IMG/VR virus record: IMGVR_UViG_2061766007_000813
Strand: one strand, 5' to 3'
Length of the DNA stretch: 64,000 nucleotides
Origin: an uncultured virus (IMG/VR IMGVR_UViG_2061766007_000813)
Lineage: Duplodnaviria > Heunggongvirae > Uroviricota > Caudoviricetes
The position numbers were made by a program, and so were the translations under genes. Shown in pieces: positions 1 through 64,000 of this stretch. The notes beneath the pieces are model-generated. The model was not told the origin of the DNA. It did not search any database and saw only the letters and a list, made by a program, of their open reading frames with translations. The number at the start of each line of letters is the position of its first letter. Position 1 is the stretch's first letter.

Positions 1-3000
1 ACCATTCCTGCTCCACTAGGCAACACTTCATAAAACGAATCACCCCATTTCGCGCTATTTATGCTACCACACAAGTCATACACACCATGACCGTTAGCTC
101 TTGCTTGAGGAGCTAAACAAGGTATATAATGACGGATAAGCTCGTTGTTGCGATAAATCTTGCATTCCTTGATTGCACCGTGACCAGAAGTAGAAACACT
201 ATTCCCACGCCAATATCCGAGTATGCAAAGCTTTCTTGGATTCGGGACGCTTGATTTTTGACTAGCTTGCCCTATGTAACTTCCGTCAATCCATGCTTCC
301 CCTGTCGTACAATCCATTTTATAAGTATGGAATTGCGTGACATCGGCAAGCTTAGCTGTAACTCTATATGCTGTATTATTTCCGTCTCCGAAAATAAACT
401 GAACATTATAGGCACCTTTTTGCGTGTTTTCAACCCATATGGCATAATTACTGTCAGTTTTACTATAGCTTCCACCCATGACAGGAGTATTGCCATCGCT
501 ATTTCCTATATGGGCATAAGTTACTTCCCAAACATCGTTTGGAGAAACCTCTAATCCAGTATCAATATAGCGTTTGCTCGTATTGTTCGCTTCCGTAAAA
601 ATCGCACTTCCTTCCACATACCTAACAGGAACACGGGAAGGCGTATAAGGATACGCGCTCTCGCTGGAAGAGCTTTCTTCACTCGATGAACTTTCTTCCT
701 CACTTGATGAACTTATTTCACTGGCGGAACTTTCCTCACTTGAAGAACTTATTTCACTCGACGAACTCACTTCAAGATAATGGATGATTGTGGTGCTCGG
801 AGCACCCCAAGGAGCACCAGTGACTTCACCTTCATACCAGTTGCAATAAATGTCTGTAAGATTAGTACATCCTAAAAATGCCCCAAAACTTGACCCAGAG
901 GCTATTTCATTAGGTTTTCCAAGAAATGTACATGTCGTAAGGCTAGCGCAATCTTCAAAACAATTGTTGCCAACAGACCTAACACTGCTTGGTATGGTGA
1001 TTGAAGTCAAACTCGTACAATTTTGGAAACACCATCTATTCAAGCTAGTCAAACTGTTTGACAACGTGATGGATGAAAGACTTGTACAACCGTCAAAGCA
1101 ATTAATCCCAATATATGTAACAGTATTTGGTATTACAATAGAAGTAAGACTCGTACACTCTTCGAAACAACCTTCACTCATGCCAGTCAAAGCTGTCGAA
1201 AGAGTCACGGACGTAAGAGCCGAACAAGCATAAAAACAATTTTCTTCAAGAGAAGTCACAGTATTCGGCATTGTAAAAGAAGTAAGACTTGAACAACCAC
1301 TAAATATACCAGATGGAAATACGGTAATGCCTGTCGGAAGCGTCACATTAAGAAGATTATCACATCCGTCAAACACATATCTTCCAATATATTCCACATC
1401 GGAACAATCAAGCCCAACAATATCAGTGCTATCGAAAGCACCATATGCAAGAATCTTCAATGAACTCGGCAATGTCTGAAGGGACATCAATGATGCAGAA
1501 TAAAATGCAGTACATCCCAAATAAGTAATATTTGAAGGAAGATAAGAAATATCAAGACTTATACAATTTTTAAATGCACTCTCATCTATTGCATAGACAT
1601 CATCTCCAAGGGCATTATCACTCATCATCATGTTCGATTGTCCAGTCATGAATTCACTTGGAACACAATAACCATTAAATCTTACAAGTTCCGTTATCAC
1701 ATCATTAACTGTAGGAGATACCTTTAACTGCGTAGAATATGGAGATACAACAGTGACATTGTATTCTCCTGTTGAAGAATAATCATGTGTGATGGTTGTA
1801 TCCAAAGAGTTGCCTGAAACAATTGTATTGGTTCCATCGCCCCAGTTGATTGTAATGCTACTAGCCTTCGGAGAACCTACTTTTATTCCTAATTGCAAAG
1901 TCGATGACGCATCAAAGACAAATTCCGTCTCAATGTCATGGCAGATGACACCTGAATCTGGAAGTATTTCATAGAATGAATTGTTAGTCACACTGTTTAT
2001 ACTACCGCACAAATCATATAATCCATGCTGGTATGAAGAATTATTGCCATAACTTTCCAACGGCAGCTTCATACATGGAACATAATGTCTGATAAGTTCG
2101 TTGTTGCGGTAAATCTTGCATTCTTTTATCGCACCATGCCCACTACGATAAATTGAATTACCTCGCCAGTATCCAAGCAGACAAAGCTTTTTCGGATTCG
2201 CCATACCAGATACTGCGCTTGCCGTTCCAACAAGGACATCATCCACATATGCCGTTTTATTTACAAAATCTATTTTATAAGTGTGGAATTCAGACACATC
2301 AGATACAGTGGTAACAATTGTGGTAGTATTAATGGTTTGGTCGCCAAACACAAATGTAACATTGTCAGTGCTGGCACCGCCATTCACAGCAATATACATA
2401 TTATTACTGTTTTGCGAAGCACTTCCGCCCATAATTGGAACATCATCAGTATAATTTCCAATGCTAGCATATGTGACTTCCCAGACATCTTGATTTGACA
2501 GGATAAGACCAGTATCAATATAAGGTTTATTAGTGTCATCATATTCAACAAACAGCGCACTTCCTTCCACATACCCAGCAGGTACGCGAGAAATACCAGA
2601 TGAAGACGATGAAGAACTCTCATCGCTTGATGAACTTTCTTCACTTGATGAACTGGCTTCAAGATAATGGAACGTTGTGGTGCTCGAAGCACCCCACGGA
2701 GCACCAGAAACATCGCCTTCATACCACGGGCAATACACATCGGTAAGATTTGTGCAACCGCTGAACGTTCCAATTCCTATTGAGTTCGGCTTTCCTTGGA
2801 ATGTAACGGTTGTAAGGTTCGTGTCGTTCTTGAAAACATAATAATCAATCAACGTGACACTGCTTGGAATGGAAACCGCAATAAGATTATTGCATCTCTG
2901 GAAAGAGCAGTTCATAATTTTTGTAAGACCGTTCGGGAGCGAAGTGAAGGCAACGCCACTGCCTTCGAAACTATTTGGGTCAAGAGTTTTAAGACTGGAA

Positions 3001-4055
3001 GGCAAGGAAGTCAGAGCAATGTTTGTGCAACCGCAGAAGCCGTAACTTCCAATGCTCTCAATACTGTTTGGAAGCGACGCACAGGAAAGAACCATGCAAT
3101 TGTAGAACGCCCAGTTGCCGACGCTTTTCACATTGGTGAAAACGCTTCCGTCAAAATCAAGGCTCCTGCCTTGATAGCAGAAATAGGCTGGAATGAAATC
3201 ATAATCATATCTCGTTATGTTGCTCACCACATTATCCACACCGTTTGGTCTGTTTTCAATTGAGACAGACACTCCTGTAAGAACAATCTTCGTAATTCTG
3301 TCGTTCGCAACAAGGCTGAGATTGTAAGTTCCTGCGCTAGAGTAGGTATGCGTATATTGAGTTCCATATCCAGAGTTGGGGGAGACCGTTTCGATTCTTC
3401 CGTCACCCCAGTTGATTATCGCATAGTCCCCCTTCGCAGCGAGGTTTAACTTATAGGCGTAATTCCCACTACTTGTGGTGATACTCCATTCAACATGTTT
3501 GGACGGCTCACTGGAAGACGAACTGCTCGACAGATAATGGACGGTTGCATTCGTGGCACCCCACGGTGCGCCAGCGATATATCCCTCGTACCACGGGCAG
3601 TAGATGTCTGCCAGATTCGTGCATTCAGAGAACATGGTGGCATCCAATTCGTCTGGTTCGCCCACGAACGTGACACTCGTAAGACCCGTGCAACCCTTGA
3701 AGGCATTTTCCTTGATGACCGTGGTGCCGTTAGAAAATTGTATTTCCGTCAGCGGAAGGCTTGTGCAACCGTTGAAGGCATATTGGTCAACACACGTAAT
3801 ACTAGACGGCAGGTTTGTCAATGCAAGTTTCGTGCATCCCTTGAAGGCATATTTGTCTATTGTTGTGATACCAGAAGGAAGCGACGTAAGAACAATGTTG
3901 GAGCATTCAAAGAAAGTCCTTTCATTAATCTCCGTGATTCCTTCAGGAAGAGATGTCAATGCAAGTTTGTTGCAATAATAGAATGCACAGTCTCCTATTC
4001 TCGTGACACCGCTTGGGAGCGATGTCAGGGCAAGATTCGAACAATCGTAGAACGC
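1..4055 (-). CDS. Distal part of giant modular BspA-type LRR protein (runs off the left edge; not in the ORF track)
   Basis: Reverse complement from 4055 reads AFYDCSNLALTSLPSGVTRIGDCAF. The frame was spot-checked at 2726, 839 and 80 and is consistent, with WYEGDV.GAPWGA caps, INWGDG motifs, Ser/Glu linkers and RHY(I/V)PC...YDLCG domains. Confidence 0.85.
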
Positions 4056-4065
4056 NNNNNNNNNN

Positions 4066-4197
4066 GTTTGCTTTAGGAGAACCAACTCTTACCCCTAATT
4101 GCAACATTAATGTGGATGGTGCACTAAAAATAAATTCCGTCTCAATATCATGGCAGATGACACCTGAATCTGGAAGTATTTCATAGAATGAATTGTT
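4066..4197 (-). other. Small contig probably misplaced in the scaffold; belongs in the gap at 7691-7700
   Basis: Encodes NNSFYEILPDSGVICHDIETEFIFSAPSTLMLQLGVRVGSPKAN, which is the segment missing between YDLCGSINSV and SITINWGDG when compared with the intact paralogous module at about 1850-2020. Confidence 0.85.
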
Positions 4198-4207
4198 NNN
4201 NNNNNNN

Positions 4208-7200
4208 AGTGATGTTCGTGCAATTGCTGAAAGTATAGTCTTTAATTATTATCAGACTGGATGGGAGGGATGACAAGGTGAGGTTTGAACAGGAATAGAA
4301 AGCATGATAGCCGATTGACGTGACGCTTTCTGGAATGGACGACCAAGAAAGGATTGTGCAACATTCGAAAGCATAATTGCCGATGGTCTTCACACCGTCG
4401 ATGACACTTGAATTGAAATCCAAATTGTAACATCCGTAGAAGCACATGTCCGAAATGAAATCAAGGTCGTACCTCGTCACGCTTGTCACAAGTTCGTCTT
4501 CCTCTTCCTCGACATAGCCCCATTCATCCTGTGTTTTTCCAGCAAGCACCAAATACCCGATGCTGTCGTCAGTGACAAGGCTGAGATTGTAGGTTCCAGC
4601 CGTAGCGTAGGTGTGGTAGTATTTGGTTATACTGTCTGGCGAAATAGTCTCGACCGTCCCGTCACCCCAGTCAATCGTGGCAGGAGCGTCCAACCCACCG
4701 ATAATGAACTGGTATTCGGTGTTGGCACTTTCAGTTGTCACCGTCCAATCGACCTCCCTTGTGGAATCGCTGGAAGAAGAACTTTCCTCGGACGAGGAAG
4801 AAGACTGTTCAAGATAATGCACCGTGACCGTGTTCGGGGCACCCCAAGGGGCACCAGAAACATCGCCTTCATACCACGGGCAGTAGATGTCAGACACATT
4901 CGGGCAACCCGAAGAAAACAGATTATTCACATAAGAATAAACCGTAGTGAATATAAATGTCGTCAATGACGGACAATTCGAAAAAGCTCCAGGAGCACTG
5001 CTATAGATTGGATTGTCCGAACCTATTTCAATTATTTCAAGGTTTTGGCAGTTTGTAAATGCAGAAGGTGCCATATCAACGTTATATAATGTAAGATGCA
5101 CAAGACCTGTGCAATTGGCGAACGCATTCGTGCTCAATGAAGAAATATTTGAAACACTCAGGTTCGTTATCGAACTGCATCCACTGAACACGTTACTGCC
5201 AAACCCTACATCATTATTGGTAAACGACAATGTTGTAAGAGCAAGACTGGTGCAGTTGAAGAAGGCTTGATTGTCGATAGACCGAATGCCTGCTGGAAGA
5301 GATGTAACCGAAAGACTTGAACATCCCGAAAAAGCATACCGCCCAATCCACTCCAATCCACTTGGAAGTTCATCCGTATTGAAGTTTGTGCAATTTCTGA
5401 ATGCAGCATATTCTATGCTATATGTTTTCGATGAGAACGTAACATTTTCAATAGACGATTCACCAAAAGCAATCTCTCCAATTGAAATCATGTCATCGCC
5501 AAAGTCGAATGAGCCAAGATTCGTGCATCCATAGAAAGAAGCACCACCAACACAATATCTTCCAATGAAAAAATCTGATGGCAATACGACATCCGTAGCG
5601 TTCAAACAGAAACCAGAAGAAATTATCCTGCTGTTATAGCTGACGACCTCCTTAACCATCCCCTGCGACGGAGACGTTTCATTTGCATAGTATGATGCCG
5701 TAAGAGAAAAACCGTTTGATAACGGAGCTTCAATATGAAGTTCATATTCCCCAGCCGTAGTATAGGTATGGGAGAATGTATCGTTGCCCGAAATAGTCTC
5801 GACCGTCCCGTCACCCCAGTCGATTGTAGCCTCCGTATCATACAAATTTATTTTAAAGGTGTATTCATCATTAGCCTCAACCTCTATTTTCCATACCGCT
5901 TCTTCACGGTGTAAAAGCGCAGCGGTTCCATTTGAAACATACTTTGTGCTTTCAGCGATTTCGTCATAAAAACCACTCTTTAAAACACTATGGCTGTAAC
6001 ATGGAATGTAATGATGACTGGTCTCTCCATTGGTCAAAATCGTGATATCCGTAATGATACCTTTGAAAAGACTGGTCGTATTATATCCAGCAGACGCAGA
6101 TGCCAGACCACAGGCAAAAATATACACAGGGCACTGCTTGCTAAATGAAGTAAGAGCCTCCGAAGTTCCAATCAGAACATCATCAATCCAAGCCTGCTTG
6201 GTAGAGAACTTGATTCTATACGTATGGAATTCGGTTACATCGTAGTCCGTGGTCGTGACCATCTGGTTGGATTTCGTCTTGTCGCCGAATACGAATGTAA
6301 CCTGATTGTTTGTCGGATTCAGCCAGATGGAGCAGTTCGTATGATTGTTGGCATGAGCACTTCCCATGACACACATTTCACCTGTTGCGCTGGAATCAGC
6401 TTTACAGGTGACTATCCATTCGTCGTTGATGGTCGTATTGTGTTCTGTATTAATTACAGTCGCCGAAGCAGTGCTTGTTGAACATCTGCAAATTCCACCA
6501 ACGCTATACACCATATTTTCCTCATCAAGCCAGCGAATATCGTCGCTAAACGAAACACCAGATGAAGATTCAGATGAAGATTCAGATGAAGATTCCTCGG
6601 ATGAAGAGGATTCTCCAAGATAATGGATTGTTGTCGTACTTGGCGCACCCCACGGTGCCCCAGCCACATCCCCTTCGTACCAGTCGCAATAGACATCCGT
6701 GAGATTTGTGCAGTTCAAAAAGCAATTCGTCCCTATTGAAACAATTGAAGATGACAATGAAAGAGTTGCAAGACTTGAACAATATGAAAAACAACTATTT
6801 CCAATAGTAATTACCGTATTCGGTATTGTAATAGAAGAAAGATTATCGCAAGAGTAAAAGCAATAAGCCCCAATTGAAGTCAGATTGCTTGGCAATGTAA
6901 CAGAAGCAAGATTGTCACAATCGCAAAACACACTATTTCCCAAAGTCGTTACGCCATTTGGAATTACAATGGATGTCAAACTCGTACATTGGTAGAAGGC
7001 ATCATCTCCAATTTGAGTGACATTGTTAGGTATTGTAATAGAGGCAAGGCTATAACAACGATAGAAACAATAAGAACCTATGCTTGTCAGAGTGCTTGGC
7101 AATGAAACGGACGGAAGAGATTCACATTCAGAAAACAGAGATGGGCTTAATTCTGTAAGAGTCGGAGGCAATGTCACACTGACAAGGACATCAGATGAAA

Positions 7201-7690
7201 GTGCAAATTTTCCCAAGTATTCTGCATCTGAGCAATCCAGTTGAGTAATGTTACTGCCACCAAAAGCACCCTCTGCAAGAATTTTCAATGAACTTGGCAA
7301 AACATGCAGTGATGATAAGTCACTGGAAGATGAAAATGGATTACATCCGAGATAATTAAGATTCTGTGGCAATGAATCAATATCAAGTTTCCGACAAAAA
7401 CTAAATGCTTTTTCGCCTATTGCATAGACATCATCTCCAAGGACATCATCGCTCATCACCATGTTCGATTGTGAAGACATGAAATCGCTTGGAACATAAT
7501 GTCCTTTAAATCTCACAAGCCCCGTTATTATGCCACCAGCATTAGGAGACACCTCTAATACCGTAGAATATGGTGAAATAACAGTAACATTATATGAACT
7601 CTTTGAAGAATAATCGTGCGTTATAATCGTATCCAAAGAGTTGCCTGAAACAACCGTGCTGGCTCCATCACCCCAGTTGATTGTAATGCT
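4208..7690 (-). CDS. Middle part of giant modular BspA-type LRR protein
   Basis: Many (I/L)PxxVTxIGxxAFxxCxxL repeats, IDWGDG...HTY PKD-like motifs, GAPWGA caps and Ser/Glu linkers; bounded by N-gaps on both sides. Confidence 0.85.
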
Positions 7691-7700
7691 NNNNNNNNNN

Positions 7701-10043
7701 AACACTATTGATGCTACCGCACAAATCATATACGCCTTGTTGATAAACAAGGGTATTATACGTAAGATATTCCAATGGCAACTTCAGGCAGGGCACATAA
7801 TGACGGATAAGTTCGTTGTTGCGGTAAATCTTGCATTCCTTCAATGCACCATGACCACCATCAACAATGGCATCTCCACGCCAATATCCCATCAAACAAA
7901 TCTTCCTCGGAGTTGTTATATTGGTACATACCCCTGTCTGTCCGACAAGTGTTCCGTCAATCCATGCTTCCCCTGTCGATTGATTCATTTTATAAGTATG
8001 AAATTCAGACACATCATCAACAGTTGCTATGACTTTGTATTTACTTACATTATTTCCATTTCCAAAAACAAACTGAACGTTATCAGTACCAACCCTATTA
8101 TCAACCCAAATAGCATAATTGCCGTCGTCACCATCACCAGAACCGCCCATGATAGGAACATTATCAGTAGCCGTACCAATATGGGCATAGGTGATTTCCC
8201 AGGTATCATTCTGGGATACGGTCAATCCAGTGTCAATGTATGGCTGGTTAGTGTCATCTTGTTCCACGAACAGCGCACTTCCTTCGACATATCCTGCTGG
8301 TAAGCGAGAAATACCAGAAGACGACGAAGAGCTTTCTTCACTTGAAGAGCTTTCTTCACTTGAAGAACTTTCTTCTTCTCCAAGATAATGGATGGTTGTG
8401 GTGTTCAGAGCACCCCACGGAGCACCAGCAACATCTCCCTCATACCAGCAACAGTAAATGTCAGTCAGTCTGCCACAACCGTTGAACACGTTGCTTTCCA
8501 GTGAATTCGGAATGGTGCTGAAATAAACCTTCTCCAAACTGGAGCAATACAAAGCCTGACTACCAATGTAAGTTAAATGGTCATTTAAATTTATCGTTTT
8601 AATGCTACTGCATCCGTAAAATGCCAGCGCATATATGCCTGTCACATTGTCTGGAATCTTAGTGATTGCCAATTTAGTACATTCTCTAAACGTTTCACTG
8701 TTAATTGAATCCAAATAACGCGGAAGAGAAGTCAGTGTAATGTTTTCACAATTTTTGAATGCCATTGAACCAATGTACAAAATAGTGTTCGGTAATGATG
8801 AAAGCTGAAGATTTGTGCAACTACGAAAAGCATCATTCTGAATGACAACCAAATTTGACGGCAACGATGAAAGTCTCAATGACGAACAACTATCGAAGGC
8901 TCCATAGCTGATGAATGTCACGCTTTTTGGAATTTTGTCGACATCAATAGTTGACAAGAAACGGAATGAACGACGACCAATAACCAATTTTCCAGTCAAT
9001 AATTTTTCCATATCAAGCGGAACAGACAAATTGGCGAGACTTTCGCAAAAGTTATCAGGAACATATAATGATTCAAGTTTATTCACTTCAGAGGTCTTGA
9101 TTGAATCCGTCTCATTGGCACCCAATGAGAAATACAATCTCATATACGGGGCATTAAGAGAAAGAGAATAGACACCGCTATTTTCATAGGTATGAGAAAA
9201 AGTAGATGAACTGTCAGTCGAAAACAGCGTCTCCGTCGTACCATCGCCCCAGTCAATTTCAGCATTATGATGCTGAATGCATATGGAGTTGAGGCTATAC
9301 GTGTCAGGAGAAGACACGTTTATTTTCCAGTCGATTTTAAACGACAACAATGCAAAACTGTATCCAACATCGGTATAAGTATTTGTACACAGGTCATACA
9401 TACAACCTGGATGCTGGGAAGTGATAAAATCCGCGTTCAAATGCACGCATGGAATGTAATGCCTGATTTCCTCATCGTTTCTCAAAACGATGATTTCCTT
9501 GACGCAAGTGCGTATTCCAGTTCCGACTACACCATTGTTCTTTGTTCTCCAGCTATTGAAAATGTACAGCTTGCTTGGATTCGGAACATTCGACAACGAA
9601 TTCACAGTTCCAAGATAATGGTCATCAATCCACGCTTCACCTGTGGATAGTTTCATTCGATACGTATGATACTGTGTCAAATCATATGCATTCGTAGTAA
9701 TCTTGTAATTATTGCTAGCTCCATCCCCGAAAATAAATTCAACTGTATTCGTACCAGCGTCCATCCATATCGACATGTTGCTGTCATTCTTGGAATGACT
9801 TCCCCCAAGTATGCACTGGTTTCCGTCTCCTGTGGCGGTGGTCGGCGACTTGCACGTGACAATCCATTCGTCACTGTTAGTCACCATTATGCCACTGTCA
9901 AAGCTTTCTCTTCTTGACGCAATACCAGAGACAAGGCAGTTTGCTTCAATATGCGTGGCATCCAACCGTGTCAATACCGAATCATCTGAATTCTGACTAT
10001 TCCACCAATAGGCGGACAATAAATTATGTTCGTGTCTAAGCAT
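7701..10043 (-). CDS. N-terminal part of giant modular BspA-type LRR protein (candidate receptor-binding or virion adhesin)
   Basis: ATG at 10043. Order is beta-rich domain ending RHYIPC...YDL, IDWGDG domain, LRRs, GAPWGA cap, SSSEE linker, then the next beta-rich domain. Confidence 0.85.
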
Positions 10044-10060
10044 GATTGTATACTCTTCTA

Positions 10061-11320
10061 TTAATGAATCTCTCCGACATCACTGCTACTACTATTATTA
10101 TAATCAACGCTCGGATTATAATTTGAAACTGGTGCATCTTCTATAACCGATGTTTCAGATACAACAATTGGCATAATACACCATTTATGGGCAATTGTAC
10201 TCCATCTGCATAGATAATTCACAATTGTTCCAAACCCTATTTCTGGCGTGCTAACGGGCACAAGTTCATTGTTATATTCATCAGTAAACATGACAGATGA
10301 ACCCATGCACATCTCAATTATAGTAGTGTCATTAGCACCTTGCCTTACATTGTGTGAAACGACAGGCATTTCTGTCGAAATCATTTCATTACTTTCTGGT
10401 GTATTCATATAATATATTATTGTCTCTCCATCAACAAGATTTTCCGTAGTTGTATAAAAAGTAACATTCATATTATTCTCTTCAATATACATTGACCAAG
10501 CCAAATATGTTTCATCAACGTCAGCAGACGAATCACGGACAAAAGGCTGGAATCTGACTTCAAGTACGATTTCATGCACGATGGATTCATCTTCCACATG
10601 AGGAAGAATATATGTCACAGGTGTATAAGGACAATGAATATACGTATTCTTGTAATTATTTTGTGGCATGCTGGCATCAAAAAGCATAACATTATATTGC
10701 ATCGTTGAAATAATGCTCACGCCGTTCAACGGACTCATGCCCCTTGGAACAACCCCATCTTCATCCAATGGGGCAACGCCTTCTGGTACACCAATATCGG
10801 AAACAGGGACATACTCAATATCTGGAGCACTGGAAGATTCAGGAGAGCTTGAGGACGATGGAATGACATTGTATCCACCGCCTGTCATCTCATCCACAAG
10901 CCTTTGTATAGTCTGCAAAACCGTCTCGACATCCGTGTTGATGTTTCCGTCAACGCCATATTCCGCGCCATAAGTCACAGTGCAGATATAGGTCTGGTTG
11001 CTTCCAGGCTTGTTGTTTGAATCAAACGTAAGAGTAAACGACGTACCAGAATTAATCTTCACGTCTGGCCACACCTCATTCCCGCCATTGTCATAAACAT
11101 GGACAATCGGATAGCAATTCAGAGAATGCGTAAATGTCACTGCATACTGACTATCCCACACCACCTGCGGGGAATTATTGGCATTCGTAAATGGCATCAC
11201 AATCGAGGCTGGCTTGACATTGTAGAGCTTCGAGCCATCGTAAGGGCTTTTTATCGCGTAATTCTTAGCCTCGATATATTCTCTTGTACCGTCGAAAAAT
11301 TCAAAATTCGGAAAGCGCAT
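10061..11320 (-). CDS. Hypothetical protein, tail-fibre-associated-like
   Basis: About 419 aa from MRFPN. THSLNCYPIVHVYD and GVAPLDEDGVVP resemble motifs common in phage tail fibre and baseplate proteins; Ser-rich linker. Confidence 0.55.
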   Translation of the reverse strand: MRFPNFEFFDGTREYIEAKNYAIKSPYDGSKLYNVKPASIVMPFTNANNSPQVVWDSQYAVTFTHSLNCYPIVHVYDNGGNEVWPDVKINSGTSFTLTFDSNNKPGSNQTYICTVTYGAEYGVDGNINTDVETVLQTIQRLVDEMTGGGYNVIPSSSSSPESSSAPDIEYVPVSDIGVPEGVAPLDEDGVVPRGMSPLNGVSIISTMQYNVMLFDASMPQNNYKNTYIHCPYTPVTYILPHVEDESIVHEIVLEVRFQPFVRDSSADVDETYLAWSMYIEENNMNVTFYTTTENLVDGETIIYYMNTPESNEMISTEMPVVSHNVRQGANDTTIIEMCMGSSVMFTDEYNNELVPVSTPEIGFGTIVNYLCRWSTIAHKWCIMPIVVSETSVIEDAPVSNYNPSVDYNNSSSSDVGEIH

Positions 11321-11393
11321 TTCAAATCTCCATATAATCAAATACACATGATACTGTATTCTATTATACGGAAAATAAACATAAAATCATCTT

Positions 11394-12383
11394 CTATCGC
11401 ATTTGTTGCTCTTTTAACCAACGGACATGCTCTGGCATCACGAATCCTTCAAAGCCATTGAGGATATGAATCCCGTCAGCGCAGAACCACTTATTCCATA
11501 CGTTCTGAAGCTCATCATACAATATATTTCCAAAACGCTCCCTCGCCTTTCTCATCTTGATAAATAATTCCTCAAAATGTACTCCTTTGACAAGATTGTT
11601 GATTTCCGTCTGACTCAAATCCTTTTGTTTTGTCATGCGGTTGTACATCGATTTCAAAACATAATACGAAACTTTGCAATCCTCATTGAACATCGACGGA
11701 ATCAAGATGTCACGCTTCGACCCATACACCCCAATATCGCTGTTATATGCATAAATGGGCGGTTCTGACTCAATATGGCAATACCTTGTCGCAAGAAAGA
11801 AAAGCATCGTGCTGAAAAACGAATCTTCTGAAGAAAACTTGTCTGCAATTATTTCATCTTCTGGTATGCACCGTTTCAAAATTGAAGACCTTATCACTTT
11901 AGATGTAAGATAACAATGCATTGGAGTCGGATAATGAGTCTCGAACAGCCTGTCACCGAAATACTCGAAATCAGACCCTCGGTGATATGGCTCGTATCCA
12001 ATGGTTCCGTCCTTGTGAATGAATTTCATTCTTGCAAAGGTAACAATATCAAAATCCTTCGACTTCGCGATTTCAAGACCATGTTCCAAAGCATCATCCC
12101 GACAAAGAAAATCATCATCGTCAAGCCACATACAATACTCGGTGTCAATCAAAGGAATCATTCTAGTCCTTGCATACAGGACTCCACGATTGCATTTTCC
12201 TTTTACAATCCTGAATCTGTCATCATGAAAAGATTCGATGATTTCCAAGGTATTGTCCTTTGAGCCATCATCATACATAAGCAATTTGAAATCCTGCAAA
12301 GTCTGACCAAGAAGACTCCCGATAGATGTAGGAAGATATTTTTCCCCATTATAAACATTCATGCAGATTGTAAGCTCTGTCAT
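11394..12383 (-). CDS. Glycosyltransferase family 2 (GT-A fold), copy 6
   Basis: LTICMNVYN, YDDGSKD, NRG...AR and WLDDDD (DxD) motifs. Confidence 0.92.
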   Translation of the reverse strand: MTELTICMNVYNGEKYLPTSIGSLLGQTLQDFKLLMYDDGSKDNTLEIIESFHDDRFRIVKGKCNRGVLYARTRMIPLIDTEYCMWLDDDDFLCRDDALEHGLEIAKSKDFDIVTFARMKFIHKDGTIGYEPYHRGSDFEYFGDRLFETHYPTPMHCYLTSKVIRSSILKRCIPEDEIIADKFSSEDSFFSTMLFFLATRYCHIESEPPIYAYNSDIGVYGSKRDILIPSMFNEDCKVSYYVLKSMYNRMTKQKDLSQTEINNLVKGVHFEELFIKMRKARERFGNILYDELQNVWNKWFCADGIHILNGFEGFVMPEHVRWLKEQQMR

Positions 12384-12399
12384 AAAATCGCCACCTTCT

Positions 12400-13392
12400 T
12401 CATTCGCCTTTCAACGCATTATTGAACATTTTCACAAACAAAGGAAATTCAAGCGCATCCAAATCATTCAGGACATGAACGCCGTCCGCGCAAAAATATT
12501 CATGAACAACAGCCATATGCTTTTCAAATTCATCCTGAGAAAGCCTTTTCCTTATCATGTTCATCCTTGGGACAATAAATCCATAAAATGTTCCACGCGA
12601 CAACCTATATGCCTCCGTCTTTTCCAATTTCCTCACTTTGGTCATTTTAAGATATGATGACTTCAGACAATCATGATATGCTTCGCACAAGTTCCGTGTA
12701 ACTTCAAGAGAGCAGTCATTGATTTTAGAACAGTAATACCCGACATTCATATAATACATATAAATCGGAAATGCCTTTCCCGCCTGCAAATGCTTCTTTG
12801 TATGAAAATACACCAGAGTCATGAAAAACATGTCGTCAAGAGCATATTTCTTTCTTAGGAAATATTCATCAGGAATGCACTTTTTCAGTAATTCGGATTT
12901 GAATACCTTTGAATTCAGAAAATTAGTCGTCCTTGATTCAAAGAAACAATTGAAAAAATTGTCTCCTGAATAAATGACTTGTTCTTCATTTACAAATGGG
13001 CACAGGCGAATTTCATCAACAGGATATACCTCAAAATATTTGGGAAAATTAATCCAGTCGTAATTATCGGATTTCATCAATGTCATAGCTGTTTCAAATG
13101 CCTTGTCATGAGCAAATTTATCATCCGCATCACACCACATGCAATATTCAGTATCCAGCATCTCGATTAACTTTGCACGAGCATATAGACAGCCTTTGTT
13201 TTCATTACACCTGACTACAGTAATTCTTGAATCGCCAAATGATTCCGCGACATCTCCGCTTCCGTCAGAAGAACCATCATCGTATATCAACAGCTTGAAG
13301 TCCTTATATGTCTGGTTCAGAATGCTTTCCATCGCCCTAGAAAGAGTTTCGGCATCATTGTAAACCGTAATACAAACCGTCAACTCTGTCAT
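12400..13392 (-). CDS. Glycosyltransferase family 2, copy 5
   Basis: LTVCITVYN, YDDGSSD, ENKG and WCDADD motifs. Confidence 0.92.
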   Translation of the reverse strand: MTELTVCITVYNDAETLSRAMESILNQTYKDFKLLIYDDGSSDGSGDVAESFGDSRITVVRCNENKGCLYARAKLIEMLDTEYCMWCDADDKFAHDKAFETAMTLMKSDNYDWINFPKYFEVYPVDEIRLCPFVNEEQVIYSGDNFFNCFFESRTTNFLNSKVFKSELLKKCIPDEYFLRKKYALDDMFFMTLVYFHTKKHLQAGKAFPIYMYYMNVGYYCSKINDCSLEVTRNLCEAYHDCLKSSYLKMTKVRKLEKTEAYRLSRGTFYGFIVPRMNMIRKRLSQDEFEKHMAVVHEYFCADGVHVLNDLDALEFPLFVKMFNNALKGE

Positions 13393-13395
13393 GTC

Positions 13396-14397
13396 TCATA
13401 CTCCTGTACCAATTCTCATGGTCTTTTCAAACATTTCAATCCAAGATGGCATTTCAAGGGAATCGCATCCATTTAGAACATGAGAACCATCCTTCATGAA
13501 ATATTCATGAATAATATCAATATGCTGTTCAAGAACTTCCGACGAACAATTCCTACGTATCAACCCCATTCTATACACAAATGGATTGAACATCATTCCT
13601 TTGACAAGACTTTGTTCTTCACCAGAAAGAAGTTCCCTTGTTTTCATCATTTTATCAAGCGCATTTTCAAGACAGTCATGAAATGCAATACATATCTTCC
13701 TTGTTCTTTCCAAGGAAAAATCATCCTGTTTTGAACCAAAGTATCCAATATTTGTAAAATACGAATACAACGGAGGAATAATTCCAGCCTTCAAAACGCT
13801 TTTTGTGTGAAAATACCACATGACTGTAAAAAAGATGTCATGTGTTACATATTTATTTCCAAGATATTTTTCATCTGGAATGCATTTCTTCATTAATTCA
13901 GACCTGAATATTTTTGAATTCAGGAAGTTGCTTGTCTTATTTGGATAATAAAGCGCAAAGAATTCAGACCCTTTGAAAACGCGCCACTGGCATTCGACAG
14001 GAGGACAAATGCATTGCGACCCATCCAGATGAATTTCATAAAATCTCTCGAAATCAATCCAATCATATCCAGAAGAATCCATCAGATTCATAGAAATCTG
14101 AAAAGCTTTGTCATGTGCGAATTTATCATCTGCATCACACCACATGCAATATTCCGTATCAAGAGCGTTGATAAGCTGTGTGCGGGCATACAGACCGCCT
14201 TTGTTTTCACCGCCATCAATTAATTTTATTCTTTTATCATTGAAAGATTTAATGATAGAAATACTTTCATCAACGGAACCATCGTCATATATGGATAATA
14301 TGAAATCTCCGTAGGTCTGTTGCAAAATACTTTCAATCGACCTACGGAGATATTTCCCGCAATTATAAACTGGCATGCAGATAGTCAGCTTGGTCAT
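13396..14397 (-). CDS. Glycosyltransferase family 2, copy 4
   Basis: LTICMPVYN, YDDGSVD, ENKG and WCDADD motifs. Confidence 0.92.
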   Translation of the reverse strand: MTKLTICMPVYNCGKYLRRSIESILQQTYGDFILSIYDDGSVDESISIIKSFNDKRIKLIDGGENKGGLYARTQLINALDTEYCMWCDADDKFAHDKAFQISMNLMDSSGYDWIDFERFYEIHLDGSQCICPPVECQWRVFKGSEFFALYYPNKTSNFLNSKIFRSELMKKCIPDEKYLGNKYVTHDIFFTVMWYFHTKSVLKAGIIPPLYSYFTNIGYFGSKQDDFSLERTRKICIAFHDCLENALDKMMKTRELLSGEEQSLVKGMMFNPFVYRMGLIRRNCSSEVLEQHIDIIHEYFMKDGSHVLNGCDSLEMPSWIEMFEKTMRIGTGV

Positions 14398-14418
14398 TAC
14401 AATTCCCCAATCTAAAAA

Positions 14419-15411
14419 TCAATCCTCATAAATTATCTTTTCAAGATAATTGATAAAATCTGGCATCTCAATATCTTCAAAATCATTAAGGACATGAATT
14501 CCATCAAGACAGAACCAATTATGAAAAACCGTAGCCAATTCCCTATACTTAGCCTTGTCATCCTGATTTCTCACCACCCTAATGTTTCTGCATATGTCTG
14601 TAAGACCTGCGACTTTGACAAGATTTGTCTTCTCCGCATCCGTGAGAGGTCTGATTGCAGTCATCCTATTGTACAACGATTTAACGACATTGTACCTAAA
14701 TTCACACTGCTCATTAAACCTCTCAAGCGATTCATCATTTAATCTCGACCCCCAGATGCCGACTTCGTAATTATAGGCATATATCGGAGATTCAGACGCA
14801 ACATGGCAATACCTTTTTGCAAGGAAATACCACATGCCAGAGAAGAAGCAAATATCTCCCGCAAACCGTCTTGAAATAATTTCCTGTTCTGGAATGCTCT
14901 GCTGAAGAAGGCTGGTCTTTATAATCTTGGAACACAAGAAATTCTGATGTTCAAGCGGATAGTACAATTCAAACAACTTGTCCCCGAAATAGGAGAAATC
15001 ACTGGACTTGATGCCTCCGACTTCATAGATGTCACCGCTCTTGTCAACATAATTCATTTTGACAATATTCACAATGTCATAATTTTCAGATTTGATAAGA
15101 GTCAACAAATGCTCAAAGGCATCATTCCTGCAAAAATAATCATCATCATCAATCCACATGCAGTATTCCGTGTCAATCATCGGTATCATCGTGGCTCTTG
15201 CATACAGGCATCCTTTGTTTTCTCCGCCTCTGACGATGTTGATTCTTGGGTCGTTGTATGATTCAAGGACTTCAATCGTATTGTCTGTGGAACCGTCGTC
15301 ATAAACAAGAAGCTTGAAATCTTGAAGAGTCTGGTTCATAATGCTTTCTATGGATGTATGAAGACACTGCGCCCCATTATAAACATTCATGCAAACTGTA
15401 AGCTCGGTCAT
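14419..15411 (-). CDS. Glycosyltransferase family 2, copy 3
   Basis: LTVCMNVYN, YDDGSTD, ENKG and WIDDDD motifs. Confidence 0.92.
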   Translation of the reverse strand: MTELTVCMNVYNGAQCLHTSIESIMNQTLQDFKLLVYDDGSTDNTIEVLESYNDPRINIVRGGENKGCLYARATMIPMIDTEYCMWIDDDDYFCRNDAFEHLLTLIKSENYDIVNIVKMNYVDKSGDIYEVGGIKSSDFSYFGDKLFELYYPLEHQNFLCSKIIKTSLLQQSIPEQEIISRRFAGDICFFSGMWYFLAKRYCHVASESPIYAYNYEVGIWGSRLNDESLERFNEQCEFRYNVVKSLYNRMTAIRPLTDAEKTNLVKVAGLTDICRNIRVVRNQDDKAKYRELATVFHNWFCLDGIHVLNDFEDIEMPDFINYLEKIIYED

Positions 15412-15440
15412 TGTATTTTTCTCCTATGACATTGTTAGAA

Positions 15441-16427
15441 TCAATCTATATCACCATTCATTATACCTTCCAAATATTTAATATGGACTGGCATAACATA
15501 ATCGTCCACCCCATTCAGAAGATGCATTCCGTCTTTTCCGAAGAATTCATGCCACAAGTCGATGTATTTCACCGCCTCATCAGCAGGCTTGTCCTTTATA
15601 GACTTTCTTATCTGTACGCAAAGCCCGTCAACCATGCACAAATGCAAGACCATCTTCTTCTCTTCGACAGTCAACGGTCTGATTGCCATCATCCTCCTGT
15701 AGTTTGAAACCGTGACATTGTACATGTAGTCGCACAAGTCCCTCGTCCTGTCCAATGAATAGTCATCATGCTTTGTCCCATATATCCCGATGTCGGCATA
15801 GTATGCGTAAATCGGGTCTTCTGCGGACATGTAGTACCTTTTCAGATAAAACGCCATCATGGTAAGGAAGAACGGTTCGTCAATGACGAAATACTTTTCA
15901 TAGACTTCCTTCTCTGGAATGCATTTCTTGAGCAATTCCGTCTTGAATATCTTCGACTGGAACGTATGGCAGAAATACCCATCGACCCCGCGAAGGAAGT
16001 TGTCGTCAATAAGCTGTACATCCTTGCTGTAATTGCCAACGCTCTCGCTTCCGTCTGGATGAATGACTCTCTTGTTATTGAATGAAACGACATCGTAATC
16101 GCCAGACTTTATCAAGAACAAGGCGCGTTCAAAGGCATCGTCCCTGCAAAAGCAGTCGTCGGCATCAAGCACCATCATGTATTTCGTGTCAACCATCGAA
16201 AACATCTTCGACCTCGCATACACGATGCCCCTGTTCTCCTTGCCTTCGACTATCTTCATGCGGTCGTCATGAAACGACTTCAACTTCTGAACCGTCCCGT
16301 CCGTCGAACCGTCGTCATAAACAAGAAGCTTGAAATCATGGACGGTCTGGCTACGGACACTTCCAATCGACCTGTCGAGGTACTTCTCGCCATTGTAAAC
16401 ATTCATGCATATCGTCAGTTCAGTCAT
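15441..16427 (-). CDS. Glycosyltransferase family 2, copy 2
   Basis: LTICMNVYN, YDDGSTD, ENRG and VLDADD motifs. Confidence 0.92.
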   Translation of the reverse strand: MTELTICMNVYNGEKYLDRSIGSVRSQTVHDFKLLVYDDGSTDGTVQKLKSFHDDRMKIVEGKENRGIVYARSKMFSMVDTKYMMVLDADDCFCRDDAFERALFLIKSGDYDVVSFNNKRVIHPDGSESVGNYSKDVQLIDDNFLRGVDGYFCHTFQSKIFKTELLKKCIPEKEVYEKYFVIDEPFFLTMMAFYLKRYYMSAEDPIYAYYADIGIYGTKHDDYSLDRTRDLCDYMYNVTVSNYRRMMAIRPLTVEEKKMVLHLCMVDGLCVQIRKSIKDKPADEAVKYIDLWHEFFGKDGMHLLNGVDDYVMPVHIKYLEGIMNGDID

Positions 16428-17981
16428 GATTTCTTCCCCACGTTTTTCTTGTTTTCCGACCAGCTTGTGTCACAGAATTGCTTCGATGGTTTATGACCAA
16501 GAAATTCATCCACCGCATCACACAATCCAGAAAATTGCTTCGTATAATCATGCCCCGCAATCACCCCGTTCTTCTTCACCTTGCAGGCATACATCTCCAA
16601 ATCCTTTTTCACCGCTTCATAAGTATGGCATCCGTCAACATACAGGAAATCGGCAGAATTATTCTTAATCTGGTCTGCTACATTGTACGAAAATCCCTTG
16701 ACCTTCACAATCCTGCTGTCGTTGCCAAGTCTTCTGTCAAAAGCCTTTTCCGCAGTTTCAGTCGTAATGGAAGCCATATCATTATCGTCGTATCCGTTTT
16801 TCCATGCGTCTATGCAATATATCTTATCAAATACACCTGTCGAAAGCATCAGCTCAGCGGATTCGCCCTGATAACTTCCGATTTCAATGGCTGTCAATCC
16901 AGACTTGCCCTTGAAATTCTCATTCACCAAGTCAAGAATCCCCTTGGCAAAATCACCAGTCCTCATGCTATACACCATTTGCCGTCTTTCCGTATAACCC
17001 ATGTCGTCATCCATCTGGCGAATGGTTCCCTCCATCACGAAATCATTAATTCCATTAAGAAGATGCACGCCATCCTTTCCAAATGCGGAATGGAATATAT
17101 CCATCAGCGCATTTCCATATGCCTCGCCGACTCTTTCCCTCATGACATTTATAACCTTGATAAGCATATTGAATTTCTTGCCTCTCATGAATGCGTCATA
17201 TTCTTTCTCGTTCATCGGCTTTATCGCATTCAAATCCTCGTAGTTGGAAAGAAAACTGAAATACGTGCATACGCACAAGTCACCGAACCTCTGTGGCGTA
17301 AAATCATCAGCATCCTTCCCATAATATCCAATGTCGTTCTTGTATTCATATATCGGCTCATCGGTGGCGACGTTCAAGTAACGCTTACATGCGTAAAACC
17401 ACATCGGGCAGAAAAAGTGGTCGTCCGTAACAAATCTCTGCTCGAATGCATAATGGCTCGGAATGCACTTTTTCATCAATTCAGTCTTGAATATCTTAGA
17501 CCAGAACAGCTCATGATTGTCAACAGGATAGAACTTTTCAAAGAGCTGGTCTCCGCAGTAGATGAAATCCCCGTATATGAAATTCTTCCTTACTCCGCGT
17601 CCATTCTCCTTTGAAAAATAATACACATTAGTGAAATTAACAAGGTCATAATCGCCAGACTTGATATAGTTGACAGCGTATTCAAGAGCATCGTTACGAC
17701 AGAACCTGTCGTCGCTGTCGCACCACATGCAGTATTCCGTATCAAGGGCATTGATAATCTGTGTACGGGCATAGACAGGACCGCGGTTTTCGTTCCCCTT
17801 CATAAGAACAATCCTTTCGTCGTTAAAGGATTTTATCTTCTCCACTGTGCCGTCCGTCGAACCGTCATCGTAAATCAGGAGCTTGAAGTCCCTGTACGTC
17901 TGGCTCAGGATGCTCCCTATCGATTCGTCCAGATACTTCTCCGAATTGTAAACTGGCATGCATACCNNNNNNNNNNNCCAT
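16424..17981 (-). CDS. GT2 glycosyltransferase fused to a C-terminal class I SAM-dependent methyltransferase (Methyltransf_24-like), copy 1
   Basis: GT2 motifs (MPVYN, YDDGSTD, WCDSDD), then IEIGSYQGES, YVDGCHTYEAVKKD and GHDY. The start is probably the ATG at 17981 across the N-gap. Confidence 0.88.
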
Positions 17982-18018
17982 CCTTTTTTAAAATCAAATC
18001 TGCCGACTCAATATGCAA

Positions 18019-18681
18019 TTACCGTTGCATATCGAAATAAATCTCATAGTTCGTAGTCGTCTTCGTGATTTTGATTGGTCTTCCGACGACATGGAACGTC
18101 TTTCCAACCTTCTGGTCAAGGTCTTCGGCGAATTCCTTTCCTTCGGCATCCCAGAAATCCTTGTCGCACTTCCAACCCCTGCTCTTGTTCGTCAAGAAGC
18201 AGGAATACTTGTTTCCGTCATTGTCCCTGAAAATGAATTTCTTCTTGTAAGTCGTTGACCTGTAATGACCGTATATATGGAAATCCTTTTCAAAAGTCTC
18301 GCCTAATGAATCAAGAATCAAATCCTTCTCGAACACTTCATCCATATTCACAGGAACAGGAGCGGTATTCTGATTGAGCTGGTTCATATATTCATTACAC
18401 ACATTCTCGACATCATTCCAGTCCACCTTGTTCCAGAAGCAATGCCATCCGTAATCCCTGTCATAGCGGAATCCAAGGGCTTTAAGGGAATCCTTGATAT
18501 GAATCATGTCATTGTACTGACCATACACGCAGATGAAATCGCCAGGATATCTCATATTGCCAAGAGCCATTCTACGGACATGAATCCTAAACGGTCCAAT
18601 TGTCACATCCTCATGCTGGAAAGCCACCATTTCCTTGGCGAGCTTAATCAATGCCTTCGCGATTTTAACATTTTGATTCAT
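18019..18681 (-). CDS. Hypothetical protein with KIAK-leader motif
   Basis: 220-aa ORF with AAGGAG SD; begins MNQNVKIAKALIKLAKEMVA. Confidence 0.8.
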   Translation of the reverse strand: MNQNVKIAKALIKLAKEMVAFQHEDVTIGPFRIHVRRMALGNMRYPGDFICVYGQYNDMIHIKDSLKALGFRYDRDYGWHCFWNKVDWNDVENVCNEYMNQLNQNTAPVPVNMDEVFEKDLILDSLGETFEKDFHIYGHYRSTTYKKKFIFRDNDGNKYSCFLTNKSRGWKCDKDFWDAEGKEFAEDLDQKVGKTFHVVGRPIKITKTTTNYEIYFDMQR

Positions 18682-18700
18682 TGTTTTTCTCCTTTTTGCT

Positions 18701-18739
18701 AAAAAAAAATATCCGACGATACATTATACCGTCGGATAT
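18701..18739 (-). terminator. Intrinsic terminator whose loop contains TATAAT
   Basis: ATATCCGACG/CGTCGGATAT stem followed by a T-run on the minus strand; loop contains TATAAT at 18723-18728 (minus). Confidence 0.7.
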
Positions 18740-18765
18740 AAAAAATTTATGATTTAAAAGTCATG

Positions 18766-19311
18766 TTACTGCGCCATTTCATCAAGCTTTTGTTTAAGCT
18801 CTTTTCCCCAAGTCTCCATTTTTTTAGCCAGCGTACTAATAATCAGAGAAATCATTTCCTCCTCGATGTCAAGCTCCTTCAACGTGTCCATCATCTTGTC
18901 GAAGCACATCTTCTGGAAAAGCATGAACGCAGGTGAATTCAGGTCGATGTCGCTGGCACGCTGATTCAGTTCCTTTCTCTTGGCGACGATTTCAGCCACG
19001 GAACGAAGCAATTCGCCACGTTTCACCGTGACGATGGTCGAATTCTCGACATCCCCTTCCTCCGTCATCATGAGCTGTGTGGCGAGCAGTTGCTCACCAC
19101 CTTCGAGAATCTCCTCGATGATTCCACCGAGGATTTCGTCGGAGGTGACTTCCTCGCCACCGTGCTTCACCTTGTCAAGCACGCTTGAATGACCATTCTC
19201 GCGATACTGCTCTACGAGAGCCTCCCGATATGCGTTGATGTCCGCGCCTGCGATGAAACGCTTGCGTGGCAACGGCTTGGGATTGTTAGATTGTACTATA
19301 CCTTCTGACAT
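18766..19311 (-). CDS. Hypothetical helical acidic protein
   Basis: 181-aa ORF in operon orientation; no motif recognised. Confidence 0.75.
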   Translation of the reverse strand: MSEGIVQSNNPKPLPRKRFIAGADINAYREALVEQYRENGHSSVLDKVKHGGEEVTSDEILGGIIEEILEGGEQLLATQLMMTEEGDVENSTIVTVKRGELLRSVAEIVAKRKELNQRASDIDLNSPAFMLFQKMCFDKMMDTLKELDIEEEMISLIISTLAKKMETWGKELKQKLDEMAQ

Positions 19312-19314
19312 TGA

Positions 19315-19605
19315 TTATTCCTTTGATACTTTTTTCGCTTTGGTGTAACCATCATTCACAAACCAAAAATCTTCAAGTTTTCCATTATTACGTTTTTTCT
19401 TTTCTTCAAAATATTCAACAGCGACTTTCGCAAGCTCCTCTTCTGAATGCCTATCATTTGCAAGGCTGGAAAGATTATATTTTTCTGGAAACTCTTGCTT
19501 ATAAGCATTCAAAACAATATCCTTCCATTGTTCAACGTATGTCTTTTCAGCAATAATGCTTCTTGCAAGCCTCAGCAATTCTTTTGCTATTTTAACATTA
19601 TCCAT
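19315..19605 (-). CDS. Hypothetical protein with KIAK-leader motif
   Basis: AAGGAG SD, then MDNVKIAKELLRLARSIIA. Confidence 0.8.
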   Translation of the reverse strand: MDNVKIAKELLRLARSIIAEKTYVEQWKDIVLNAYKQEFPEKYNLSSLANDRHSEEELAKVAVEYFEEKKKRNNGKLEDFWFVNDGYTKAKKVSKE

Positions 19606-19651
19606 GTTTATTCTCCTTATATCCAATTAACAGATTTCGAAATTCGTTTTA

Positions 19652-20158
19652 TCAAATTATANNNNNNNNNNNNAAGGCGTTAGTCATCAAAATATCACTT
19701 TCCTGAATTTCCGAGACTCTTCCTTTGAATGAAACTCTTTCGTCTTTATGACTTCCGAGCAACGTCTTCCAGTCTGATTCAATACCTTCGCACAATTTCG
19801 ATTGCATTTTTGAATGATGAGCCTCAACAAACTTGTCCAGACTTTGTTTGGGCAAGCTTTTATACACTTGCTTAATTTCACTGTCGGTCGCTTCTGGATG
19901 TTTCACCTTGTACTGGTCGAAGAACTTCTTCTTCAAATCCTTTCGTGCTTCATCATGCCCGACAAACGGAATTTTCACAACAAACCTGACAAGTTTCTTG
20001 GACATGTCGTCAACATCCACCATGCCAGTTGTGCTATTGCCATACACCGTTCCAGTTGCGGAAATCTCCTGACCAACAGAATACGGGCATTGTTCATCGG
20101 ACGAAATGACATCTTTCGCCAATTTAACCAGCTCTTTTGCTATTTTGATATTATCCAT
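19652..20158 (-). CDS. Hypothetical protein with KIAK-leader motif (3' end uncertain because of an N-gap)
   Basis: GGAG SD, then MDNIKIAKELVKLAKDVIS. Confidence 0.75.
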   Translation of the reverse strand: MDNIKIAKELVKLAKDVISSDEQCPYSVGQEISATGTVYGNSTTGMVDVDDMSKKLVRFVVKIPFVGHDEARKDLKKKFFDQYKVKHPEATDSEIKQVYKSLPKQSLDKFVEAHHSKMQSKLCEGIESDWKTLLGSHKDERVSFKGRVSEIQESDILMTNAXXXXXII

Positions 20159-20169
20159 ATCTTTTCTCC

Positions 20170-21669
20170 CTACCAGCTCCAATCGTATCTCTTTGAAATC
20201 TCGACTTCCTCTGGAACATCGTCCACCTCGGCTTCCTCCTTGTCGGAATCCAAGTCGAACATCTCATCAATGTCCACGTCGCCACTGCTCAGGTCGGCAT
20301 AGTCGAAATCATCGTCCTTCATGTCCTTGATGTCGTCGATGGTGAATTCCTCCACGTTGTCGAACGTCACATCGTCCTTGAAGTCCTTCTTCGTCAGTTC
20401 GGTCATGTTGTCGTCGAACAAGCCGTAGTCGGGAACATCCATCTCGATTTCAACCATCGGGGATTCCTTCGTCACGTCGGCATCCGTGTTCTCGACACGT
20501 TTCTGCAATTCCATGTCCGTCCTGTTGGAGCCTTTCTCTTCATCCACGGCGACGGATTTCGTCAATCTGTCGATGATGATGTCGGTCTTCGTCGAAGGCT
20601 TGTACTCGTCCTTGATGCGGAATTCCTTCCTGAGAGCCGTGTCGCCAATGTCGTCCAGCTTCCTGACGGACTTGTTGACCACATCGATGTCCTTCTTCAA
20701 GTCGGTCGCGCCGATGTCATCCACCTTCTGTTCATGAAGATTCGTAACCTCCTGCTGTCTGACAGGTCTGCCAACCTGAACATCCTTCACCAAGTCGGAC
20801 TTCATGACTTCCTGCTTGATGTCGAAATTCCTCGGCATGGAGACTCCATTGCCAAGGTCGTCCAGCTTGTTCTCATGGATATTCGTCAATTCAACATCTT
20901 TCACGGCGACACCAACAGGCGCATCAAGTTCCTGCTGTCTGACATCATAGCTGTCCACCACGTCGTCGAACTTGCCATCCGACTTGGACTTAGGCTGGAA
21001 GGCGCGTTTCACGACGGACACCAGATACGCGAGCTTGTTCTCTGAATTGACAAAGTTGTTCCTCTCATTCACGGACATCCATTTTCTTCCAAGGAAATAA
21101 TCGGCAATTCCAGCAAGACGGTCGTCGTCATTGTCGAAGATGGCGTTGATATCGTCCACGCATGGAAGCCCCGTGTATTCATCGACATAGCTGATTTCCT
21201 CATGAATTCCCTCGTCGGAATTCAGAAATCCGTCCATCGTCCCGTCGTTTTCGCTGATAAGCGAGCGGGAGATGATTTCACGAAGCTCGGTCGCATTGTA
21301 GGCGTAGAGATTGCACTTGCGCATATCCTCTGGCATGTCCTCGTAGCCGAACTTGTCGTCGAAATTGGCGACATCCACGACGAACCAGCCGAGGAAACCG
21401 TCGTTCCTGTCAAGAAACGCGGATACCTTGTCGTAAAGACCGAAACGCCTGATGACTTCCTGATATTTGAAAAGGATACCGTCCTTATGCCGTCCGCGCA
21501 TGAGTTCGCGTGTCATGGCATGCTTCCAGTTCCATACCATCGTCTTCGGCTTCTTATCGACCTTGAGGGTCTCCTCGATGGTCATTTCTGGATGGTTGTA
21601 GAAGTCGCCTTCTATCTGACCGCCATGCCAGTTTTCGTCAACGTATTTTCCAATATTGCCAAGTCCCAT
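20170..21669 (-). CDS. Hypothetical acidic protein with internal degenerate repeats
   Basis: 499 aa with GGAGG SD; ELTNIHENKLDDLG / EVTNLHEQKVDDIG / RKLDDIG repeats and an Asp/Glu-rich tail. Confidence 0.8.
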   Translation of the reverse strand: MGLGNIGKYVDENWHGGQIEGDFYNHPEMTIEETLKVDKKPKTMVWNWKHAMTRELMRGRHKDGILFKYQEVIRRFGLYDKVSAFLDRNDGFLGWFVVDVANFDDKFGYEDMPEDMRKCNLYAYNATELREIISRSLISENDGTMDGFLNSDEGIHEEISYVDEYTGLPCVDDINAIFDNDDDRLAGIADYFLGRKWMSVNERNNFVNSENKLAYLVSVVKRAFQPKSKSDGKFDDVVDSYDVRQQELDAPVGVAVKDVELTNIHENKLDDLGNGVSMPRNFDIKQEVMKSDLVKDVQVGRPVRQQEVTNLHEQKVDDIGATDLKKDIDVVNKSVRKLDDIGDTALRKEFRIKDEYKPSTKTDIIIDRLTKSVAVDEEKGSNRTDMELQKRVENTDADVTKESPMVEIEMDVPDYGLFDDNMTELTKKDFKDDVTFDNVEEFTIDDIKDMKDDDFDYADLSSGDVDIDEMFDLDSDKEEAEVDDVPEEVEISKRYDWSW

Positions 21670-21684
21670 TGCACCCCCTCCTGA

Positions 21685-21927
21685 TTAAAGCTGTTCTTCC
21701 GACAGAACATCGTCTGGGAACACCGCCTCTATATACTTTCCGTCGTCGGACATCTTCCACAATTCCTGCGTCGCCTTGTGAATGAGGTACTTGGAATTGC
21801 TGGCGATGCGGATGAAACGGCTCTGGTTCTGACGGGACGCGGTTATTCTCTTGACAATCTTCTTGCCTTTGATTCCCTCTCCGAGTTCAAGGGAGCTGTG
21901 CCATTTATAATCTTCGAAAAAGTTCAT
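21685..21927 (-). CDS. Small hypothetical protein
   Basis: AAGGAGG SD before MNFFEDY; about 80 aa. Confidence 0.7.
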   Translation of the reverse strand: MNFFEDYKWHSSLELGEGIKGKKIVKRITASRQNQSRFIRIASNSKYLIHKATQELWKMSDDGKYIEAVFPDDVLSEEQL

Positions 21928-22371
21928 GATGGAACCTCCTTTTAATAACGTTACGATTTCAGTATGTCTGAAAAATACGGGGAAAATAAACAAATAATGA
22001 AATTTTCATTCGTCCTCCGTAACATAAAATCTACCAGTATTTACAATTCCGATATGATTCTTTATCTGAAAAATCAGACTGTTACGAAACTAACTTGGAC
22101 TATATCAAGTCTCTTCTTTCGATTATGACACCGATATCTTCAATTATCCAAGTCATTATACTCCGCTGACNNNNNNNNNNAGTCACTGTCGCGATTTAAG
22201 GAGGTCTAATAAAACAGTTCAAGTTTCAACTGTTTAGTTTTTACGGAGATGCAGGACTGAAACCAAGCTGAGTAAGCAAAGAATTTTACCATCTCCAACC
22301 GTATAACTAAAAATTCAAAGAGCATATTTATTAAATTTTATTATACTTTATAAATTTTAACAAATTTTCAA

Positions 22372-23118
22372 TTAATTGTCGTCCTCCCCTCTCGCAACGA
22401 ATTTTTTGACGTTGTTCAGGTTGTTCATAATGTATTTGAACAAATTATACATATCGGTGTATCCGTTTGCCAGAAGACGGTTGACTATTGTATTAAGATG
22501 GCTTCTGCATGTGATGTTGCCGACACCCATAAGTCTCGATGTCTTGACAATGGAGGTCGAATAGAAGAATAATGTCAGCATCTCCCTGTCATACGTATTA
22601 AGTTGATTATTATCATCGACTATGAACATCACGAAATCATCGATGCTCGCCTCCATCTTGACGACGAACTGGATTTGCTCCTTGATTCTTGTCACATCAT
22701 AAGATATGGCAGGCTGTGTCTTGCCGAATATCTTGACCAAATCCTCCTGTTTCTTGCCAGACAGGAAATACAGGTAGATGATGTCCATGTCCTTCTTTCC
22801 GAAGAACCTGAAGTAGTTGTCGAGATATTCGTTGACTTCCCAGTTGGTGTAGTTGTCACGGCTCGCCATTTCGGACATTTCTGGCTCGTCGATGCTGTAT
22901 CCGACGACATACTTTTCCTTGACTGCATCGTTTTCCTCGTTGCTGGATGATTCGCCATCGTTCTCCACGGAGTAATCAACAAATTCCTCCATGTCCTCGT
23001 TCTCGTCAACCAGAAGCTCTTCCTTGCGCTCGTCAAGCTCTTCGTCATCGACTTCGTTCTGGATTTCAATGTCGGTATCGTCCTCGACGACCTTTTCCTT
23101 TTTGTCTTTTATTATCAT
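22372..23118 (-). CDS. Sigma-70 region-4-like HTH protein (possible phage sigma-like factor)
   Basis: DIIYLYFLSGKKQEDLVKIFGKTQPAISYDVTRIKEQI fits a sigma region 4 HTH; a second HTH-like segment follows (DREMLTLFF...SRLMGVGNITCRSHL); acidic N-terminus. Confidence 0.65.
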   Translation of the reverse strand: MIIKDKKEKVVEDDTDIEIQNEVDDEELDERKEELLVDENEDMEEFVDYSVENDGESSSNEENDAVKEKYVVGYSIDEPEMSEMASRDNYTNWEVNEYLDNYFRFFGKKDMDIIYLYFLSGKKQEDLVKIFGKTQPAISYDVTRIKEQIQFVVKMEASIDDFVMFIVDDNNQLNTYDREMLTLFFYSTSIVKTSRLMGVGNITCRSHLNTIVNRLLANGYTDMYNLFKYIMNNLNNVKKFVARGEDDN

Positions 23119-23645
23119 TTCAAAACCTTCAAATACTTAAATATGTTGCCTTTGATTTCAAGCTCGTCTGGATTATATTGCTCCACCACAGTGCCGAAAC
23201 AGAATTTCATGCCGACTTCAATCTTCGACGAACGATTCTCCCGAAGGACGATTCCATGCAACTTGCTGTATATTCCGCTCTTGATTACCACGATATCCCC
23301 GTATTTGACGGAGATGTTCTTCTTCGCTTCCTCTATCCCGCCCATCATGTCCTTCAATTCCGTCTCGGTTATCCGCATGTGGACTGGATAAGCCTCGAAA
23401 TAATCACGCCTGAAAGCCAGAATCTCCCTCAAATCCGTATCATGATGGTATTCACGGACAAAGACAAAGTTGCTCAACGCATTCTCGTCATCCTTCCTGA
23501 CAAAACGCACATCCGTGTTCTTCAAAGGGAAATTAGCAAGGAGACAAGCCTTCAACTGCTCCCTGTCGGCATCCGTCGCGTACTTTTCCTTCAGAACAAG
23601 GACAAGCCATGTATTGTTTTCTTCAATATTCTCCATATCAGTCAA
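23115..23645 (-). CDS. NusG/RfaH-like transcription elongation factor (NGN + KOW)
   Basis: N-terminal WLVLV and NFVFV, then ITETEL and KOW-like VKYGDIVVIKSGIYSKLHGIV; 176 aa is NusG-sized. Confidence 0.72.
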   Translation of the reverse strand: MTDMENIEENNTWLVLVLKEKYATDADREQLKACLLANFPLKNTDVRFVRKDDENALSNFVFVREYHHDTDLREILAFRRDYFEAYPVHMRITETELKDMMGGIEEAKKNISVKYGDIVVIKSGIYSKLHGIVLRENRSSKIEVGMKFCFGTVVEQYNPDELEIKGNIFKYLKVLK

Positions 23646-24057
23646 AAATACTCTTTATCCTGTCCCAGAATGAAATCTTCGAACTTGACGATTCCTCGAC
23701 TGGCTGTTGCTTCGGAGGCTCTTCGGACGAATCCTTCTTCCCGTGCAACACCCACAGGAGCATCGCAATCTTCGGCTCCTTCGCACCGCAAACCGCTGGG
23801 TCTGCGATATCGGAGAACATCTCGTCCTCGATTTCCTTTACCGTGCTTCGACATTCAAAACCGCAGTATTCACCGCAGTTCTTCCCGTCCTTGCACTCCC
23901 ATTTGGTCATCGTACCAAAGTCGCCAAGGTCGAACTCCTTGCAAATTCCATACTTGCAATTCCTGCACATGCGCTTGGTCTTCCTGTCAACCCTAAGCCT
24001 GAGCCGATGCTCGTACACTTCCTCAAGCTGTCTTTTTATTTCTTCTTCATTCTTCAT
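23638..24057 (-). CDS. Cys-rich hypothetical protein
   Basis: 139 aa with CRNC and further Cys residues; overlaps the next gene's start. Confidence 0.7.
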   Translation of the reverse strand: MKNEEEIKRQLEEVYEHRLRLRVDRKTKRMCRNCKYGICKEFDLGDFGTMTKWECKDGKNCGEYCGFECRSTVKEIEDEMFSDIADPAVCGAKEPKIAMLLWVLHGKKDSSEEPPKQQPVEESSSSKISFWDRIKSIFD

Positions 24058-24058
24058 T

Positions 24059-24826
24059 CTACTTTTTCTCCTTTGCTGGTGGCTGTATCGAATCAGAACC
24101 GCCCATCAGAGCGAGCTTTCTATAACACAGCATATTGAAAAGAGTCGGTCTCAACAAATCCATCAATCTCCGAATCGGAATCTTCAACTTGTCGCACTCG
24201 CGAATCCTCAGCCAATGACCGCATTCCATGCTCTTCTGCACATACTCCGTCAGCGTCGCATCCGCGCTGTACTTCATCACCTCATACTGAAACCTGCTCC
24301 ACGAACCAAACCGCCTCGCTATGCACGCGCTGGTTGGCAGAAACACCTTAGACTCTGGATTCTCGCGTCTTACCTTATTATACGATTCCCTGCTCGTCAC
24401 CCCGTACTGCGCTGCCATCCGAGCAACATCATAGTCCTTGTCCAACAATCCGTTCTTAAATCCCTCCTGCTCCGCCTTTCCAAGAATCCGCCTCTTCTCC
24501 ATGTCGGTGCGCGGAGGACGTGGCTCCATCCCAGCCCTGACCAGTGCATTGTAATAACGCGGATACCCGTTCCAGCACTTCTTCACGATAAAGCTGTACG
24601 ACGGTGCCTCTGGGTCTTCATGGCATTTTTTCCTCAAATCATCGGCGGAATACGGCTTGTTGATGATGCCCCACGCAATCGCATATGCCTTCGTATTGAC
24701 AAGACGACCTTCGGAATTCATGTACTTCATCGTCTTGTTCCTGCGCTTCACAGGCTTGTAGGATACGCTGTGCTTTGTCTCGTTCTTCGTCTTCTTCAAA
24801 TCCGTCTTAGACCATTCTGGTTGCAT
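24059..24826 (-). CDS. Protein with homing-endonuclease-associated repeat-like HTH units
   Basis: APSYSFIVKKCWNGY..YYNALVRAGM and LPTSACIARRFGSWSRF match the PS...I..RFGSW repeat; no HNH catalytic motif seen. Confidence 0.6.
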   Translation of the reverse strand: MQPEWSKTDLKKTKNETKHSVSYKPVKRRNKTMKYMNSEGRLVNTKAYAIAWGIINKPYSADDLRKKCHEDPEAPSYSFIVKKCWNGYPRYYNALVRAGMEPRPPRTDMEKRRILGKAEQEGFKNGLLDKDYDVARMAAQYGVTSRESYNKVRRENPESKVFLPTSACIARRFGSWSRFQYEVMKYSADATLTEYVQKSMECGHWLRIRECDKLKIPIRRLMDLLRPTLFNMLCYRKLALMGGSDSIQPPAKEKK

Positions 24827-24875
24827 GGCATAACTCCTGTCTTAATACTCATACGGATTTATTATACCATTCCAG

Positions 24876-24912
24876 AAAAAGAAAAACCCGCATGGTAGAA
24901 ATACCATGCGGG
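24876..24912 (-). terminator. Intrinsic terminator
   Basis: CCCGCATGGTA/TACCATGCGGG 11-bp stem followed by a T-run on the minus strand, then TATAAT at 24861-24866. Confidence 0.8.
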
Positions 24913-24986
24913 GAAAAGACACAACGTGGATAATTATGGCAAAGGGACGTGCCAGTGTCTTTTATTCGTTTCTTCCTTCCCGAACG

Positions 24987-25472
24987 TCAGATTTCAGTCT
25001 TTTCTTCAAGAAGACTGTTGATGTTGTTCTTGTCTTCATCTGTCAGAATGTCGTGCAAGCCAGTCGCTCCAGTGTCGTTCCAGTCGTAGCGTCCGCCTGC
25101 GACTTCGATGACATAACGGTAGTCGTCAATGTCTTTCTTGCGCTTCTTGCCGTAGTTCACGGATTCGGAATCCATGCCACCAGGGGCGATTTCGTACAAG
25201 CCACGGAAAACAAGCAGGTTTCTCTGCGACTCGTCCATCTGCTTCCACTTGCAGTCGTCAATCTCGATGTAGTACAGGTACGGGTTGTCAATGTTGTAGG
25301 GGAATCCGACCGACGTGACCTTGCAAGGCTTGCCATTGTTCCTGTCCATGATGCGGATGAAGCGGATTTTCGTCAGGTCGATGCCCTCGAACGTCTCGCT
25401 GTACTTGTCGATAATGTCCATTGCGATGGACATGGCTTCAGAATCTTCCTGCCATTCACGTTTTACGCTCAT
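24987..25472 (-). CDS. Phage metallopeptidase-like protein, apparently lacking HExxH
   Basis: IDLTKIRF...YYIEI...WKQMDESQRNLLVF pattern; RGLYE stands where HELxH is expected. Confidence 0.55.
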   Translation of the reverse strand: MSVKREWQEDSEAMSIAMDIIDKYSETFEGIDLTKIRFIRIMDRNNGKPCKVTSVGFPYNIDNPYLYYIEIDDCKWKQMDESQRNLLVFRGLYEIAPGGMDSESVNYGKKRKKDIDDYRYVIEVAGGRYDWNDTGATGLHDILTDEDKNNINSLLEEKTEI

Positions 25473-25537
25473 TTTTTCTCCTTTGATTTTTTGTTCTTGT
25501 TCTATGGAAACGCAAACGCATTTTTGCGTTCACACGT

Positions 25538-25567
25538 TTAATATGGTTCGTTTTTCCGATTTGTCAA
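25538..25567 (-). promoter_or_regulatory. Sigma70-like promoter, TTGACA-N16-CATATTAA
   Basis: Instance of the recurring motif, upstream of the 25472 start. Confidence 0.7.
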
Positions 25568-25577
25568 ACCGAATCCG

Positions 25578-26087
25578 TCAATTTTTTCCGATTTGGTTGT
25601 TCATCACCGCATTCCCGTTCTTGTGGATGATATCCAGAAGGTTTCTCACATTCTCTTCATCATCAATATAGCGGTTCCTGAACATGTTGACGCATGACTT
25701 CTCATATGACAAAATATAATCCCTAAGTGTCAGGACGGTCGCCTTGTATTCGTCCGAGAGCTTCGCCTGCCCCGCACTGTCCGCCTTCTCCCACTCGGCG
25801 TACTTCTTCTTCATGTCGGCAATCTTGTCCCTCAGTTCCTTCGCGCAGGAAGCCGTGTCCATCTCGTCGAGCTTAGCCCCTTCGATATATTCGAGGCATT
25901 CCTCAAGCTTCGGGATGCTCACAGAATAATCCGTCATGCTCTCGCCCATCGTCAAAAGCGTCTTTGAAATCCTGCGCACTACATCGACCACCCATTTCCC
26001 GTCATTATAGAATTTGTAATAGTCCTCAAGCACGTTTCCGTTGCCTGCCATTACGATTTTCCTAGCTATCTTCTCGATTGACTTCAT
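25578..26087 (-). CDS. Hypothetical helical protein with a KIA-leader variant
   Basis: Likely start MKSIEKIARKIVMAG at 26087, just after the upstream stop codon. Confidence 0.7.
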   Translation of the reverse strand: MKSIEKIARKIVMAGNGNVLEDYYKFYNDGKWVVDVVRRISKTLLTMGESMTDYSVSIPKLEECLEYIEGAKLDEMDTASCAKELRDKIADMKKKYAEWEKADSAGQAKLSDEYKATVLTLRDYILSYEKSCVNMFRNRYIDDEENVRNLLDIIHKNGNAVMNNQIGKN

Positions 26088-26098
26088 ATCGCATTCCC

Positions 26099-28297
26099 TC
26101 ATTTCACCTTGATGGTGCATCCGTTGAACATCTTCTCGTATTCCTCTATCATTATACTCTTCGCCTTCTCTCCATACTGCTTCTCCACTATCACCGAATC
26201 GTGGATGGACAGGGCGCAGATGCCTTCCCGCACGAGCCTGTGGCACACTTCGCGTATGAGCCTTCCGTCCAAGTACATAAAATAAACACCCCTGTTCTTG
26301 CAGAACTCATGGGCAATCGCCTGATGCTTCGCCACGATTCCGTCATACACGTCGTACAGCCACGGTATGTACTCGTCCTTCTTCAACCCGTGCTCTTCAT
26401 TCCACCACTTCTTGAACGAGTATATCGCCTGAGTCCTGTTCTTCGCATTGAACATCCTCAACGTCATCATCTTGCAAATCTTGCGAGCCTCCTCATGCGT
26501 CATGTTGTACTGCCTGTACCACCTGCCGATGTCGTAACCATCTCCCTTGAAGCTCTTTCCGTTCAACGCATAGGCGATGTTCAGGTGCAATGAACTGTAG
26601 TCCTTCTCGACGGACGTGTTCGAGTTGATTTTCAGCCTGCCCCTGTCCTCTCGTTTAAGCGACTGCACGCCATGCTCGTGCGTATATCCACGCTGGTTGA
26701 TTCCCTCGATGATACGGCGTATCCCGTCCTTTCCAAGCTCTGAACTGCAAATCACGCTCTGGTTGGTGCTTATGCGCTCTCCGTCCAGCGTCACCACGTG
26801 CTTCGCATTCCCATCGTTGATTTCAGCCTGCCTGCTCATCGCCAGCTTCACCGCATCCGACACGTCCACCACGCCAGAATCCGCGAGCGTCATGCTCTGC
26901 TTCTTCTCGTTCTTCACCAGCACCACCTCGTTCTCGAACGTGCTCGGCATCGTCCACGCCACCACGCACCGCTTCACGACGGTCGCCGTGTCGATATGGG
27001 CTGGTCTGTCCTCGTTGTTCGTGAACACGTACTTCTGCGTATGGTACTCCATTATCTTCATCATCTCGTCCGTTGACAAGTGCCTTATGTCGAACACGCT
27101 GTCCCTGAAACCTTCGAGCATTTCCTTCTGCGACCATTCCAGCACGCACGAATCGTACTGCCTGTTGCGCCTCATCCAGTAGTTCCTGTACTGCACCAGC
27201 CATGATGCCCAAATCATCTGGAAGCAGTACGACCACCCCTTCACGCCAAGCACCCTCTTGGCATCGTGCTCGTACTCCCTCACCTGCACGGCAGCGGGCG
27301 AGTTGCCACCGTTGCGCCAGCAGAATTCGAATATCGGATTCCCCTTGACATGCACCTTGAAACCGCATGGCTCGTAGCAGTCGCCCCATTCGGCTATGCA
27401 CGCCTTCTCGTCATTCTTCTCCACCCTGCGGTACACGCATGTGCTCTCCAGCATGCCCCTTGTCCAGAACGCCGTCCGCCCGTTGTCCTCCTTGTTGGGC
27501 AAGTCCCATGCAAGTCCAATCCCCTTCAATCTTGCAAACGACTCCCATATGTTCTTCGTCCATTCCTTTCTTGACGTGTCCGAAAGGTCGCACCACCTGC
27601 AACCTGTATTCAATGCCTCGAACACCTCCTGCACTTCCACGTACATCCATGTCGGCATCCTCTTCATGTCCCTCAACGCAATCCCCCTCCACACCTTGAG
27701 GACTTTCCCGAACACGGTGCCCATGATGCACCACAAATCAAACGGCACATGCGTGCCTGTCACCGTGAACCCCATTGAATCAAGCCACTTTGTCGCACTC
27801 TTTCCATACATGCCACTCTTGCCGAATTCACCGCTCCATCCATTGACCGCTTCATCCATGTCGCCTGTATACACTTTCCATCTTGCATATGCGTCAAGGA
27901 CTGTTGAATTCATCATCTTGCATTGCGGTACCGCAATGCACCGTCCCCTTCCATGCTTTCCAAGATATGCCGTGACTCCTCTTCTTGATTCCATCTTGTA
28001 CATACCGTCGGCACTGTATATTCCGATGCATCTTGAATACGGGTCGTTTGGTCCCTTGCGCATTTTCTGTATCACACCTCTCATGAAGTTGTCGGTGCCC
28101 TTGTACCCGTCTTCCACTTTTTCGAATTCTGCATCGCATCTTGAATTGTCGAATTCGTATTCATCAAGCGCAACGTCGTCTGGAACGGTGAATTCAATGT
28201 CCTTTTCATCTTCAGACAACCCGTCCACATAGGATGCGTATTCATGCGGTCCGCATCCAATCCTGTCCAATAATGCCTTATCCCTTACGAAATCCAC
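26099..28297 (-). CDS. Polymerase-palm-like protein (family A DNA polymerase / T7-type RNA polymerase superfamily) with an unknown 500-aa N-terminus
   Basis: C-terminal motifs in order: GRL, EKDYSSLH (motif A-like), RKICKMMTL (motif B-like RxxxK) and LSIHDSVIV (motif C-like). Confidence 0.6.
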   Translation of the reverse strand: MDFVRDKALLDRIGCGPHEYASYVDGLSEDEKDIEFTVPDDVALDEYEFDNSRCDAEFEKVEDGYKGTDNFMRGVIQKMRKGPNDPYSRCIGIYSADGMYKMESRRGVTAYLGKHGRGRCIAVPQCKMMNSTVLDAYARWKVYTGDMDEAVNGWSGEFGKSGMYGKSATKWLDSMGFTVTGTHVPFDLWCIMGTVFGKVLKVWRGIALRDMKRMPTWMYVEVQEVFEALNTGCRWCDLSDTSRKEWTKNIWESFARLKGIGLAWDLPNKEDNGRTAFWTRGMLESTCVYRRVEKNDEKACIAEWGDCYEPCGFKVHVKGNPIFEFCWRNGGNSPAAVQVREYEHDAKRVLGVKGWSYCFQMIWASWLVQYRNYWMRRNRQYDSCVLEWSQKEMLEGFRDSVFDIRHLSTDEMMKIMEYHTQKYVFTNNEDRPAHIDTATVVKRCVVAWTMPSTFENEVVLVKNEKKQSMTLADSGVVDVSDAVKLAMSRQAEINDGNAKHVVTLDGERISTNQSVICSSELGKDGIRRIIEGINQRGYTHEHGVQSLKREDRGRLKINSNTSVEKDYSSLHLNIAYALNGKSFKGDGYDIGRWYRQYNMTHEEARKICKMMTLRMFNAKNRTQAIYSFKKWWNEEHGLKKDEYIPWLYDVYDGIVAKHQAIAHEFCKNRGVYFMYLDGRLIREVCHRLVREGICALSIHDSVIVEKQYGEKAKSIMIEEYEKMFNGCTIKVK

Positions 28298-28752
28298 GGA
28301 AACTCCTTTTGTNNNNNNNNNNTCTGTCCAATAATGCCTTATCCCTTACGAAATCCACGGAAACTCCTTTTGTCGAATTTTTCACTTCGACATATTATAC
28401 TGTTTGACAAATTTTACACTTTATAAAGAAAAAGTCATTGTAAATATGACAATGAATTTTCCATTATGAAAAATTCCATATGGAAAAAATTTAAAAAACA
28501 ATGTCAATACAATGCAATACAAGTGAACAAATGCATGCACACCATTTTATACACTATTGTTTCTTTTGAGCACGAAAACAGAAAAAGTTTTGCCATTTTA
28601 CCGATGTCCCTGACATTTTCACATCTCCCCAAGACCATGACGGCATGCCATCCAGAATCGCGTATACAATATAATATATAAGAGGAGGACAGGGACGCAG
28701 CAAGTGTGCAAACTGGGAAAACCAAAAAAATAAAAAATTTTCAAAGAATGAC

Positions 28753-28782
28753 TTGACAAAAAAGAAAAACGGTGCATGTTAA
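28753..28782 (+). promoter_or_regulatory. Sigma70-like promoter, TTGACA-N16-CATGTTAA
   Basis: Recurring motif upstream of the AAA ATPase gene. Confidence 0.7.
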
Positions 28783-28846
28783 ATGACGTAACACAAAAAC
28801 GTGTTGTGTGTAATTGGCAAAGGTAAAAAACAAAGGAGCTGTAACT

Positions 28847-30136
28847 ATGGCGATGAAGAAAGACGGCAAGAACAATTCCGCCCTGAAAGACGCAATGAAA
28901 GGTTGCTACGGAAGCGAAGTGAAACCCTCGCAGGTGAAGCAGTGGCTTATCGACAACATCATGGACAACATCGGTCGTGAAACAAAAATCACACTCAATA
29001 TAATGAGTTGCCCTGGAGTTGGTAAAACTTCTCTAGTCAAACAACTTGCCAAGAATCCCGTGACGTGGAACGGAAAGGACTACGACGGTTTTGCGGTTGT
29101 TGACATTCCTCTTGCTCAGATTGAGGAAATGGGCGATGTCCTCGGCTACCCTGTCGAGGAAATCAAGATGCTCAAATACGATGGCGACAAGGTAAAGGAT
29201 GAAAAGTGGATTAAGGCTGTGGACAGTCTTATCGCCTCCTACATGGAAAAGGGATGGACGACCGAGAACGAACAGCGCACCATCTACGCCAAGCCGTCTT
29301 GGGTGCCGACAGAAGAGCGTCCAGGTGTCATTCTGTTCGATGACGGAAACCGTGCGAGCCAGCGTATCATGAAAGGTCTGATGCAGTTGGTTCAGGACTA
29401 CCGCACGATTTCTTGGACGTTGCCAGAGGGCTGGACTATCGTGTTTACAGGCAACCCCGACAACCGCTTCAATCAGGTCACTTCGATGGACTCCGCTCAG
29501 TTGTCCCGAATGAAGTTCATCTCCCTCGTGCCCGATGCGGTCGAATGGTCGGTCTGGGCTGAGAACAACGGCATCGACAAGAGACTCATCTCTTTCGTCC
29601 TGCGCTACCCCGAAATGATGGTTGGTAGCGAACGCACCAATCCTCGTTCCCTCGCCGAATTCGGACGCGCCTTGAAACGTTTCCCGACTCTCGACCAGGA
29701 ATCCTACAAGAAGTGCCTTATCGAAGCGAATGCGTCCCTCGACCAAGGCACCATCGAAACCCTGATGGTCTTCCTGCAACGCGATACGGAACTCGTCATC
29801 GACCCGAAAGACGTGCTTGAAGACTACGAGAAGAATGCGAAGAAGCAGATTGAGAACCTGATGAACCGTTCCGAACCTCGTATCGACATCGTGAACGTCA
29901 TCAACGACCGTCTGTACGCCTACATCGTGTCGGACAACTACACGTTCGACAAGAAGCACGTCGCCAACTTCCAGTCTTGGTTGCTTGACCCGAACCTGCC
30001 GAAGGATTCCGCCTATGCGCTCGTCCGCCGTCTGTGCTTCTCCGACTCCGACTGCCCATACACCCGCATGCTCCTGTCCAACAACAAGGAACTCATGAAG
30101 ATTGTCAAGGTTGGCATCGGCGACAAGATGTTCTAA
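28847..30136 (+). CDS. MoxR-type AAA+ ATPase
   Basis: Walker A CPGVGKTS, Walker B ILFDDGNRA, TGNP, MDSAQLSR and NPRS; AAGGAG SD before the ATG at 28847. Confidence 0.85.
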   Translation: MAMKKDGKNNSALKDAMKGCYGSEVKPSQVKQWLIDNIMDNIGRETKITLNIMSCPGVGKTSLVKQLAKNPVTWNGKDYDGFAVVDIPLAQIEEMGDVLGYPVEEIKMLKYDGDKVKDEKWIKAVDSLIASYMEKGWTTENEQRTIYAKPSWVPTEERPGVILFDDGNRASQRIMKGLMQLVQDYRTISWTLPEGWTIVFTGNPDNRFNQVTSMDSAQLSRMKFISLVPDAVEWSVWAENNGIDKRLISFVLRYPEMMVGSERTNPRSLAEFGRALKRFPTLDQESYKKCLIEANASLDQGTIETLMVFLQRDTELVIDPKDVLEDYEKNAKKQIENLMNRSEPRIDIVNVINDRLYAYIVSDNYTFDKKHVANFQSWLLDPNLPKDSAYALVRRLCFSDSDCPYTRMLLSNNKELMKIVKVGIGDKMF

Positions 30137-30142
30137 TCGCTA

Positions 30143-30168
30143 GTGGGGAGTGAACATTCACTCCCCAC
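30143..30168 (+). terminator. Hairpin after the AAA ATPase gene
   Basis: GTGGGGAGTGA/TCACTCCCCAC stem; weak T-tract. Confidence 0.6.
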
Positions 30169-30321
30169 GCATTGATTTTCTTGAAATTTTTTCACTCTGT
30201 CTTGAAAATTTTTCCGAAAACATGCCATATTAAAGCGTGCATGGATACAAAAGATGTGTGTTCGGTCGGTCGATGCACAGACTGACCGAAGAGTATAAAC
30301 AAGGAAAGAAAGGAAAAGACT

Positions 30322-30501
30322 ATGGCAAAATTTTATGATGTCAAGTTGAAGAAGTCGGTTGAACGCCCTGTCATCGCCAAGCAGGAATACGGCGAGGAAG
30401 GCAAGAAACGTTATGCCCTCAAAGGCAAGACCGAGGATGGTCGCTCCCTGACGGTGTTCTGCTCGAAGGAAGTGTACGACAAGACCAAGGTGAAAAAGTG
30501 A
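30322..30501 (+). CDS. Small basic 59-aa protein, CC1/DUF5679-like putative DNA-binding (below the ORF-track cutoff)
   Basis: MAKFYDVKLKKSVERPVIAKQEYGEEGKKRYALKGKTEDGRSLTVFCSKEVYDKTKVKK; has an AAGGA SD, a promoter-like CATATTAA at 30226 and its own terminator. Confidence 0.75.
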   Translation: MAKFYDVKLKKSVERPVIAKQEYGEEGKKRYALKGKTEDGRSLTVFCSKEVYDKTKVKK

Positions 30502-30533
30502 CAAGGATTCGGTTCTCATGACCGAATAGAGAG

Positions 30534-30572
30534 AGGCTCGTTGGAATCTATTTTTTTCAACGAGCCTTTTTT
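30534..30572 (+). terminator. Intrinsic terminator
   Basis: AGGCTCGTTG/CAACGAGCCT stem followed by a T-run. Confidence 0.8.
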
Positions 30573-30622
30573 ATCAGAATGATTTTTGAAANNNNNNNNN
30601 NATTTTTGAAAAAGGTGTCGGA

Positions 30623-31156
30623 ATGAGCAGACAATGCAATTCATGCAAGATGGTGGATGAAGCGAAGGAGCTGTTGAATGGTTTCACCTTCTCATTGGAG
30701 AAGGCGTGGCTGATGAAGCTCAATTCATTACAGGAAAAAGGCAAGGTGGTCGAATACATGAAGTATTCGACTATGGTGCTTGACCGTGCGTTGACCACAC
30801 GCAAGACGGACGAATACAAAATGTTCATCATCATCATGTGCAATTACATGGCTCAGGAAGACATGGACAGATTTGGTTCAAAAGCTGACGAGCTGATGGG
30901 CAATCTTTCAAAATCGTACAGCAAGATGTGCGAAAAGTACAGTGACAAGTCATGGGAGGATTTCAACTCCGAATTCAAAAGGTGGTTTGGAATCGACACG
31001 GATGAGATGAACGTATTGGGCGGGAAGCTCAGGAGGCTCAATGAGATATGGTCGAACTTCATGGTGAATGCCCATGTCACGGAATTTACGCGGAACAGGT
31101 TTGAGAGGTACGAGAATGATAGAGCCATTGATGAAATGGAGCGGGAGCAAGCGTAG
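30623..31156 (+). CDS. Hypothetical protein
   Basis: 177-aa ORF with an N-terminal CNSC. Confidence 0.7.
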   Translation: MSRQCNSCKMVDEAKELLNGFTFSLEKAWLMKLNSLQEKGKVVEYMKYSTMVLDRALTTRKTDEYKMFIIIMCNYMAQEDMDRFGSKADELMGNLSKSYSKMCEKYSDKSWEDFNSEFKRWFGIDTDEMNVLGGKLRRLNEIWSNFMVNAHVTEFTRNRFERYENDRAIDEMEREQA

Positions 31157-31958
31157 CCAGTCATCCGAGATATGCTCTCGGATAGATGGAAAGTACGATA
31201 CTTACTACGAACCGTTCTGCGGTGGAGGTTCCATCCTGTTTTCCCTGTTGTCGAATGACGACGGGAAATTCAGGAGGTTCGTGGCGAGCGATTTGAATGC
31301 TGACTTGATTGCGACTTACAATGCCGTCAAGGATAGACCGCAGGATGTCGTGGATGCGTACAGACGGCATTATGGCAACTTGGTGAATCTTTCCATCGAG
31401 GACAGAAAAAAATATTTTGAGGAAGTGAGAAAAAGATTGAACGAATCTCACGACCCGTGCGACTTCTTCTGGATTATGCGGACAACAACAAACGGGATGC
31501 CACGCTACAACAAGGACGGGGATTTCAACAATTCGTTCCATGTGACGCGGACTGGCATGGTTCCAGAATCCATCGAGAGGATTGTCATGCAGTACAGTCA
31601 TCTGATGAGCAGGCATGATGTCGAATTCAGATGTTGTCCATATACGGATATATGCCCAGAAGAAGATGACTTCGCTTATTTCGACCCGCCTTATGCTGGA
31701 ACGAAGGGGATGTACTTCGGTGGAATCGACAATGACGAGTTGTTTTCATATCTTGGAAATCTGAAATGCGACTGGATGATGTCGTTCGATGGAAAGGCTG
31801 GCGACGACGACATGACGGCTGATGTCCCGAAGGAGATATACGATTCCCACGAATATATTAAAAGCGGGAATTCGTCGTTCAGGCGAGTCATCGGAAAAGA
31901 CAAGAACTGCGTGGTGTACGAATCATTATATGTAAGGAAAAGACATGGCTTGGTTTGA
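31116..31958 (+). CDS. dam: DNA adenine methyltransferase (Dam/D12 class)
   Basis: PLMKWSGSK, YYEPFCGGGS, SDLNADLI and YFDPPY motifs. Confidence 0.9.
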   Translation: MIEPLMKWSGSKRSQSSEICSRIDGKYDTYYEPFCGGGSILFSLLSNDDGKFRRFVASDLNADLIATYNAVKDRPQDVVDAYRRHYGNLVNLSIEDRKKYFEEVRKRLNESHDPCDFFWIMRTTTNGMPRYNKDGDFNNSFHVTRTGMVPESIERIVMQYSHLMSRHDVEFRCCPYTDICPEEDDFAYFDPPYAGTKGMYFGGIDNDELFSYLGNLKCDWMMSFDGKAGDDDMTADVPKEIYDSHEYIKSGNSSFRRVIGKDKNCVVYESLYVRKRHGLV

Positions 31959-32418
31959 CAAACAAAAAAGATGGGCTTTGATAAAAAGGAAGAAACCGTA
32001 TACGCTTCAGCTTATCACAAATGCGACGAGATTTTCAGAGGATTTTCTGGCAATGATGAAAGACATCATTTCAAAAGAACTTGACAGGCTCGACAAGAAG
32101 ATGGATACAGTAGAATATGTGAAGCTTTCGACGTTCGATATTGACGAATGGATGGCAAAATATCGCAGTAGCCAGATAGAAGGGGAAATCCCAAGACGGC
32201 TCATGTTGAAATATCATGAAACAGAATTCATTGAAAAGATGCGGAATGAAATCCATCATCTTATGCTTAAGATGGATGACAAGAATTTTGAAATCACGCA
32301 AAGACCAAGATACAACGAAGTAAACTACATGCAGAAGACTTACGGGATTTCAAAAGAGAAATGGGACGACCTGCGGTATAGATTGTATAACATCTACATT
32401 ATTACAAATTGCGTTTGA
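31945..32418 (+). CDS. Hypothetical protein
   Basis: 157-aa ORF overlapping the end of dam. Confidence 0.7.
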   Translation: MAWFDKQKRWALIKRKKPYTLQLITNATRFSEDFLAMMKDIISKELDRLDKKMDTVEYVKLSTFDIDEWMAKYRSSQIEGEIPRRLMLKYHETEFIEKMRNEIHHLMLKMDDKNFEITQRPRYNEVNYMQKTYGISKEKWDDLRYRLYNIYIITNCV

Positions 32419-32427
32419 GGAAAAATT

Positions 32428-33069
32428 ATGATATCACTTGAACTTAACAAACGGATAAGAAAGATACAGGATGATTTCCTTATCATGAAGAATGAGAGGG
32501 AAAAGCAGTTGAAAAAATTGGATGCCCTCGAAAAGGAACGCGACGTGACTATTGAAAACATCGACACCCGCGTGGAGGCAATCAACTTCATCGAAGGCGT
32601 GGCTTCGCAGGAACGCATCGCCGTCAAGGAACGGGTTGAGAAGCTGATTACGGAGTGTCTCCATGAAGTGTATGACGATTCCTACTCCGTCGAATTCGAC
32701 TACGGTGTAAAGGGCAATAAGACATCTGTTGAAATTAGCATGGTCAGAAAATGCGCCGATGGCATGGTGGTGAAACGCCAGATAGATGGATTCGGTGGTG
32801 GCGTGGCAGACACGATTGCGTTGCCGTTGAAGCTGATTGTCCTCATGAACGACGACCAGTTCGACAAGGTTCTGGTGACGGACGAGCCAGGCAAGCATCT
32901 GGACACGTCGCGTGTCGCGAAGTTCGCGAAATTCATCCAGACGGTGAGCCACAAGCTCGGAGTCCAAATCATCATGTCGTCCCACTGGGAAGTGATGAAG
33001 GACGCATCCGACACGGTTCATCGCGTGACGCTGGACGACAGCGTGGCGAGAGTGACAAGAGAAAAGTAA
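32428..33069 (+). CDS. SbcC/Rad50-like ATPase, C-terminal half only
   Basis: Coiled coil, then signature-like FGGG, Walker B/D-loop VLVTDEPGKHLD and H-loop IIMSSH; no Walker A. Confidence 0.82.
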   Translation: MISLELNKRIRKIQDDFLIMKNEREKQLKKLDALEKERDVTIENIDTRVEAINFIEGVASQERIAVKERVEKLITECLHEVYDDSYSVEFDYGVKGNKTSVEISMVRKCADGMVVKRQIDGFGGGVADTIALPLKLIVLMNDDQFDKVLVTDEPGKHLDTSRVAKFAKFIQTVSHKLGVQIIMSSHWEVMKDASDTVHRVTLDDSVARVTREK

Positions 33070-33091
33070 AAGCAAGCAAGAAGGTGAATCA

Positions 33092-34315
33092 ATGGACGAA
33101 AAGATTTTCGAGAGTTTCAATGAAGCAATCAACTATCTTAATTCACATTTTAACGGGCATGGCACGGTCATTGGCGCGAACACGGGCAAAATACTGAAGA
33201 CGTGCAGGTGCTCGCATGGTGCTGACATGACAGTGTACGCCAAAGACGAGGAAAAGTACATCAACCACTCCAAGGACGAGGAAATGTACAAAGACTTGTA
33301 TGGAGGCGGAAAGACCAGAGTCCTGACCCCGAAGGATGAATTGAAGGGCATCCGTAACGGAGTGTTCCTCGCGGGTCCAGCGACACGTGGAGACAAGACA
33401 ATCGGCTGGCGCGAGGAATTCATCAACCAGTTCAGGATGCGCAACTGCGACTGTACCATCTTGAACCCAGAGGTGTCAGGATACGGGGAGTTCAGTGACG
33501 AGCAGTACAGGAGGCAGACCGAATGGGAAATCACGGCGATGCATCTCGCCACGAGAATCATCTTCTGGATTCCCCGCACGAAAGAGCATCCCGCGCTGAC
33601 GACGAACATTGAATTCGGGGAATGGTTCTCGAACAAGGCGACTTATGTCGGTTATCCGATTTGTTCCGAACACAACCGTTATATCGGCACGAAGTGCGAA
33701 CAGGCGGGGAAGACCCCGTACCACTGCATTACACGGCTTTGCGGAGCGGTCTATCAGGACATCGAAGGCGTTGCTGATAAGCCCCATGCGTATTTCACCA
33801 GCGACACCCACTTCGGCTCTGACCGCACGTTCGAACTGTCCAAACGCCCGTTCCTGAACGTGAGGGACATGGACTTGAAGATGGCTTCAAACTGGAACAA
33901 GACCGTCCGAGCCTGCGACACGGTGTACCATCTTGGCGACTTCGGCGACTGGGGGATGCTTCAGAACTTGAACTGCGCGAGGCTCGTGCTCGTCGAAGGC
34001 AACTACGAGAAGAAAGAAGGCGGAATCCCGACCGACAAGAGGATTGAAGTCCACGACAAGCCGATGAACGTCAAGATGCAGAACAGAATCTACACGCTCG
34101 TCCATGAGCCATACGCGGATTACGGGAGGAACGAATTCTACCTGTTCGGTCATATCCACCAGTTGCAGTATGTCAAGCTCAACGGAATCAACGTCGGGGT
34201 TGACTGCAACAACTTCACCCCCGTTGACGTGGCTACCATCGACTTCAGAAGGGATGCCATTAAGGGGCATTACGACAAGAACGTGTTTTGCAGGGAGGTC
34301 GGGAAGCACGAATGA
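33092..34315 (+). CDS. Nucleoside 2-deoxyribosyltransferase-like domain fused to a calcineurin-like metallophosphoesterase
   Basis: VFLAGP...W...ILNP...QTEWE...TTNIEFG, then SDTHFG, HLGDF, GNYE, HEP, GHIH and NVGVD. Confidence 0.82.
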   Translation: MDEKIFESFNEAINYLNSHFNGHGTVIGANTGKILKTCRCSHGADMTVYAKDEEKYINHSKDEEMYKDLYGGGKTRVLTPKDELKGIRNGVFLAGPATRGDKTIGWREEFINQFRMRNCDCTILNPEVSGYGEFSDEQYRRQTEWEITAMHLATRIIFWIPRTKEHPALTTNIEFGEWFSNKATYVGYPICSEHNRYIGTKCEQAGKTPYHCITRLCGAVYQDIEGVADKPHAYFTSDTHFGSDRTFELSKRPFLNVRDMDLKMASNWNKTVRACDTVYHLGDFGDWGMLQNLNCARLVLVEGNYEKKEGGIPTDKRIEVHDKPMNVKMQNRIYTLVHEPYADYGRNEFYLFGHIHQLQYVKLNGINVGVDCNNFTPVDVATIDFRRDAIKGHYDKNVFCREVGKHE

Positions 34316-34803
34316 AACGAATCCCGTCGTTGATAAGGCAGAGGAGGCGCAAGTGGACTCCCCGCTTCGACGAGGCGGTGACATATTGTCTTCATTGCAA
34401 GAAATTCTATGTCGGCATCGGGAAGACGACGATGACGACATGCAACAGGCTCCGTGGGAGAATCGGAGCCGTATGCTGTATCGAGAGGAACGGCTTGGAG
34501 ATGACTAAATTCAAGGCGGTCAGAAGACGGAAGAACAAGCATCGGCTCGTGTCGTATGACCGCAGAATCATCGAAGGGCTGAAGTTGAAGAGCGTGGACA
34601 AGAAGAGGACAAGGATTTTCCCTGTCCTGCATTCAGAGGACCCTATATGTTTTCTAAGAGATGACAACTATTGCGAATGCAAGAAATTGTTCATCTCGCC
34701 CTTCAGGAGGTTTTTGAAGGGCGAGCATTGCCCTTTGAATCCAGACGACAGGAATTGCGAATTTCATCTTGAAAGGTCAATGGAAAAATGGAACAAGATG
34801 TGA
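34312..34803 (+). CDS. Cys-scaffold paralog array member 1
   Basis: YCLHCKKF ... NCEFHLERSMEKWNK. Confidence 0.75.
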   Translation: MKRIPSLIRQRRRKWTPRFDEAVTYCLHCKKFYVGIGKTTMTTCNRLRGRIGAVCCIERNGLEMTKFKAVRRRKNKHRLVSYDRRIIEGLKLKSVDKKRTRIFPVLHSEDPICFLRDDNYCECKKLFISPFRRFLKGEHCPLNPDDRNCEFHLERSMEKWNKM

Positions 34804-35145
34804 GAAAATACTGCATCGATTGCCCGTATTGCCACGCCGTCCTTTACTTCAACATGGATTTGAGCATTGGCGACAGTTTTGACGCATGCATGGACGGTCT
34901 NNNNNNNNNNATTTGCCAACAACGACGTTCGTTATTTATGGATTGATTCGTCGGAGTTGGAAAAGGCTTTCGGAGAGCAATTGGACCACATGCTCGCGGT
35001 CAGGTACAGCGTGACCGAACTCCCGTCACAGATGAAGAAATATACTGATGAATATGTCGGGAGTGAATTGTTCAAGCATTATTGCGAAGACCAGAGATGC
35101 CCGTACTACGCGGAACTGCGACTTGAGGAGTGGAACAAGGAATGA
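34788..35145 (+). CDS. Cys-scaffold paralog array member 2 (N-gap inside)
   Basis: Manual translation gives MEQDVRKYCIDCPYC before the gap and RCPYYAELRLEEWNKE after it. Confidence 0.7.
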
Positions 35146-35496
35146 AACAAGAAGAGACCAGAAGCCCGTGCCTTGACTGTGAAATGCACACATTCATTTT
35201 CAAATACGAATATTGCGACAGCGACAGGAAATTCATCCTAGGCAGAATTCTTTCATTGTGCAGAAAAAATCCTACCGATTTGGGCTTTTTGAAAGAAATA
35301 ACGATAGGTTACGACGAATACCAGAATTGCAGGGAAAAACGGTATTTGGATTTTTCCTTCGACAGCAATGTTCCTTCCAAAACGCTTCAGGAATATATAA
35401 AAAGTGTCAATTTTCAGGGCTATATCCTTGACAAATCGGATAAACGGTGCATCTTATATGTGGAAAGGAATCTTGAAGAATGGAGCAACACGATGT
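35142..35496 (+). CDS. Cys-scaffold paralog array member 3
   Basis: PCLDCEMH ... RCILYVERNLEEWSN; ends at the N-gap. Confidence 0.7.
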
Positions 35497-35506
35497 NNNN
35501 NNNNNN

Positions 35507-35903
35507 TCCGTGCCTTGACTGTGAAATGCACACATTCATTTTCAAATACGAATATTGTGACAGCGACAGAAAATTCATCCTAGGCAGAATTCTTTCATTA
35601 TGCAGAAAACATGCCTGTTTTAGCTTTTTGAAAGAAATAATGATAGGTTACGACGAATACCAGAATTGCAAGGGAAAACGATATTTGGATTTTGCCTTCG
35701 ATAGCAATGTTCCTTCCAAAACGCTTCAGGAATATATGAAAAGTGTCAATTTTCAGGACTATATCCTTGACAAATCGGATAAACGGTGCATCTTATATGT
35801 GGAAAGAAATCTTGAAGAATGGAACAACAAGGAACCCGATAATGAAACTAAGCAAACTATGCGCCAAATGCCCGAAGAAGCTGTGGATGGTCACGAAGGA
35901 TGA
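35507..35903 (+). CDS. Cys-scaffold paralog array member 4 (near-duplicate of member 3)
   Basis: PCLDCEMH ... RCILYVERNLEEWNN; start hidden in the N-gap. Confidence 0.6.
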
Positions 35904-36222
35904 ACGCAATCCGAGAGTCGTGAGATGTCATTGCGAGACGGGGGATGAAGACGTGACTGAATCATTCCAGAACACAATTGTGACAAACGTCGTGATGAAC
36001 AACGGGGCGTTAAAGAAGTCCGACAAGAAGAACAGATTGAGGATATGGGAGTTCCAGAAGGATTCCCGCGAATTCTACTCGCTGATGTTCGACGGCACTG
36101 GGGACAGGCATTACGCCATGAGCGAGTCCGACTTTCAAAAACTGATAGCAACTCATGTCAAGAACTGCCCGTTCTACGCGGAGGCGTTGGTTGCCGACTT
36201 GAACGGCGGGGACGAGGAATGA
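35842..36222 (+). CDS. Cys-scaffold paralog array member 5
   Basis: MKLSKLCAKCPK ... NCPFYAEALVADLN. Confidence 0.72.
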   Translation: MKLSKLCAKCPKKLWMVTKDERNPRVVRCHCETGDEDVTESFQNTIVTNVVMNNGALKKSDKKNRLRIWEFQKDSREFYSLMFDGTGDRHYAMSESDFQKLIATHVKNCPFYAEALVADLNGGDEE

Positions 36223-36225
36223 CGC

Positions 36226-36861
36226 ATGTCTGGAATGTCCGAACTATGCGCGAACTGCCCCCACTTCTGGCTGAGGCTCGACCTGTGGTGGAATAATTCA
36301 AACCAAATCGGGAAGCCGTCTGGCGGGTTAATCCAGACGAGCTTCCTTTATGGTCTTTGCGAGGATGACAAGGAAATCAGCACGGTCGAAGCCAACCATA
36401 CGCCTTTTTTCCGTCATCAGAATGAAGGAAGGCGTGTGTATTTCAAAGCTGACGAAGTGTTCAAGTCGCCATGCTATCATAATGAGTGGTATGAATGGTA
36501 TTTCAAGCCAGAGGATACGATAAATTCATTGAAGGAACAAGTGACAAGGTACATGAACAGCAATCCATGTCCGCTAACAGGGGATGATGTCTTGAAGTTC
36601 AAATGCAAGTATCCGACAGAGAACAAGATTTTCGAGTGGAACGAGGAGAAGACGGATGAGCGAACAATTATCATTCATCAAGATATGCCAGCAGTGCCCA
36701 AGGAAGTGCATTCTGAGAGAGACGAATTATGGAATCGAATTCTACGCCTGCTTTTCAAGCGAAAATGCATTCAAGCATTTTATCGCCGATTTTCAGAGCA
36801 TATCAGGGCATTTGTTTGTGCTGTCAAGGACAAAGCCCGTATTTTTTTCTCCAGTGATTGA
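36226..36861 (+). CDS. Cys-scaffold paralog array member 6
   Basis: MSGMSELCANCPHF ... KCKYPTENKIFEWNE, then the frame continues over the next gene. Confidence 0.7.
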   Translation: MSGMSELCANCPHFWLRLDLWWNNSNQIGKPSGGLIQTSFLYGLCEDDKEISTVEANHTPFFRHQNEGRRVYFKADEVFKSPCYHNEWYEWYFKPEDTINSLKEQVTRYMNSNPCPLTGDDVLKFKCKYPTENKIFEWNEEKTDERTIIIHQDMPAVPKEVHSERDELWNRILRLLFKRKCIQAFYRRFSEHIRAFVCAVKDKARIFFSSD

Positions 36862-37039
36862 GTATTCGGATGTCCTATGTCATGACACAGAGTATGCTAA
36901 GAACTTTTGCGGATTGAAGAGAGAAAAGATTGAACTGACTGACAGTGAATTCCATGAAATAATGAAAGGGCATCTGAAAGGATGCGAATACTACGCCGAA
37001 ATAAAGATGACGGAATGGAACGAAGACAAAGAGAATTGA
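36656..37039 (+). CDS. Cys-scaffold paralog array member 7
   Basis: ICQQCPRK ... GCEYYAEIKMTEWNE; GAGGAG SD-like sequence upstream. Confidence 0.72.
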   Translation: MSEQLSFIKICQQCPRKCILRETNYGIEFYACFSSENAFKHFIADFQSISGHLFVLSRTKPVFFSPVIEYSDVLCHDTEYAKNFCGLKREKIELTDSEFHEIMKGHLKGCEYYAEIKMTEWNEDKEN

Positions 37040-37040
37040 C

Positions 37041-37198
37041 ATGGAAGAAAAAAAGACCAATGGCGGGATGGGGAAATACTGCCTGCAATGCCCGAAGTTC
37101 ACTTTGTTTTTTCATTGGAGTGAATGCGGAATCGAATCCCTGTTGGGGACGTTTTGTTCTGTAAGGGTGCGGGGAGCATGCAGGACAAAATGTGGATA
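37041..37198 (+). CDS. Cys-scaffold paralog array member 8 (5' part, truncated by an N-gap)
   Basis: Manual translation gives MEEKKTNGGMGKYCLQCPKF. Confidence 0.65.
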
Positions 37199-37209
37199 NN
37201 NNNNNNNNT

Positions 37210-37590
37210 GACCAGTGCCCTTACTTCAAGATGTACTACAGCTTCACCGAAGTTGGGGACCTGTACGCGATAGGGTACATGCATGGTGAATGCTGGAACG
37301 CCAAGGCGAATGGATACACGCCAGAGACGGCGGAAACAGCGTTCGTCAGGGTCGAGGTCGGCGGGATTGTGCAGAAGCCTATTGTGACTAACATATGGGA
37401 CACGTGGGATTCGGAAACGAAGCGGTACAACAATGACGACTCTTTCAGGTATAAGGCTGGACAAATACCTTCGGAGCTTTGGATGCAGACCCACACGTAC
37501 ACGTACTATAGGGATTGCGTGCTTGACAAAAGCAACAGGGAGTGCATCTTCTATGCCGAAAGAAATCTTGAGGAGTGGAACAAGGAGTAG
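37210..37590 (+). CDS. Cys-scaffold paralog array member 9 (start in an N-gap)
   Basis: DQCPYF ... ECIFYAERNLEEWNKE. Confidence 0.7.
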   Translation, partial: DQCPYFKMYYSFTEVGDLYAIGYMHGECWNAKANGYTPETAETAFVRVEVGGIVQKPIVTNIWDTWDSETKRYNNDDSFRYKAGQIPSELWMQTHTYTYYRDCVLDKSNRECIFYAERNLEEWNKE

Positions 37591-37592
37591 AA

Positions 37593-37949
37593 ATGAAAGG
37601 AATGCAAAAATACTGTGTGAACTGTCCGAAATTCGTTATGGACTGGAGAAGGAACGATGAAAGTAATAGGGAAGATGAATATTGGATAGGAAGACTGAAC
37701 GGTGGATGTCTTAATTGGGTTGGGCATTATGACGAATTAGATGGAGCTGTTCTTCCAGCCAATGATAAAATTTGCAAAAGAATGAAAAGAAAATGGAAAA
37801 TAGGCTTCCGATTTACCGCATCGAACGTTCCAGAGCCAATCAGGGAGAAATTCGAGGAATACGTCAGTAGCCGAGAATGTCCGATTTCAAGTGGCAATAA
37901 GAGATGCGAAATGTATGTGGAAAGACTTTTGGAGAAACTTTCAAAATGA
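37593..37949 (+). CDS. Cys-scaffold paralog array member 10
   Basis: MKGMQKYCVNCPKF ... RCEMYVERLLEKLSK. Confidence 0.75.
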   Translation: MKGMQKYCVNCPKFVMDWRRNDESNREDEYWIGRLNGGCLNWVGHYDELDGAVLPANDKICKRMKRKWKIGFRFTASNVPEPIREKFEEYVSSRECPISSGNKRCEMYVERLLEKLSK

Positions 37950-38386
37950 AGAAAATCGAAGCGTTGGAATATTGCAAGAAATGCCAGAATTTTCGTTTCA
38001 GGTTTGATTTCAAGAGCCATCACAAATCAAAGCATAATATTGGTGGATATACATGCTGTGATACTTGTGGTTTGTGCCTGATTTCTGATAAACTTGTAAG
38101 GGTGGAAGAAGGCAGGATAAAAATCCGAATCAACATACCTGATTCAGTAATAGATTCCTCTGACAATAAAGATTTCAAAACTTTTAAAACTTTTTTCAAA
38201 TCATTCATTGAAGAACACACACATAATAGCATGTCGTTTCGCATATCAAGTATACCAGAGCCATTATTATCATGCGTTGATAATTATTTAATGAAACAAG
38301 GGCGTTGCATGATAAATGAAGATGACAAAGAATGTTGTTTTCATATGGAAAGGATGCTTGAAAAATGGAACAAGGAGCAGAAATGA
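37946..38386 (+). CDS. Cys-scaffold paralog array member 11
   Basis: EYCKKCQNF ... ECCFHMERMLEKWNKE. Confidence 0.75.
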   Translation: MKKIEALEYCKKCQNFRFRFDFKSHHKSKHNIGGYTCCDTCGLCLISDKLVRVEEGRIKIRINIPDSVIDSSDNKDFKTFKTFFKSFIEEHTHNSMSFRISSIPEPLLSCVDNYLMKQGRCMINEDDKECCFHMERMLEKWNKEQK

Positions 38387-38778
38387 AAGGGATGCAAAAA
38401 TATTGCATAAACTGCCCGAAGTTCAAAATTGTATTTGACAGAAAGACGCTTGACGACTATGACCAGCCTGTGATTTCAGGTCGTATCTTCGGGATATGTT
38501 GGGACTATTATATGTTCACTTGTTTTCCACCAGGCACGGATGTGAAAGCGACTATTGCAAGCAAGGATTTCGGTCGGAAGATTTGCCAGAAGGATGATTT
38601 GAAATATGGGTATGATTGTGTTTACGACAATGGCAGAATTCCCGATTCATTGAAAGAGCAAGTTGAAAAATATGTTGCCACGCATGAATGTCCGTGGACG
38701 AAAGAATTGATGGAAAGAGAAGACGAACATTACTGCCCGTTTTGGATGGAAAGGAGTATTGAAGAATGGAACCAATGA
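38383..38778 (+). CDS. Cys-scaffold paralog array member 12
   Basis: MKGMQKYCINCPKF ... YCPFWMERSIEEWNQ. Confidence 0.75.
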   Translation: MKGMQKYCINCPKFKIVFDRKTLDDYDQPVISGRIFGICWDYYMFTCFPPGTDVKATIASKDFGRKICQKDDLKYGYDCVYDNGRIPDSLKEQVEKYVATHECPWTKELMEREDEHYCPFWMERSIEEWNQ

Positions 38779-39200
38779 ATGAAAATGAAAAAGTAAAAGG
38801 CATGGGCGAATTCTGCACGAAATGCCCTCGTTTCAAAATCGTGATGACCTACGACGACGTATATGACGACATGATAGCATTGCCGTCTTTTATTCCGTTG
38901 GTGATAAAGGGATATTGTGACAATGTTTCCTTTATTGAGCATTACAAGTACGAGCATTCCTATCAGGGAATGATTAATGCCCAGAAGGAGAAGCTCTTTC
39001 TTGACATCCCTCGCGAGAAGTTGAGGGAATTCATGAAAACTTCATTTTTCGAGGTAAAATACGACGATGTTCCGCAGTATCTTAAAAAGGACATACAGAA
39101 ATATGTTGATTCGCAAGTGTGCCCGTTGCGGAATGATGACAAGGAATGCGCGATGTACACCGAAAGAACGGTGAAGAAATTGAATGAGCCATCGGAATGA
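38775..39200 (+). CDS. Cys-scaffold paralog array member 13
   Basis: KGMGEFCTKCPRF ... ECAMYTERTVKKLN. Confidence 0.75.
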   Translation: MNENEKVKGMGEFCTKCPRFKIVMTYDDVYDDMIALPSFIPLVIKGYCDNVSFIEHYKYEHSYQGMINAQKEKLFLDIPREKLREFMKTSFFEVKYDDVPQYLKKDIQKYVDSQVCPLRNDDKECAMYTERTVKKLNEPSE

Positions 39201-39204
39201 AAAT

Positions 39205-39234
39205 TTGCATTTTTTGAAACTGGATGTATATTAA
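39205..39234 (+). promoter_or_regulatory. Sigma70-like promoter, TTGCAT-N16-TATATTAA
   Basis: Recurring motif upstream of the HD-domain gene. Confidence 0.65.
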
Positions 39235-39270
39235 TGGTATAATTAAGAAAGAGATTAGAAAAGGAGTCCT

Positions 39271-39873
39271 TTGAAAATGGAACTTAACGAATACATCCAG
39301 ATTGTCAAATCCGAAATCATCCCACAGGATGAGGAAATCGCCCGTGCGATTTTGGAAAAATATCTTACACGGACGAAGGCGCATGTCAAATCCGTGAATG
39401 AGTACGCGAAGAAGGCGTGCGAAGTCTTGAAGGATTATGACTGGTGTTGCCTGCTGAAAGCCAATGCGGTCATGCACGATTCCGACAAGCTGAACGACGG
39501 TGCGTTCATTGCGCATTATGCGCCTTATGTCGTCAAACGCTATGCCGATGGCGGTCTTCAAGACAAGTTCGTTGTGACAGAAAACTACAACAAGCAGTGG
39601 AACGACTACTACGTAGTCCAGCATTGCAAGAAGAACGGGCATCATCCAGAGGGATGGGACAAGACATATACCTACGGTGACAACTTTCCTCCTTACGACG
39701 CTACCTCCATGCCACCAGAGTACATGGCTGAGATGGTATGCGACTGGTGCGCAGTCGGAAAGGAGCAGGGGAACGACCCGATGGACTGGTTCAAAAAGGT
39801 GAACAAGGAAAGATTCATTTTCACGGAGGCGCAACAGGAATTCATCAAGAGGCTGATAGAAGCCATACGTTAG
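39271..39873 (+). CDS. HD-domain phosphohydrolase (DUF5662-like)
   Basis: AHVKSV...MHDSDK...HCKKNGHHPE...EMVCDW motifs. Confidence 0.78.
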   Translation: MKMELNEYIQIVKSEIIPQDEEIARAILEKYLTRTKAHVKSVNEYAKKACEVLKDYDWCCLLKANAVMHDSDKLNDGAFIAHYAPYVVKRYADGGLQDKFVVTENYNKQWNDYYVVQHCKKNGHHPEGWDKTYTYGDNFPPYDATSMPPEYMAEMVCDWCAVGKEQGNDPMDWFKKVNKERFIFTEAQQEFIKRLIEAIR

Positions 39874-39875
39874 GA

Positions 39876-40244
39876 ATGGACAGCTATTTCTGCAAAAACT
39901 GCGACAGGTTGAAATGCGTTCTCATCGAGAACACGTACTGCGGGAAGACGAAACCCCCGTACAGGAAGCTGTTTTTGCAATTGATATGCGACAGGAAGGT
40001 GCTGGCGATGGAGCCGATAGGGAATTCCGAGCCTGTTGACAGTGACTATGCCCTGCTTTGCAAACCGAAGTATGCGTGTTCCAATATCGTGACGGAGGAA
40101 TTCCTTTCCAAGCAGATGATGGATGATTATGAAGATGCGAAGGACAGGGCTTTCAGGAGAATCAATTCATGTGAGCTGAACAAGATGCCAGTCAACTGCG
40201 AATATCTGTTCGAGCAGGAATTCAGCAGTATGAACAGGGCTTGA
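39876..40244 (+). CDS. Cys-scaffold paralog array member 14 (divergent)
   Basis: MDSYFCKNCDRL ... NCEYLFEQEFSSMN. Confidence 0.6.
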   Translation: MDSYFCKNCDRLKCVLIENTYCGKTKPPYRKLFLQLICDRKVLAMEPIGNSEPVDSDYALLCKPKYACSNIVTEEFLSKQMMDDYEDAKDRAFRRINSCELNKMPVNCEYLFEQEFSSMNRA

Positions 40245-40253
40245 TTTATTACA

Positions 40254-40874
40254 ATGATTCATTTAAACAAAGGAGTGATGATGAAAAAGAAAGAAAAAAC
40301 TTACTTGTGCTGTGAATACGGGGAATTGTCTGATGACGGCAAAATGAAATGCATGTCTTTTGACAATAGAAACAAAGATTGCGAATGCTGGAAAAAAGGC
40401 ATGATGACCAACAAGATGTGTTCGGTCGAGCAAGCGAATCACGCATACAATGCCCGTGTTAGGAAGAATTTGAAGACATCGGAGATAGTTTCCGTCAAAT
40501 GCGATTCATTTGCAATCAGGGAAAATGGGATAAAGCTGTATTTCTACGACCCAAGGATTGATGCGACACAACGCGATACGGACATTCACATCGTATGGGA
40601 CAAATCCTCGTCGTTCCAATGTGACGGGTTCCTCGGCTCATCGGTGAAAGAAGGAAAGCTTACAACCGTCAGTCAGGCATGCGACTGGTTCATGCATTGC
40701 CTTGATGAATTGGAAATGGATTTCCAGCAGAAGATTAAAGCCATCAAGTCATTGAAGAAAAGGATGGCGAAGGGGATGCTTGAAAACCACGTCCAGATGA
40801 CGGACGAGGAAAAAGGAAAGATGATGAAAGTGTTTGAAACGGGAACAGGCGACATTCCGATTGATTATGATTGA
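40254..40874 (+). CDS. Cys-rich hypothetical protein, paralog of the next gene
   Basis: KTYLCCEYGE, DSFAIRENGIKL, QACDW and RMAKGMLE motifs. Confidence 0.72.
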   Translation: MIHLNKGVMMKKKEKTYLCCEYGELSDDGKMKCMSFDNRNKDCECWKKGMMTNKMCSVEQANHAYNARVRKNLKTSEIVSVKCDSFAIRENGIKLYFYDPRIDATQRDTDIHIVWDKSSSFQCDGFLGSSVKEGKLTTVSQACDWFMHCLDELEMDFQQKIKAIKSLKKRMAKGMLENHVQMTDEEKGKMMKVFETGTGDIPIDYD

Positions 40875-40915
40875 TTTTCATCTGACTCCATGCCATATTA
40901 ACATGGAGTCTTTTT
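40871..40915 (+). promoter_or_regulatory. Overlapping terminator hairpin and promoter (TTGATT-N17-CATATTAA, with the -10-like box in the loop)
   Basis: GACTCCATG-ccatattaa-CATGGAGTC-TTTTT. Confidence 0.65.
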
Positions 40916-40931
40916 ATGTTAAAGGAATACG

Positions 40932-41588
40932 ATGATGAACAAATATTTGAAAAAGACATATGATTGTTGTAAACAGGGGGAATGGTCTCCTGAGAAAAAT
41001 CATGTTATTTGCAAGCTCACGAAGCAGGAATGCCCTGGATTCTCATTCTTCCATTATGATTTCAGTGCTTCAAACTGTCTGTGCAGAGATAACAACGGAA
41101 ACAAGAAAAAGGCATTCAAGAAGTTCGATTTGTCAATTGAATCAAGACCGATGCCTGAATTAAAGACAAAACACGACGATGCCTTTGCCATACAAGAAGG
41201 GGGTGTCAAGATATTGTTTGACAAGAATGCCGAGCAGGATTCATGGTTTCCTGAACACAATAACAATACTGAGGTGATACTTGAGTTTAGAAACGATAAA
41301 TTAGGCATTTATGAACGGTTCGACAGCATGACGAAGGCATGCGACTGGTCGATTGTCCAGTTACAGCAGGCGAAAGCTGAAATGGAATCCATGCTTGTAA
41401 ACATCGACCGTGCGATTGACAGGTTGGCAAACGGAATGCTTGAAGGATATGTCAAGATGGATGGCAATGAAAAGGACAAACTCTATCCTTATTACATAGA
41501 GGAAGACAGGGTGGTTGTGAAATTAAGGCACGGGGAGAATCCCCATGTCAATAAAATAAAAGAGAAGAAAGATGATAAAGTCAGTTAG
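40932..41588 (+). CDS. Cys-rich hypothetical protein, paralog of the previous gene
   Basis: KTYDCCKQGE, DAFAIQEGGVKI, KACDW and RLANGMLE motifs. Confidence 0.72.
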   Translation: MMNKYLKKTYDCCKQGEWSPEKNHVICKLTKQECPGFSFFHYDFSASNCLCRDNNGNKKKAFKKFDLSIESRPMPELKTKHDDAFAIQEGGVKILFDKNAEQDSWFPEHNNNTEVILEFRNDKLGIYERFDSMTKACDWSIVQLQQAKAEMESMLVNIDRAIDRLANGMLEGYVKMDGNEKDKLYPYYIEEDRVVVKLRHGENPHVNKIKEKKDDKVS

Positions 41589-42804
41589 CATACAGAATTT
41601 CGAGGCTCACGAGGATACGACGATTGAATTCGGAGAAGGTATGAATTCGATTGTGGGATTGTCAAACAGCGGTAAGTCGGCTATCATCAGGGCTTTGATG
41701 GTAGTGGTTGACAATGAGTGGTCGAAGGAGATGGTTCGTACTGGATTTGAATTCTGCCGTGTCAAAGTTGAGACTGAACGCGGTTGGGTCGAAGCCGAAC
41801 GCGGTGAAAAGGTGAACCGCTGGCGTTGTCAGGAAGGGGATGGAGAAATCCAGTTCTATCAAAAAGTCGGTACGACCGTGCCAGAGCTTGCGACGAAGAT
41901 TCTTGGCATGGGCAAAAGGGAGCGTGGCGGTGGAATAGCAGAGCTTCCGAATTTCCAGACACAGTTGGAAAAACACTACATGCTGTCCGAAATCGGCGAG
42001 AAGAAAGCCACGTCCAACATGATTGCGGTCATGATGGACAATGCCATTGGTCTCGGAGGCATGGAGGATTTGATTAAGGATTTCTCAAGCGACCTCGTGA
42101 AGGACAAGAAATGGCTGACGGAGAAGCAGGAGGAAATAGTCGATTTGAAGACTGGAATCATCGACGAGAGCATTTTCAATCAGCATGAAAAAGATGTCGA
42201 GAATATTGGAAAGTTGAAAGATACCATTGAAACAATGGATTCCGATATTTCCGTGGCTGATAATTATCTTGATAAATATATTGATGCAAAATCAAGGAAA
42301 GAAATCGCGGACAAGAGGCTTGCTTCAATTCCAGAATGCAACGAAATGTACGGGCACATCGAGGATATAAAGACAATCAGGGATGGGCTTGCTTTGGTTG
42401 AGAAGACAAAGACTGCCAGCGAGAATCTGGAAAAGGCTGAGACAATCGCGAAGGTGAATGACAAGAAGATGACCGATGTGCTTGAAAAGTACCGTTCATT
42501 GCACGGGATGATTGGAATTTGCGAGAAAATCATCGACGGTGAGAAGAAACTCGATTTGGCAAAAGGCATCGCTGTCATCGACTCCAATAAAATGGATGAA
42601 GTTCGGAACGATGTGCTTAAAATCAATGAAAAAATAAATGATGCTGAAACCAAACTCGACAATGCGCGTGACCTGTGGAAACGCCAGAGCAATGCGACAA
42701 AGGAAGCCAAGAGCTATGCCAATGAACAGAGCGAGGCGGAGAAGGAATTCGAAGACCTGAAAAAAGAACTTGGTGTCTGTCCATTGTGCGGTAACAAGTT
42801 GTAG
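41572..42804 (+). CDS. SbcC/Rad50-like ATPase, N-terminal half ending at the zinc hook
   Basis: IKSVSIQNFEAH, Walker A GLSNSGKS, Q-loop-like FQTQ, long coiled coil and terminal CPLCG; no Walker B. Confidence 0.85.
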   Translation: MIKSVSIQNFEAHEDTTIEFGEGMNSIVGLSNSGKSAIIRALMVVVDNEWSKEMVRTGFEFCRVKVETERGWVEAERGEKVNRWRCQEGDGEIQFYQKVGTTVPELATKILGMGKRERGGGIAELPNFQTQLEKHYMLSEIGEKKATSNMIAVMMDNAIGLGGMEDLIKDFSSDLVKDKKWLTEKQEEIVDLKTGIIDESIFNQHEKDVENIGKLKDTIETMDSDISVADNYLDKYIDAKSRKEIADKRLASIPECNEMYGHIEDIKTIRDGLALVEKTKTASENLEKAETIAKVNDKKMTDVLEKYRSLHGMIGICEKIIDGEKKLDLAKGIAVIDSNKMDEVRNDVLKINEKINDAETKLDNARDLWKRQSNATKEAKSYANEQSEAEKEFEDLKKELGVCPLCGNKL

Positions 42805-42822
42805 TCATTTAATCAAATATAC

Positions 42823-42858
42823 AAAAGCCATTGTGAGAGAATCTCACAATGGCTTTTT
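42823..42858 (+). terminator. Intrinsic terminator (possibly bidirectional), directly followed by TATAATA
   Basis: AAAAGCCATTGTGAGA/TCTCACAATGGCTTTT; TATAAT at 42860-42865. Confidence 0.82.
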
Positions 42859-42903
42859 GTATAATAATGATGGTTGTTCATAAAAACAGTATCAGGATTT
42901 CAC

Positions 42904-45900
42904 ATGAGTAGTTTCTATCAGACAGACATTGAGATATTCTATATCGACGATTTCGGTGAGCATCATCCATTGCCATGCGCTTTTTATGCGTCCAAGCCAA
43001 AGTTCGGCTGGGTGCTTCCAGAAGGCGTGGAACAGAAGTCATTCAGGTTCGAGATGAGGACACGTTATCCTAAAAGCTATATAAGGAATGATGTGCCTGT
43101 TACGACATGCGCTTATTTCATCAGCAGGGCGGATGTTGGCAATACTCCGATACCTGAATACGAATGCGAATCATCCATAACGACAAGATTGAATGATGGT
43201 GTTCTGGAAACCATCAATACATGGCTTGGCGTATGCGAAGTCCGTCTTACAATTACCGATTTCAACGGAAACACCTATTGCACGCATGCCCATACAAATA
43301 GTGATATTTATGATTTCGAGGCGAACAGGCAATACAAGAAATGGGGTTCGCACAACAATGCATATTATTTCTGTTTTGACAATGACATCAGGGATGAAAG
43401 GAATCTGAACCAATTGAGCATATCCATCAGCAACATTGTAGGAAGTGTACCGAACGGATGGACATGCACGCTTCAGATTTCAGACCTGCCGTTGTTCGGA
43501 GATGACGATACGCTTGCAGGTGAGCTTCAATCCGTTGACGGAATGATGCCTTATGGCAGTGTCACGACATATGTGAATCTCCCTCCTGAAACAAGTTCAA
43601 GTTTATCTTCTGCGATACCGTCTGGCTCATTTGGAATCTATTATGGAAAAACATATTATTACAGGGCTAGGTCTGACAATGGGAATGAGCACACGGAATG
43701 GTGCAATGTCAGAGCCTTGCGTGTCATTAAGAATTCAGTGCCAGTCTGCCAGATACTCGGAGTGAGCTTGCCGTCTGAGCGTCCAAATGGAGAAGTCATT
43801 GTGACCATACGTGTTGACGATGACGACCATGACTATGTTAAGGCATGGCTTGCGTTTTCAATGAGAATCGACAGTCAGGAAGATGCCAATCAGATAGGGG
43901 GAGTGGCTGTCGATGGAAGAAACGAAGTCGATGCAAATCCGTATGTCGGAAACACACCGCCTCAGCCATTGACATCTTACAACAATCAAACGGCTGGAAA
44001 ATTCATCAGGGCGGTCACAAAGGAAAGCCTGATTCACATACCGACTGGAGAGAATATCGACGTGACATGGCAGACCATGACGGACAACACATATCCTTTG
44101 ACGGCTGGCGCAATCATGAGGAATGTATATCTCTACTTGTTCGCCTATGACGGAACGGATATGGGGCAGAGCAACTTCTATCCTCCTTCCAATGTGGCGC
44201 AGAATGGATTGACGATAAACAACGAAGCCGTTGAAGCACCTGCGTCTGGTGACTCATTGACTTCAATCGCATTCCAGACGCACGGGCAGATTGGATGGGA
44301 GATGAATTACGCGCTTCTTCCAGATACGATGCAACGTGCCTTTATAAAGCATACTATTTCCTCGTCGAGCAGTTCGACTATGAAGGCTGGTGAAGTCGGA
44401 TATGTCACAGGCGGTGCATCATGCAATGTGTCAATTGGAGGAAAAAATGTATACGGTACATACCATGATTGGTATGAATTGCACAAGATGGTTGAAAATG
44501 CGCGTGGGTTGTATTTTCTCCAGCGAGTGACACAGGATAATAATTTCTCCATATATAGATATGAAAAATACAATATATTGTATCCTTCGTATTCTGTATA
44601 TGATAATAAATTTAATGACCAGAATGTATTTCGCAAAGAAGGGGAACCGATTATTTTCGAGCCTAATTCAAACACTGGGGAAGAAAACAAGGATTCCAGA
44701 TATGCCACGCTTGACACGATACCCTGCCGTGGATTCGTGTCATTCTGTCCGAAATGCAACAAGCTCTATATCTTGAAAACCGTCATAAAGCTGGCTGATG
44801 GGACAATCTATGAAGACACGTATGATGAATCTGGAACAATTACCGAGACATCTCTTGTAAAGGCATTCGGAGCAAACGGGGAACGATTCGATGGGACTCC
44901 ATATGAACTCATGTTCAAATGCCAAGGATGCAATACGCTGTATCCGATGGACATGAGATACCAGACACACATGGCTACTGGCGTGTTTGGTTCCTACTTC
45001 AAGGACAGCTACGCCTACTGGCACGGATACAATTCCGACCTCCATCTTGAAGACAACGAGCTTCTCCAACAGCAATTGGAGTTGACAAGGAAACATGATT
45101 ATGAGACACTGGTGGAGGAATGGAAGGCACAATGGAAGATTGAGCACAATACAAACAGCAATCCCCCTGATGAAGACTGCCCTTATGTATGGGTGGATGT
45201 CACAAAGATTCAATATGCTCCTGGACAACAGGAAACTGCATCTTCCGACAATGCAAAGTTCAATACCGAGGAATTCGGTTTCATCCATGATGATGTGCTT
45301 CTCAATCTGAATCCGCGTCCTGAATTCGACGCATATATGAAAGTCATCCCGCCAGTCGCGAAAGGCTATCATGAATTAATCTACAACGACGGCGCGAAGC
45401 TCAATGCCAGCATTGAAAAAGATTACATGCATGACTTTGAGACAAAAGGCGAAGGTCAGGATGCCATTCCTGGTGACAAGAATCTTGTCAAGCTCGCCAA
45501 ACAGGGTCCTTGGTGGGTACAGAACAGGATGATGTACGAATTCTTTGAAGGAAAGAAATCCATCAAGTCCGTGAAGGAGGGGTATGTTGGAGCAAACAGT
45601 TATGGCGATGAGGAACAGGAGGAAGAGGAAGATGAGCAGGAAGAACATGAATACGGTAACAATGGAGAACAGATAACTCCACAACCGTTAAACGGCGCAA
45701 AGGAATATGTCGTGCGTGGTCTGGCAAAAGTCGGAAACGCCATGAATGAAGGGATGGCTGTCGTGCTCAAGAGGGATTTGGAGGAAAAAAGATGGTGGAC
45801 GATACTGGTCAACAGGATGTCGTGTTCAGGCAATGTTCAATTCCCGATGATAATCAAGAGGGACGTGAACGACAGATTTGAATATGTTGTCAATGATGAG

Positions 45901-48900
45901 AAAGTGGTGTCTGGAAGCATTCTCGCCAATGGAGTAAACGAACTGTATATTGACTTCCCATATGAAGAGGGGGAAAGGGACTACCAGGACATCCATACTT
46001 ACTATTGCAATAAATTCAATGAGTCGAAAACGGCGTTTCTTGATGCGATGAAAAAGATATTCAGCCCTGTCTTCAATTTTGACTTCAGGGATTCTTCTGG
46101 TGAATCCACAAATCCCCCGTTCTTGAAAACATTTTCCTATACGATGGTTGGTGACAATGTTGAGACAATCCAGAACAGCAACAGTGGGAAAAATGTCGAT
46201 GTCGTTGCCAAGACTATCGCATTCACACTCTATGGGAACACGAACCTTGAAGTGGATGACTTGAAAGAACAGCGTTACAGGAAGTTTGAATTGGTCAAAT
46301 GCGAGAACAACTGCTACAAGCTGTTCGGAATCGTCCCATATGTGACACATCAGGCGACAAGCCAGTATATCGGCAAGTGCATTACCAATAACGGATATTC
46401 CGAAGGCGGGACTCCTTTCCTGAAGATGAGTTCATTCCCTTCCAACCCTGACATTAAGGAAGAGGGACCTGTCAGGAAGGAATATGAAGGGAAGGACGAG
46501 GAATATACCTATTACTATACGGAAAGAAATGCGACCAAGCGTAAATACGATGTCGAGGAAAGCCCAGTTGACAACGACATAGAGGAATTCAGGAGCTACA
46601 CCGAGGAAGTCGAGGGACAGGACAAGCCACGCAATGTCGTCTTCAGAAAACCGAACACGAATCCGTCTCAAGGAGAGCCGTTGTTCACTTGCTATAAGGA
46701 TGAGGTGGATGAGAACGGATATCATTTCAGGTTCACGCCAGAAGACTATAAAAAGACAGGGAAGATATATGTGCGCAGATACCATGTCGAATCTTGCAAT
46801 CCGTTCCCGCTTGATGGATATGGATACCGAAACTGGATTGTCGTGCCGATTGACGGAAAGCCTGGTCGCTACAGAAAGCAACAGATGTTCAACTCCCGTG
46901 GTGCCACGGCTGTTCCAAAACCCATACAGGTCGAAGTTTCGTCAGATGGTCCAATCGTTACGGAGATAGGCTGGTTCCCGTCTGAAAACGAAAACGCGGA
47001 ACCGTTTTCGCACGACAGGTCGTCTTCGTCGTCTGTCGCTGGTCAACAGCAATCCGAGCCAGAGGAAAAGATATACAAGCGGAAGAAGGGTCTTGCATGG
47101 AGAAACGAGATGTATCCAAAGACATGCGTTGTGTTCGACTATGTTGATATCAGCGAAGCCATGTGCAAGAATCCGTTTACACAGGAAGGTGAATCCCCTT
47201 TGAACCATATCTGCCCAATCAACTTCAATGCTGGCATATTCGACAGCATTCTTGTGGACAGATATGGAATCTACGTGCTTGGCGGATATGACCTGACCGA
47301 CCAGCAGAAGAGCCTTCAGGACGACGGATTACCATACACTCAGGAATTCCTGTATGTTGACAGCGAAACGAATTCATCCAGCGTCCTGACGGAGGAGATG
47401 CCTAACAACTGGACTCCGATGATTTTCAATTCGCCGTTGGATACGGAGAAGGACGAAGCTAGGTCTATAACCGTGCTTGACATGTCGAAGAAGAATCCGT
47501 CCAGCAGTACGGAGAACCCAGAAGACATCGACAAGCACGAATACGCGACGAAGACGGTGAACACATATGAAAAGTACAAGCAGACTTGGGAAGGGAAAAT
47601 CCCAAAACCCAGCTTGCAGAAATGCGAATTGAGCCAGAAGACCGTCGAGCAATTCAATCCAGCATTCAGGGCTTCGTTCGGCATCTGGGAAAAGTACGGC
47701 TATCAGCCGTCGAAGACATTCCAGCAGTATTTCAAGGAAGACGAGGATGGAATGTATGTCGGGAAATACATACCGATGTCCAGCAGGCTGGTTCATGGAA
47801 TCTACAGAGACCCGATAACTGGGCAGAAAGGAGACCCGTATATCGATTACAGGCTGGTTGTGGAAGTCATGCGGGAACGCCATATCATCTCCGACAAGAC
47901 ATTTATGAAGGTGGACGACAACTATGACAAGCTACCATATCTTGACTACAGGATTGTGGGGAAGAGCGTCTATCAGCGTCTTCCTTACTTCTCTGGATAT
48001 CCGCGTTCGGAGCATCCGCTTTATGCGACCAGACCAGAACCTCCATATCCATACGACAGGCAATGGAGAATAGGCGGATGGAAGATGTTCGGAAGGGATT
48101 CGTTCCAGAGGGACAAAGAAGAAGCCGAGGAAGACGCTGTTAACAACGCCATAAACCCAGACAATAACGGTTATTACAAGGAGCCGATTTTCGACTGGGA
48201 AATAGAGTCTGGCGGTCAGATTGGGGAGCTGTCGTCATATGTCATAGACAACTCGTTCCTTTATTTGCAGGATACATGGAATAATTTCAACAGGTTGCAT
48301 TGGTCTGTTGACACAGGTTCAGACTTGTATTTGTGCCTTGTCGCACAGCAATTGAATCAGGAGGGCGGTCTTGCTGGTTCTCCGTTCTCCGTCAAGACAT
48401 ATCATTCGTTCTGGAACGAGAACATTGCGTTGAGCAATCTGAGCAGTGATGCTAAAGGCGCATGGTGCATCAAGTACGACGGTTCTCTTTCAGATATGAT
48501 TGACATGACCGAAACGACGGATGCCAACGGTAATTCGTTGTTTGTCGAGGATGTATCCTATAGATTCATGCTGAGGGCGTTCAGGGAATCAAACAGCGGA
48601 CAGATAACGGATGTGTCTGGCAACATTACATCAAGCGCATTCCAGATTTCCAAGAGAGCCGTGTCCCCAGCGACGATTGTCAAGACGGACTACGACCCGT
48701 GGACGAAGATTCTCACCATCACGTTCAGATTCGACGATGCGCTTGGAAGGGATTATGACATCGTTGGGTTCCAGTATGTCGAAAACGACATCAAGAACAA
48801 TGTCGTTTCCAGCTTTGTCAAACCAGGAGGGGAAGACAGCAACGGTACAAGCGTGCTCATCGGGAACTTGTACAATCTTGCTTCCAACTTGAAGACACGA

Positions 48901-51900
48901 AACATGATGTCGGACGAATTGCTCATCACCCATACGCTGAAGGTGAACATCGGGACGCTTGGAATCGGAGCTACGGCGAATTTCAGGGTCAAGCTCCTGT
49001 CTGCATTATCTTCGGACAGGCTTGGTCTTACTGTTCCAGTATTTACAGTCAAGATGTGGGCTAATGAATTTCTCAAGCCAATTGAAGAACAGATAATGTC
49101 ATTGCAGGGATATTCGACTCAGTGGAAATGGGTGGAAACCTATGATGAATCCACAGGAAAATCAACTGGCAAATGGACATTCCTTGACAAGCAGAACGCA
49201 ATCAGGACTGTTGGAAAGATACAGGAGACGAAGAATTCCATACAGGCGATGTCGGATAAATTCGAGGAATGGTATGGAAAGACCTGCAAATTCTGTCCAG
49301 AAGCCATCGGAGACATCGACACTCTTGAGACGTGGTTGAAATCAGGGAAGAACTGGGACAAGTTCTACTATGGTTACTTCTTTCTGACATATCTTGCATG
49401 GCATGTCGCGGACGGATACTATGATGACTATACCGCATATGCACTGACGTTGAAAGAGAATGAAAGGGCAGAGACAAAGGCTAGGAAGTGGTTGCAGTAC
49501 AAGGATATTGAAAGCGAATACGAATCATGGTATCAGGAAAGAAGATTGTTCATCCTGATGTCTTACAGGAACAGCTCGAATTACGTTCCTACATTCTCCA
49601 ACTCGATAAAGGAAGCCACCGTGTCCTTTGACGATGCCTGTGTTGAATTCGCAAAGAACAAGGGAAACGAATACAAGGAATATGCTGGTCTGGAGACGGA
49701 AGATGAATCGTCGTCTTCTGAAGGGGAATTGGTCATCACCCCGTCCGAGGCGTTGCGTTTCATCGAAGACACGAAACGCGAGAAGGAATTAATCTCGTTC
49801 TATGCGAACAAGAACATGTATGGCGACACGAGGTTCCTTGAAAGGGCGTTGGTCATGTACAAGCTGTTTGGAGTAACCACGGAAGGATTGTGGGGACGTG
49901 AAGCAAGCTCATCCGCTTCGTCGTCTTCCGCCATGTTTGCTGGGGAATATGAGACATGGCTGGCGACATCGGAATACGCATCTCTTCCATTGTCCGACAG
50001 ATATCAGGTGTTTCTTGCCACCGCTCTTGGAAACCAGAAGAAGACGCAGATTGTGACGGCTTATTCCCCTACTGATGAGATTACGGACGAGAGATATTCC
50101 AATGCTCCGATTATCACGGATTCAATAAGCATAAAGGATGCGACGATATCCAATGCTGGAAGAACCATCGCTTTTTCGGCATGGCTTCAATCGCCTTCTG
50201 GGAACGGTTCCAGCAATAGCAAGAAATGGCAGGCTTTGAGCAACACTCTTTCAAAGCAGAGGAAGTTGCTTGCCAGATGCCTGAACGAGAAGAACATGCT
50301 TGAAACGGATTTCAGAAGGGATTTGATAAGACAGGGATATTTCTGCAATGGATTCCTTGAAAACCAGCCTTATGTTTCCACCGAGAACAGCCAGAATGTG
50401 AACACATGCTTCAGATGGAGGGTGGAGACACGTCAGTACGAAGGGAGCATGGATGTGTCTCAGGACTACAACACCAAGGCTTATGGAAGTTATGATGACC
50501 GTTATGACATGTACTATCACTTCCAGATGGACTTTTTCGACACGTTCGATTCGCAAAGCGGAAAACCGCTTACTGATGTAATATTCATTGGGGACGACAG
50601 GATTCTGGCTGGAATCGACGATGCCGACAATTCGGCGAGGACGGCTCCTTTGGAGGACAAGAACTACGACAATACGAATTATGTCGCGCAACGCCAAGAC
50701 CTCGTGGTTGACAGGACTGAAAGTGAAAAGACGAAACAACAGTCGTCCGCCAACATACAGGATTTGAGATTCACGGCGATATTCGGTCTTCCATTGGCTG
50801 AGCTTCCGCACATCCCGATATTGATGGAAAACGGAAAGTACGACAGGGAAAGCATAGAGCTTCCAGAATACTGGAAATGGTCGTGGACTGAAAAGCCTGA
50901 ATCCGAGTCGGAGGAAGAGCCTGTCTATGAAAGCAACAACCTTGATTTCAAGAGCGCGTACTATTGGAGGGTTGCTCCTTACAACGTGCTCAATGTCCCG
51001 TGCTTCGAGACATTCAAAGGAAAAATCAGGAAGGACAATGGCAACATCATCATCGACTGGGCATTCTGCTCAGACCAGATTCGGCAATGCAGAAGACCGC
51101 AGAAACTGTATTACAGCACAAGCATGAAGAGTTATCCTGTGTGGACGAAGAACAGGAGCTGTCAGGCACTTGAAAACAAGAGCCAGTATATTGAAGCATC
51201 CGAGCGTCCTTATTCAGAAGTATACACCTATACGGAATGGATTAACAAGACGCTTGAAAACAAAGGCTACGTCCAGTTCCTGACGGACAGACCGAGAAGA
51301 GTCGATGCCGTCCAGACGAACGTTGAAGTCCCTGGACAGGCGGAATCATATCTTGTTTCCAATCAACATGGATTTGACAGACTTCCAGATGCATTATATG
51401 GTACGTATTTCAGAGTGAATGAGAATGTGTTCTCGAAGAATGACGATTATTACATTTACAAAGCGACCATGAACGGTACGGAATACTGGTTCATCGGCGC
51501 ATCGTACCGTTCGACGGAAACCGACAACGGCACATGGATGTACCGTCTGGAATGCCAGTATCCAGAACTTGCCACAAATGCTTTTGACAAGAATGGCGAC
51601 AGCCTACCAGTCAGCGTATTTGCTTCGTTCGGGTCAAGCACGCAAACCACCGTGTCGAAGCCAGTGCTTTCGTTCATCAATGACAATATTGGGAATTACG
51701 ACACGCAGTGGATTCCTTTCAATGTCGAGAGGAGAAAGCCCTGTGTTGTCAGACTGGATGATGAAAACCAGTATCTTATGTTCACTCATAAGAAAACAGG
51801 GATGTCCGTCAATGGCGATGTCGCGTATCCAGTCAATGTCATCACGATGTCACGCGGATTCTCGAACGACGTGTTTGGAGAGGAAGGGATGTGCATTCCG

Positions 51901-53265
51901 CAGTACACGTTTGAATCGGTCGGCGACTATGTGAAGGATGCCGTCAGCAACACCGTCGTTCGGGATGCCGTGTCTGTCGAGAATCCATGCGTTATCCAGC
52001 TTCCAGACGGTCTATGGAGAATGTACTTCAACGCCGTGTTCTTCGATGGACATAAATACTATACAAAGATATTCAAGGCTGACACGGTTGATTTCGTGGA
52101 CTGGGGGCTGATAACGGAAGTGACTGTTTCCGCTGGAAATCAAATGAGAACCGATTACTACCAGCCGAATGTGACGGTCACGGTCAATGGCTCCTCCGCC
52201 CTGTTTGAAATGTACGCCGTGTCGAAAGACCATTATGTTTCCTCCCAGAACAACATAAGCTCCATCACGACAATCAAGAGGCTGACGAGTTCTAACGGGG
52301 TTGACTTTGTGTTCTCATCTTCAAACGAAGGCTCGGATGAAATCTACGTCGATTCAGACGGCGTGTACAACTTCTATTCCCCATGCCTCGTGAAATTCGA
52401 CAATGCAGGTTCTGAAAGGAAGAAGCTGTATTTCACACTCGAAAGCGCAAGGACTTCGGAAGACAGTGCGGTTACGGGAATAATATGTTCGATAGAATGG
52501 GATTCGGTCAACAACAGATGGAGGACTGAACCGTACAATGGATTGTCGAGAATCATCATGGAGAAGTCGTCGGTCGATTTCAACAGCAATATCGCAAGCG
52601 GACTCGGACGCATATTCAATGGATATGTGGCGACAACCGAATCCTATTTCAACCCGTGCGTCATCTGGGACTGGTTCAACGGATGCAGGGTTTTGAGAAT
52701 GTATTACAACACTTACGACCATCCATATGCGTATTCGCAAGAAGGTGGCGACATTGTTGAGGGAATAAATGAGCTGGTTATCAAGACGGATTATCTTGAA
52801 GAATGGAACTGGAGCTATGTTTCATTCCCGAACAATGTGAATATAACAGCCAATGGAAACGGGGCTGTTTTTGAATCAAGTCGGACCGCTGCGAACTACA
52901 TGGCTCGAATCATACCGACAAATCCTCTGATTTCCTGTATGGCGCAGGGAAAATGGATTGGGTATAATAATGTGGCGAACACGGATGCGATTCTGTTGCC
53001 AGAGACGAACAACGAGATGGATTATTCGCTCAAGAAGTATTCTCCATTGAACTGGATTGTGGAAAACAACTTGCGTGATGAATTCACGGCATGGCTGAAT
53101 GCGAACAACAAGAGTTCCAATGACGACAATGCATTGCTCTGGCTTATGGAGACAGGCAACTATCCGAAGTACCTGTGGTGGTCTAGAAAGGGTCCAGGAA
53201 TCTATCGATATGTCGGATATGAAGCCATCAAGGACAGTGAATGGAAAGGAAAGACACAGGAATAA
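42904..53265 (+). CDS. Giant (about 3,450 aa) probable virion structural protein with a C-terminal five-bladed beta-propeller-like region
   Basis: Uninterrupted ORF. CPKC...CQGC zinc-ribbon-like pair; five blade-like motifs (KPCVV, ENPCVI...WRMYF, YQPNV, YSPCLV, FNPCVI...RMYY). Likely ATG at 42904. Confidence 0.8.
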   Translation: MSSFYQTDIEIFYIDDFGEHHPLPCAFYASKPKFGWVLPEGVEQKSFRFEMRTRYPKSYIRNDVPVTTCAYFISRADVGNTPIPEYECESSITTRLNDGVLETINTWLGVCEVRLTITDFNGNTYCTHAHTNSDIYDFEANRQYKKWGSHNNAYYFCFDNDIRDERNLNQLSISISNIVGSVPNGWTCTLQISDLPLFGDDDTLAGELQSVDGMMPYGSVTTYVNLPPETSSSLSSAIPSGSFGIYYGKTYYYRARSDNGNEHTEWCNVRALRVIKNSVPVCQILGVSLPSERPNGEVIVTIRVDDDDHDYVKAWLAFSMRIDSQEDANQIGGVAVDGRNEVDANPYVGNTPPQPLTSYNNQTAGKFIRAVTKESLIHIPTGENIDVTWQTMTDNTYPLTAGAIMRNVYLYLFAYDGTDMGQSNFYPPSNVAQNGLTINNEAVEAPASGDSLTSIAFQTHGQIGWEMNYALLPDTMQRAFIKHTISSSSSSTMKAGEVGYVTGGASCNVSIGGKNVYGTYHDWYELHKMVENARGLYFLQRVTQDNNFSIYRYEKYNILYPSYSVYDNKFNDQNVFRKEGEPIIFEPNSNTGEENKDSRYATLDTIPCRGFVSFCPKCNKLYILKTVIKLADGTIYEDTYDESGTITETSLVKAFGANGERFDGTPYELMFKCQGCNTLYPMDMRYQTHMATGVFGSYFKDSYAYWHGYNSDLHLEDNELLQQQLELTRKHDYETLVEEWKAQWKIEHNTNSNPPDEDCPYVWVDVTKIQYAPGQQETASSDNAKFNTEEFGFIHDDVLLNLNPRPEFDAYMKVIPPVAKGYHELIYNDGAKLNASIEKDYMHDFETKGEGQDAIPGDKNLVKLAKQGPWWVQNRMMYEFFEGKKSIKSVKEGYVGANSYGDEEQEEEEDEQEEHEYGNNGEQITPQPLNGAKEYVVRGLAKVGNAMNEGMAVVLKRDLEEKRWWTILVNRMSCSGNVQFPMIIKRDVNDRFEYVVNDEKVVSGSILANGVNELYIDFPYEEGERDYQDIHTYYCNKFNESKTAFLDAMKKIFSPVFNFDFRDSSGESTNPPFLKTFSYTMVGDNVETIQNSNSGKNVDVVAKTIAFTLYGNTNLEVDDLKEQRYRKFELVKCENNCYKLFGIVPYVTHQATSQYIGKCITNNGYSEGGTPFLKMSSFPSNPDIKEEGPVRKEYEGKDEEYTYYYTERNATKRKYDVEESPVDNDIEEFRSYTEEVEGQDKPRNVVFRKPNTNPSQGEPLFTCYKDEVDENGYHFRFTPEDYKKTGKIYVRRYHVESCNPFPLDGYGYRNWIVVPIDGKPGRYRKQQMFNSRGATAVPKPIQVEVSSDGPIVTEIGWFPSENENAEPFSHDRSSSSSVAGQQQSEPEEKIYKRKKGLAWRNEMYPKTCVVFDYVDISEAMCKNPFTQEGESPLNHICPINFNAGIFDSILVDRYGIYVLGGYDLTDQQKSLQDDGLPYTQEFLYVDSETNSSSVLTEEMPNNWTPMIFNSPLDTEKDEARSITVLDMSKKNPSSSTENPEDIDKHEYATKTVNTYEKYKQTWEGKIPKPSLQKCELSQKTVEQFNPAFRASFGIWEKYGYQPSKTFQQYFKEDEDGMYVGKYIPMSSRLVHGIYRDPITGQKGDPYIDYRLVVEVMRERHIISDKTFMKVDDNYDKLPYLDYRIVGKSVYQRLPYFSGYPRSEHPLYATRPEPPYPYDRQWRIGGWKMFGRDSFQRDKEEAEEDAVNNAINPDNNGYYKEPIFDWEIESGGQIGELSSYVIDNSFLYLQDTWNNFNRLHWSVDTGSDLYLCLVAQQLNQEGGLAGSPFSVKTYHSFWNENIALSNLSSDAKGAWCIKYDGSLSDMIDMTETTDANGNSLFVEDVSYRFMLRAFRESNSGQITDVSGNITSSAFQISKRAVSPATIVKTDYDPWTKILTITFRFDDALGRDYDIVGFQYVENDIKNNVVSSFVKPGGEDSNGTSVLIGNLYNLASNLKTRNMMSDELLITHTLKVNIGTLGIGATANFRVKLLSALSSDRLGLTVPVFTVKMWANEFLKPIEEQIMSLQGYSTQWKWVETYDESTGKSTGKWTFLDKQNAIRTVGKIQETKNSIQAMSDKFEEWYGKTCKFCPEAIGDIDTLETWLKSGKNWDKFYYGYFFLTYLAWHVADGYYDDYTAYALTLKENERAETKARKWLQYKDIESEYESWYQERRLFILMSYRNSSNYVPTFSNSIKEATVSFDDACVEFAKNKGNEYKEYAGLETEDESSSSEGELVITPSEALRFIEDTKREKELISFYANKNMYGDTRFLERALVMYKLFGVTTEGLWGREASSSASSSSAMFAGEYETWLATSEYASLPLSDRYQVFLATALGNQKKTQIVTAYSPTDEITDERYSNAPIITDSISIKDATISNAGRTIAFSAWLQSPSGNGSSNSKKWQALSNTLSKQRKLLARCLNEKNMLETDFRRDLIRQGYFCNGFLENQPYVSTENSQNVNTCFRWRVETRQYEGSMDVSQDYNTKAYGSYDDRYDMYYHFQMDFFDTFDSQSGKPLTDVIFIGDDRILAGIDDADNSARTAPLEDKNYDNTNYVAQRQDLVVDRTESEKTKQQSSANIQDLRFTAIFGLPLAELPHIPILMENGKYDRESIELPEYWKWSWTEKPESESEEEPVYESNNLDFKSAYYWRVAPYNVLNVPCFETFKGKIRKDNGNIIIDWAFCSDQIRQCRRPQKLYYSTSMKSYPVWTKNRSCQALENKSQYIEASERPYSEVYTYTEWINKTLENKGYVQFLTDRPRRVDAVQTNVEVPGQAESYLVSNQHGFDRLPDALYGTYFRVNENVFSKNDDYYIYKATMNGTEYWFIGASYRSTETDNGTWMYRLECQYPELATNAFDKNGDSLPVSVFASFGSSTQTTVSKPVLSFINDNIGNYDTQWIPFNVERRKPCVVRLDDENQYLMFTHKKTGMSVNGDVAYPVNVITMSRGFSNDVFGEEGMCIPQYTFESVGDYVKDAVSNTVVRDAVSVENPCVIQLPDGLWRMYFNAVFFDGHKYYTKIFKADTVDFVDWGLITEVTVSAGNQMRTDYYQPNVTVTVNGSSALFEMYAVSKDHYVSSQNNISSITTIKRLTSSNGVDFVFSSSNEGSDEIYVDSDGVYNFYSPCLVKFDNAGSERKKLYFTLESARTSEDSAVTGIICSIEWDSVNNRWRTEPYNGLSRIIMEKSSVDFNSNIASGLGRIFNGYVATTESYFNPCVIWDWFNGCRVLRMYYNTYDHPYAYSQEGGDIVEGINELVIKTDYLEEWNWSYVSFPNNVNITANGNGAVFESSRTAANYMARIIPTNPLISCMAQGKWIGYNNVANTDAILLPETNNEMDYSLKKYSPLNWIVENNLRDEFTAWLNANNKSSNDDNALLWLMETGNYPKYLWWSRKGPGIYRYVGYEAIKDSEWKGKTQE

Positions 53266-53280
53266 AGGAGAAAACTGGAA

Positions 53281-53652
53281 ATGGCTAATTTCAGCGTAAG
53301 CCCAAGAATACAAATCGGTGGTCAGTCTTTTTCACCCCAGCATGGAATCAATTTGTCTCCTGTGGAGAACAGCGACCTTGAAGCCACCCCGCCCAATCCG
53401 AACGGAGACCAGCCGAGCGAGGCAATGTACGCCTACCAGAACCACGACAAGGATTTCAACTTCCAGAAGATAACACCTCCGATGTATGGACCAAACGACA
53501 GTATTGCACGTCATACGGGAATACCAGCCAATGAGCCTGATTTCATCGCGGATTTCCATTTCATCGGAATCATGAGAGCCGTGGACGACATGCTTCGCCA
53601 CAGGTACTCTGGTTATATTGGTGGCAGTTATGATACGCCTGGAACCACCTGA
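53281..53652 (+). CDS. Hypothetical Pro-rich protein
   Basis: 123 aa with an AAGGAG SD, directly after the giant gene. Confidence 0.72.
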   Translation: MANFSVSPRIQIGGQSFSPQHGINLSPVENSDLEATPPNPNGDQPSEAMYAYQNHDKDFNFQKITPPMYGPNDSIARHTGIPANEPDFIADFHFIGIMRAVDDMLRHRYSGYIGGSYDTPGTT

Positions 53653-53656
53653 TGAC

Positions 53657-53741
53657 TTGAAATATTTAAAAGACAAGCCATATTAAATTGTAAAAAATAT
53701 CGCGCATCTACTTGCAATTTTCATTCTACGGTGTATATTAA
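53657..53741 (+). promoter_or_regulatory. Two tandem sigma70-like promoters
   Basis: TTGAAA-N16-CATATTAA (53657-53686) and TTGCAA-N16-TATATTAA (53712-53741). Confidence 0.65.
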
Positions 53742-53873
53742 TATAGTGACGATGAAAAATTCATTTGTTTTTTGAAGGCGAATGAAAAAATTCGTTTATA
53801 TTAAGTCTTATTATGAATGGCAAAATAGTTAAAAGAGTAAGAAAACAAATTAACTTCAAAAAAGGAGAAAAAC

Positions 53874-54596
53874 ATGAGAAAATTAATTGTTCTTTGCTTG
53901 GTGGCTCTTGCCACTGTGTCTATGGCTGGTATCAAATCCCTTGAAGGATACTCCAACAACGCCACCTTCGTCCAGTTCACCCACAATGACTTGACAAACA
54001 CTGGAAATTACCGTGACGGACAGAATCCTGGTCAGAACTGGCTTGGTGCCCAGACCATCATGCTGACCATCGATTCGGAAATGGATTTGTGGTTCTCCAA
54101 CTACATCTCATCGTGGTATTACCCGAAACCGATGACGAACCTTGACGGCAATATCTACGACATGTCCGCTGAATTGTACGGTGTGTTCAATTCTGAACAG
54201 CAATGGCTCGGAAATGGTCAGACCGCCACGGTCACGTACTTCGATGACGGAACTGGCATCACGAACAGCACGGATGCCTATTACGTCGGTCACTTCAACG
54301 GCGGTGAAACCGTCTATCTGATGATGACGACCCTTCCTGACGACGGTGCGGAAACGATTGATTCACGTCAGTACGTCTTTGATTCGGCTCATGACACTAC
54401 GCTCTGGTCTCGTCTGGACAATACTTACGACCTTGCTGGCAATGTCCGCATCAACTTCGGTCTTGAAGATTATGTCGCCCACGAATTCGTGGCATTCGGC
54501 GTGTCCGAGCCANNNNNNNNNNNAAGCACGTTGGCTACTTGCCTGATTGCTGGAAGCGTCATTCCTTTCCTGAAGAGACGCAAACAGAGAAAGTAA
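53874..54596 (+). CDS. Secreted protein with a PEP-CTERM-like C-terminal sorting signal
   Basis: Signal peptide MRKLIVLCLVALATVSMA; C-terminus GVSEP-[gap]-hydrophobic helix-KRRKQRK. Confidence 0.7.
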   Translation: MRKLIVLCLVALATVSMAGIKSLEGYSNNATFVQFTHNDLTNTGNYRDGQNPGQNWLGAQTIMLTIDSEMDLWFSNYISSWYYPKPMTNLDGNIYDMSAELYGVFNSEQQWLGNGQTATVTYFDDGTGITNSTDAYYVGHFNGGETVYLMMTTLPDDGAETIDSRQYVFDSAHDTTLWSRLDNTYDLAGNVRINFGLEDYVAHEFVAFGVSEPXXXXSTLATCLIAGSVIPFLKRRKQRK

Positions 54597-54619
54597 TCCT
54601 TACATTTAATTAATATAAG

Positions 54620-54652
54620 AGAGGAGGCAATTGATTTGCCTCCTCTTTTTTT
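54620..54652 (+). terminator. Intrinsic terminator
   Basis: AGAGGAGGCAA/TTGCCTCCTCT stem followed by a T-run. Confidence 0.85.
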
Positions 54653-54663
54653 GTCTTTTTTAT

Positions 54664-54693
54664 TTGACTTTCTCAATTCATGCGACATATTAA
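54664..54693 (+). promoter_or_regulatory. Sigma70-like promoter, TTGACT-N16-CATATTAA
   Basis: Recurring motif upstream of the VWA gene. Confidence 0.7.
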
Positions 54694-54739
54694 AGACAAC
54701 GATTGACTTAATTCGTATTCAAAAACAAAGGAGATTAAA

Positions 54740-56438
54740 ATGAGTATTGACGTTGAACAATTCATGGCGAATCTGAGAGTGCATCTGTTGCGTACCCATT
54801 GCTTCTATGGCAATGTGCTTGCGCAGTTGCCGACCGTGTTTGACAACAAGGCTGTTCCGACCCTCGGTGTCGGCAAGCAGAACAAGAACGAGCTTCTTGT
54901 CAAGCTTTTTGTCAATCCCGACTATGTGGAGCATGTCATCGATGTTTGCAATCGTGACAAGAAAAAGGTCGTTGACCACTTTACGGAAGTTCTCAAACAC
55001 GAAATCCATCACCTTATCTTCGAGCATCTTACGCTGACGTTGCCCGACAAGTCGCGCCAGATGGTCGCAACGGAATGCTCCGTCAATTCCTATATTGACA
55101 GAAGTCTGCTTGTTCCCGAAGACGGTCAGGACAAGGCTGGTGTCTTCCCAGAGGATTTTGGTCTTGAATCCAAGCTTGGTGTCCACGAATATTATGCGCG
55201 TCTTGAAGGGAACAAGAAGTTCATGAAGATGCGTGGACAGGAAATCAGAAAGCAGTTGGGCAATGGGAAGAACCAGAAGTCCGAAGAGCAGAAGAAACTG
55301 GATGAACTCGCCGAAGAGCAGGAACAGGCTTCCAAGGATACTGCGTCTGGAAAGAACGGAAACGGACAGCAGATGGAACAGCAGGACGGCATCAGCGACA
55401 AGACGCAACAGCGTCTTGACGATATGAACGGTCAGCAAAGCGGTCAGAATGGTCAGCAGTCCAGTAATTCCCAGAGCGGTCAGGGTCAGGGCAAGGGACA
55501 TCAGAAAGCGCAACAGAAGTTGCAGGAAGCACGTGACTTGCAGGACGAGGCTTCTGACGACTTGAACAATGGAAACATGGATGACGCTGCGGAAAAACAG
55601 CATCAGGCTTCCAAAAAGATTCAGGAAGCGTCGGATGCCCTCGGCGAAGACAATGGCAATGGAAAAGGTCAAGGCAATGGTCAGAATGGCGAAGATGGTG
55701 ACGGCGAGGGCGGAATCTCGATGATTGACTCCCATGACATGTGGGATTCGGTCGCAGGTGACGAAATCACCAACGGCATGATTAAGGACATCATCCGTCA
55801 GGCGAACGAAACCTGCAAGCAGATGAACTCGTGGGGCAACCTGCCTGGTGAAATCAAGGATGCCATTGAGAATGCATACGCCATCGAACGCGAAATCGTC
55901 CCGTGGGAAGTCGTCTTGAAGAANNNNNNNNNNATCGTCCTCGGAGAACATCCTCGACTATACGATGAAGCGCAAGAGCAAACGTTACGACACGCGACCT
56001 GGAACCAAAAAAGACGATGTTTTGTCTGTCGCAATCGGCATCGACACGTCAGGCTCCATCGACAACGAAATGCTCGGTGTGTTCTTCAACGAATTGCGTT
56101 GGATTGACAAGACTGGCACGAAGATGACGGTCTTCGAGTGGGACACGCAGGTGAACCGTGAGTACGACTTCCATGAATTCGACGGCACGGTGAGCGGACG
56201 TGGCGGTACAGACCCGACCGACTTCCTTGAAAAAGTCAGCGAACGCAAGTTCGATTGCGTTATCATCTTTACCGACCTGTACTTCTCCAACATTGAAAAG
56301 GACTACAACATGCCGATGCTTTGGATTTGCGACAGGGGCGGATATAACTTCGGCGATGATTATGATTTCCCTGTCAAGGAAGGAATCATCATGAAAGTCA
56401 ATGACGAAAGAGATGGCTTTGAAGTGGTTAGAATGTAA
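54740..56438 (+). CDS. DUF2201-like metallopeptidase + VWA domain protein (one gene; the frame break is at the N-gap 55924-55933)
   Basis: VLKHEIHH (HExxH), Gly/Gln/Asn linker, DSHDMW, VPWEVVL, then RKSKRY...PG, IDTSGSI (MIDAS), GRGGTD and IIFTD. Confidence 0.85.
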
Positions 56439-56468
56439 ATCAAATTGGTAAAATAATATATGACAATC

Positions 56469-56505
56469 CCCTGTGTTGTTGGTGGTTGACGGCACAGGGT
56501 TTTTT
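56469..56505 (+). terminator. Intrinsic terminator, directly followed by TATAATA
   Basis: CCCTGTGTTGTT/GACGGCACAGGG stem (with GU pairs) and a T-run merging into TATAAT at 56505-56510. Confidence 0.72.
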
Positions 56506-56521
56506 ATAATAAGAGGATAAC

Positions 56522-57415
56522 ATGTCTGACATTAAACTGCTTGAGAAAATACAGGAATACGACAAGGCTCACTGCTACCAGTATCAGAAACGCATCGATA
56601 CGCTTCAGGAGGACATGGAAAAGCACGGGTGGACGGAAGAAGACGTAAAGAGCATATCGCTTGACGAATTTGAATTTGCTCCGATTACGACAGAGGAAGG
56701 AAAGAAAGAGGCGACTGACTTCATTAAGAGGTATGAATGGCTTGGGACTATCGGCTCGTTCCCGACGCATTGGTTTGAGGCGAGGTACAGGGGGATTCTC
56801 GGCGGTGTCGTCATCATGGGGATGCCGAATGCATTTTCCAAGATGCTGGGCGATGATACGAAGAGCATCGAACGCTTGATTTCCCGTGGGGCATCCGCCT
56901 CGTGGTGTCCTTTCAATCTCGGAAGCAAATTCCTGATGTGGGCTATCAAATGGATGGTTGACAACACGCAGTACCGTCTGTTCACATGCTACAGCGACCC
57001 GCAGGCTAAGGAGATTGGTAGCATCTATCAAGGGCTTAATTTCTATTATCTTGGGCAAGGGCATGGCACGGCGACAAGATGCGTGAATCCGTATAATCCA
57101 AATGCTCTCATTTCCGACCGTGCGTTTCGTGCGAGAAGCATGTATAAACGGTATGCCAAGGACTTGGGAATCGAGTGGCAGAAGGACTGGAACAACGACC
57201 AGCGGATGCTGTGGGAGAACATTCCAGATGATGTCGAACAGAAGTTGCGCGACTACTCGAAGGAGATGTACGCCAAGTCGAAGAAGATAACATTCCCGAA
57301 CAAGCACAAGTACGCTTTTGTCCTAGGACGGGACAGGAAGGAGACGAAGATTTTGCGCAGGGAATTTGAATCATTGAACAAAGTGTATCCTTATCCGAAG
57401 GAACGCGGAAAGTAG
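56522..57415 (+). CDS. Mom-like GNAT-fold DNA base-modification protein
   Basis: FIKRYEWLG, GVVIMGMP, NLGSKFL, CYSDPQAKEIGSIYQGLNFYYLG and KHKY match the Mom-family YxD...G.IYQA.NF.Y.G pattern. Confidence 0.7.
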   Translation: MSDIKLLEKIQEYDKAHCYQYQKRIDTLQEDMEKHGWTEEDVKSISLDEFEFAPITTEEGKKEATDFIKRYEWLGTIGSFPTHWFEARYRGILGGVVIMGMPNAFSKMLGDDTKSIERLISRGASASWCPFNLGSKFLMWAIKWMVDNTQYRLFTCYSDPQAKEIGSIYQGLNFYYLGQGHGTATRCVNPYNPNALISDRAFRARSMYKRYAKDLGIEWQKDWNNDQRMLWENIPDDVEQKLRDYSKEMYAKSKKITFPNKHKYAFVLGRDRKETKILRREFESLNKVYPYPKERGK

Positions 57416-57431
57416 AATCAGGAGAAACAGT

Positions 57432-58058
57432 ATGAATAATCAAGGCGGGTTGAGCACGGGTGATGTGGCAAGAAGGGTTCTTGAAAGAGAGCCTGAGAAA
57501 TTGCAGGAGGAATTGAAGGCGAGACAGAAGGAACTCGGTCTTCGTGACATGATTCCGAAGCATAATCAAGGTGTGTTCCAACAGCTTGCCGATGTCGATG
57601 CTGAAAAACACAATATTGAAGACCAGATGGCGAAAGCTCGCGAGGAACGAGAGAAACGTACTGCTGAAGAAAGAAAAGCCAAACAGAAATCCTTCAAGGA
57701 AAAGCTCCGCCTGTATCTGATGCAACAGGAGCGCAAGGCGTTGGATGCGTATAACAAGAGAAGAATCGTGTTCGACGATTTTGAGGAGGACAAGCTCCGC
57801 ATGCTGTCGTTCAGGGTGCTCATTAGGCAACGCATACCAATCCACAGCGAGGACGAGCTGATTGAAGTCCCAGAATCCTTTGACAGAAGCGACCCATATC
57901 CTCAGAACGATGTGGTCTGCATCGGCGACGGAGTGGACGGAATCGAAGTCGGAGATGTCGTCGTCGCGGAGAAGTACGCGGGTGTCGAGATTGTAAAAGG
58001 GAAAGAGATATACAGGATTGTGTATGACGAGGACATTTTGTTCAAAGTGGAGAAATGA
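57432..58058 (+). CDS. GroES/Cpn10-like co-chaperonin with an N-terminal coiled-coil extension
   Basis: LRMLSFRVLIR...VVCIGDGVDGIEVGDVVVAEKYAGVEI...YRIVYDEDIL. Confidence 0.78.
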   Translation: MNNQGGLSTGDVARRVLEREPEKLQEELKARQKELGLRDMIPKHNQGVFQQLADVDAEKHNIEDQMAKAREEREKRTAEERKAKQKSFKEKLRLYLMQQERKALDAYNKRRIVFDDFEEDKLRMLSFRVLIRQRIPIHSEDELIEVPESFDRSDPYPQNDVVCIGDGVDGIEVGDVVVAEKYAGVEIVKGKEIYRIVYDEDILFKVEK

Positions 58059-58894
58059 CAACAATGCCAGAGGAAGAAAAAGTCAAATTGGTTGAACTTT
58101 TCAAAGAGCCGAACATCTTCAAGCGTTGCTGGTGGAGAATCGAGAACTTTTTCAGGGAATGGATTTATCCAGCGTACAGTTTGAAGAATTCTTTATTTTA
58201 TCGCTATGATATTGTGAGGATGCACGACATCCCACGGACGCAGTATAGCGATGTCTTGGAGCGCGTGTTTCTGGCGAACATGGAGTTGCTTGTTGATTTC
58301 ATGGAGAAGGAGAATCCTGAAAAACACGTCGTCTGGTACAAGGACGAGTATGGCAATGAAGGGCATAAGTACGGCGAGTACGAACACGCCAACGACATTC
58401 CGATTCTTTTCCCTGAATATGAAGGGAAGTATGTCATGGACATTTTGAAGGAACTGCATCGCTGGTGGAAAACGGATTATCCGAATCTGGTTGAGGAAAA
58501 GGATATTCTGCTTTCGTTCTGGTGCAAGTATGTCTGTGGCGTGATGAAAAGCAAGCCGTGGAAAGGCGAAGTGGACGAAGACATGAAGGAGAAGAAACAG
58601 CTTTCCTTCTGGCAGAAGACACTTCAGTTCCTTAAAATCAAGGAGTACGACGAAGAAGAGGAATTCCAAGAAATCGTGTTCGACACAAGCGAATGCCCGA
58701 CCAGCCTTGACGATTTCAAAGACGAGCAGGTGAACTGGGAAGTCATCGACAAGTATCTCGACGGCGACAGGAACAACATTTTCGTCGAAAGATTCATCAA
58801 AAGCAAGTTGGACAATCTGGTACAGAGAATCGAGCAGGAGAAGCAAAGGAACCTGCATCTTTTCATTGAAATGAGAAACTACCTTTGGACGTGA
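58055..58894 (+). CDS. Hypothetical protein
   Basis: 279-aa ORF with an ATGA overlap with the previous gene. Confidence 0.72.
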   Translation: MTTMPEEEKVKLVELFKEPNIFKRCWWRIENFFREWIYPAYSLKNSLFYRYDIVRMHDIPRTQYSDVLERVFLANMELLVDFMEKENPEKHVVWYKDEYGNEGHKYGEYEHANDIPILFPEYEGKYVMDILKELHRWWKTDYPNLVEEKDILLSFWCKYVCGVMKSKPWKGEVDEDMKEKKQLSFWQKTLQFLKIKEYDEEEEFQEIVFDTSECPTSLDDFKDEQVNWEVIDKYLDGDRNNIFVERFIKSKLDNLVQRIEQEKQRNLHLFIEMRNYLWT

Positions 58895-58898
58895 ATAA

Positions 58899-59402
58899 AT
58901 GGAAATAGAGCAAATCGCATTGTCTAAATTGAGAAAGACCAAGCTGTTGAAGAGGAAGCATTCCCAAGACCAGCTTGACCGCTGTGTGCATTCTGTCATC
59001 ACATACGGTCAGTATTCCCCGCTGGTCGTGTCAGGAAACGAAATCCTCTGCGGGACGCTCGTATACGACGCGCTGAAACGCCTCAAGATGCGTCATGCCA
59101 AGATAGTGCAGGTAGGCGAGCTTTCAGAGGAGAAAAAAAGGGAGTTGCGCTACCTCGACAATCGGACGTTTGAAATGTCTTTCTGGAAGGATGAGGAATT
59201 GAAGATGTTTCTCATGGGGCTTGAAAAGGAACAGCTTGAGAACTGCGGTTTCAAGGAGGACGAGGTGGAGCAGATGATTAACGGATTTCAAGAGGAGGCG
59301 AAAGCCATGAAGAAGTCCATCATAAAAGAATTGAACGAACAACAAGAAACATGGTACTGCCCAGAATGCGGATGGACTGGGACGATAGAGGAAGACAAAT
59401 GA
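58899..59402 (+). CDS. ParB/sulfiredoxin-like domain protein with a C-terminal zinc knuckle
   Basis: HSQDQL...SVITYGQYSPLVV...ILCG...DNRT...W, then CPECG. The usual GHxR motif is degenerate. Confidence 0.68.
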   Translation: MEIEQIALSKLRKTKLLKRKHSQDQLDRCVHSVITYGQYSPLVVSGNEILCGTLVYDALKRLKMRHAKIVQVGELSEEKKRELRYLDNRTFEMSFWKDEELKMFLMGLEKEQLENCGFKEDEVEQMINGFQEEAKAMKKSIIKELNEQQETWYCPECGWTGTIEEDK

Positions 59403-59905
59403 GCAAATACAAATTTATACTCGACATTGACGGCGTGTTCACGGATGGAAGATTTTATTACACCGAACAGGGAAAGGTGATGAAGCAGTTCGGAGCGGAC
59501 GACCACGATGCCATTAAGCTGATTAAGAACGATGTGGATGTCATCATGATTTCTGGTGACTGGCGAGGGTACAACATCTCGTCGCTTCGGGTCAGGGACA
59601 TGGGATTCGAGCTTCATAAGGTGGCGGGAAACGAGGAAAGGGTGAAATGGATGCACGAGCAGTTCGGCGACGACCTTTCCAACATCATCTACATGGGCGA
59701 CGGATTGACGGATGCCCATGCATTCATGGAAGTCGGTTATGCGATATGCCCCAACAATGCGAGCGAATTTGTTAAAAAGTACGCCAATTACATATGCATG
59801 ACGGACGGAGGGCATCGCGCCGTGGCTGAAGCCGTGTTCCACATCTACTCCCATTTCCTTGGAAAATCGTTTGAGGACGTGATGGGGATAAAAGAGAAAA
59901 AGTGA
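59399..59905 (+). CDS. KdsC-like HAD phosphatase
   Basis: LDIDGVFTDG, KQFGADD, ISG, YMGDGLTD and GGHRAVAE motifs. Confidence 0.82.
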   Translation: MSKYKFILDIDGVFTDGRFYYTEQGKVMKQFGADDHDAIKLIKNDVDVIMISGDWRGYNISSLRVRDMGFELHKVAGNEERVKWMHEQFGDDLSNIIYMGDGLTDAHAFMEVGYAICPNNASEFVKKYANYICMTDGGHRAVAEAVFHIYSHFLGKSFEDVMGIKEKK

Positions 59906-59977
59906 TTTCCGTTTATATTCTCCTTGTATAATAAATGTGTTTTTCACGCAATTATTATTTAAAAAGGAGAATGAAAA

Positions 59978-60388
59978 ATGGATAAAGTCAAAATCGCGAA
60001 AGAATTGCTGGTCATCGCCAAAAACCTGATGGCAGCAGAAGAAAAGACAGCCAAGGATTTCATCAAGGAATATTCCTACAAGGATGCGAATAGTGATTTC
60101 GAGACGAAGGATGTCAACCGTGGCGAAGGCAAGTTGACCTTCACGGTCTTCCTGACTGGCGCAATCCAGCTCGATGTCGAAGTCGAAGTGTCTGGCGAAG
60201 ACAACCTCGAAGGCAAGGTCACGACCAAATGGAAGGTTGACAACTACGTTTACAAGAACGGTGGTTTCGCCCCTGAAACCACGCCGAAGACCACGGATGT
60301 CAAAGGCACGTATGGTCAGGTCACTGCTCAGGTGACTGAAGCCGTTGCGAAATGCACCGAAGGTCTTTCCCTTGCAAAAGGTCACTAA
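59978..60388 (+). CDS. Hypothetical protein with KIAK-leader motif
   Basis: AAGGAG SD, then MDKVKIAKELLVIAKNLMA; GTATAATA upstream at about 59926. Confidence 0.8.
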   Translation: MDKVKIAKELLVIAKNLMAAEEKTAKDFIKEYSYKDANSDFETKDVNRGEGKLTFTVFLTGAIQLDVEVEVSGEDNLEGKVTTKWKVDNYVYKNGGFAPETTPKTTDVKGTYGQVTAQVTEAVAKCTEGLSLAKGH

Positions 60389-60413
60389 GAGTTTAGTAAA
60401 CTAAACAGTCATG

Positions 60414-60447
60414 AAAAGGAGGAGGAAGTTTTTTCTCCTCCTTTTTT
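60414..60447 (+). terminator. Intrinsic terminator
   Basis: AAAAGGAGGAG/CTCCTCCTTTT stem with a T-run. Confidence 0.78.
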
Positions 60448-60458
60448 ATTGTTTTGAT

Positions 60459-60488
60459 TTGCAAAATCGGAAAAGTGGTGTATATTAT
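60459..60488 (+). promoter_or_regulatory. Sigma70-like promoter, TTGCAA-N16-TATATTAT
   Basis: Recurring motif upstream of metK. Confidence 0.65.
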
Positions 60489-60542
60489 ATAAAAGGCTGA
60501 AGACATCAGCCTGTAAAACATTTGAAAAACAAAGGAGTAAAA

Positions 60543-61685
60543 ATGAATCTGATTACATCGGAAGCGGTATCCATCGGTCATCCCGACAAAGTAGCCGACC
60601 AGATTTCGGATGCCATGCTTGATGCCTGCTTGAAGCAGGACGACAAGAGCCGTGTCGCCGTTGAGACAATGGTGACGACAAACACCGTGTTCATGGCTGG
60701 CGAGGTCACGACGCATGCCGACGTGGACATAAGTTCGCTTGTCCGCAATCTTGTCAAGGACATCGGCTATGACTTCAACGGTTTCAATTATGACAATCTG
60801 ACCATTACGAGTCATATCCACCGTCAGTCTCCAGATATCGCGATGGGTGTTGACAGGGACGGTGCTGGCGACCAAGGCATGATGTTCGGATATGCCGTGG
60901 ACAGCCCAGACACAATGTACCTGCCTGTCCAGTATTACTACGCACAGCGTATCATGGGATTCTTCCAGAATGGACGCAAGTTCGGCGACCAGTGGTGCAT
61001 GGACAATCTCCGTCCTGATGCAAAGTCCCAGATTACGTTCGACAAGGATTCTGGAAAGATGAAAACCATCGTTATCTCCCATCAGCATGTCGAAGGCATG
61101 AAGATGGATGAATTCCAGAAGACTTGCACAAAAATCATCCGCAATGCGGTGCCAGACAAGTATCTTGACCAAATCGTGTTCCTGAAACACGACGACAAGT
61201 ACGACATCAATGACGACAAGACGTTCGTGTTCCTGAATCCGACTGGTCAGTTCGTCGAAGGCGGTCCCGCTGCCGACACTGGCTTGACTGGACGCAAAAT
61301 CATCGTTGACACATACGGTGGCGAAGGTCGAATCGGCGGTGGCGCATTTTCTGGCAAAGACCCGTCCAAGGTTGACCGCTCCGCTGCGTACATGTGCCGT
61401 TATGTGGCGAAGAATCTCGTGGCGAATGGCATGTGCAAGAGGGCAGAAGTCGCCGTGGCATACGCCATCGGTGTGGCAGAGCCTGTTCAAATCATGGTCA
61501 ATACATTCGGCACTGGCGATGATGCCAAGTTGACTGAATATGTGAAGCAGAATTACAATTTCCGCCCGAAGGCGATTACCAGTCGGTTCAATCTGACGAA
61601 GCCTAAAGACTGGAAATACGCATGGACTGCTTGCAACGGACATTTCACGAATCCCAACTTCCCGTGGGAAAAAATTGAAAAATAA
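60543..61685 (+). CDS. metK: S-adenosylmethionine synthetase
   Basis: TSEAVSIGHPDK, GAGDQG, RPDAKSQ, GLTGRKIIVDTYGG and GGGAFSGKDPSKVDRS motifs. Confidence 0.97.
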   Translation: MNLITSEAVSIGHPDKVADQISDAMLDACLKQDDKSRVAVETMVTTNTVFMAGEVTTHADVDISSLVRNLVKDIGYDFNGFNYDNLTITSHIHRQSPDIAMGVDRDGAGDQGMMFGYAVDSPDTMYLPVQYYYAQRIMGFFQNGRKFGDQWCMDNLRPDAKSQITFDKDSGKMKTIVISHQHVEGMKMDEFQKTCTKIIRNAVPDKYLDQIVFLKHDDKYDINDDKTFVFLNPTGQFVEGGPAADTGLTGRKIIVDTYGGEGRIGGGAFSGKDPSKVDRSAAYMCRYVAKNLVANGMCKRAEVAVAYAIGVAEPVQIMVNTFGTGDDAKLTEYVKQNYNFRPKAITSRFNLTKPKDWKYAWTACNGHFTNPNFPWEKIEK

Positions 61686-61738
61686 TTCCCGTCATTTCAA
61701 AAATCCGTGTCATATTTATTATGACACGGATTTTTACT

Positions 61739-62473
61739 ATGATGAAATTGATTAACAACGACTGTCTGATTGAAATGGCGAAGATGGATGATGAATCCAT
61801 CGACGCAGTTGTTTGCGACCTCCCGTATTTTCAGGTCGTGAAGGATGATTTTGACAACCAGTGGAAGAACGAGACTGAATATCTCGACTGGGTTGGTCGG
61901 ATAATTGCAGAATACAACCGCTTGTTGAAGCCGAATGGAAATCTGTTCCTGTTCACGAGTCGGCAGTACAACCGTCATATTTGCATGATGCTGGATGAAT
62001 TCTTCAAGGAAAAAAGAATCATCATCTGGTGTCGAAAACGTTCGTTCAATACGACGAGGGGAAAGGCGTTGGCAAGCGGATACGAACCCATCGCGTATTA
62101 TTGCAAAGGCGACGACGGCGTATTTAACAATATCAAGATAAAACCAGACACGAACCGCAGGGAATACACGGACGGCACATTGAAGGACGGAATATGCCTT
62201 TCCGACGTATGGACGGACATCCCTGCATTGCCACACAACTCGAAAGAGAAAGTTGACCACCCGACGCAGAAGCCATTGAAGCTGATGGAACGCATCATAT
62301 CCCTCGGAACAAACGAAGAAGACGTGGTGCTGGACAATTGCATGGGGTCTGGAACGACGGGCGTGGCGTGCCTTAATCTCAACCGAGGTTTCATCGGGAT
62401 TGAAAGCGATGCCAGATACTTCAATCTGGCTACACAGAGGATTGAATCGGAAACACCAATCTGGAAAAAATAA
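61739..62473 (+). CDS. N4-cytosine/N6-adenine DNA methyltransferase (beta class)
   Basis: CDLPY catalytic motif precedes HPTQKP and VLDNCMGSGTTG. Confidence 0.92.
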   Translation: MMKLINNDCLIEMAKMDDESIDAVVCDLPYFQVVKDDFDNQWKNETEYLDWVGRIIAEYNRLLKPNGNLFLFTSRQYNRHICMMLDEFFKEKRIIIWCRKRSFNTTRGKALASGYEPIAYYCKGDDGVFNNIKIKPDTNRREYTDGTLKDGICLSDVWTDIPALPHNSKEKVDHPTQKPLKLMERIISLGTNEEDVVLDNCMGSGTTGVACLNLNRGFIGIESDARYFNLATQRIESETPIWKK

Positions 62474-62487
62474 AAAGGAGTATAATT

Positions 62488-63807
62488 ATGGAAGAACAGC
62501 AATTTGACGGATTGATTGAAAAATTTCTTGAATCGGCTTCATCGTCCATCATAACAAAAGGTGTTGTGGAGATGACGAACGGATTGATTGCAAGCGAGAG
62601 ATTCGAATTTGGGAGCGATGCCATCACATTCGGGATTGAAAGATTCGGCTATCATGATGGACTTGAGGCATTCAGGATTGTTGCGTTCGTTGAAGGCGGT
62701 CTGAAGGATTCTCTCCGTTCAAAGGCATTGCCGAGCGACATATCCTTGAATGACGCATGGAAGGTGTGCTCCAAAGGGTTCTTGACCGAAGACGGAAAGC
62801 ATCATGTGAAATTCTCCGTGTCCCGTGACATCCCGCGTGGATTCGCCACAGAACATGGGATACTTCTTGAAATGAAGGACATACTTGCAAGAATCAAGAA
62901 CTACTGCAAGATGTACGACATCGCATCAGCTCTTGTCGATGCGTTGCTGTCGATAATCAGTCGCAAGAGATATGCCATGCCTGTCGTGCAGGACGAATCA
63001 TCTGACACCATCAAAGGCGAATCCATTGCAAAGCTCGAAATTGCTGGCGATTCCAACAAAAATGGAAATTCGATGAAAGAAAAGGAAGAACCGAATGCTC
63101 TTGAGGACACCATCGGAGAGACATTCGCGAAGAACATCGGCGACAAGACCTACAAGCCAGACAAGGACAATGAAATCGACATGGCGTTGAAGGACACCGA
63201 TGAGTATGTCATCAAGAAGAATTCTTTCCTAGGAAAGTTGGTCTCGATAGCTAAGTCCACATTCGGCGAAGAACGCGATATCAAGAAGCTCGAAAAGATT
63301 TTCGAGGACGATTTCGAGCAGAAGATGCACGAGGAAATCACGCCGAAGCCCAATAAAGTCTTTGTCAAGGTCAAGAGACTCGTCCCGAATGCCAAGATGC
63401 CGTTGCGTGCGCATCCAGAGGACAAGGGAGCCGACCTGTTCGCGGTATCCAAGAAGACAATCGTCTATGGTGAGCATCGTGATGTCCTCCAGTATGGCTA
63501 CGGAATCGCGATTGAACTCCCAGTCGGATATTCCGCCCTTATCATGCCACGCTCGTCCGTTTACAAGACTGGCATGATGATGTGCAACTCCATCGGGCTG
63601 ATTGACTCTGGATACAGGGGCGAACTCATGTCTAATTTCTATGCGGATGGTGAAAGCAAGCCATACGAAGTGTCTTCAGACAAGCCGATAGCGCAATTGG
63701 TCATACCAGAGTGCCTCGCCACGGAAGTCGAATTCGTCGAAGTGGATGAACTGTCCGAAACCGAACGTGGTACAGGCGGATTCGGAAGCACGGACGCAAA
63801 ACGGTAA
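62488..63807 (+). CDS. dut: Trimeric dUTPase with an unknown N-terminal extension of about 290 aa
   Basis: GADL, PRSS, GLIDSGYRGE, AQL and RGTGGFGST motifs. Confidence 0.9.
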   Translation: MEEQQFDGLIEKFLESASSSIITKGVVEMTNGLIASERFEFGSDAITFGIERFGYHDGLEAFRIVAFVEGGLKDSLRSKALPSDISLNDAWKVCSKGFLTEDGKHHVKFSVSRDIPRGFATEHGILLEMKDILARIKNYCKMYDIASALVDALLSIISRKRYAMPVVQDESSDTIKGESIAKLEIAGDSNKNGNSMKEKEEPNALEDTIGETFAKNIGDKTYKPDKDNEIDMALKDTDEYVIKKNSFLGKLVSIAKSTFGEERDIKKLEKIFEDDFEQKMHEEITPKPNKVFVKVKRLVPNAKMPLRAHPEDKGADLFAVSKKTIVYGEHRDVLQYGYGIAIELPVGYSALIMPRSSVYKTGMMMCNSIGLIDSGYRGELMSNFYADGESKPYEVSSDKPIAQLVIPECLATEVEFVEVDELSETERGTGGFGSTDAKR

Positions 63808-63826
63808 TCACATTCATACCATCCAG

Positions 63827-64000
63827 ATGAAATACGACCATCCACAGCAGTTGGAACCGAAATGTATAGAAATCGAAATGCGTTTAAATGATGGATTCTG
63901 GCATCCTTGCTACGACTACTTTTTCGAGTCTAAGGACTACATCGTATGTCAGTCGTACAGTTCATGGAATAATCCACAGCTTCTCATTCTTGATAAGAAC
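63827..64000 (+). CDS. Partial hypothetical ORF running off the right edge
   Basis: MKYDHPQQLEPK... is open for 58 codons to the window end; no clear SD. Confidence 0.4.
   Translation, partial: MKYDHPQQLEPKCIEIEMRLNDGFWHPCYDYFFESKDYIVCQSYSSWNNPQLLILDKN

Follow-up and report, generated by a model that had tools for sequence, protein, structure and literature searches.

A tandem array of diverged small proteins with conserved cysteines in a very large cattle-gut phage

Positions 34312-39200 of the plus strand carry 13 head-to-tail gene copies that make up one family of small proteins. The window, which is the whole 64,000-nucleotide stretch of DNA analysed, comes from a very large phage of cattle-gut metagenomes (the DNA source is labelled anaerobic gut metagenomes), and the open reading frames (ORFs) of the array encode 118-163 residues (Table 1). 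The products of M1 to M12 are small and soluble, consist of one domain each and form an orphan family; from their conserved residues and models they are probably metal-binding. An earlier sequence-only reading had described a tandem array of about 14 paralogs and taken them for a metal-clamped scaffold carrying swappable variable inserts, that is, a repertoire of binders or inhibitors. The array is confirmed, with 13 copies supported, and the interpretation is partly supported.

Table 1. Array genes and the features that follow them. L001 is a syntenic relative whose array genes are labelled R01 onward.
Feature	Position	Strand	Description	Orthologue in L001
M1	34312..34803	+	163 aa; 50.4 bits leave-one-out vs best shuffle 8.3	R01, 86.5% identity
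M2	34800..35145	+	GTG start overlaps M1 stop; interrupted by N-run 34901-34910; N-terminal fragment 11.3 bits, C-terminal fragment 43.7 bits, each above all 300 shuffles	R02, intact, 138 aa
M3a	35142..35496	+	3' end enters N-run 35497-35506; 62.7 bits vs best shuffle 8.7	R03, 96.7% DNA identity
M3b	35507..35903	+	Second M3 copy; 60.1 bits; family part stops at 35834, tail overlaps M4 by 62 nt	
M4	35842..36222	+	Divergent member; 21.3-22.7 bits vs best shuffle 8.1-12.0; lacks third and fourth conserved Cys	R04, 90% identity
M5	36226..36861	+	Member, 55.8 bits; family domain stops at 36651; ORF continues 206 nt into M6 in a different frame	R05, 224 aa, same type of read-through
M6	36656..37039	+	Divergent member; 13.8-15.8 bits vs best shuffle 9.9-12.0	R06, 53% identity
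M7	37041..37198	+	N-terminal 52 aa, remainder under N-run 37199-37208; 29.2 bits vs best shuffle 7.5	R07, intact, 124 aa, 92% identity
M8	37209..37590	+	Member, 69.1 bits; start, including first Cys of CxxC, hidden by N-run	R08, 68.5% identity
M9	37593..37949	+	118 aa; member, 76.1 bits	None; best L001 match just 25% identity
M10	37946..38386	+	146 aa; member, 75.3 bits; ATGA overlap at both ends	R15, 51% identity
M11	38383..38778	+	131 aa; member, 89.4 bits; first protein modelled	R16, 75% identity
M12	38775..39200	+	Last clear member, start 38775 or 38766; 77.2 bits; second protein modelled	R19, 51% identity
Sigma-70-like promoter match	39214..39243	+	TTGAAA, 18-nt spacer, TG, TATAAT; 11/12	
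DUF5662 protein	39271..39873	+	200 aa; PF18907 E=7.6e-16, phrog_20637 E=1e-6	79% identity
M13	39876..40244	+	122 aa; N-terminal CxxC, C-terminal Cys-x5-Glu; membership not supported	R22

Membership was assessed by a leave-one-out test, in which the tested ORF and its relatives of at least 40% identity were removed from the profile and the score was compared with those of 300 shuffles. Eleven of the 12 near-complete ORFs in the window and all three fragments outscored every shuffle. The fourteenth ORF of the sequence-only reading, M13, fails this test, since 16 of 300 shuffles equal or exceed its 4.3 bits; its L001 orthologue, at 10.3 bits, stayed below the best shuffle (12.0), BLASTP against the paralogues gave no match, and a non-member, the DUF5662 protein, lies between it and M12. 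The rest of the window held no additional family member at E<=1. Several other tandem paralogue sets are also present in the window.

Three runs of N lie inside the array, and M2, M7 and M8 merely look broken because the runs that cut them stand for longer real sequence. The run at 34901-34910 corresponds to 69 nt in a contig of run X1. That at 37199-37208 is bridged by contigs of X1, X3 and X4, which do not fix the number of letters between, and we estimate from orthologue lengths that it hides about 230 nt. The remaining one sits between M3a and M3b, which share 94.1% DNA identity and represent either a genuine duplication or variants from two strains that scaffolding has placed together.

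All motif counts were taken from an alignment of 63 sequences. Both cysteines of the N-terminal CxxC are present in 62/63, as is the third cysteine, and the last is invariant (63/63); a further cysteine, fourth in order along the chain, occurs in 52/63. The CxxC is followed by Pro in 39/63 and Phe in 42/63, the proline of ‘IPxxL’ is kept in 46/63 and the tyrosine in 41/63, and the C-terminal helix motif has Glu in 63/63, Arg in 57/63, and Trp and Asn in 53/63 each. The terminal motifs first picked out by eye recur in the alignment, as does the distinction between conserved ends and a diverged middle, with pooled pairwise identities of 0.32 at the N end and 0.42 at the C end versus 0.10 across the middle, which spans 22-83 residues (median 45). 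Paralogues are about 17-25% identical. GRAVY values range from -0.35 to -1.03, and no hydrophobic segment was noticed when the sequences were read.

A profile search of 1.84 billion representative proteins found 58 relatives at E<=1e-3, 18 of them at E<=1e-10, and none of those looked up carries a functional name. The relatives are 55-211 residues long, bar one repetitive 2067-residue protein that was judged spurious when its sequence was read. Pfam, PHROGs, NCBIfam, PADLOC, PDB sequences and fold libraries gave no match to the family, in line with the earlier suspicion that it is undescribed, and none of the proteins is similar to a known anti-defence or take-over protein.

AlphaFold models of M11 (pLDDT 82.2, pTM 0.76) and M12 (pLDDT 83.1, pTM 0.75) each form one compact domain of four strands and three helices with the core elements in the same order, although the two are not independent because they share one alignment. 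The conserved core consists of strand 1, strand 2, a long helix and the C-terminal helix, whereas the middle is modelled as contributing strands 3 and 4 and helices of variable length. Since the prediction is of one compact domain, the ‘variable middle’ would be the diverged half of a single fold and not a separate, swappable insert as had been proposed. This half is unrecognisable among paralogues and is kept within each orthogroup.

The metal-clamp idea fared better. The near-invariant cysteines come from the N-terminal CxxC, from where strand 2 ends and from where the last helix begins, an arrangement that in sequence and model fits a single site. Judging by conservation and secondary-structure position, the four cysteines would coordinate a single metal ion, with Zn the likeliest, stapling both chain ends to the sheet. 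That they, with or without the fifth cysteine, serve instead in Fe-S cluster or redox-thiol proteins, acting as sensors suited to an anaerobic gut host, is very improbable. The abundance of cysteine (3-11 per protein, with CCKCPC-type runs in R10-R12) and the anaerobic label of the DNA source would suit such a role, but neither Pfam nor NCBIfam matched any Fe-S family, the CxxC of the M11 model sits just before a strand, as in zinc knuckles, and the spacing (CxxC, ~27 residues, Cys, ~78 residues, Cys) is not known as a cluster motif.

In the last helix, the invariant Glu-Arg and Trp-Asn may belong to the structural core, or may dock every member onto the same partner. In the latter case the proteins could be interchangeable adaptors, in which the Cys4 core and this helix attach to one phage or host machine shared by all members, and the diverged half brings different substrates to it. 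The most conserved residues do form one contiguous C-terminal helix motif while the remaining surface diverges, and tight translational coupling would favour equal dosage. We nevertheless regard adaptors as distinctly unlikely: no candidate common partner was found, folding constraints explain conserved residues beside a metal site equally easily, and the purine-rich codons of the motif double as the Shine-Dalgarno sequence for the gene that follows, which adds a constraint unrelated to the protein.

The translational coupling noted earlier is borne out by the junctions. Eleven junctions can be read between the upstream gene and M12: 6 are 4-nt ATGA or GTGA overlaps, three have spacers of 1-3 nt, and in two a read-through tail produces a long overlap (62 and 206 nt). 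A Dam-type methylase gene and genes for DNA repair open the run that contains the array, whose neighbours include SbcC-like ATPase halves and a phosphoesterase. A terminator-like hairpin lies at 30143-30168 and is followed by promoter-like sites, and no strong promoter or terminator match was found within the array run in the 15.5 kb scanned. The best sigma-70-like match of these 15.5 kb, a consensus match only, is that after M12; it also stands behind the last array gene in L001 and, on this sequence evidence, closes the transcription unit of the array. Expression is represented by three short contigs from one metatranscriptome library, which may be DNA carry-over.

This setting bears on whether the members could be virion-packaged or ejected internal proteins, delivered alongside the DNA. 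They are small, numerous, variable and accessory, and the window also encodes large LRR proteins of the BspA type and contains a weak minor-tail match. However, the array is 24 kb from these genes on the opposite strand, inside a nucleotide- and DNA-metabolism run with sigma-70-like promoter matches, and matches no structural PHROG family, leaving this explanation highly unlikely.

Comparison with L001 indicates both constraint and turnover. Of the 21 clear members in L001, 10 lack an orthologue in the window, and the 11 orthologue pairs are 50-96% identical. In the 10 pairs with computable dS, dN/dS is 0.10-0.59, with most at 0.10-0.25 and with M1 and M3a at 0.56-0.59, at very low dS. For the middle regions it is ~0.08-0.26 (M4, M5, M8, M11, M12 and M13, where dS is unsaturated), indicating that the middles are under purifying selection between orthologues. 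A tree resolves deep, old orthogroups common to different contigs, and the earlier description of the middles as hypervariable is not supported. Adjacent genes are more alike than under random orders (permutation p=0.007), and R10-R12 are recent tandem duplicates. A 77-nt junction repeat is 82% identical, and because its differences fall at synonymous sites it points to protein-level constraint, not recent gene conversion.

Related phages differ by the gain, loss or replacement of whole cassettes. In another sample, one contig joins 34809 to 35138, so that M2 is absent, and the same contig has loose ends at 38392 and 38761 that, when inspected by eye, look like another member in place of M11; single cassettes thus appear to be missing or swapped there. 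A non-adaptive expansion, in which selfish or neutral duplicates are tolerated by a very large genome, might be suspected from the other tandem paralogue sets and from the read-through tails on two members. It is already disfavoured, and we consider it extremely unlikely, as reading frames are intact in two genomes, most pairs show the low dN/dS given above and orthogroups are kept across contigs.

The closest known analogue, unrelated in sequence as far as profiles can tell, is the zinc-ribbon expansion of Bacillus megaphage G (about 36 copies). According to Iyer et al. 2021 (PMC7824862, section 3.4.3), phage G, likewise very large, has dozens of diverged ~100-residue domain copies, roughly 35, suggested to be transcription factors or structural DNA-binding proteins. 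We located 36 places in phage G (JN638751) at E<=1e-3, ~29 of them within 352914-370998 and mostly head to tail. Those proteins resemble the present ones in their N-terminal CxxC, variable middle and conserved C-terminal helix motif, and likewise have no Pfam family. The profile of our family nevertheless gave no match to phage G at E<=1, whereas the phage G profile gave its 36 matches on the same record with the same tool; hhalign of the two profiles returned a probability of 0.3%, and the phage G profile never exceeded 6.9 bits against the window, L001 or the 63 members. The phage G proteins have two cysteine pairs within ~25 residues (CPIC ... CxxxC), whereas the putative third and fourth ligands here are single cysteines ~28 and ~107 residues past the CxxC.

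By this analogy the members might be nucleic-acid binders, either specific regulators of transcription or replication or structural DNA-binding proteins, with the diverged half conferring specificity upon a Cys4 and helix core. The location among DNA-metabolism genes, the helix with its invariant Glu-Arg and the strongly basic M1 (pI 10.1, net +23) agree with such a role, as do the 16/63 members with pI >8. Most members are acidic, however (median pI 5.66; 42/63 below 6.5), and Pfam over the 63 members gave 15 weak families, each matching 1/63, with no DNA-binding or zinc-ribbon model matching recurrently. We therefore consider nucleic-acid binding rather unlikely.

Other tandem systems offer partial parallels. 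Phage T4 escapes the toxIN defence through tandem amplification of the small inhibitor gene tifA (Srikant, Guegler, Laub; 10.1101/2022.04.14.488369); as in the array, a small accessory phage gene is multiplied, there by recombination, but the tifA copies are identical, recent and laboratory-made and encode a protein inhibitor, whereas the array copies are ancient, each conserved as its own orthogroup. Strings of non-identical esaG-type immunity genes adjoin type VII secretion toxins and (10.1101/2022.01.07.475358) are likewise diverged small paralogues in tandem, evolving by recombination between copies and with presumed different protein partners; they lie on a bacterial chromosome with a known toxin partner, whereas the array is in a phage genome and has no sequence relation to them (no Pfam match). 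In the Staphylococcus aureus lpl cluster, the segment common to all copies is the likely site of reshuffling recombination according to Tsuru and Kobayashi 2008 (PMC2568036), and there the centre is conserved and the ends vary, the reverse of the array. Since each array gene is conserved at its ends, recombination there would transfer entire cassettes. Among large eukaryotic DNA viruses, the multigene families (MGFs) of African swine fever virus and the ‘accordions’ of poxviruses are also tandem sets of small, diverged paralogues; they vary in number from strain to strain and are linked to host range, although viruses and proteins are unrelated and the comparison is one of analogy only.

As the preferred explanation, though a possible rather than probable one, we propose a metal-stapled scaffold diversified into co-transcribed specific binders for host take-over or counter-defence, which we infer from gene size, position and turnover. 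Old orthogroups under mostly clear purifying selection are not what an ongoing arms race would leave behind and speak against such binders, and the invariant Glu-Arg could instead mark a catalytic or nucleic-acid-binding site. In favour of binders count the differing surfaces (pI 4.5-10.1, middle identity 0.10), the plastic accessory content across related phages, the maintenance of genes in orthogroups common to contigs, the organization as a co-expression unit, and the precedent of tifA in T4. Each orthogroup would bind a different host (or phage) molecule via its diverged face, and the repertoire would act early in infection, either in host take-over or in neutralising host defences.

The array comprises 13 head-to-tail ORFs on the + strand, M1 to M12 with M3 counted twice (M3a and M3b), which are co-linear and tightly coupled. 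M12 is followed by a 70-nt spacer, a DUF5662 gene (Pfam, E = 7.6e-16) and then M13, the fourteenth candidate, and a profile search of the whole window finds no further members at E <= 1. Two of the array genes, M3b and M5, lack the usual stop and read through into the next member in another frame (by 62 and 206 nt, respectively). Read-through is also seen in L001, a syntenic relative from a metagenome scan, where ORFs R03 and R05 encode 160 and 224 aa.

The window is a scaffold with 13 N-runs of 10-12 N each, three of which fall inside the array region. Public contigs placed on the region give 69 letters for the first of these. The last is spanned by contigs of three sequencing runs, the letters between being uncounted; judged by how long the intact L001 orthologues R07 and R08 are, it hides an estimated ~230 nt. 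Because the 10-12-N runs stand for longer real sequence, the frames of M2, M7 and M8 look broken, and in the real genome all three are probably intact genes. The middle run, flanked by the two M3 copies (94.1% DNA identity), is bridged by none of the listed contigs, and the same sample contains a minor strain; the M3 pair may be a true duplication or two alleles joined by the scaffolder.

Coordinates of the array, its surroundings and the predicted structural elements (nucleotides of the window, except for the models, which are in residues)
Feature	Coordinates	Strand	Description
BspA-type repeat genes	1-10043	-	three adjoining very large proteins, at least 1361, 1189 and 791 aa
Glycosyltransferase set	11394-17959	-	six tandem family-2 paralogues, ~330 aa
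Small paralogue set	18019-18681, 19315-19626, 19652-20182	-	three adjoining ORFs
Hairpin	30143-30168		terminator-like
ATPase C-terminal half	32428-33069	+	213 aa; full-length phrog_15167 match
Fusion gene	33092-34315	+	407 aa; 4-nt overlap with M1 downstream
Array	34312-39200	+	M1-M12, M3 counted twice
Low-dS left end	34312-35496	+	corresponds to L001 916-2287
First N-run in array	34901-34910
Middle N-run in array	35497-35506
M3b	35507-35903	+	usual stop absent
M5	36226-36861	+	usual stop absent
Last N-run in array	37199-37208
Promoter match	39214-39243		best of 15.5 kb scanned
M13	39876-40244	+	small Cys-containing ORF
Second paralogue pair	40254-40874, 40932-41588	+	206 and 218 aa
ATPase N-terminal half	41572-42804	+	410 aa; phrog_16465 'exonuclease'
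Giant ORF	42874-53265	+	3463 aa; L001 orthologue begins at 12979
M11 model	strands 14-20, 30-39, 54-59, 78-82; helices 88-100, 107-112, 119-130
M12 model	strands 23-29, 42-51, 66-71, 94-98; helices 104-116, 131-140		extra helices between strands

The family gives significant profile matches. A profile built from twelve window ORFs (A2) and scored on 1.84 billion representative proteins matches 58 of them at E <= 1e-3, 18 at E <= 1e-10 and 3 at E <= 1e-30. These proteins are 55-211 aa long, the one exception being a 2067-aa low-complexity repeat protein (P0033; 9 matched stretches), which was judged spurious from its sequence. The exhaustive search is the informative one, as word-indexed protein searching is weak for this family (6 and 9 matches). 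L001, which is N-free, carries 21 clear members plus an orthologue of M13. The resulting 63-row alignment (A3) combines 10 window ORFs, 16 L001 ORFs and 37 of the 58 database matches; the remaining 21 comprise 13 proteins that nearly duplicate members of the window or of L001, 7 fragments of 55-105 aa, and P0033.

Membership was assessed by leave-one-out scoring, in which each window ORF was compared with 300 shuffles of itself on a profile stripped of that ORF and of its relatives of at least 40% identity. Eleven of the 12 near-complete ORFs score 15.8-89.4 bits (best shuffles, 8.1-11.8), and all three fragments (both M2 halves and the N-terminal part of M7) lie above every shuffle. In a stricter version, with M4, M6, M13 and two database relatives (P0031 and P0056) all removed from the profile, M4 scores 21.3 bits and M6 13.8 bits, the best of 1200 shuffles reaching 12.0. 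The membership of M13 is unsupported by the leave-one-out score, 4.3 bits, which 16 of 300 shuffles equal or exceed. Thus, of the roughly 14 paralogs counted in the sequence-only reading, 13 copies hold up and M13 does not.

That reading did not recognize the family, and indeed none in Pfam, PHROGs, NCBIfam or PADLOC matches it recurrently. Pfam-A families each match one member of the 63 at most and stay below cut-off in the per-protein tables, PHROGs v4 families match at most 3 of 63 (best E = 0.0058), and NCBIfam 20 and PADLOC-DB 2 match 0 of 12. Assignment to a zinc-ribbon family was rejected, as Zn_ribbon_Top1 is weak in a single member (1/63, E = 0.024, below cut-off) and none recurs; a classical zinc ribbon or rubredoxin-type knuckle pair requires two knuckles, and one CxxC is conserved here. 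CdiI_4, a CDI immunity protein, matches P0018 alone over 38 residues (20.4 bits versus a cut-off of 25.9) and is missing from R12, a close orthologue of P0018; we regard it as chance. The nearest ESM Atlas clusters score 0.86, below the 0.9 lead level, and are all labeled 'hypothetical protein'. Searches for relatives were negative in GenBank phages (blastn of 34000-41000; tblastn of M11 and R12), plasmids (tblastn of M9), IMG/VR (four scans) and GTDB species genomes. Three IMG/VR loci (L002-L004) found by DNA-pattern matching are chance, with no member by profile search. Rfam finds nothing in 30000-43000, and the window contains no tRNAs. A description of the family was not found in the full-text literature, which is searchable by words and not by sequence, so an unnamed mention is possible.

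The two Cys of the N-terminal CxxC are each kept in 62 of the 63 A3 members, as is a third Cys ~28 residues further on. A Cys after the long helix is present in 52/63, and the Cys before the last helix, ~107 residues after the CxxC, in all 63. At the C terminus, Glu is found in 63/63, Arg in 57/63, and Trp and Asn in 53/63 each. Pooled pairwise identity is 0.32 at the N end, 0.30 in strand 2, 0.10 in the middle (22-83 aa), 0.22 in the long helix and 0.42 at the C end. With the middles alone as BLASTP queries, 24 of 1953 pairs match at E <= 1e-3, mostly orthologues or recent duplicates on inspection, and shuffled queries give 0 matches. The sequence pattern originally described, conserved Cys ends around a diverged middle, is therefore confirmed.

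Two paralogues, M11 (pLDDT 82.2, pTM 0.76) and M12 (pLDDT 83.1, pTM 0.75), were modeled with AlphaFold2 from the family alignment; sharing that alignment, the models are not independent. The order of the core elements is identical in both. Accordingly, the middle is modeled as strands 3 and 4 plus a variable-length helical stretch within one domain and is not a detachable insert; the swappable inserts envisaged earlier are not supported. In the models, the CxxC immediately precedes strand 1, strand 2 carries the third Cys at its end, and the last helix carries the invariant Cys at its start, an arrangement in which the four Cys fit a putative single metal site that would tie the ends of the chain to the sheet. 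Foldseek finds no match for either model at E <= 1e-3 in the PDB, nor among the viral models of BFVD, and a profile search of PDB sequences finds none at E <= 1. VIA-align against 48,161 chains reaches at best Z 2.8 with M11 and Z 3.6 with M12, the latter to a PX domain (1xte_A; r.m.s.d. 4.4, 83 residues aligned). PX domains are the commonest among the best 50 M12 matches listed (Z 2.1-3.6), but these values are within background and the resemblance was rejected. Neither the family nor its Cys arrangement is a known one, and the fold is apparently new too.

Eleven window genes have clear L001 orthologues (50-96% amino-acid identity); dS can be computed for 10 of these pairs, which have dN/dS values of 0.10-0.59. 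The middles are constrained like the ends (M5 middle, dN 0.050 and dS 0.631; M13, 0.077 and 0.641). With the orthologue middles under purifying selection between window and L001, calling them hypervariable is not supported. Proteins of the diversity-generating retroelement (DGR) target type were likewise rejected, as the two M3 copies are the only long direct repeats in 34000-40500 and the middles are under the same selection. A 77-nt junction repeat (M8/M9 versus M10/M11) is 82% identical with differences at synonymous sites, which rules out a recent gene-conversion tract and indicates that the conserved ends are kept by selection at the protein level.

The array content differs between related phages, a comparison the sequence-only reading had proposed: 10 L001 members have no window orthologue (R09-R14, R17, R18, R20 and R21), and M9 in turn lacks one in L001. 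Recent local duplication accounts for R10-R12, and neighboring genes are somewhat more similar than in random orders (p = 0.007). A tree of 63 sequences contains many deep orthogroups, the members of each lying on different contigs. M1-M3 differ from L001 by a dS of 0.05-0.12, far below the remaining array (0.45-2.1) and the flanking genes (0.53-1.24; upstream flank, 0.53), and thus the two lineages seem to have exchanged the left end recently. A single contig, from run X3, joins 34809 to 35138, removing M2, though at a depth of 3.9 and with 33 letters on the shorter side this is weak evidence. Loose ends in X3 at 38392 and 38761 show, by eye, an R17-like N terminus and the family C-terminal motif, which suggests another cassette where M11 stands. 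Uncovered parts of the array in X3, X4 and X20 do not indicate absence. Several database clusters share single short contigs, such as four on one contig of 4,707 bp. Matches from other contigs often start with 'MEQ' or 'MEP', which are the codons of the preceding member's ...EEWN in the next frame, so tandem order is probably the rule elsewhere.

For phage G, Iyer et al. describe a zinc-ribbon expansion of ~35 copies in section 3.4.3 of PMC7824862. Five small CPIC...CxxxC...KENDRYL proteins in the first 50 kb of this genome (JN638751) served as the source of a profile, A6, which finds 36 places there, ~29 of them head to tail at 352914-370998. The latter copies sit in open frames of 183-230 aa, ~600 nt apart, and five more, shorter copies lie at 26-33 kb. 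The layouts of the two arrays are strikingly similar, both having many diverged head-to-tail copies in a very large phage (13 in the window, 21 clear in L001). However, A3 finds 0 matches at E <= 1 in JN638751, where A6 as positive control finds its 36; hhalign of A3 against A6 gives a probability of 0.3%; and no A6 score exceeds 6.9 bits, be it on the window, L001 or the family. The Cys differ as well. Phage G proteins carry two close N-terminal pairs (CPxC, then ~16-22 residues, then CxxxC), whereas the window family has one CxxC with single Cys ~28 and ~107 residues on. Profile searches both ways and hhalign thus detect no homology to the phage G expansion; the phenomenon of such expansions is already known, but this family is not.

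The window genes are of phage type, with PHROG ATPases, an exonuclease, a phosphoesterase, a dUTPase and two DNA methylases. Contigs of 655,914 and 293,027 bp carry relatives of array members, so the source is probably a very large phage. Its DNA is found in cattle-gut-labeled metagenomes and is covered by runs X1, X3 and X4 from three studies, runs with a share below 0.2 (X11-X20) being excluded from the habitat call. The AAGGAG-type ribosome-binding sites, together with an adjoining SbcC-like protein whose nearest GenBank-phage relatives are in Bacillus phages (26% identity), give a weak hint of a Firmicutes host.

Promoter-like sites come after the terminator-like hairpin, the array unit is flanked by sigma-70-like promoter matches, and the best promoter match lies directly 3' of M12 and is kept in L001. 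The array is therefore probably the distal part of one unit, whose first genes encode a Dam-type methylase, an ATPase corresponding to the C-terminal half of SbcC, and a deoxyribosyltransferase-phosphoesterase fusion. One metatranscriptome library yields three short contigs on M4, M11 and DUF5662, with DNA carry-over possible.

Several neighboring genes merit description. The fusion protein joins a nucleoside 2-deoxyribosyltransferase-like part to a calcineurin-like phosphoesterase. Two genes that flank the array in reversed order seem to be the halves of a split SbcC/Rad50-like ATPase, the C-terminal half upstream and the N-terminal half downstream, the latter ending exactly at a CPLCG zinc-hook-like motif. 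The second small paralogue pair has Cys-rich N termini, shows 23-26% identity to each other's L001 orthologues, diverges fast (46-60% identity, window versus L001) and has no Pfam or PHROG match. Neither half of the 3463-aa ORF matches PHROG at E <= 1e-5. On the opposite strand, the glycosyltransferase paralogues all start with MT(E/K)LT(I/V)C, the last being 511 aa long with a fused methyltransferase domain. The BspA-type leucine-rich-repeat proteins match phrog_35892 and phrog_18805 and may be host-recognition or surface proteins. The three adjoining ORFs form a local paralogue set with a common N-terminal 'M(D/N)(Q)N(V/I)KIAKEL', and the one ORF scanned has no family match.

The array encodes a maintained family of soluble, single-domain proteins, in which the core is conserved, the faces have diverged and turnover is by cassettes. 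From this maintenance, the spread of charge among members (pI 4.5-10.1, median 5.66), the coupled genes and the cassette turnover, we tentatively infer a metal-stapled scaffold that has diversified into a set of specific binders, which would act in host take-over or counter-defence, a quite possible reading. Overall, the interpretation first proposed is partly supported. As in the counter-defence and take-over class, these are small accessory genes whose presence varies between related phages, and the T4 tifA amplification (10.1101/2022.04.14.488369) is reported as a case of phages multiplying small inhibitor genes in tandem. Against binders, the orthogroups are old and under purifying selection, with no arms race, and the invariant Glu-Arg may mark some other type of functional site. 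The main rival is that the members are nucleic-acid-binding regulators, the role proposed in PMC7824862 for the phage G analogue, which we consider unlikely here.

A bolder form of the binder reading, which we hold to be rather doubtful, is that the fold is a new one and serves very large gut phages as an evolvable metal-stapled binder scaffold, in parallel with the multigene families that large eukaryotic DNA viruses carry. On this view, all paralogues would attach to a common partner through the conserved Cys4 site and the invariant Glu-Arg/Trp-Asn helix, their diverged strand-3/strand-4 halves would choose different host targets, and cassettes gained, lost and swapped between strains would follow the host defence repertoire.

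Very large phages hold much of their extra DNA in lineage-specific gene expansions whose roles are almost entirely obscure. The array is among the larger of these (13 to 21 clear copies, about 5-8.5 kb) and offers a confidently modeled fold with no clear PDB or viral-model match, a conserved core with a variable face, and cassette differences between phages and samples. If the members are regulators, they would imply unusually complex transcriptional programming in these phages. If they act instead as specific inhibitors or adaptors, the array would amount to a ready-made set of small binders directed at functions of an uncultured gut bacterium, and, together with the unrelated phage G array, it would mean that megaphages have repeatedly evolved repertoires of metal-stapled mini-proteins.
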